Origin: Hormiphora californensis | Lineage: Eukaryota > Animalia > Ctenophora | DNA: 64,000 bases | Assembly (NCBI GenBank): GCA_020137815.1 | Contig: CM035354.1 | Span: 62,001-126,000 of the forward strand | Reading direction: 5' to 3' | Shown: positions 1 through 64,000 of the stretch, one piece after another | How the letters are laid out: every line of letters begins with the position of its first letter | Numbering within the stretch: position 1 is the first letter of the stretch | Program-made: the position numbers and the translations under genes | The notes under the pieces: generated by a model | Told to the model about the DNA's origin: nothing | The model's input: only the letters and a program-made list of their open reading frames with translations | The model's database searches: none

Positions 1-1110
1 AAAAACGGGGCACCACTGTCTCACGTGGCAACCTAAAAAAAAAAAAAGGAGCACCACTGCATTATACAACAAACCCAAAAACGGGACACAACTGCATTAT
101 ACGGCAACCCAAAAACGGGGCGCCACTGCACTATACGGCAACCCCAAAAACGGGGCACCACTGCATTATACGGCAACCCAAAAACGGGGCGCTACTGCAC
201 TATACGGCAACCCCAAAAACGGAGCACCACTACATTATACGACAACCCAAAAACGGGGCACCACTGCATTATACGGCAACTCTAAAAACGGGGCACCACT
301 GCATTATACGGCAACCCAAAAAACGGGGCACCACTGCATTAAACGGCTACTCTAAAAACGGGGCACCACTGTCTCACGTGGTAACCTCAAAAAAGGGGCA
401 CCACTGCATTATACAACAACCCCAAAAACGGGGCACCACTGCATTATACGGCAACTCTAAAAACGGGGCACCACTGTCTCACGTGGCAACCTCAAAAAAG
501 GGGCACCACTGCATTATGCAACAAACCCAAAAACGGGGCACAACTGCATTATACGGCAACCCAAAAACGGGGCGCCACTGCACTATACGGCAACCCCAAA
601 AACGGGGCACCACTGCATTATACGGCAACCCAAAAACGGGGCGCCACTGCACTATACGGCAACCCCAAAACGGGGCACCACTGCACTATACGACAACCCA
701 AAAACGGGGCACCACTGCATTAAACGGCAACTCTAAAAACGGGGCACCACTGTCTCACGCGGCAACCTCAAAAAAGGGGCACCACTGCATTATACAACAA
801 CCCCAAAAACGGAGCACCACTGCATTATACGGCAACTCTAAAAACGGGGCACCACTGTCTCACGTGGCAACCTAAAAAAAAAATTAAAAAAAAAGGAGCA
901 CCACTGCATTATACAACAAACCCAAAAACGGGGCACAACTGCATTATACGGCAACCCAAAAACGGGGCGCCACTGCACTATACGGCAACCCCAAAAACGG
1001 GGCACCACTGCATTATACAACAACCCCAAAAACGGAGCACCACTGTCTTATACGAAGCAACCACAATAAACGGGGCCCACTGCAACTATAGGCAACGCAC
1101 CCCAAAAACG
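1..1110. repeat. ~35-36 bp minisatellite (AAAACGGGGCACCACTGCATTATACGGCAACCC) with higher-order structure
   Basis: About 30 tandem variant units are visible. The block at 1-~160 recurs at ~841-1000. ORFs 378-875 and 838-1029 are translations of the repeat. Confidence 0.95.
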
Positions 1111-1961
1111 GGGAACCAGTCTGATTACCAGATACTAAGGTCCCCCCCCAAAAATCGGATGCGCCACGATCTCAACAACACAGTCGCAAGCCAGCATAAA
1201 GTCGTGTGAAACCAACAACGTTGCAACATATGAACGTATCACCATGCAAATCCGCATAGAGTTGGATGTACTCCTTTATGGAACCCTACAACAGGCACTG
1301 CCACCCCTCCTAAAATCATGCAGCAACGACTTCGTCCACCCTGCCTATCACCCAATCGCAAAGTTAGCCATAACAGCATGCGGATGAAACAAACTAGCGA
1401 GAACAGCTACTATTGAACACGCGTATCTTTCCCAAATCACAACGCTCATCCGACTAAACTCCTGGTTTGGACGCTATCTAGATGGAAACCAATGAACAAA
1501 CAGTCAATGGGCCACTCCTGTCAATGAAGTGCATGCGAAACACTCGGTGGGACGACCTCCGCTTACCAACTACAAGGTTTAGCTCAGTGAATGCGGGGGT
1601 GTCAATAGGCGAGACGCTGGGTAGTTGTGGAAAACGGCTATGTTAGGCAACGACCTAGACTGGGAAACCAGGGGTGACTGACAGGCTTGTGTTAGTGCAT
1701 CCGCTGTCGTAGGTAGGATTTATGCAAAAACTATTAAGTGGGATCGCCTGTCGGTCTGCATCTCTAAGGTCATCACTGTCGGAGGGGACAACGGGGAAAC
1801 CCGTTTGAACACTGAAGGCGGTTTTGATCTGGGGGTGTGGGTCGGCGCCCGGGTTGTCGGTGTGTGGGCGCCAAGGGGAGATCCTGCGGAAATAAGGGCT
1901 AGCTGATCCCCAACGTCAGCAGTGTGGATGGAAGTACGGAGGTACATATACACGCACACAC

Positions 1962-2281
1962 ACCAAACAGTGTACACTCAATTATGAGGTGTTTTTGACT
2001 GTTTCTCAGTTCTCTTTGTGTGTTTTGAGTAGTGTTCTCTCTCTTTTTAGTGTGTAATACTTGCAACAAACAACTAAAGCAGGGTATATAACCTATAAAC
2101 TCTTGTCACTGGCACGTTATAGGTTTAAACCCCTCCGCCTCTCCCTCGGCTACGCCTCGGGATCGTCGTCGTTATTTAAACCAGTTTATCCGCCAGTGGC
2201 GGATAAACTACAGCTAGCTTCTCCCAGCGGCGCGCTGGGAGAAAGCTATCTGAAATAACGTGCCACTGGCAAGAGTTTATA
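1962..2281. mobile_element. Palindrome-rich dispersed repeat (non-autonomous element fragment)
   Basis: 1962-2229 is a diverged reverse complement of 58909-59175. Contains a 27-bp inverted repeat (2094-2120 / 2255-2281) and hairpins AGTTTATCCGCC-agt-GGCGGATAAACT and TTCTCCCAGCG-g-CGCGCTGGGAGAA. Confidence 0.8.
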
Positions 2282-2768
2282 CCTCATTTAAACAAAATGC
2301 TTCTCTCTCGAAAAACTTTGTTCCCTGTTCTTCTGGTGGCATTTATAAGACGTAGAATGCTCAAAAAACACAGCAGGGTCATCAAAATAGTTCAAATTTA
2401 ACTCCCACACCGTGAATTGGGGTCCAAGTCGCGAAAGTTCAAAATACAAGTCACGGCACACCGCCGACTTGGCCTTGGGGCGATTTTCTCAATTCTCATG
2501 CCGCCGCCGACGTTTTTGAAATTCAGCGGCGTCCATTGTCTAACTCTAGTAGCTGAATGACTGTTCTGGATCTTAGAATCTCTGCTAACTTAATGAATAC
2601 GGGCTTATACAGGTAACCTATGTCAAGGTTACTGTCATGGTGACTTGTTAAATCTTAAACCTATCTTTCTCTCTTCCTAAAATATACAGTTTACCCAGCA
2701 TATATTAACACAGTAATGCTACACAGTGCATATATGTGATATGAATAACATATTCCACTGCATATTCT

Positions 2769-2914
<146 letters not shown>

Positions 2915-3695
2915 ATAATCCTATAAAAGACCTTATACAAATGTACGTGATGGGTAAAATGGCAACGCAGCCGGACACACTTTTACCGCCCACATGTGGT
3001 CGTGAGTTGAATTCATGTAACGCGCTAGAACATGATCGTGACATGGTACGCGCGAGTGTTTATGATGCGCGCCGTTTTTAACATATCGGTCATCACAATT
3101 GTTACCGCTCAATCTGAATTTATTATCGGAGACCCTGGTGTCGGATCGTTCAATCTGAATCACGTGATGTGATGATCCCACTCCCAGCTGATGATTCCGA
3201 GTAACTCTCTTGTTGTGCCGGACTGAATGGACATTGTACCCACAGGGGGTACCCAAATATCCCATCCATGTCACACACAGTGCAGAGGAAAGGGAGATTG
3301 TCATTCAACTGTTTCGGTACAATAAAAACACAGCGAATCATAGTCTGTGAAAATTCGAGGAGATACAATTACCATAATGTCTCGACACTCCTATATCTCT
3401 CTATACAGAAGAGCACCTCTCTCTCTCTCTGTCTGTGGGGGGGGTTGTAAGAGAGACTGCAGATATCCAAAATAAAGGTATTCAAACCGAGGTAAATAAT
3501 ATCTCATGGTATATCACAATTCCAGCCGTTAATATTATATAAAGATTGTCGTACCTTATACAAGATTAAAGAGAGGATCGTTACAAGGACAATTACTGGT
3601 AGATAAAGGAATTGGGTATATTTGGAATTTAAAATTCAATGTTAAATACTACTTGACAGTCCCTGGATAATATGATGATTCACACCTGTCATTAA

Positions 3696-3862
3696 CAGGG
3701 GTGGATCCATCATATTGGCCACCCTAGTGGATGACATGGTGCAACACGACGTCCAAAACACGCCAAACATTATTAGTGGACTGTGTTTTGGGCGTCTTGC
3801 ACCACGCGGTATACCGTGGGCGGCGCTGTGGGCGGGTGGTCAATATGACGGAGCACCACCGT
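3696..3862. mobile_element. Degenerate MITE-like element
   Basis: Imperfect ~28-bp inverted termini CAGGGGTGGATCCATCATATTGGCCACC / GGTGGTCAATATGACGGAGCACCACCG. No clear TSD. Confidence 0.4.
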
Positions 3863-3864
3863 TA

Positions 3865-3899
<35 letters not shown>

Positions 3900-4362
3900 C
3901 TTTATCTCCGAATTGTCTAAAACATCTATAATACACCAATTTAAATATCTTCCGATTTAAATATTTTCCAAGCTTAATACCAAAACAACACGATCAAGAG
4001 ATATCTCACTGCTCACTGGGGGGCGTTTAAATTAACATACTATATCTTCATCTGAAACATTAAAGATTCAATATCAATATGTTAAAGATTCGGAGAGATG
4101 TTTCAATATAACTAAATTCCTTTTATATACAGAATATAGTGCAGAGTACTAGTAGGGGCGGGTTAAAGCTAAACAGTAGAACTTATTATCGGGGCACACA
4201 GGGGCATTGTATGTATAAGTTATATATAATATGTATATAAAGTAGGCAAGCACCTACCGATATATTAGTAAGAGACACTGGTCCTGCAATTACAGGCATG
4301 ACACGTGTCCCTCACTACTAATTATATATTTGTTGTTAAAAGATATGATGATGGGGGAGGAC

Positions 4363-4464
4363 TAGGAACCGGTGATTCTTCTCGATTTCTTCAAAATCGA
4401 GATTTCGATCCTTAGTTATTACCTAGTGATCGAATCGAGATCGAACAAGAATCGCCGGTTCCTA
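4363..4464. mobile_element. 102-bp hAT-type MITE
   Basis: TIRs TAGGAACCGGTGATTCTT / AAGAATCGCCGGTTCCTA. Perfect 8-bp TSD GGGAGGAC at 4355-4362 and 4465-4472. An 8-bp TSD with TAG termini is typical of hAT. Confidence 0.85.
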
Positions 4465-4760
4465 GGGAGGACACCCCCCACCACATGATAAGGGGGGGTT
4501 GAGGGCGACACCCCCCCCCCCCACATCATAATGGGGGTTGCAGTGGGCGTCTAGTTTAAAACCATACAAATCACAGTGGTTACAGATGTGTATAAATACA
4601 TGGTACATTCAAATTAAAAATGGTTCAATCTCTAGATATATATCTCTCTCGCACACGTAACACTACTACACTCTTTCTCACACACACAGGGGATCAGATA
4701 GCACTCTGTAGATGGATAGACAGGATCAGTTAGCAAGCCATTCTGTAGATAGATAGGGGT

Positions 4761-25322
<20,562 letters not shown>

Positions 25323-25536
25323 GCCACAGGGGGAGGCAAAATGTCGTGAAAGGGTAGTGGTCAACTAACCCCACGCTATCATTCGTATCATGGCTAAAAT
25401 ATCGATTATTGTCATTATTAATTCTATGTAACTTACACAGTTTAATTGTATAAATCATGGCTTAAAATTGGGTTCCAACTTACAAAACGTAATAAATTAA
25501 CACACAGTGTATTAGAAACATTATTAACTCGATATA

Positions 25537-26508
25537 TTAAGCAGGGTTTGTCTCTCTCAGCAGTTTAGTATTTTCACCCTCTCGGTGGATAACTGGTTTC
25601 TGTACAAGTTGGAATGGATCAGTGAAGCCCTTATTCCGGACACCCCTTGTCCAGTACCAGTACTGGCTGCGGGCCATAGTTTCCTTCTTCTCGTCATATC
25701 CGGCCCTTTTAAAGTTACCGTGCATTCCACGACCGGAGTCGTCATACCTATTCAAATCCCAAAACGCTTTAACAAACATCTGCTCATAAACCCTTTTGGT
25801 GATGGGCGTTGTTTTCCTTGACCCCAACTTTTTAACAATGTCCTGGTACTGCCCCTCCGTTATCAGACCTTTCTCTCTGTTTCGCCGGTCTTCGCTCAGC
25901 ACTTTCTCATAATCCGTCCTGTTTCGTTCCTTTGCATAATCAGAAACAAGGTCCATCGGAATTTGACGTTGTGTTGGCTGTTTGAAAGTTTTATTGGAGT
26001 TCAAAACGGGGCCTATTGCAGCCTTTTTTGCACCTGGAATCACTTCCTGAAGGTACTGGTTTTGGGCGGCAGTTGCGTATACACGGGGGTGGACTGGGAA
26101 TACTCCGCTTGCACCTAACAACTTCCAAACAGGTATGGTAGGTTCGGCACCATCAGCGATATACTGACGGATCTTGGAGATATCTAGCAAACAGATTCGA
26201 GTGCCTTTCTCATTTACACAGTCGTCGAAAAACCCAACTTCTTCGATCACAGATGATTCCCGTTCATCGTCCAGTTTTGTTCTCTGTCCAGGACCGTGAC
26301 AGGCAACAATTTTGTAGCCTAGAAAATGACGGAAATTGAGTTAGCGATTAACACATGATACGGTTATGGAAAATGAGATCGAGTTGTTCCAAATACCTGG
26401 GCGATGGCGGCAAGTAGGACGGACCAAACGGAGTGTAACCTGGTTCAGAAGGTCTCCAGTTTTAGTGCTGATAAACACATCACGCCATTTACTCGGTGGG
26501 ACCCTCAT
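25537..26508 (-). CDS. MRPS16: Mitochondrial ribosomal protein bS16m with long C-terminal extension (2 exons: 26508-26397 and 26318-25537; 297 aa)
   Basis: The spliced protein VTLRLVRPTCRHRPGYKIVACH...IEEVGFFDDCVNEKGTRICLLDISKIRQYIADGAEPTIPVWKLLGASGVFPVHP matches the bS16m pattern (IRL..G..NRPFYRIVAAH...VEQLGSYDP..N..GEKLV.LN.DRIRHWIG.GA...KLLGLAGFFPLHP). The GT-AG intron keeps the frame. Confidence 0.88.
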
Positions 26509-27278
26509 TTTATTACACAAAGACAATAAACGGGTGCTCGAGAAACGTTCAAAAATTTCGACAAAAAACGTGTCCCAAAAAAGTTTGAACATCGGAAAGT
26601 TTTCTGAACGCGCACCTCGGCAAACACAATACCGCGCGTTTGTTTTTTGCGCGTGCTGTTGAACCTATTGCTGACACTAAAAACTTGCTGCGCGTCAATT
26701 GCCCGCGCGTTCCACCAAGTTGGAGATTGGAGATTCGATTATATCGAGGGAGGGGGTAATGTTTGAAACCGTAGGACATGAGATCCGAAACGTGCTTCAA
26801 CTCGACCATACACACACATTCCCCAATTATGATCCTTCCCATGCATGCCCTTACTTCTACACTACAATTTGAATGAAGACATGGATAGAGAACCTGTATT
26901 ACGAGGCATCAGGCATCAGTACACTGACAGCTGCAGTAGGAACCAAGATGAGAGAGAGAGAGAGCTTTCTAAAAGTTTACAACTCTTCATTATCTGTACA
27001 GTGTAGTAGCCATAGTTACCAGAGGAAAGCAGTTCACTTCCGGTACACTGACCGGCAATTGGATGCTGTAAGGTGCCCATTAGGTACAAGCAGACCACTC
27101 CTAGGTAAAATTGTGAAAGAATTTGAAACTTAGAACTCAGTACACAGACACACAGAAATATTCACACACACAAACATCAAATTTCAACTCAAGTATATTA
27201 CACACACTGATATATTCGAAACGAAATTAATTGTTCTGAAGGAGCAAGGAACAAGTGCTCAGAGTGAGCCCTAAATGT

Positions 27279-28482
27279 TCATTTGATAGATAGAAGTGTT
27301 CGTTGTCTAGAGACGGGGGCCTCCTCACTTCGCACCACCCTCATTATTGACTTGATGGTCCTTTGTTCCTGAGACAGTGACAGTTGCTGCAGTAGGTTCT
27401 TGTGGGTAGCACTCAACATGCCACACCCTATCCACTCTTCATAATCCTGGTGAGAGGGAGGGGTTACTGGGGGGTGAGGGTGGGGGTGGGGGTGGAGGGT
27501 GGTTGGGGGGGTGGAGGGTGGGGTAGCACTCAACATGCCACACCCTATCCACTCTTCATAATCCTGGTGAGACGTAATGAGTGAGTTGTCAGTGGGGGGG
27601 GGGGTCATACAGGGTATATTGTAGATACCAACCTTTATCATTGTAACATTGCTCCACATAATTTTAGAGTGAATCATTTCTTGTAGTTTGTTGCTATGGC
27701 ACCAAATCACCATATCCACTTGGTTACCAATGTCCCTCACCTCACCCCCCCCCCCCTCACCCCCCTCACCCCCTCACCTCCCCCCTCCCCCTATCCCCCT
27801 CACCTCCCCCTCCCCCACCCTCTATAATACCTCACCCCCCCCCCTATGATATCTCACCTCTATCATCTGGAAAGGACTGAACATGGTTTTGTTTTGGTGG
27901 TTCACATTGGCCCCTGCCTCTATTAACAGTTGTGCAGCATGGAAGTTGTTACACCTCACAGCAGCAAAAAGAGGCGTCTCTCCATCCTCATTTTGTCCCT
28001 CAACATCTGCCCCACTCTCAAGAAGAAGTGTCAGCACTTCGCTGAACTTGGGATCCCGTGAAGCGTAGTGGAGTGGCTGTGCGAGGGAAAGAGACAGTTA
28101 ATTACCACGCTAGTAACACAGTAATTCACTAGTGCAGTGGCCACTGGCCACTACGGTCACATGGACGGTTAATTGTAGCCAGGTATTTCACGACGCAGAC
28201 CGATTGGCATTTTGGTACCTGGTTTCCTGATTTCGGGTTTCTGAAACAGGGATCCGTCCCGAGATTCAATAAGAATGTCACCGTTTCCTGAGGGTTTGTG
28301 TGGGACACTCTCTGGGCCAGTACATTTTCCAGAATCTTCTCTCCTTCCCCGGTTTTGAAGGCAAAACCATTCTTTAACAGCCACTCAGAACATCTGAAAA
28401 TGAGATTTAAAATTTAGTAGGTAAAAAGGAACCGATCAGTGTTGCATATGATTCAGAAAGGACTACAATAAATATCTACTCA

Positions 28483-28553
<71 letters not shown>

Positions 28554-31500
28554 GTTTGTATGCACTGAACGGAGCGATGCTTGTTGTAATATTCACCACT
28601 CGAAACTGCATATGACTCGGCTAGTTACAAGTGAACGCAGCTGATCAGGAGGGATCGAGATTCGAGAAGGAGAGATAGAGAAGGAAGGGGGGAGAGAGAG
28701 AGTTATACACGTACCGCTTAGTACATTGGGAATCATGCACATGTCATTGCCCTCATTGTAAAACAAGGGCTCTTATTTACTAAGCTTAAAGCTACCTACT
28801 TCCAATAGCCCGCCTCCGTAGATAGCCGCAACATTGAGACGACATTGGTAGATTCCTTCTCTAGCTCAGCCCTCAGCTGATCGCCTCCCACACTGAGAAT
28901 CAACTTGATGTAATCAGCTCTACCTGCAAAGAAGACATGTGTTAGGGTAAGGGCGGGTGGGGCGGCGGGTGGGTGGGGTGGAGGTGGGACACTGAATCTC
29001 CCACACTGAGAATCAACTTGATGTAATCTGCTCTACCTGCAAACAAGACATGTGTTAGGGTAAGGGCGGGTGGGGTGGGGTGGGATGGGGTGGGGCGGGG
29101 TGGACACTGAATCTCCCACACTGAGAATCAACTTGATGTAATCTGCTCTACCTGCAAACAAGACATGTGTTAGGGTAAGGGCGGTTGGGGTGGGGTGGGG
29201 TGGGGTGGGGTGGGGCGGGGTGGACACTGAATCTCCCACACTGAGAATCAACTTGATGTAATCTGCTCTACCTGCAAACAAGACATGTGTTAGGGTAAGG
29301 GCGGGTGGGGTGGGGTGGGACACTGAATCTCCCACACTGAGAATCAATTTGATGTAATCAGCTCTACCTGCAAACATGTGTTAGGGTAAGGGCGGGTGGG
29401 GCGGGTGGGGTGGGGTGGAGGGTGGGACACTGAATCTCCCACACTGAGAATCAACTTGATGTAATCTGCTCTACCTGCAAACATGTGTTAGGGTAAGGGC
29501 GGGTGGGGCGGGTGGGGTGGGGTGGAGGGTGGGACACTGAATCTCCCACACTGAGAATCAACTTGATGTAATCTGCTCTACCTGAAGGCATATGTTCAAG
29601 CTCCTATACTTTTCATATCTTCATCACATATCCCTCTCTTTCTCCCAGTGAGATGTATCAATCAGCTGACCTTACCTTGAAGGGCACAGCAGTGCACTGG
29701 CAGTAGTCCCTTTACATTTCCACCCACCCCACCCACCTCCCCCACCCCACCCACCCCACCCACCCCAATATTATTACCTTGAAGAGCACAGCAGTGCACT
29801 GGCAGTAGTCCCTTTACATTTCCACCCACCCCACCACCCCACCTCCCCCACCCCACCCACCCCACCCACCCCAATATTATTACCTTGAAGAGCACAGCAG
29901 TGCACTGGCAGTAGTCCCTTTACATTTCCACCCACCCCGCCACCCCACCCCACCCACCTCCCCCACCCCACCCACCCCACCCACCCACCCACCCCAATAT
30001 TATTACCTTGAAGAGCACAGCAGTGCACTGGCAGTAGTCCCTTTACATTTCCACCCACCCCACCCCACCCACCTCCCCCACCCCACCCACCTCCCCCACC
30101 CCACCCACCCCAATATTATTACCTTGAAGAGCACAGCAGTGCACTGGCAGTAGTCCCTTTACATTTCCACCCACCCCGCCACCCCACCCCACCCACCTCC
30201 CCCACCCCACCCACCCCACCCCACCCACCCCAATATTATTACCTTGAAGAGCACAGCAGTGCACTGGCAGTAGTCCCTGGCCCTTTACATTTCCACCCAC
30301 CCCACCCACCTCCCCCACCCCACCCCACCCCACCCACCCCAATATTATTACCTTGAAGAGCACAGCAATGTACTGGCAGTAGTCCCTTTACATTTCTCTG
30401 TGTTACTGATGCCCCGTTCTCCAGGAGCAACTCCCCAACATCTAACTGAATTGGCTGTCTTAGTGTTAGTCGATAAACCAGGCGTGCTCGTGAGACATGT
30501 GTGTGAACTGTGAAATCATATTGGCCCGACTCTTACCTGGTCATCTCCCTGGACGCTCTGTCCCAGACAGAGGGCATGAAGGGGTGTGTTACCCTCCACA
30601 TCTTTCCTAGTCACATCAGCACGGGCCTCAAGGAGGAGGGCAGCGGTTGGGAGATCGTGGGCGTAGTGCAGTGCCGTCCTACCTAGATTATCCAATACAT
30701 CAACAGCCAACCTGTATAATAGAGATTAGAGGGTTGTGTTGGGTGTGGGATGTATTGCAGTGAGCTAGTGCCATCTTCTGTACCCTTGTACTAACTGGGA
30801 GGGGTTGTGGAGGGAAAATGAGGGACCATAGAACATGTTCTAGTACTAACATGCTGAGCTATATTGGTGTACCAGGAAGTTGATAAAGCAATACAACTAA
30901 ACATATTGCACCCCCCACATTACTATTAATAAGGGACCAACTTAACAACACACACCTGTACTCACACAACTAGAGTACATAAGGGCTGGTGGCAACTACT
31001 AAATTACAGTCGGACCCCAAATTTTTAGGGTTTTGACTGTCGGTGAGAGAAGTGAGGGGGGAACCTGGCCAAAAGTGGGGGCCGCCCCCCCCCCCCCTCG
31101 CCCCCTCCTACACCCCTGTTCCTACCTGTGTTCCATTAATGTCTCCATGACAGGGACAAGGCCCAGTTTAGCTGCATGATGTAACAATGTCATACCACCC
31201 ACAACCCGGGACCGCAGGGAGGCAAAGGGTCGCTTGTTGTGGTGATGATTATTGACTGCCTCAACTAGCAGCTCCCCCTCCCCACTCGCTAGGGTCATGG
31301 AGAGCGCCTTGATTTGCTCGTATTTTATCAAGAGGAACTCCTGGAAGAAAAAAATGATGGTATAGAAGCGGTATAATAGAAGTTATAGAAGCGTATCTGC
31401 ATCCTAAAACAGTGCTTACAAAGCCAAATCTAAAGTTTGGAAATGGAAAATAATTGATGATGGCCTAATACCTTGATGGCGTCATTGCGAGATAACCTCA

Positions 31501-34500
31501 GTACATCCTGGTTGTTGATATTCCTTTGGTAGATGTCAGCTCCCCACTCAATTAGTAAACTACACATCTGTCTGTCCAGCGCCTCAACCTGTTATAGGGT
31601 ATTATCTGGTAGTCACACCTCTCATTACCCTGTATCTACTGAATCTACTGAATTAGAATATATTGGCCTACTATATATCTAGAGTCTATACTATATCTAG
31701 AGTCTATACCTAGATTCTATATCTAGATTCTATACTATATCTAGATTCTGGACACATACCGCAAGGAAGAGAGGTGACTGTAGGATTTTGTTCTGAATGT
31801 TCACGTCACCACCCGACTCCAGAAGGAAGAGGGCAATCTTGAAATTAGCTCCCTTCACGGCAAAATGCAGCGAGGTATTACCTGGAAGCAGTACACATTT
31901 GAAAATAAACAAGGAAATCAATCAATTTCCACATTTGATTTAATTTCCTTGTTTCCACATTTGAAGGGACAACAATTGAAACCCCCCCCCCCCCCATCAG
32001 GACACCCATCATCTTATCCTCTGCTTTAACTAAACAACTTTCATTAATTCATTATTCCTAACCTGTATCTCTATAGGTGGCATTGACGAAAGAGTGGTCG
32101 GATTTGTAGAACTTGATCAACTTTACAACCGTGTCCAACTGGCCATCCTTCACTGCCTTGAACAAGGCCCTCTCACACTGCGTCGAGGATCCCGGAAAAA
32201 CCTAAAATAATGCGGGTTTATCTTCAGATCTAACATGGCGGAAAGATTATTTTGAAGCAGCAGGGTCTCTGTTCTAAAACACAGTCTAGATATAGGCAAT
32301 ACCTGGTATAGTATTTTGGAGCCCGCCTTTAGCAGTTTATTCCGGGACGGACTCTCATAGTAAATTATATATTTGTCCTCGTAGTTCTCACTTTTTAACT
32401 GAAATGTATATTTTATTAATTTAATGAATTAGAATAATTTGACCTATTATATACTAATACAACACTGGAGTTATTGTACAACATGAATTTGATAACTGAA
32501 TCACAAAATCTCGTAGTCGTTCATTGTTCATATATGTATTCTTGAAATGTGAAACAATTTAATTTAAACAATTTGATTTAAAAGAATTACCTCAATTATT
32601 TCTCGTGTTGGAATATTTAAAATTTGTCGGACAGTTTGTGTTGAATTTTCAGCTCCCGAGAAATCATCAATGAACTCGTTACTTTTAATGTCGAACAGCA
32701 CCAGCTTCCTTTCAGGGGAGACTACCTCCTTGCAGTTACTGGTGTAGAATGCCACTCCTGGAGATGAAGTAGTGGAGATATTATTTTAATAGTTGATAGA
32801 AGTTTATGGACAACTGAGACAATTATTTTATTCCAGGAAATAAATAAATCACACGACGGTTTCGTCGAACATCGACATCATCAGGCTGCTAAAAATAAGG
32901 TCACATTAATTAATGTCTAATATCTAAAATACACGAAATAGGAACTATACAATATATACATCACACGCAAACTAGGAATCAGAAAATCAGATACTGTATC
33001 AGATAATAAATTGTTCGATCTTTTCTCCCTTTTCTCGTTTGTTAATGCTAGGTTTAAGAGATTTGATTAGGATCGCCTCCGTGACTTTTCGTCTGACTGG
33101 CTGGTCCAAGCCAGTTGCCAATATGTCAAACTCTAAATCAGGGGGTTCTCCATTGTGTTGTGATTGGTAGTGTGCTGCAAGTGCTTCGTTAGGGTAGATA
33201 TTGGGCGATTTCGCTGCCAATCTGTGCTCCTTGAAACGCTCACGGCACGGTCTAGCCGTCTCACCCACATATATTTCATTACATAATTTACACACTATCT
33301 TGTATACCACTCCCTTGACAGTACAATCCAAAGTGGGATGGGTCATGAGGGGGCATACAAGACAGTTAGTAATATGACAGTGTGTTCTGTCGTGCGGTCT
33401 CGATTTGCAAAACAGGTTTCTCAACTTGGTACCTGGTGTAAACACAACTCGGATGGGAAGAGTGTGTGACCGTATGAATGAAATTACAAACTCAGAAAAT
33501 GATTCACTAATATAGGGAAGTTTAAGTATCGTGGAGTGCTCACGAGATGTGGAAATCGACATAAGGCGGCGCTCGGAAATTTGTCTAGGATCTGGGTACC
33601 CGTTATTCATCAACAGCTTATCAACCATACCCATCGAGTGCTCCTCGTGGGTAGCATTCGATGAGCAGGTAGCAGCTGTTCGGTAGAAGTTCTTGATAGT
33701 ATTAATCTTCACACCTTCAGGGTGATGACTCTTTGAATGTAGGGTTATGGGTTTCTTCTGAGGTTTACGATAATATCGGTGTTCTACAATACCCTCATCA
33801 GATACCCGCAACTCTGCATCCAAAAACGGTACCCAATCTCCCTTCTCCGGGTAATCTACTTCCCACTGTAGGAGCTGATCGGGGTCCTCCTTAGCAATAC
33901 CTGCCACCAATTCTCTCGCTTCCACCTCAGATTTTGCAAACGAAGCAGTATCGTCTACATATCTTCCGTAGAATGTGAGACGGAGGTCAGTGTATATACT
34001 AGCTCTCTCAAACATATACACACGAATGATTGCTGCTAGGGGCGAGGGTTTCGATCCCATGAACAGACCGACAAGTTGTTTATACAGCTTGTTGTCGTAC
34101 ACGAAATACGAATTCTCAAGTATGTGGGTGAGACGGCTAGACCGTGCCGTGAGCGTTTCAAGGAGCACAGATTGGCAGCGAAATCGCCCAATATCTACCC
34201 TAACGAAGCACTTGCAGCACACTACCAATCACAACACAATGGAGAACCCCCTGATTTAGAGTTTGACATATTGGCAACTGGCTTGGACCAGCCAGTCAGA
34301 CGAAAAGTCACGGAGGCGATCCTAATCAAATCTCTTAAACCTAGCATTAACAAACGAGAAGAGGGAGAAAAGATCGAACAATTTATTATCTGATACAGTA
34401 TCTGATTTTCTGATTCCTAGTTTGCGTGTGATGTATATATTGTATAGTTCCTATTTCGTGTATTTTAGATATTAGACATTAATTAATGTGACCTTATTTT

Positions 34501-37500
34501 TAGCAGCCTGATGATGTCGATGTTCGACGAAACCGTCGTGTGATTTATTTATTTCCTGGAATAAAATAATTGTCTCAGTTGTCCATAAACTTCTATCAAC
34601 TATTGAAGATGAGACTCATATCAAGCGTGGCAACACATGAACTTTATAACTTTAATTTCCCCCGGACGTTATTCGCCACTGCTAAGGAATATTTGGCGTT
34701 TGGTGAGAAGCTCAAGGTCACTGAGCAGCGGTTGAACTTCCTGCACCGATGTAAACAGCAGCGTTTAGTTCCAGACTTCATTTCCAACAGTTTCACCATC
34801 CGCCTTAATATATTTCCGATTAACTCGCCTCCTTCTGTGGAATTGTACATTAATAGACTACACCGTATTGCTTTGAATCAGAACATTAATCATTGTTACA
34901 GCCTTATCAGAGATTATAAACAACAGATTACCCGCCTTGGGAGTTCACTGTCAACCTGTTATCATTTCCCTGCTCTCTATGCTCTATTCGTTTGGAACAA
35001 TCAAGAGACGAAGTTGGAGTCGAAAGAGAGGTTGATACGGAAGACTGAATCCCTGCGAAAATCCAGGTGCACCAGAGACCAGGTAACGTCCGATCCTGAA
35101 GCCACTTGTTTTGTTCCCGATCCACCCAGCACCAAAGTTTCATCTATAGGTACTCCCCTATCAACAGAGGAAACTGAGCTATTGGCACTGGGTCCCAATT
35201 TCGCTCTCATGCCGAAAATAAATGAGCAGCTGAAACAGACTGTCAAGACCAACATCGCTCAAGCTGCCTATGGTATGAGATGGAGGAGTTTTATGGAAAG
35301 GCCAGCGGACCCCTTAACTAATCCGGAGAACAACACACCCCTGGAGAACCAAGATGTTGAACAGCAAAAGAGGGTCATTACACCTTTCCACCGCCGTTAC
35401 GCATCCGCCCCTCCCACGCAAGACTTACAACTGGAACATGACCTCCGCCAGCTCCAGCAAGTGATCCTGACTCGCTTGGAAACCACCAAATCCAACTCCA
35501 ACATCACACCCTCCCAACGCGACGGACTCCGATCTCTACTGAAGAGGAAAGATGATCTGCACATCTCTGTCTCGGACAAGGGGGGTGAATTCGTTGTGAT
35601 AGACAAGCAGATTCAGAAAAGTATTACAGAGCACCATATTGACTCTATGTGTGAAAAGGGTGTGTATAAGTTTTTGCCTCCAAGCCGAGGTACCCGAACT
35701 ATTGCTAAACCGACTGAATATTCCTACAGTAATTCTATTGCTTCTTCACGTAATAATTTAGAAAGTGAAGCTAATACCCTTTGGTCGACTATTTGTGAGA
35801 AAGTGAGTTTGGATAGAAAATTCTCAGATTTATTTATTTCCCGTGATTCTACTCTGCCAACCATGTATATATTATATTGATTAAAACTCACAAGATGAAT
35901 GTCGAATATTTTAACCCTGATATTGATTTGAGTGAACCGAATTTGAGTGATTTTAAGGTGCGTCCTATAGTGAGTTGTTGCGGGTCACCTACTGAGAAGT
36001 TGGCATGGGTAGTCACAACCATCCTGTCACCTTTACTCAAGCACGTGCCCTCACACCTCTCTAACATCCATAACCACCTAACTGCACTCCATGACATACC
36101 ACCTTCCCAACTTCAGGAGATGTCATTTTTCTCGGCGATGTGTTTCACTTTACACCACATCACCACAGGCGAGCGTGAAGTCATTAGTTAATTCTCTCTC
36201 GAACACTGGGAGGAGTTAGATACTTGGGGGATCTCTGCTACTGATATACACCTGATGTTGAATGTGGTACTTGAGAATTCGTATTTCGTGTACGACAACA
36301 AGCTGTATAAAACTTGTCGGTCTGTTCATGGGATCGAAACCCTCGCCCCTAGCGCAATCATTCGTGTGTATATGTTTGAGAGAGCTAGTATATACACTAC
36401 CTCCGTCTCACATTCTACGAGATATGTAGACGATACTGCTTCGTTTGCAAATCTGAGGTGGAAGCGAGAGAATTGGTGGCAGGTATTGCTAAGGAGGACC
36501 CCGATCAGCTCCTACAGTGGGAAGTAGTATAACCCGGAGAAGGGAGATTGGGTACCGTTTTTGGATGCAGAGTTGCGGTATCTGATGAGGGATTGTAGAA
36601 CACCATATTATCGTAAACCTCGAAGAAACCCATAACCCTACATTCAAAGAGTCATCACCCTGAAGGTGTGAAGATTAATACTATCAGAACTTCTACCGAA
36701 CAGCTGCTACCTGCTCATCGAATGCTACCCACGAGGAGCACTCGATGGTTATGGTTGATAAGCTGTTGATGAATAACGGGTACCAGATCCTAGACAAATT
36801 TCCGAGCGCCGCCTTATGTCGATTCCACATCTCGTGAGCACTCCACGATACTTAAACTTCCCTATATTAGTGAATCATTTTCTGAGTTTGTAATTTCATT
36901 CATACGGTCACACACTCTTCCCATCCGAGTTGTGTTTACACCAGGTACCAAGTTGAGAAACCTGTTTTGCAAATCGAGACCGCACGACAGAACACACTGT
37001 CATATTACTAACTGTCTTGTATGCCCCCTCATGACCCATCCCACTTTGGATTGTACTGTCAAGGGAGTGGTATACAAGATAGTGTGTAAATTATGTAATG
37101 AAATATATGTGGGTGAGACGGCTAGACCGTGCCGTGAGCGTTTCAAGGAGCACAGATTGGCAGCGAAATCGCCCAATATCTACCCTAACGAAGCACTTGC
37201 AGCACACTACCAATCACAACACAATGGAGAACCCCCTGATTTAGAGTTTGACATATTGGCAACTGGCTTGGACCAGCCAGTCAGACGAAAAGTCACGGAG
37301 GCGATCCTAATCAAATCTCTTAAACCTAGCATTAACAAACGAGAAGAGGGAGAAAAGATCGAACAATTTATTATCTGATACAGTATCTGATTTTCTGATT
37401 CCTAGTTTGCGTGTGATGTATATATTGTATAGTTCCTATTTCGTGTATTTTAGATATTAGACATTAATTAATGTGACCTTATTTTTAGCAGCCTGATGAT

Positions 37501-40500
37501 GTCGATGTTCGACGAAACCGTCGTGTGATTTATTTATTTCCTGGAATAAAATAATTGTCTCAGTTGTCCATAAACTTCTATCAACTATTGAAGATGAGAC
37601 TCATATCAAGCGTGGCAACACATGAACTTTATTACTTTAATACTTTAGTAGCGGGTATCAATTAGTGGAGATATAATAGTAGCCAGTGGATGAACTAGCG
37701 TAGTGTAACACAATCTCAATATCCTGAGGAATTCAACACGTACCTGTTGTGAGGTTAAGATTGATGTACATAAACTTCACCAGACTGTTAATAGTAGTAG
37801 AACGTGTTACATCAGCCACCTCAAATCTGTCATCAATTTTACGAGATATCTCATCATTCACCTGGCCCAAGATATGAAATTAATATGAAGTGAGCTATGA
37901 AGTGAGATATGAAGTGAGCTATGAAGTGGAGAGAGAGAGAGAGTGGATGATGACAATATTTGCATTGCTCGACCCTGTTTCACGGCAAAAAAGATAATAT
38001 ATGAAGAGGAGAAAGTATTCAAGATGTTTTCAAGACAGGGAAGAGAAAGGGAGAAAGGAATGAAAACAATCCCTACATGGTTCTGCAGGATGTTTAGTTT
38101 TTTGACCCACTGTCTCATTTCAGTGCTCTTGTGAAGTCCTTCCAGCTTAGATAACTCTTTCCCTATTACCTCTATCTTTAGTGTGAGCTGGAGGGGGAGT
38201 TAAATCATCAATAATTATCCAGGATAGGGCTGTTTAGTGCGGAACAGCGATACCTGATCCCAGGTACATAATATATCAAACAGGATGCAAACCTCTTTCT
38301 TTTTTCTGATAATTTCCAAAGATTGTGCGATGTTGGGAAGTTCTTCCAGTGCTTTCGTGTTCGTCACTAGCTTGTCTTGAAGGGTATCTGAACAAATAAA
38401 TATTAAAAAGTTGGACTAGTTGGCTCTAGACTAGGTAGAGCTATAAATTTTAAGAATTTCATAAGAAGTTGAACTTTTAAAGTTCTTGGCACTTCTTGTT
38501 TCATAATTATCTGCAACGCACCTATTCTGTCCACTACTGTAGTAGCTTGTTGGAATGCTAAACCCTTCATTAGGATGGCTACAAAGAAGGCACTCATCGC
38601 CATAATATCACAATGTACCAGATCCTCGGAGTCAATCTTGTGCTCAGTATCCAACATTTCACCAATAAAATCTAGTGCCAAGTTAACCGTCCACCTAGCG
38701 AATGGAAAATAAAATCTAGTGCCAAGTTAACCGTCCACCTAGCGAATGGAAAATAAAATCTAGTGCCAAGTTAACCGTCCACCTAGTGAGGGGAAATAAA
38801 ATCTAGTGCCAAGTTGACTGTCCACCTATAGTGAGGGGGGAAATAAAATCTAGTGCCAAGTTAACCGTCCACCTAGTGAGGGGGGAAATAAAATCTAGTG
38901 CCAAGTTAACCGTCCACCTAGTGTGTATGGAAAATAAAATCTAGTGCCAAGTTAACCGTCCACCTAGTGAATGGAAAATAAAATCTAGTGCCAAGTTAAC
39001 CGTCCACCTAGTGAATGGAAAATAAAATCTAGTGCCAAGTTTACCGTCCACCTAGTGAATGGAAAATAAAATCTAGTGCCAAGTTTACCGTCCACCTAGT
39101 GGATAGAAAGGATGATATATTGGAGTGGTTATGTTCAGCTGGTAGCTATCATTAGTGTAAAACTCTACCTGTCATTGAGGAGGACTTCTGGCGTGAAGGA
39201 TGAGGGAAAGAAGGCATTGACAATCCTGAGGAGTATTCGTGTATCAGAGAGATCCTCCAAATCAGTTAAAGGGGGACATCTCCTACCTCCGGGAGAGCCG
39301 TCTATCTGGGCTTGTATTGACTGAACAGAGAGAGAGAGGAGTTTAGTACGTATGCAATGCAGGCTGTTCAAACTGTGACAAAACTAAATATCTCAAGGAA
39401 CGTCTCAAGGAACGTATCACAAAATAGAAGAGACTATGAAAACCCAAGATCACCAGTTGGTCAGTTAGATTTTAGTGTTGATGGACAATGACATATTGTA
39501 TCTTAAAGTAACAATTTTAGGGCTCTTTCTTTGTTTTTCCGAAGGTCGAACAGTATTGTATGACTGTCTAGAAGAAGCGTTTCCATTTTCTCTTACCTCT
39601 AAAATCATTGCCTCTGGCTTCATTTTCTTCTTTTTTTCTTTTAACTTTCTCGCTCGCTCCTGCAAAGTGTTGGACGTTGGTTAATGGAATAAAAGGTGGC
39701 CTAAAGTGCTAACTATACGGCTTACGATGTAATTGTAAATAAATAACGATTATCTTACGCTATTTTTAAGAGCCTTGTAAGATGTTTTACCATCATCGCC
39801 GTCCTTTTTATTAGGCGATGTTATCCAGGAGTAGCTCTGGTTCAGAAGCTGTGACTCATTTTCAATCATTTGACGTGTTGTGTCCCACGTCTCACGGACA
39901 TCATATTGTACCAAGTTCCATAGAAACCATGAAATCTGGAAGGTGGGCCGTGGGGGGTTAGTATAGGGGGGTACTAGCATTTGTATTGATGTGACCTGGG
40001 GGATAAAAAAGGTGTTGCTAAAAGGTTCAGGAGAATGGTGTGATCAAGAGGTTGCTCGACCATCATTTCGTGAGGGTTAGAACAAACCAATCAAGAGGAT
40101 CTAGGAAGAAGGGTCTTTGGCAGATCTTCTAAGAAGAAGGGGAAGAAGGCGAGACATAAAGAATGTGAATCTACCTCTTCTGGATCGCCTATAACTAGCC
40201 TATCTCTATCGTAAACATAGTTGTACGGCAGTATATCGTAGTCTTGAAGTTCGGCAATTATCCACTCTACTCTAGTTTTCTTCTGCTGGTCGGTTAGATC
40301 ATCGCACGATTGTACTTTCTTCATCTCCCGACCTGATAATATGAACTAGTATGAGCGACCTGATAATATGAACAGTATGAGCGACCTGATAATATGAACA
40401 GTATGAGCGACCTGATAATATGAACAGTATGAGCGACCTGATAATATGAACAGTATGAGCGACCTGATAATATGAACAGTATGAGCGACCTGATAATATG

Positions 40501-43332
40501 AACAGTATGAGCGACCTGATAATATGAACAGTATGAGCGACCTGATAATATGAACAGTATGAGCGACCTGATAATATGAACAGTATGAGCGACCTGATAA
40601 TATGAACAGTATGAGCGACCTGATAATATGAACAGTATGAGCGACCTGATAATATGAACAGTAATGAGCGACCTGATAATATGAACAGTATGAGCGACCT
40701 GATAATATGAACAGTATGAGCGACCTGATAATATGAACAGTATGAGCGACCTGATAATATGAACAGTATGAGCGACCTGATAATATGAACAGTATGAGCG
40801 ACCTGATAATATGAACAGTATGAGCGACCTGATAATATGAACAGTATGAGCGACCTGATAATATGAACAGTATGAGCGACCTGATAATATGAACAGTATG
40901 AGCGACCTGATAATATGAACAGTATGAGCGACCTGATAATATGAACAGTATGAGCGACCTGATAATATGAACAGTATGAGCGACCTGATAATATGAACAG
41001 TATGAGCGACCTGATAATATGAACAGTAATGAGCGACCTGATAATATGAACAGTATGAGCGACCTGATAATATGAACAGTATGAGCGACCTGATAATATG
41101 AACAGTATGAGCGACCTGATAATATGAACAGTATGAGCGACCTGATATATGAACAGTATGAGCGACCTGATAATATGAACAGTATGAGCGACCTGATAAT
41201 ATGAACAGTATGAGCGACCTGATAATATGAACAGTATGAGCGACCTGATAATATGAACAGTATGAGCGACCTGATAATATGACGTAGGAGCGACTGATAA
41301 TATGAACAGTATGAGCGACCTGATAATATGAACAGTATGAGCGACCTGATAATATGAACAGTATGAGCGACCTGATAATATGAACAGTAATGAGCGACCT
41401 GATAATATGAACAGTAATGAGCGAGACCTGATAATTGAACAGTATGAGCGACCTGATAATATGAACAGTATGAGCGACCTGATAATATGAACAGTATGAG
41501 CGACCTGATAATATGAACAGTATGAGCGACCTGATAATATGAACAGTATGAGCGACCTGATAATATGAACAGTATGAGCGACCTGATAATATGAACAGTA
41601 TGAGCGACCTGATAATATGAACAGTATGAGCGACCTGATAATATGAACAGTATGAGCGACCTGATAATATGAACAGTATGAGCGACCTGATAATATGAAC
41701 AGTATGAGCGACCTGATAATATGAACAGTATGAGCGACCTGATAATATGAACAGTATGAGCGACCTGATAATATGAACAGTATGAGCGACCTGATAATAT
41801 GAACAGTATGAGCGACCTGATAATATGAACAGTATGAGCGACCTGATAATATGAACAGTATGAGCGACCTGATAATATGAACAGTATGAGCGACCTGATA
41901 ATATGAACAGTATGAGCGACCTGATAATATGAACAGTATGAGCGACCTGATAATATGAACAGTATGAGCGACCTGATAATATGAACAGTATGAGCGACCT
42001 GATAATATGAACAGTATGAGCGACCTGATAATATGAACAGTATGAGCGACCTGATAATATGAACAGTATGAGCGACCTGATAATATGAACAGTATGAGCG
42101 ACCTGATAATATGAACAGTATGAGCGACCTGATAATATGAACAGTATGAGCGACCTGATAATATGAACAGTATGAGCGACCTGATAATATGAACAGTATG
42201 AGCGACCTGATAATATGAACAGTATGAGCGACCTGATAATATGAACAGTATGAGCGACCTGATAATATGAACAGTATGAGCGACCTGATAATATGAACAG
42301 TATGAGCGACCTGATAATATGAACAGTATGAGCGACCTGATAATATGAACAGTATGAGCGACCTGATAATATGAACAGTATGAGCGACCTGATAATATGA
42401 ACAGTATGAGCGACCTGATAATATGAACAGTATGAGCGACCTGATAATATGAACAGTATGAGCGACCTGATAATATGAACAGTATGAGCGACCTGATAAT
42501 ATGAACAGTATGAGCGACCTGATAATATGAACAGTATGAGCGACCTGATAATATGAACAGTATGAGCGACCTGATAATATGAACAGTATGAGCGACCTGA
42601 TAATATGAACAGTATGAGCGACCTGATAATATGAACAGTATGAGCCGACCTGATAATATGAACAGTATGAGCGACCTGATAATATGAACAGTATGAGCGA
42701 CCTGATAATATGAACAGTATGAGCGACCTGATAATATGAACAGTATGAGCGACCTGATAATATGAACAGTATGAGCGACCTGATAATATGAACAGTATGA
42801 GCGACCTGATAATATGAACAGTATGAAGCGACCTGATAATATGAACAGTATGAGCGACCTGATAATATGGAACAGTATGAGCGACCTGATAATATGAACA
42901 GATGAGCGACCTGATAATATGAACAGTATGAGCGACCTGATAATATGAACAGTATGAGCGGAACCTGATAAATGAAAGTATGAGCGACCGATAATGGAAC
43001 AGTATGAGCGACCTGATAATATGAACAGTATGAGCGACCTGATCGTAGATTCAAAGATTCAAATTAGAAAGTATGAGGGGTATAAATATTCAAAGATTCA
43101 AAGACTCAAAGATTCAAATTAGAAAGTATGAGCGGTATAAAACCAAGTGTATTGTTTTTGTAAAATACTAAAATACAAACGGGGTAGACATACCGAGAAA
43201 TGATTCAGTAAGGTATTTTAAGGTAAACCCCTTAAACAGATCTTTGTAAATATTCTTTGTGCTGAATCCATATGATGCTAGGCGAATATTGAGCCAGAAA
43301 TCAAAACATCGTATCCGTGTGGCTTGCTGCAT
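27279..43332 (-). CDS. Multi-exon protein with two calponin-homology-like domains, coiled coil and C-terminal ankyrin repeats
   Basis: Exon 43332-43194 (FWLNIRLASYGFSTKNIYKDLFKGFTLKYLTESFL) joins 40332 (GREMKKV..KTRVEWII) to give CH1. DLEDLSDTRILLRIVNAF..NDR|WTVNLALDF..IDSEDLV gives CH2. Ankyrin motifs GNTSLHFA, GMTLLHHAA, GRTALHYA, GNTPLH, GLLPVHCCA, GETPLFAA. Phases checked at most junctions, including across the Penelope-containing intron (37744 to 32757). Confidence 0.8.
28884..29590 (-). repeat. Array of 3' splice site + first ~40 nt of ankyrin exon (6 extra copies)
   Basis: CAG|GTAGAGC(A/T)GATTACATCAAGTTGATTCTCAGTGTGGGAG, exon start at 28923 (true copy) and at 29036, 29151, 29271, 29367, 29474, 29581, separated by C-rich spacers. 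Confidence 0.95.
29671..30396 (-). repeat. Array of last ~45 nt of ankyrin exon + 5' splice site (6 extra copies)
   Basis: GAAATGTAAAGGGACTACTGCCAGTGCACTGCTGTGCTCTTCAAG|GTAA, GT at 30351 (true copy) and at 30242, 30122, 30006, 29883, 29777, 29675, separated by GGGGT-rich spacers. Confidence 0.95.
32999..34122 (-). CDS. Penelope RT C-terminal half + GIY-YIG endonuclease (intact frame, 5'-truncated inverted copy)
   Basis: ORF 32999-34228 is open from LENSYFVY to IEQFII*. Residues encoded beyond 34122 are antisense pLTR. Confidence 0.9.
34500..34545 (+). ncRNA. Candidate minimal hammerhead ribozyme in Penelope pLTR (copies at 37493-37522 plus, 32855-32884 minus)
   Basis: CTGATGA-t-GTCGA(tgt)TCGAC-GAAAC-c-GTC has the core boxes and a 5-bp stem II. 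PLE pLTRs are known to carry minimal hammerheads. Stem I pairing is weak. Confidence 0.6.
34609..37378 (+). pseudogene. Penelope polyprotein ORF, frameshifted in this assembly
   Basis: ORF pieces 34570-35880, 35877-36191, 36255-36527 and 36932-37378. Many 1-nt deletions relative to the inverted copy between ~36300 and 36830. Confidence 0.85.
38664..39102 (-). repeat. ~44-bp array of 3' splice site + exon start (9 extra copies)
   Basis: CTAG|GTGGACGGTTAACTTGGCACTAGATTTTATT repeated. True exon starts at 38694. The array fills ~85% of intron 38695-39168. Confidence 0.95.
40329..43043 (-). repeat. 26-bp satellite (~104 copies) whose unit is the 3' splice site + 4 exon nt
   Basis: Transcript-strand unit TCATACTGTTCATATTATCAG|GTCGC. 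The true junction is TCATATTATCAG|GTCGGGAGATG, exon start 40332. Confidence 0.97.
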
Positions 43333-46300
43333 CGCTGATTAAACTCCAGTTGTCATTAAAATCTAAACAGGTTTCATTTTTGAGTTTTCAGCCAATCAGA
43401 ACACACGATTTGAGCCGCACACGCGTAAGAGCTTCCACTACACAGTTTTTGAGCTAGAGCCATGCAAATTTATTCACTGGTACTTTGGACCACGGCGGAT
43501 GTAAGTACGGGCTCAGATTTTTGACCCGATCCTTATCAGCAGTGACGTCATTGCGCAAAACATTCAGTATTGCTAATCAGGCCAAGGGGCAGAGGAATCT
43601 CTCGCTAATTAGCAGCCGTGATACTTGATTCTCTAACACTAGACCGATTCGCAATACTGAACACTCAATTTCAATGATTCGTTGAGGATCACATGACCTG
43701 ACTAACTTTAAGAAACATGACACTGTGTCTCTTGTGGTTGTATAATTCAACTAATCTTGTTCACATTGGAAAGCTATTCGATAGCCAAATATAATTGCTT
43801 GAATTTTGGGCCGACAATGACAATGTTCATTCCGATAAAAAACATCTCTGTACCAAATTTCAGTGCTCCGCAATATTTGTAACTATGGTAGACTTAGAGG
43901 GCATTTTTATTGCATCAGTAAAAATACGGCATTTTTCACCGTGGCCACCCCAAATCTTATCCAATCGATATGAAACTTGGTCAGTATGTGCATCTTGATG
44001 TCCTTTGGCCAGAGGTTCCCACGAAACGGATTGACAAGATGAGAGCTGACTGGAGTTTGTTAAAATTTCACGAAGTTTTTCGTCGATTTCGGATTTTGGG
44101 AAAAATTCAAAAAACGCGAACGAGGCCTTGGCAAACGTTGCTGGCCCCCGCGGGATAAGGCAGCGCTTTTCAAAACGTTGGCATACGTTGCAGGCCCCTT
44201 ATAATATAATATAAGGGGCCTGGAGGGAATACCGCGCTGGGGGGGAATACATAATCAATCATATCTCCGGTTCCAGATAAGGTACAGAAATCGTTTTGGT
44301 AGCGTTGGAAAGAGGAAGATAACAGCTTTCAAATGCAACCGGTTTCAGGTCTCTATCTTATCAGGAACAGGAGATATGAACCAAACTCCGCAAAATCGAG
44401 TGCGGTAAAATAAAAAATTCGAGATTTTAATTCAAATTTGAAACAAAAGTGTCCCTGCAGGGATCTGTGACGTCACTTTTTGAAAACAACCAATCTTTGA
44501 ACGGCTATTGCTCAGCCTCCTCAAGTCCAATTAACTTCTCTCAAAAACAGCAAGGTAGATAATTGTCAGATCTAACAACTGGTGAAAGAATCAAGTCAAA
44601 CGGACTTCAGGGGCCAAAGTTATAAGCACCGCCGTTTTTTCGCTCGCAAAGTTATTTTCGACTCTGGCCAGATCTGGCCAAACGCGCGCGCGGCATTCCC
44701 TCCAGTCCCCTCGTTGCGGGGGTGCGCGCATGAGGGGGCTGCAGCGCATTCCAATTCAAAACGAGGCCTCGCGAGGAAAATTTTCGTTGAAATTTAAAAT
44801 TTAACACTGCGCGCGCAAACTGAAATTAGCGCGCCACATTTTGCGGTGAATTTAATTTTAAACCGCCGCGCACTAGTTGTTATTGACACGTCTGTCACTG
44901 CACCAGTCATTTCCACGTGATATAGACCTCAGACTCAACTCAGAGAGTTTAGGCACAAATAAAACACTCCTATTCATTAGGACAGTATTTATTAAAGCAA
45001 TGACACAGTTCGTATGATGAACAATTCAACAATTTTCACAGTTTTGGTCATTCACTCGATCAACTAGTCAGAGCATCCATTTTTTAAGCATTTTTTGGAA
45101 ACGTATGTCCTGACTAAACAGTGGGTTCTATTGGTCCTGGTGCTACTGTTCAGCTCTATTACAGCTCGATTATGTATTACACTCCACATTTAACATGTTT
45201 AAACGGCCGTGGTGATCATCTCTCTCTCTCTCTCTCTCTCTCCCCGTTGTTTTACATTTCACAACAGTCGATCAGTACAGCGTAATAATTTCTTTTGCAG
45301 TAGTTTCCCCCGTTAATAACCACCACGACCACCATGTCCATCTCAATATCATTGCCTGCAAAAGAATTTTACTAAAACTAGATAATATAAATAAGATAGA
45401 TAAATTGGGGGGGGGGGTGCGGGAGTTTTGTGTAAGTACACTGAGGATTAATTTGATACATTTACAAGTACGGACAGGAGACGGATCCCGATTTACTGGG
45501 AGGATAAACTTTCCCCGATAAAGGAAATTAACAATTTAACAGTATTTGACCTCGATTTACCGGACAAAACCATCTCCCCAAGCAAGTAAATTGGGGCCCT
45601 GTCAATCGTCCTATACATACTACAGCCTGTAGGACTATTGAAACTGCAGTTATCTGACAGACAGGGAAAAAAGAAATGAAGGTGGCACCATATGGCCATG
45701 CCGGCATACCAATAATGAGATGTAGACGTTTTAACTTCAAGTTGAACTGTGTTTACACTATCCTATCGACAACTATACTTCACCTTAAATTTTCGGTTTA
45801 AATGTGTAGAAACTGAAACTGCTCTTTTTCTCAGCAATGTATTCCTGACCCCCGGATTAGTATTCACTACTCCGGAGCTACAACTCTACCAATGACTTTC
45901 CTAATCCTTATCCATGACATCTCGTGTTGTCTAGCGGTTTCTATCTCTTTAGTGACACAGAGGGAACTATATTACTATTTTTGCGTGACATTTACACAGT
46001 AGTTTGTTTACTGATGGTGGTTGAGAGAGATATTACAAATTTGCCACTACTACTAGGAAACAGCGTGCCATAATTTGACAATATCTGCGAGATATATTGG
46101 CGATATTTGTTGAGTAATAATACAATTTCCAAATATCTCTCCTCCGACCGGATATGGCCACACAATGAAATTGCCAGATCAACTACGAAACTGCCACTAC
46201 CATGGCTACAAGCTATTTGGCGCCGCACCGATAAGATTCTGATATCGAATCAGACAGTAGACAGATCGTTCTTTCTTTTAGCAGAGCTTTATAATGCAAA

Positions 46301-48239
46301 TTTATAGAGCCCACCCATTGTCCATTGTCTTGCTTGTTCTGATTAATGATCTCTCAGATTATCATCAGATGGGGGGGGGGGGTGAGAGTCTGCCTTACTG
46401 GAAAATCTATTGTAAATCTAGGCAATTTAGTTGGGCAATGATCCGTAGAGAAGGACCGGATTGTGGCTCTCACTTCCCTAGTTTTGAATTTGTGCCACTG
46501 AGGTAGCTTCTTATCTATGGTTGTTCCTTGTTGAGTAAGGGGTCCCACTCTCAACAAAGTTATTCCCTTAACAAGTTGTTCGGGCGGTAGCCCCTTGATT
46601 TCAGCATCTTTTGAATATAAGGCCTTCCGCAGTACAGACCTACCCCACAGTTTTCTTGCTGAATTTATTCTGAGAGATTTGTAGAGAGTTTTGTGAATTT
46701 AAAGATACGATCTGCTGAACTAAAATATAGAGTCTATGAGAAGGAGAAAAAGAAAGGGACAGAAATATCTCGCTAGATCCCCCCTATTATTATACAGAGG
46801 TCTATAACAAAGGGTGACAATAGGCAACTCTTGTTCCATTGTACTGTCCCCCTGATGACGTGTGGCATCCTGTGAGAAATGAGCCACAAACAATGGGACC
46901 GAGCTGCTATCCTGTATAGCTGAAGTGCCTTGTTGTCGTAATTAAGTTCTCTTGATTAGTGTCTTAGTCTTAGTTGTCTTCCCTCCCCGCGGGTAATACC
47001 CGCCTTCTATTATAATCAAATTGTAATATTATAATGGGGGGTTCAATATTGTAATCTATTGTAGTCTAGGATGCTGATTCTTAAGGAGAAGGACGAATAA
47101 TTATCATTCTAGGATTATTCTAGATCGCCCAGTAATATTCACAACCTAGTTGTTTGTAGTAGTTGTACTTGTTGTCACATGAACTTTTTGCTGCGTGTTA
47201 TGCACCGTGCGCGTCTCCTTACTGTATTTTGCGTTACCGTATTTTGACTGCAAGCAGCACTGTAATATTCACAACCTAGTTGTTGGTGTTTGTTGTACTT
47301 GTTGTCTCTTGCAAAACTAAAGGCTTTGTAGCCAGGTGCAGTTATAATCTCCCTCTCAGTTCTAAAAAAGAGTGAGGTATTTGTATTTTTTATGTGTGTT
47401 TGCAGTAGTGAACACCGGGCAGACATGTACTGTGAAACTGAATCATACCTAGTGTATTTCAGTGCATTCTCCAAATCCATTGATAAAATAATTCAAGGCA
47501 TCTGACATGATACTGCACCTACCGGATTGCACCTGATCGTGTATTATGATGAGGTAATCAATGTAGTGACTGCACCTGCCTAGGCTACTCGACCGTGTAA
47601 TAGTGTGCCCTAATACTTAGTAGTGTGCCCTAATTATAATTTAGGGACCATGTAAAACTTAGAAGTGTGTACCCTAACTATAATTTAGGTATCACCGTGT
47701 GTAAAGTGACAGCAGGCTGTCTATCTTCATAAATAAAATCATCCCATGGCCTCGTTTGTTATATTCTAACCCTCCTTTACATTTGTAACACAGTCTAGCT
47801 AGGCAAGGCCTCGTATATAATAATGATTCATGGGGTCTTGAGTAGTGAGGCTTTGAGTAGTGAGTACTGATATTAGTACAGGTTGAGCTATAGGGGTGGT
47901 CCGACCTATAGGCAGTAGGCATGGCGACTCATTACTAAATCTATAGTGTATATTACTCCTATAATATTCTACTCAGACTGTCCTTTCCGTACTGGGCCGA
48001 GCAGCGTGCTAGATGTTACAGTCAGTGCCTGACAATTCTTGGTTTGTCAGTTTCCTGTATCTCCCATTTTTAGTTGCTCCTCAACAGGATGTGCTTAACC
48101 CTGAGAGGTGCCTATTTGTTTTGAGTACTACAACAAACAGCCAATAAATTCCTGCTCCAGAATAATGAATATACCCTCCACAGCTTTGTTGACTAGCCCC
48201 CCCTTCACCCCTTACTCAACACCTCTCCACAGCAATACA

Positions 48240-49638
48240 ATGAATCTGTCGGGATGGAGTGAGGATGTATGTGAGGTCCAGTTCACTGACTCCACAGACC
48301 ACTTTGACCCCTCACCTCTTGTAAGGGTTGTCCTCACATTCTACACCTCCCTTCTATCCATACTGGGCGTACTGGGCAATGGACTTGTATTCTACGCTTC
48401 ATTCAATGCTAACCACTTTGATATCGACAAGGTTTGGGAAATTTTAGCTTATTTTGGTGACATCCAATTAACACCCAATTATACTTCTCTCAACAACTGT
48501 GTTTTAACCTGTCTCTCCCTAGTAACCTCCTAGTAACCAGGTAACTCTCTCTCCCTAGTAACCAGTAACTCTCTCTCCCTAGTAACCTCCTAGTAACCAG
48601 TAACTCTCCCTAGTAACCAGTAACTCTCTCTCTCCCTAGTAACCTCCTAGTAACCAGGTAACTCTCTCTCCCCAGGTGACCCTGGTAATGATAAGACAAT
48701 TAGCGGCTGCGGATTTCCTCTATACCACCACCACTACATTCACAATGGCTATATCCCACTTCTCCCAGGGGTGGGTGCTAGGACCCCACCTCTGTTTTGT
48801 ATTATCCCACCTCAGGTGGGTGGCTGGTACTGCTGGCCACCTTCTAATTCTCCTCATCTCATTCCACCGAACCTGGACTATATTCTTTGCTATCACTAGG
48901 CGGATCATGTTACGACACATTTGGGTAGCGTCCCTACTAACCTGGGTGGTATCCCCTGTACCCACTATCTGTGCCATCTACTCAGATGCAGGATCATGTT
49001 TTGATTGGACCACTATGACGTGTGAGTCTACATTCTATGATATGGTGGAACTAGCCCCTCTCCTCAGGTTCCTGTCCATCACCTTCCTATTCATTCCTGT
49101 GATCCTAGGTTGTGTTGTTGAACTGTATCATGTTGGTTATATCCCAGAAGAATCTAGCAGGACATGAGGTCAACCTGAGGGCCCTCAAGACAGTATTCTG
49201 CATTTGTGGTTTGTTCATCCTCTCCATCCTCCCCTACAACATCGCAATCTTCATGAGATCCCAATCAGTTAGTCAGGGTAATGGTGGTAAAATATCCATG
49301 GGATACTCATCTCTTCTACCACTATGCGTATATTCTGAACTCGGCAGGGAACCCCATTCTGTACACTAACACTAATAGAAAGTTTAGAGGGCTGGTTACT
49401 GAAGTGTCTAGGGGTGAGATGGGTGTGTTGGAGGGGGTCACGTGATAACCAAATAAGGGCAGTGAGCAACTCTAATAGCAACAATAAAAGGTTTATAGCT
49501 ACTTCAGATGTGATTATGACATCTACTGCTGCTGAACCTGATCCTGCACCCTCCCCAATTGATATAATAGCTGGGCATCTTTCCCCTTTTCTACCAAGAA
49601 CAAATGGATCGAGGAGATGTGATCAAACCTCCAATTAA
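48240..49638 (+). CDS. Rhodopsin-like (class A) 7TM GPCR; frameshifted here (pseudogene or assembly error)
   Basis: Exon 48240-48431 has TM1 LGVLGN. The exon from 48676 has TM2 LAAADFL, WVLGPHLC, TM3 ISFHRTW, TM4 W, TM6 LPY, and in another frame TM7 ILNSAGNPILY..NRKFR. Frame changes near 49108, ~49300 and probably ~49390. Confidence 0.85.
48513..48680 (+). repeat. Intronic array of acceptor-like units (CTCTCTCCCTAG-TAACC) before the GPCR exon 2 acceptor
   Basis: About 5 copies of CTCTCCCTAGTAACC precede the true CTCTCTCTCCCCAG|GTGACC at 48675/48676. Confidence 0.85.
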
Positions 49639-50486
49639 TAACCTTGATTGTGTACTATTAAACTGCTGTGTAGATGAATGCATGGTTAATTTGAAGTTGT
49701 TTCATGGCTGCTAAAATCCCGTGATTGATTGATTAAATGAACAACAAATAAGCCCTATTACACCTCGCAAGATTTATTAGTCCTATAGCCTATCCTCCCT
49801 CTCTAACTTCCCAATTTTCAGTGAAAAGGCTACCGAACATCACCAACCGACAAAACAATACAAGGATTCCTTGAAGGAGGGGGAGTATAATGCAAATGGG
49901 GTTATAAAGGGGGTATAACTAGACCCCAACTAGACAGTCACCTGAAATATCAGTGTGCGGTAACAGCTGACCAGATTCCAGAATCGTGCTCAACTCTCTT
50001 TCTCTTCCGTGTAGAACAAAGTGAGGAACCCAGGAATATCAACATCAGGAACAGTTCATAATATCGACCAGCTATATCCAGTGGATCTACCCGTCATCTG
50101 GAGGTCAGGGCATCACGATGAGCTATCAAAATGTGTTCATATTCCTTCCTTTTACACATGTGTTGGACCATATTTTGCTTGAAAGGATTGAGAAGTGTGT
50201 TAGGGGAATTGTAATGTATTTGTAAATATCGAATAGTCACAGTAATAGAACATTGAATTAATATTTATCAGATTTGTAGTTACAAATGGTGTACATATAA
50301 TACTGATTACATTGCTGTGTAAAATCATTACAAAATAATTACATGTTATGAAAAACTCACAAGAGAGGAAACACGCTAACAAACACAGTCCCCAATATAA
50401 TGTCTTCCTGTCCCGTAATGAAGTAGCCCCGAACCCAATCCCCGTTATCTCAAGCTCCAGATTATGTCAGTTTATCATTTCAGATC

Positions 50487-53400
50487 TCACATTTCCTCTA
50501 CGTAGTTATAAGGGAAGAGGCCCTTCTTGCCTCTCAGTTCCCCTGTCCACCAACCCGAATCCTCCTTCTTCAGCAAGTTAATAACATCACCAGTCACCAG
50601 CGTCAGCTCCTCAGCGTCACCTGCCTGGTAGTCATATATCGCCCTGACTTGGGGGTATTTCTTGGAGGGGGGAGGGGGTGGTGGGGGTGCTGACCTCTTC
50701 ATGCTCATATTGGGAGAGGGGACCCTCATGAAACTCTGATTAGTACCCTCCCCTGTGGTCAAGTTCCTGGCACTCTTCTTTGCACCCATGGAGTGCATGC
50801 TAGGTCGTGTCATGTGACTGTTAGATCGGCCCATGCTCTGACGGGTTGAGGCAGCAGTAGGGTTCTGATAGGCCCGGGATTGGGCTGTTCGGGCAGGTTT
50901 CTTGGCAGCAAATGTACCTTGTCTCCTGGAGACATCGCCAGGTCTCGTGTCTCGTGGGAGACCGTTACCAATGGCAACCGTCAGAGTCTTACCCTTTGGA
51001 GTGAGGATGGGGAAGTCGGAGGACCCTGACACAAAGTTGATGATCCGTTCATCTCCCATTAGAGATCCAATCCAGGCCTTCATCTTGTTGTCATCCTTCT
51101 TGGCTGTATAGGTTATTGTATCAGAGAAGTTGATGTTGAGGTTGCGGTTAGTCTGGGCCAGGAACCGGTCAGTTATAACGGTGAGGAACTCTGTTTTAAA
51201 CACTGTTTCAATGATGCTAGGGAACGCCTCCTTGACTCTAATCACCATAAAGTCATCTTGTCTAGTTGACAGATCAATCGACTCAATGGATCCCATAGTT
51301 ATCTTTCTCATCACTTTCTCGACTACCTGCCCTGCCTGGGGACCCTTCCTGATCCTCTCTCGTCCTATCAGATACAGGTTCTGGGCAGACAGCAGCATAT
51401 CCCTCTTCTGCACCTTGTATTTCCTGTCGTACTTGTTAACACAACACGCAAACTCGATGTGCTCTCTCTTTCCCACCAGGGCTCTGAGTCCAGCGTTCTG
51501 TCCGAACCCAATGTAGTCCCCTACAAAGCACCTCCTGATACTGCCGTGCCTTCTCATCTTCTTATTGAACAGGATATCAGTTGCTTTCTCTCTTATCTCT
51601 GCCATCTCTCTCCTCCTAACATACCTCCTCCAGGCAGTCTGAATGGTCCTGGCATACCCATCAAACTTCCTCTCCCTAGTCTCCTCCAACAAGAACAGGC
51701 TCTCTGGAGCCTTGATGAAGATCTTTGTGGTGCCCATCTGCCATTGGGAGGGTTCCATGGCAACTGAGTCCATAATGATCTTAATCCCCCTCGCTGGATC
51801 TCCTGACCACCTTGGCCAGGTCTCCTTTGTACAGATCGCATACCTCTGTAGGAACTTGGTGAAGGGCCGACGGTAGGCAAATCCAGCTCTCCGGACCCTG
51901 ATGTTCTCTTTCAGACCGAGGTACTCAACTTGATGTTTCCCTCTCAACTCCTCCCAGTCTCGGGGCAGTTTTGTCTCATTCGGCTTGATGCACCTATGTA
52001 AGAGGGGAGAACTGTCAGAACATTGGCATGTCGGGGGAAGATGGTGATCGAAATAGAATTCTGTTTTAGAAATATCTTCTCTCACAACACCCCAGTATTA
52101 CCAAACCCTCACAGAGCGTTGTGAGCCAGACAATACTGTAACCATATTACCTGATGTAGTGTGGAGTGCACAACATGAGCCTGTTATTACCTGATGTAGT
52201 GTGGAGTGCACAGCATGAGTCGGTTCACAAGGTCATTAGCTTGTGTTCTAATCTTGAACCCAGCGGTACTGGGTTTACCTCTCTTCTCCTTGAGGGCCGC
52301 CTAGATAACAGAATAACATGTCATTAGTAGAGGAGGACGGGGGTCATTAGAACATGACGTTAGATATAACACAACCCACGCACACTTTAAACCCCATACT
52401 GCCCAGTAAACAACTCCTAGTCTAGGTAGCTACCCTATGATAGGCCATACTGCCCAATTAACTACTGCCTCCCCCCCCCCCCATTCTGCCCCCAACTTCA
52501 TCTACTGTAGATTCTACTCACCAGGTTTTCAGGAAAGAGTGACCGGATGAAAGTGTTGGAAGTAGTCTGCATCATCTCTAGCACATCATTGGAGAGAATG
52601 TCCTTGTTCCTCTCACAGAATCCATCAACTGTATATTCTACCTGTAATGATTGGATAATATATACTGAGATACTGAGATATACTGAGATTCTACCTATCG
52701 GATAATGTGGATATAATTCAAATAGATCAGGTTTCATCCTGCACTGTTTCGACCTCACATCCCATCTGACATTTCTTTCCTTACTCAACAACCCATCTCT
52801 TTCCTTACTCAACAACCCATCTCTTTCCTTACTCAACAACCTCTCTCACCCTTCCTTACTCAACAACCTCTCTCACCCTTCCTTACTCAACAACCTCTCT
52901 CACCCTTCCTTACTCAACAACCTCTCTCACCCTTCTTACTCGGCATGCTCTAACTCTTTTTCTCACACGCCTTAGCACATTTTGATTTTGTACAAGTGTG
53001 CCGCACCCAATTAGTGCAAACAGCTAACTACAAACTACTAAGTGATATTTCTGTGTATTTCTAGTGTGAGGCATGTTTTTTAACTGTGCAATGAGGCTAA
53101 CTTTTGAGCAATATTAGAGACACATGCATCTTAAATTATCTAGGATGCACGATTAAATGTTGTAAAATTACTTCCTCTCTGCCTAATGTTTGTTGTTGGT
53201 AAACTTACCTTTCCTGCATAATGCACGATGATGAATCCTTTACTGTAGTTTTGGTAGTGTTGGTTGCTGCTAACGGCACCGTATAGTTTCTGGGGGGAGG
53301 GGGGGGGGAATTGTTATACAGTCGGACCCCGATCTAGGGGCCCCAGATTTAGAGGCACCCCGATTTAGGGACAGGATGTTTTTCCCCCGATATAGGAAAT

Positions 53401-56400
53401 TAACCTTATTTGACCCCGATTTAGTGGACACCCCGATTTAGTGGACAAGAGCCTTTCCCCCGAGGGTGTCCCTAAATCGGGGTCCGACTGTAGTTTCTAG
53501 GGGAATCATCATATGAGCTATATCATTATCACAATCAGTGGGCCGCGGTAAAAACACTGTCTTTATGTCACGGTGACATGTGTCTTGACTGCCACCCCTA
53601 GTATTATACTAGCTTGGGCTGTGGGAAATCGAAATATATCATGCCATTTTTCACTGCCATTTTTCACTGTATTCTAGTACATACTTCCTCTTCCTCTTTT
53701 TAGTTACTACCAACTACTGTACATAGTTTGCTAGTAACTACTACTAGTATACTACTAGTTACTTCCCCAGCTCTTTATACCTCTACAAATTTCCCATCCG
53801 CTCCTTCGCTCACTGCATGCATTGTGGCACACACGTCATCCAAAATACACATCACCCCAGGCGGTTTCTGCGGAGAGATATAATTATAAAGGGACTAAAA
53901 GGTAATTATAAAGGGACTAAAATATAATTATAAAGGGCCTAAAATAATATAATGGGGGCACCACCACAGCTAATTATACATGCGTCCTCTAGTAGCCCCC
54001 GGTAATTTGAATATTTTTAGCATGCCCTGACATGTCCCAATTACACGGAGGTGAAGGAGTTGTAACAAAGGAACTTCCCACGTATTATAGCAGCCTGTCT
54101 GCAACTAATGTCAGAATTGTTAGGAGAAGATACCATAAAATAAGCAGCATGGGGCTGAGCTTAATTCGCAAATAATTCAGTGTTTTGCTGCCTGCAGTTT
54201 TGCTTTGCGCTCTCTGCTTCCACAGTTGTGTAGCAGTTTGAGAGAGGGAGTCAGGGAGAGAGAGAGAAACTTATGGAAAAGAAATATGGGGGAAGCTGAT
54301 CTGATGATAACAATTTTATCTGAATCACCTCCTTTCATTGAATCAGCGTGATTTCCTTTCTTACAGCTTATATACTCTGCTTTGGGTAAGCAGTAAATAC
54401 TCGCACACTTCTTCGCATTAGTGCGAGTATTTACCGCTTACCTTGCCTTGTTCGACCCTCGGCAATATATCGTCCCTTTCCCCGCTATTAATCTACCTCG
54501 AAGACTTTGTTTACTTAGCTGTTAGCAACTAGGACTAGGATGAGCAAGGAGCTAGTAAATGTACTATAAATCCTTCCATTTGCTTCACTCTCTGTCTCTC
54601 CAGGATGATTTCATTACCATGGTTAATGATGTTGTTTGGCATTGTTGGAGGGGAGCTGGTGGATTTGAGTCACGTTGTGAGTGAAGACAGTCTTAATTGG
54701 CCAATTACTGGGTATCAACGTCTCAATATATCAACCCTTGCAACACGTTAGTAGTGACTGAAGCCATAGAGCTCAATTTATGGTCACTTTACTGATCATA
54801 CCTTCACTAATCGTGTACCAGTATAATTGAGGTAAATTAATACCCTTTCCCTATGATTTCCTGTGATTCCCTACGATTCCCTCTACCTATGATTCCTCTC
54901 CCTAGTCGATGAAGGCGGGTATTTTTACATTTCCAAAGACATCACAATGACTGAACACCTTGGTACACACATGGACGCTCCATATCATTTTGGAAAGTTC
55001 AACTGGGACCTCAGTAAAATACCTCTAGATAAACTTGTAGCTCCGGTAAGTAGTGGGGGCACCTACTGTGTATCCAGCATCCCCTAATCCCCCACACCAA
55101 TCGATTGTGAACCCGGTGCTGGGTTGACAAATACTATCCGCTATATAGATTATTTTGTCCCTGATATATATTCACATTGCACCTCTGAACAGGTGGTGAA
55201 GCTGAATGTGAGGTCAAAGTGTGAGGACAATAGAGATTACACAGTCAGTGTTGAGGACCTTCGTGATTGGGAGAGTCAGCACGGTACAGTTCCCAGTGGA
55301 GCTGTTATCTTGGCAGAGACAGGATGGAGTGAGAAGTACACAGACATGGCTGATTACTATGGTAAGAGGCTAGGAGTTGTTTAGTTGGTCTATGAGTTGA
55401 GTTGTTGAGGTTGTTGTTGTTGTTGTCCAATTCATTCCAATACTCTCCAATAGGTCCTTCTAGTATTTCAGTGCCCGTCAATTCCTCACTCCCCTTTTCA
55501 ACGATAATGGCATTTTAGTAGAATAAAATATTCGGATTTATAACAATTTCCCTCCTCAGGCTCCTCCCTGGACGTTAAAGATCCTGAATTGAACTATACA
55601 CAGTGGGCTTCAGAGATCTCCTTCCCTGGTATATCAGCTGAACTAGCCGAGGAGTTGATCAACAACTACGATATCAGTGGTAGGGAAGAGAGGAGTAGTA
55701 GCTACACCGTTCTGTATTTTGTGTTGCTGTGTTTCCTAATCGTTGTGAAATTAATTAAATGACCTATAGGTGTTGGTGTTGATACGGCTTCGATTGACGC
55801 TGGTAAGGCAGGTGCATTTCCCGTTCATTTTACTCTACAAATGCAGAACAAGTATGGGCTGGAGAACTTGTGTTGTCTAGACAAGGTCCCCGCTGCAGGT
55901 ATTATTACATAACTCATTGTGTGTGTAGCGATCCAACTCAGTATAGACTGACAACTAAATTAACTATTCTCAATCAGGGGCAACACTGATGGCATTCCCG
56001 CCAAAAATCGAAGGAGGAAGTGGGTTGACAATTCGTCCCGTGGTTGATACAGATTCTCGATACGTCTATCTACTAAACTCTGATTCTAGAACAGCTGCGT
56101 TCTCAAGTTTTGTGATCACTCTACTTCTCTTGTTAGTGTGAATTGTGCCTAAAAAGACTTGCTAGTTTGAATTGAGTTGTAACCATAATAAGAGGACCAC
56201 TACTACTATAACTATTACAACTAGTACTCCGAGTGCCACGGTAGAAGTTATGGACTGTGTGGGATCAGAGACAGATTACCAGATATGTTTTTAATAAATA
56301 AACATGTTATGTTATTGATTTTGTTAGCTGTTAACTTTGTACCCATGTTATATATTCTTGATATAAAACTGCTTCATTAATCCGAGGGGTCAGAATTTGT

Positions 56401-59400
56401 GTCCTTACCTCACCCTCACCCTCGCCATACTACACTATGAATTGTCAAGTATCTGATGGCGTAGCCTGCTATTCCAATTCGTTTTAGGTGATCTATCCGT
56501 CTCCAGACAAGTGCTGCAGCGCTTTTCCGTTCTCAAAAGACAGAAGATAAGAGGTGACTGGTGAGACTGAGAGGTGACTGGTGAGACTGAGAGAGGTTGC
56601 AGGATGAAACTCCAGCTGGTACCACAGGGAGTGTTGCGCGCCGCGCACACCGAGTGTTGTAGTGAGCAGGTGCGGGTTCTTTCAATACAAGAAACATCCC
56701 GCGCCCTCCGTCTATCTGACAACACTTTCTGGTTCCTAGACCACCACTTAGTAAATAGGTAGAGGGGCGAAACAGACAAACAGACCCAACAAACGGATGT
56801 AGAATCAAGCCATCCAACTAACCTTCGACTCGATAAGGTCGCATACACATTTGTTGTTGAAATAATCAATAGGTTTCCAAGCGATCCCCTCTTCTACGTA
56901 TTCGTCCTGAAATTAGAAAATTATAAACCAACAAAGTGAGTGCACATATGTCACATAATGTATGCATGATAAGATAATGGGCGACATAAAATGAAGGAAA
57001 GAAATCATAGAAAGAGTTGTTGATATAACATATGAAAATAGAAGTCTGACACACGAAGTAAGTTGATACAGGCGTCATGACTCATGCCCCCTCTCTGATT
57101 AATCTCTCATCACTACCAACAGGTAAGACACCCCTCCCCTCGATATGTTACTCACCCCTACCCCCTGATCTACCACCAAAGAGAGCGTGTGAGCCACAAA
57201 ACCCATCCCTTTGTTATGTTCTAACCCTCCCAGGCGGGGCACGCAAAACAGGGTCTAGCTAGGCAACCACCCCTAACCCCGGGGAACAACAATATAATAA
57301 ATCACCTGTTCTGCTTTGAGAGTTAGCTCAATGAAAATCTGCTGCAGTTTCTCATTAACAAAGTTAATACAGAACTGCTCAAATCCGTTCACTTCAAATA
57401 TCTCAAAACCGTAGATATCCAACACGCCAATACAGAAGTCACTTTTAGCTTTTGCAAAGGCTTTGTTTATCGACTGAAAAGTTATAGGTTATTCTCCAGA
57501 TTTCCCGAGAAATAAGCTGTGATTTGATCATCTCTCACCAAGACAACCGGTGTGAGCCACAAAACCCTACTTACGTCTACAAGGTAGTCAAAGAGTCGGG
57601 AGTAGAGGGCCTTAGCGAGTGCGTCTCGTGTTGAAGTAGCCTGCTCTGGGTTCAGTGTTACATCAGTCACCTCTACCTTCCCTCCCCATCTGCTCTCCAT
57701 TACTCGATTAGTGAGAGCACGACATAGTGCACCCTCGTCCACTCCAAGCAGGTAGGCAGGGTAGGCCAGAACTGGGTGGGAAGACACATGTTAAGGGGGG
57801 AGGGGGAGGGGTGGAGGGGGGGTGGAGGGAGAGTTAGTGAGAGCACGACATAGTGCACCCTCGTCCACACCAAGCAGGTAGGCAGGGTAGGCCAGAACTG
57901 GGTGGGAAGACACATGTTAAGGGGGGAGGGGGAGGGGTGGGGAGGGTGGAGGGGAGGGGGAGTTAGTGAGAGCACGACATAGTGCACCCTCGTCCACTCC
58001 AAGCAGGTAGGCTGGGTAGGCCAGAACTGGGTGGGAAGACACATGTTAAGGTGGGAGGGGGGGGAGGGAGGAGGGGTGGAGGGGAGGGGAGGGGGTGGAG
58101 GGGGAGTTAGTGAGAGCACGACATAGTGCACCCTCGTCCACACCAAGCAGGTAGGCTGGGTAGGCCAGAACTGCAGTGGGAAGGAACATGTTAAAGGGGA
58201 GGTGGAGGTGGAGGGGAGGGGTAGAGGGGAGGGGAGGGGGTGGAGGGGGAGTTAGTGAGAGCACGACATAGTGCACCCTCGTCCACACCAAGCAGGTAGG
58301 CAGGGTAGGCCAGAACTGGGTGGGAAGACACATGTTAAGGGGGGAGGGGGAGGGGTGGAGGGGAGGGGGGGGGGAGGTGGAGGGGGAGTTAGTGAGAGCA
58401 CGACATAGTGCACCCTCGTCCACACCTAGCAGGTAGGCTGGGTAGGCCAGAACTGGGTGGGAAGACACATGTTAAGGGGGGGGGGGGGGAGGGGGTGGTA
58501 GAGGGGTGGTGGAGGGGGAGTTAGTGAGAGCACGACATAGTGCACCCTCGTCCACTCCAAGCAGGTAGGCTGGGTAGGCCAGAACTGGGTGGGAAGACAC
58601 ATGTTAAGGGGGGAGGGGGAGGGGGAGGGGAGGGGGGGGGGGAGGTGGAGGGGGAGTTAGTGAGAGCACGACATAGTGCACCCTCGTCCACTCCAAGCAG
58701 GGTGTGCGGACTCTAGTGCTACACTCTAAGTCTACAGTGGACTCTATATCTAAATTTAGATTTAGATAAAGAGTCCAAATAAGTCTAAACTCTAGGAGGA
58801 CTCTTTATCTAAAAAGTCTACACAGGGCGGACTCTTTATCTAAAAAGTCTAAACAAAGTGGACTCTATATGATGCATAAACTCTGGCCGGGGAGCTAGGT
58901 AGAAGCTAGCTGGGAGAAGGTAGCTGTAGTTTATCCGCCAGTGGCGGATAAACTGGTTTAAATCACGACGACGATCCTGAGGCGTAGCCGAGGGAGAGGC
59001 GGAGGGGTTTAAACCAATAACGTGCCATTGGTCAGAGTTTATGGGTTATATACCCTGCTTTAGTTGTTTGTTTCAAGTATTACACACTAACAAGAGAGAG
59101 AACACTAATCAAAACACACAAAGAGAACTGAGAAACAGTCAAAAACATCTCTCAATTGAGTGTATATTGTTTGGTAACAGTTACTAAGGAGAGAGAGAAA
59201 GAAATAACAAGATATGGGGCATGCCAGACATAACACAGAGGAATTGAGATAGTGAAACAAAAGGGGAGATAAAGAGAGAGAAATTGACGGAATGTGTTGT
59301 TTCTTTCTCTCCAATGCAGTGTGTAACTCTTGCAAACAGTGTTCCCTCTGTATTTCAGTAAGAACTGATCATTTACACACACTTTGAATGTAACATAGGA

Positions 59401-62400
59401 GTTAATAATATACAGCCAGCCAGTGGGAAATAATCTGCCGCTGGACTGGCTGTATATTGAGAGCGCGCCAGTGGGACTTCTCGCCGCTGGCGGGTTATTT
59501 AAGTTAGCAGGGTATATATCTACATAAATCTAAATTAGATATAGAGTCCGCCTTTCGCCGCGAACTCGAGATTTCGGCCGTTAGGCCGGAAACGAGAGTT
59601 TGCTCTACCCCTATACTAATTTAGAAGTGTTAGGGCCGTTATTTGGGTTCGAGGTTAGGGTTGGGGCCATAAACAATCGAATTCCTGCCAGCGAGGGCGC
59701 GGTTAAGATCAATCGATTTCCTGCCAGGCCCACGGTTAGGAACACAGTGTACGGAAATCCGACACATTTTATTTTTAAGTGCTACTTTAGTTAATCACTG
59801 CTAATTAGTGGTTGAATATTTTGAAGTTTTAAGAACGGAAAAAGGGAACGGAAGGGATTATCTATCCAGCTATGTAATTTTTAGTTGAATTTTCACATCA
59901 TAACATAAGTCTATCCTTCCAGAACACCAGGTCATTTTTGGTCAATTTTGGACATAATTGATCAATTATCTAATTGACCAATTAACTTTTTTTAAGGTTA
60001 AGCTGGCCTAACCTTCACGTCTCAACGTCCTCTTTCAGATGGTGTAATTTTTTTGGAATTTTGTAAAACACATTATCACTCAGACTGCATTTAACTGTTT
60101 AGTACTAGCCTATTGTACCGTCTTCATAGTGAAGTGCAATTTCGGGTCGAAAAAGTCAATTTTGTAACAAAGTCATATCTTAACTGTTTTTAATCGAATA
60201 AATTGTTGCATTAATGTTGTCGATACGGTTATCCGCTTATTACTACTTACTTTTATTAAGTTTTTTGGCCAAAATCGAGCCAATATAGCGTTTTTTGGTC
60301 AATTTTGGACATATATGACTAAAAAATCCCAAAATTTTTTATGCATAAAAGACCTCAGACAGTGCTGGGTATCTTAAGATAACTTTCAGCTCTTTAAATG
60401 AAGTCAAACAGGTCAAAAAACACCAAGATTGGCAAAATTGGTGATTCGGGGTATTGGTGTTAAGCTGAACACTAACAATATGACACTTTATTGGTTAGAA
60501 ATGATCGAATTCCGTCCAAATCGTTCCTATTCCGTACAGATCCTAACCGGTTAGAAAGTATCGAATTCCGTACAACACATGAACCCTAACCATTCATACT
60601 CCGTTGGTTAGAAACGATCGAATTCCGTCCAAACCGTTCTATTTCCGTTCTATGAGGCCAGGGTTAGAAAATATCGAATTCCGTACACGCAGGGTACTTA
60701 CAATAGCACTCTCTGCACTCTTGTACGGAATTCGATAGTTTCTAACCTTGCCCGTGGACGGACATCATACAGACTGGACGGACATCCGACAAACTGTACG
60801 GATAGTAGACTCAGTGGATGCATCAGAAAGATCGGACGGACACTGCACAGTTTGTCGGATGTCCTGCCAATATGTCGTACGGATTTCGATTGTTTATGGT
60901 TAGGGTTAGTGTTAGGGTTAGGTTTTGGGTTGGGTTAGGATTTTAGACATAGAGTCCGGGTTGGAGGATTTGGCGCCAAAATGTACTAGAGGACTCTATA
61001 TCTAAAAATTCTACACAGGGCGGACTCTTTATCTAAAAAGTCTACACAGGGAGGACTCTTTATCTAAACTTTTTTCAAAATCTAACTGTAGATAAAGAGT
61101 CCGTTTTTAGATATAGAGTCCGCCTTGGGTTTAGATAAAGAGTCCGTTAGCACTAGAGTCCGCCCACCTCCAAGCAGGTAGGCTGGGTAGGCCAGAACTG
61201 GGTGGGAAGGAACATGTTAAGGGGGAGGGGAGAGGGGGAGGGGGAGGGAGGAGGGGGAGTTAGTGAGAGCACGACATAGTGCACCCTCGTCCACACCTAG
61301 CAGGTAGGCTGGGTAGGCCAGAACTGGGTGGGAAGGAACATTTTAAAAGCTGCTGGCAATTAGACTAGCACTTTAGTGCACTGAGGGGGCGGGGGTTCCT
61401 GAGCTCATATTAAAAGAACCCTAAGGGGACTTTAGAATTATGGCTAATTGTCATGTTTCCTCTCTGTTTGTAATGGTCAAGTTATGATGAGTGTGTGTGT
61501 TTATGTTATGGTACAATATCTCTGTACAAACATTGTCACACACACAATGCACACAAGTAAAGTGTGTGTTTACACTTTACTTACTGCACATAATCACGAA
61601 TTACGAAAGTAATTCCATATTGAACTTACAGCTAGGGTCTGCAGGGGACGATCCAGCTGATCCTTGTTCTACAAAAGTAATGTTTCCAATATGAAGGATC
61701 CCTGCAACAATTCTGAGTATGTCCCATTGGTTGTCCTGACTGATATTCATAACGTCCATAGCGTGCTGGAGAGGGGGGGGGGTGTTAATCGCTGATCGCA
61801 TGCTAGAAAGAGAGGGAGGAGGGAAAAGTCGGGCTGATATTCATCACATCGCGTGCTGGAGAGGTGGGGGAGGGTAAAAGTCTCCTATTGCTACAGACAG
61901 CATGGCGTGTGTTATAGACAGTGGTATAGACCAAATAATAATATGCTATTGGACCAATCACCATGGTGTCTTGGTAACCATGGTAACTACTCACCCTGGT
62001 GTCTTGGTAACCATAGTAACTACTCACCATGGTGTCTTGGTAACCATGGTAACTACTTACCCTGGTGTCTTGGTAACCATGGTAACTACTCACCCTGGTG
62101 TCTTGGTAACCATGGTAACTACTTACCCTGGTGTCTTGGTAACCACAGTAACTACTTACCCTGGTATCTTGGTAAACATGGTAACTACTCACCCTGGTGT
62201 CTTGGTAACCATGGTAACTACTCACCCTGGTGTCTTGGTAACCATGGTAACTACTCACCCTGGTGTCTTGGTAACCATGGTAACTACTCGCCCTGGTGTC
62301 TTGGTAACCATGGTAACTACTCACCCTGGTGTCTTGGTAACCATGGTAACTACTTACCCTGGTGTCTTGGTAACCATGGTAACTACTTACTCTGGTGTCT

Positions 62401-63922
62401 TGGTAACCATGGTAACTACTCACCCTGGTGTCTTGGTAACCATGGTAACCATGGTAACTACTCACTCTGGTGTCTTGGTAACCATGGTAACTACTTACCC
62501 TGGTGTCTTGGTAACCATGGTAACTACTCACCCTGGTGTCTTGGTAACCATGGTAACTACTCACCCTGGTGTCTTGGTAACCATGGTAACTACTTACCCT
62601 GGTGTCTTGGTAACCATGGCAACTACTCACCCTGGTGTCTTGGTAACCATGGTAACTACTCACCCTGGTGTTTTGGTAACCATGGTAACTACTCACCCTG
62701 GTGTCTTGGTAACCACAGTAACTACTTACCCTGGTATCTTGGTAAACATGGTAACTACTCACCCTGGTGTCTTGGTAACCATGGTAACTACTCACCCTGG
62801 TGTCTTGGTAACCATGGTAACTACTCACCCTGGTGTCTTGGTAACCATGGTAACTACTCGCCCTGGTGTCTTGGTAACCATGGTAACTACTCACCCTGGT
62901 GTCTTGGTAACCATGGTAACTACTTACCCTGGTGTCTTGGTAACCATGGTAACTACTTACTCTGGTGTCTTGGTAACCATGGTAACTACTCACCCTGGTG
63001 TCTTGGTAACCATGGTAACCATGGTAACTACTCACTCTGGTGTCTTGGTAACCATGGTAACTACTTACCCTGGTGTCTTGGTAACCATGGTAACTACTCA
63101 CCCTGGTGTCTTGGTAACCATGGTAACTACTCACCCTGGTGTCTTGGTAACCATGGTAACTACTTACCCTGGTGTCTTGGTAACCATGGCAACTACTCAC
63201 CCTGGTGTCTTGATAACCATGGTAACCATGGTAACTACTCACCCTGGTATCTTGGTACTCCTTAGCATCGTTGGTACCATCCACTGTGTAAGTTCCACTC
63301 TGGTTCAGGTACCAGTAGTAGTCCGGCTCTGCCAACCCACACTCAGCTATGGAAAGAAACATCTTTAGTTAACACTATTACCTACTGATACAATGCTGCA
63401 GTAACTAACTGAACTAAATATTTAGAGTTTAGTTAACACTATTACCTACTGATACATCATACAATTGCTGCAGTAACTAACTGAACTAACTGAGCAAGCA
63501 TTGTGTACCTTTTTCATCGTCAGAAGCGCCCACTAATATTTGATAGAAGATGTGAAAGTTTCTCTCTAGTGGGTTCTGTCTGACAACTCTACTTTTCTCT
63601 AATAAGAAGTTGCTGATCCGACCACCATCTGGGAGTCCGGCCATACTGAACTGGATCTCTATGTACTTTCCCTGGGACGGAGATATATGTATGAAGCACA
63701 TTTGTGATATATGTGAGGCACATGTGGAAGAGGAGGAGTGATTGGGTGATTGAATTATTGAGTTAGTTTAGTAGTTGTTGTTTTAATGAATGACCTGATA
63801 TATTAATATGTTACAAATCAGTACAACTTACAAATCTACTAGAGTTATTATTTCGAACAGTTTTGGCGTTCCCAAAGGCCTCCAGTAAAGGATTGCTCTC
63901 GATAATAACATCTTTCACCCTC
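50487..63922 (-). CDS. MYO1E/F: Long-tailed class I myosin (Myo1E/F-like); 5' part lies beyond the window
   Basis: Motor exons [92 protein letters not shown]. The last exon 50487-51993 carries IQ, TH1, a Pro-rich segment and a C-terminal SH3 ([24 protein letters not shown]). Confidence 0.96.
52775..52940. repeat. 24-27 bp intronic minisatellite (TTCCTTACTCAACAACC...)
   Basis: About 6 copies, read directly, in a myosin intron. Confidence 0.9.
53319..53490. mobile_element. 172-bp pogo/Tigger-like MITE
   Basis: TA-CAGTCGGACCCCGAT(C/T)TAGGG ... CCCTAAATCGGGGTCCGACTG-TA, with internal ACCCCGATTTAG repeats. A lone terminus of the same family is at ~31005. Confidence 0.9.
54605..56141 (+). CDS. 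Cyclase-family (KynB kynurenine formamidase / isatin hydrolase-like) metal hydrolase, 6 exons, nested antisense in a myosin intron
   Basis: Exons ~54605-54746, 54906-55045, 55193-55361, 55560-55678, 55770-55898, 55978-56141. Motifs [19 protein letters not shown] (HxGTHxDxPxH), [32 protein letters not shown]. Hydrophobic N- and C-termini. Confidence 0.9.
57708..61345 (-). repeat. Array of 3' splice site + first ~64 nt of myosin exon (8 extra copies), interrupted by a transposon
   Basis: CTTCCCACCCAG|TTCTGGCCTACCC..GCTCTCACTAA. True exon 57771-57575. Copies near 57832, 57961, 58105, 58249, 58387, 58519, 58654 (split, resumes at 61169) and 61258. Confidence 0.95.
58701..61168. mobile_element. 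2468-bp non-autonomous DNA transposon with 9-bp TSD (MULE- or Merlin-like)
   Basis: 21-bp TIRs GGTG(T/G)GCGGACTCTAGTGCTA. TSD TCCAAGCAG at 58692-58700 and 61169-61177. Subterminal GGACTCT(T/A)TATCTAAA repeats at both ends. No transposase ORF seen. Confidence 0.92.
61959..63256 (-). repeat. 33-bp array (~39 copies) of myosin exon end + 5' splice site
   Basis: Transcript-strand unit TACCAAGACACCAGG|GTGAGTAGTTACCATGGT (GTAAGT in some copies). True exon ends at 63243. A 570-bp higher-order duplication is visible (variant at 62141 repeats at 62711). Confidence 0.97.
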
Positions 63923-64000
63923 TGAAACAGTTGTTCTCGTCACTGTAACGCCAATAAAAAGAAGCTATTTTTAATATCTTGATCTGCTCAAAAGAAAGAT

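Follow-up and report, generated by a model that had tools for sequence, protein, structure and literature searches.

Tandem copies of exon-intron boundaries have been described in amphioxus as 'mirage' minisatellites, in Adh3, the globins BflGb6 and BflGb9, troponin C and PGBD5, and are reported to be without effect on the mRNA (PMC3087553, PMC3902484; statements on published systems refer throughout to the accessible parts of the sources). Their tandem units extend over the boundary and include the splice signal, and either boundary type can be copied. In the amphioxus accounts, the two boundary types are copied in different genes, or the repeats merely overlap 5′ and 3′ sites. A tested precedent for the choice among identical sites is intron 7 of human F7, in which a 37-bp VNTR supplies identical donors and the most upstream of them alone is used (PMC1557585). 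Repeats at exon-intron boundaries are also known from human paralogs (PMC2812944). In a further group of introns the ends are bridged by complementary repeats, (AC)m-(GT)n in zebrafish and (GGG)m-(CCC)n in human (PMC4691745). Finally, fungal stwintrons hold a complete spliceosomal intron within a larger intervening sequence (PMC8469720, PMC6616335), and in nested, intra- or recursive splicing inner sites can be used before the final join (dystrophin, PMC4829307; bioRxiv 10.1101/159350).

The window analyzed here is a stretch of 64,000 nucleotides from the ctenophore Hormiphora californensis (contig CM035354.1, positions 62,001 to 126,000), and positions are counted from its first letter. Three minus-strand genes were modeled by hand and give 59 introns in total: a myosin I gene, an ankyrin-repeat gene that hosts the intron under study (the focal intron), and a gene that we take to be KMT2-like from its domain motifs. 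Relatives of the host gene bear ankyrin repeats, and one of them has an additional calponin-homology domain. The myosin I model features 11 introns and an open frame of 954 aa, and aligns with the protein P0001 over both array-bearing junctions (75% identity overall); the myosin search found no close named relative. The KMT2-like model features 32 introns; no open frame results over the first five of them or over an internal stretch, and a few intron calls in it are less sure. The host gene and the focal intron are laid out as follows.

27279-39320, minus strand: host ankyrin-repeat gene as modeled, 17 exons and 16 introns, all GT..AG, open over 832 aa, 5′ end not fixed
30352-30445, minus strand: upstream coding exon of this gene, 94 nt, in the open 832-aa model with collinear relatives
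30396-30352, minus strand: last 45 nt of the upstream exon, template of the left copies
28924-30351, minus strand: working intron, 1428 nt, phase 1, at an AG/GT site, bounded by the only one of 49 site pairs that gives the full protein
29676-30351, minus strand: left array, six units of donor, 11-nt leader, G tract and exon-tail copy
30340-30293, 30231-30167, 30111-30051, 29995-29928, 29872-29822 and 29766-29720, minus strand: G tracts of the left array
29582-29675, minus strand: unique core with its own donor and acceptor, 94 nt, GT..AG
28924-29581, minus strand: right array, six units of exon-head copy, linker, C tract, branch-point-like motif and acceptor
29533-29497, 29426-29390, 29319-29299, 29223-29179, 29103-29064 and 28988-28951, minus strand: C tracts of the right array
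28800-28923, minus strand: downstream coding exon, 124 nt, starting with GT
28923-28885, minus strand: first 39 nt of the downstream exon, template of the right copies
30351, 30242, 30122, 30006, 29883, 29777 and 29675, minus strand: the seven donors
29582, 29475, 29368, 29272, 29152, 29037 and 28924, minus strand: the seven acceptors

Exon-edge copying in the focal intron is far above chance: its own 30-nt exon edges match it with scores of 50 and 55, against 21 and 19 for the best foreign edges from the other 58 introns. Each left unit measures 102-126 nt, of which 45 nt are exon tail (one copy with a 6-nt insertion), and the right units are 96-120 nt long, of which 39 nt are exon head. The G tracts measure 47-68 nt and the C tracts, which follow a short linker, 21-45 nt; the branch point of the right units is a putative one, read from the sequence. 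The arrangement of six left copies, a 94-nt core and six right copies, with seven donors and seven acceptors, had been proposed in a preliminary description of this DNA and was re-found at the same positions. That description did not mention that the spacers, G-rich on the left and C-rich on the right, are mutually complementary, nor that eight other introns of the window bear similar repeats.

Like the amphioxus mirages, the focal intron has tandem units that span the exon-intron boundary and keep the GT or AG, and these units have turned over, with two right units identical and silent variants common to several copies, a sign of homogenization. Unit sizes are 96-126 nt here and 10-160 bp in amphioxus (PMC3087553, PMC3902484). 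The focal intron differs from the described mirages in that both ends are amplified equally, in its complementary G/C spacers, which are absent from the core, and in its ctenophore host. With F7 intron 7 it shares identical, potentially functional donors after the true donor, but the human case is one-sided, mammalian, and without an acceptor array or an enclosed short intron. The sequence hallmarks of G/C-bridged introns (PMC4691745), G triplets directly downstream of the donor, C triplets directly upstream of the acceptor and predicted pairing across the intron, are present as well. Unlike in those introns, the pair is repeated six times, nested, and set inside exon-edge repeats, and its bridging role is a prediction. 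A literature search that included few subscription papers and no supplements turned up neither ctenophore mirages nor any two-sided array whose spacers are complementary, and the accessible part of the Hormiphora genome paper (PMC8527503) mentions neither mirages nor such arrays.

We consider it fairly probable that the focal intron carries two mirage arrays and that its outermost sites are joined in one step, with G/C bridging and the strongest outer acceptor probably helping. When all 49 donor-acceptor pairs were tried, the outermost pair alone gave the 832-aa frame, and the remaining 48 led to truncation at 635-715 aa. Three relatives from two distinct clusters (P0156, P0173, and P0149) align over the focal junction and are free of insertions. 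A predicted net product in which 30352 is joined to 28923 is thus well supported by reading frames and collinear relatives. The possibility that the copies are coding sequence, translated as repeats, was rejected, since every non-outermost pair runs into stops. One RNA run, X1, matched a small share of the window; its contigs reach the 3′ end of the host gene only, where they contain two joints, none of them over the focal intron. One of these, 27445-27857, belongs to the final intron of this gene, where the acceptor is duplicated and the outer copy is used, as the one-step reading would have it; the contig reports the net product only, and donor-like motifs lie inside that intron. A second run, X2, gave short low-complexity matches to the window only.

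Splice sites were scored with a matrix derived from the 58 non-focal introns of the window, and all seven donors and seven acceptors score inside the range of the window's real sites. The working (outermost) acceptor tops all seven (8.94 vs. 6.07-7.16), in favor of the one-step join. Against it stands the core, a complete short intron with the best of the seven donors, at the 91st percentile. Its donor scores 10.15 and the working donor 9.11, which bears out the preliminary description, where the core donor had been judged closer to consensus. The 59 introns have a median length of 190 nt, with four shorter than the core, and the pairing of splice sites across short introns is expected. The locus is a compact natural test of splice-site choice, in which one productive pair faces competition from twelve inner sites and a strong intron of 94 nt.

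Like a stwintron, the focal intron encloses a complete spliceosomal intron. Assignment to that class was nevertheless rejected, as the core lies more than 650 nt from both intact outer sites and interrupts no outer donor, branch point or acceptor. Two steps are therefore not obligatory, and a direct outer join gives the full frame. Inside-out or recursive splicing, which the preliminary description had put forward, is possible by sequence but is not needed, with the outer donor and acceptor intact. As in the nested and recursive systems, inner sites could be used before the final join, but here these sites are exon-edge copies. That nested splicing is the main path, with the core taken out first and then each shell in turn until the outermost pair is joined, seems quite unlikely to us. 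A shell on this path would consist of a donor, a G tract, joined exon-edge copies, a C tract and an acceptor (~209 nt for the innermost), and would be guided by its own G/C helix.

Folding predictions bear on both the nested path and the one-step join. In the predicted ensemble, the G and C tracts pair as six nested helices of 20-40 base pairs in strict mirror order, each running from ~11 nt past a donor to a point shortly ahead of a branch-point-like motif. The innermost shell, when freed of the core, is also predicted to form a long helix from 11 nt past the donor to just before the branch-point-like motif. These helices, the equal number of donors and acceptors (seven each), and the strength of the core donor all fit nested splicing. 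However, mirror pairing follows from the equal counts, since without knots six helices can form in no other order. Mirror partners also have no pairing advantage, with 41% of 720 permutations of the partners doing as well. When compared with shuffles of both tracts, four of the six G/C duplexes come out ahead and two do not, including the outermost (20% of shuffles as good). Furthermore, the helices face predicted competition from G-quadruplex folds (-908.6 vs. -787.2 kcal/mol), which also weighs against bridging in the one-step reading. The predicted end-to-end duplex of the focal intron, at -83.7 kcal/mol, is the strongest among the 59 introns.

Across all 59 introns, a G-rich start shows no correlation with a C-rich end (rho 0.05), and the excess of own-pair duplexes has p 0.02 with the focal intron and 0.12 without it. 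Introns with exon-edge copies have stronger end duplexes (p 0.012, or 0.032 without the focal intron), in a post hoc comparison in which such introns are longer too.

Exon-edge copies are found in 9 of the 59 introns, the focal one and eight others. An exon edge matches its own intron above any foreign edge in 12 introns, and the nine counted comprise eight at scores of at least 30 and one at 24 with a junction-anchored copy; three introns at scores 17-23 (donors 16098, 14995, and 8506) were dropped by eye. The eight others are listed here.

61766-63242, minus strand: myosin I intron with a 33-nt donor array, 36 copies detected
61629-57772 (57708-61341), minus strand: myosin I intron with eight acceptor and exon-head copies and C-rich spacers
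38664-39101, minus strand: nine acceptor copies, in the ankyrin-repeat gene
27404-27857, minus strand: last intron of the host gene, with a G-rich start and a single additional copy of acceptor plus exon head, its spacer C-rich
52145-52212, minus strand: one donor copy
20213-20334, minus strand: one acceptor copy
9744-9823, minus strand: one donor copy
5244-5350, minus strand: one acceptor copy

In the myosin acceptor array, a ~2.5-kb insertion interrupts one unit; it has inverted ends, is flanked by an 11-nt duplication and resembles a non-coding DNA transposon. The myosin intron with the donor array also has one or two decayed acceptor/exon-head copies near 61860-61790, and represents a second, lopsided two-sided case. 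The end duplex of the last intron of the host gene (-77.7) is the second strongest, and the top four end-to-end pairings of the 59 (donors 30351, 27857, 20955, and 5482) all belong to introns that bear acceptor copies. On a post hoc reading, bridging may be favored in introns with a decoy acceptor. On the plus strand, degenerate repeats with acceptor-like ends lie ahead of an apparent exon (48505-48672).

The arrays of 36 copies (myosin donor), 8 copies (myosin acceptor) and 9 copies (ankyrin-gene acceptor) are one-sided. Nested splicing cannot clear such arrays because they lack matching partner sites, and inner sites are therefore skippable without nesting, an argument against the nested path. 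The myosin frame is intact despite two arrays, and the host spliceosome thus appears able to choose the exon-adjacent site among many near-identical ones; site use in the myosin and KMT2-like arrays was inferred from reading frames and one protein relative. Together with the amphioxus mirages, which reportedly leave the mRNA undisturbed, and the use of the most upstream donor in F7, the spread of copies over 9 of 59 introns, one-sided arrays included, argues for one-step joining of the outermost sites. When the focal intron is left aside, donor copies occur in 3 of 58 introns and acceptor copies in 6 of 58 (one acceptor copy judged by eye), so that coincidence would yield ~0.3 two-sided cases per 59 introns. 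Many copies on both sides would be rarer still.

Acceptor arrays also bear on recursive (ratchet) splicing, which we regard as very unlikely. On this path, the first donor would be joined to an inner acceptor, and the GT-starting exon-head copy would then serve as a new donor for a later acceptor. The same GT-starting hexamer does follow all six inner acceptors, so that each has the AG/GT form, and this hexamer is the donor in 2 of the 58 other introns. However, the recreated donor is weak (24th percentile). In addition, acceptor arrays with non-GT exon heads exist in the window (in myosin, the last intron of the host gene, and the KMT2-like gene), and recursion is therefore not what makes such arrays tolerable.

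The differences between the exons and their copies point to the origin of the arrays. All five in the focal intron are third-position and synonymous, and over the 11 junction sides in the window 16 of 18 are synonymous, against 23% expected (29% transition-weighted; P about 2e-7). This count excludes the 6-nt insertion mentioned above for a left copy, as well as one myosin acceptor copy, decayed and missed by the scan, in which a deletion and a replacement change were seen by eye. As nearly all differences are silent and no other splice product is translatable, the intronic copies must derive from working alleles of the exons, which unequal crossing-over between exon and copy would give. Silent-only differences favor the one-step mirage reading and imply continuing sequence exchange between the intronic copies and the exon.

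The 94-nt core is likely the older intron, from which the working sites would have shifted outward. This had been suggested in the preliminary description, and it is made more plausible, though not proven, by the silent-only differences, by the innermost left copy being farthest from the exon (3 differences vs. 2), and by the likeness of the core's last bases to the outer acceptor. There, 11 of 13 bases are alike, a score reached by 1.3% of shuffled cores (p about 0.013). This likeness is weakened because one unrelated acceptor among the 58 others matches the unit acceptor as well as the core does over 15 positions (12 vs. 11). Between the spacers and the core, no likeness was found beyond the core's last bases.

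In the one-step mirage reading, each exon edge would have been duplicated into a short intron, the core, and would have gained a new G-rich or C-rich spacer. The units would then have multiplied via unequal crossing-over or slippage that involved the real exon too, leaving copies that are samples of working exon alleles and displacing the working splice sites outward. Since a full exon borders the first donor and the last acceptor only, those sites would be selected. The G tract past the first donor is predicted to form a duplex with the C tract upstream of the last branch point, so that the ends would approach each other and the decoys would be looped out. If the core were removed now and then, no harm would follow, since neither outer site takes part in that step.

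Independent arrays do not explain the equal counts (6 + 6), the complementary spacers, or a weak mirror likeness between the arms. An origin compatible with either splicing path is that shells were gained and lost as pairs, which we judge unlikely. In this scenario, gap repair would go out of register and match an inner copy pair to the real exon edges on the homologous chromosome; the complete intron would thereby be inserted within itself, and both arms would gain the same number of units. Beside the equal counts, unit likeness in the left and right arms correlates in mirror order (Mantel r 0.53, p 0.044, 720 permutations, two orientations tried) and not in the same order (r -0.24), and silent-only differences fit copying from working exons. 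However, ordinary unequal crossing-over likewise yields silent-only differences, and neighbors in any tandem array tend to be alike. In addition, the shells most alike on the left (2 and 4) are not those most alike on the right, and at the donor and acceptor rates given above coincidence would produce two-sided cases. A self-nesting intron that combines both ideas, copying itself into its own middle shell by shell and being peeled inside-out in up to seven steps, with a G/C helix per shell and the same exon-exon junction recreated each time, is decidedly improbable. If true, paired shells with inside-out splicing would constitute a new mode of intron growth and removal. On the most likely reading, the locus extends mirage repeats to a ctenophore, in a two-sided form with complementary spacers.

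An assembly artifact is extremely unlikely as the source of the arrays or of their exact copy numbers. G and C tracts are error-prone, and a search for DNA runs that contain this stretch found none, but the units vary in spacer length and in silent variants, and similar arrays occur in eight other introns, one of them split by the insertion with the 11-nt flanking duplication. Arrays of this kind can lead read mapping and gene prediction astray. When metagenomes were scanned for the orthologous locus, the outcome was one unrelated, bacterial-looking locus (L001).

Several other features were observed in the window. An ankyrin-gene intron contains a retroelement-like insertion at ~32800-37600, which we take to be Penelope-like; it matches GIY-YIG weakly (E 0.001) and includes pieces that are repeated and in part inverted. 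Long inverted arms at 16460-17800 and 19100-19700, in introns of the KMT2-like gene, resemble non-coding DNA transposons by eye. A 26-nt satellite occupies 40329-43043, with 104 copies that are 98% alike. Lastly, a single-exon frame of 260 aa (25540-26319, minus strand) has a weak ribosomal S16 match. The closest named relative of its protein comes from Pleurobrachia bachei, which makes a pleurobrachiid lineage likely; over 53% of the length of the window protein, the two are 86% identical.
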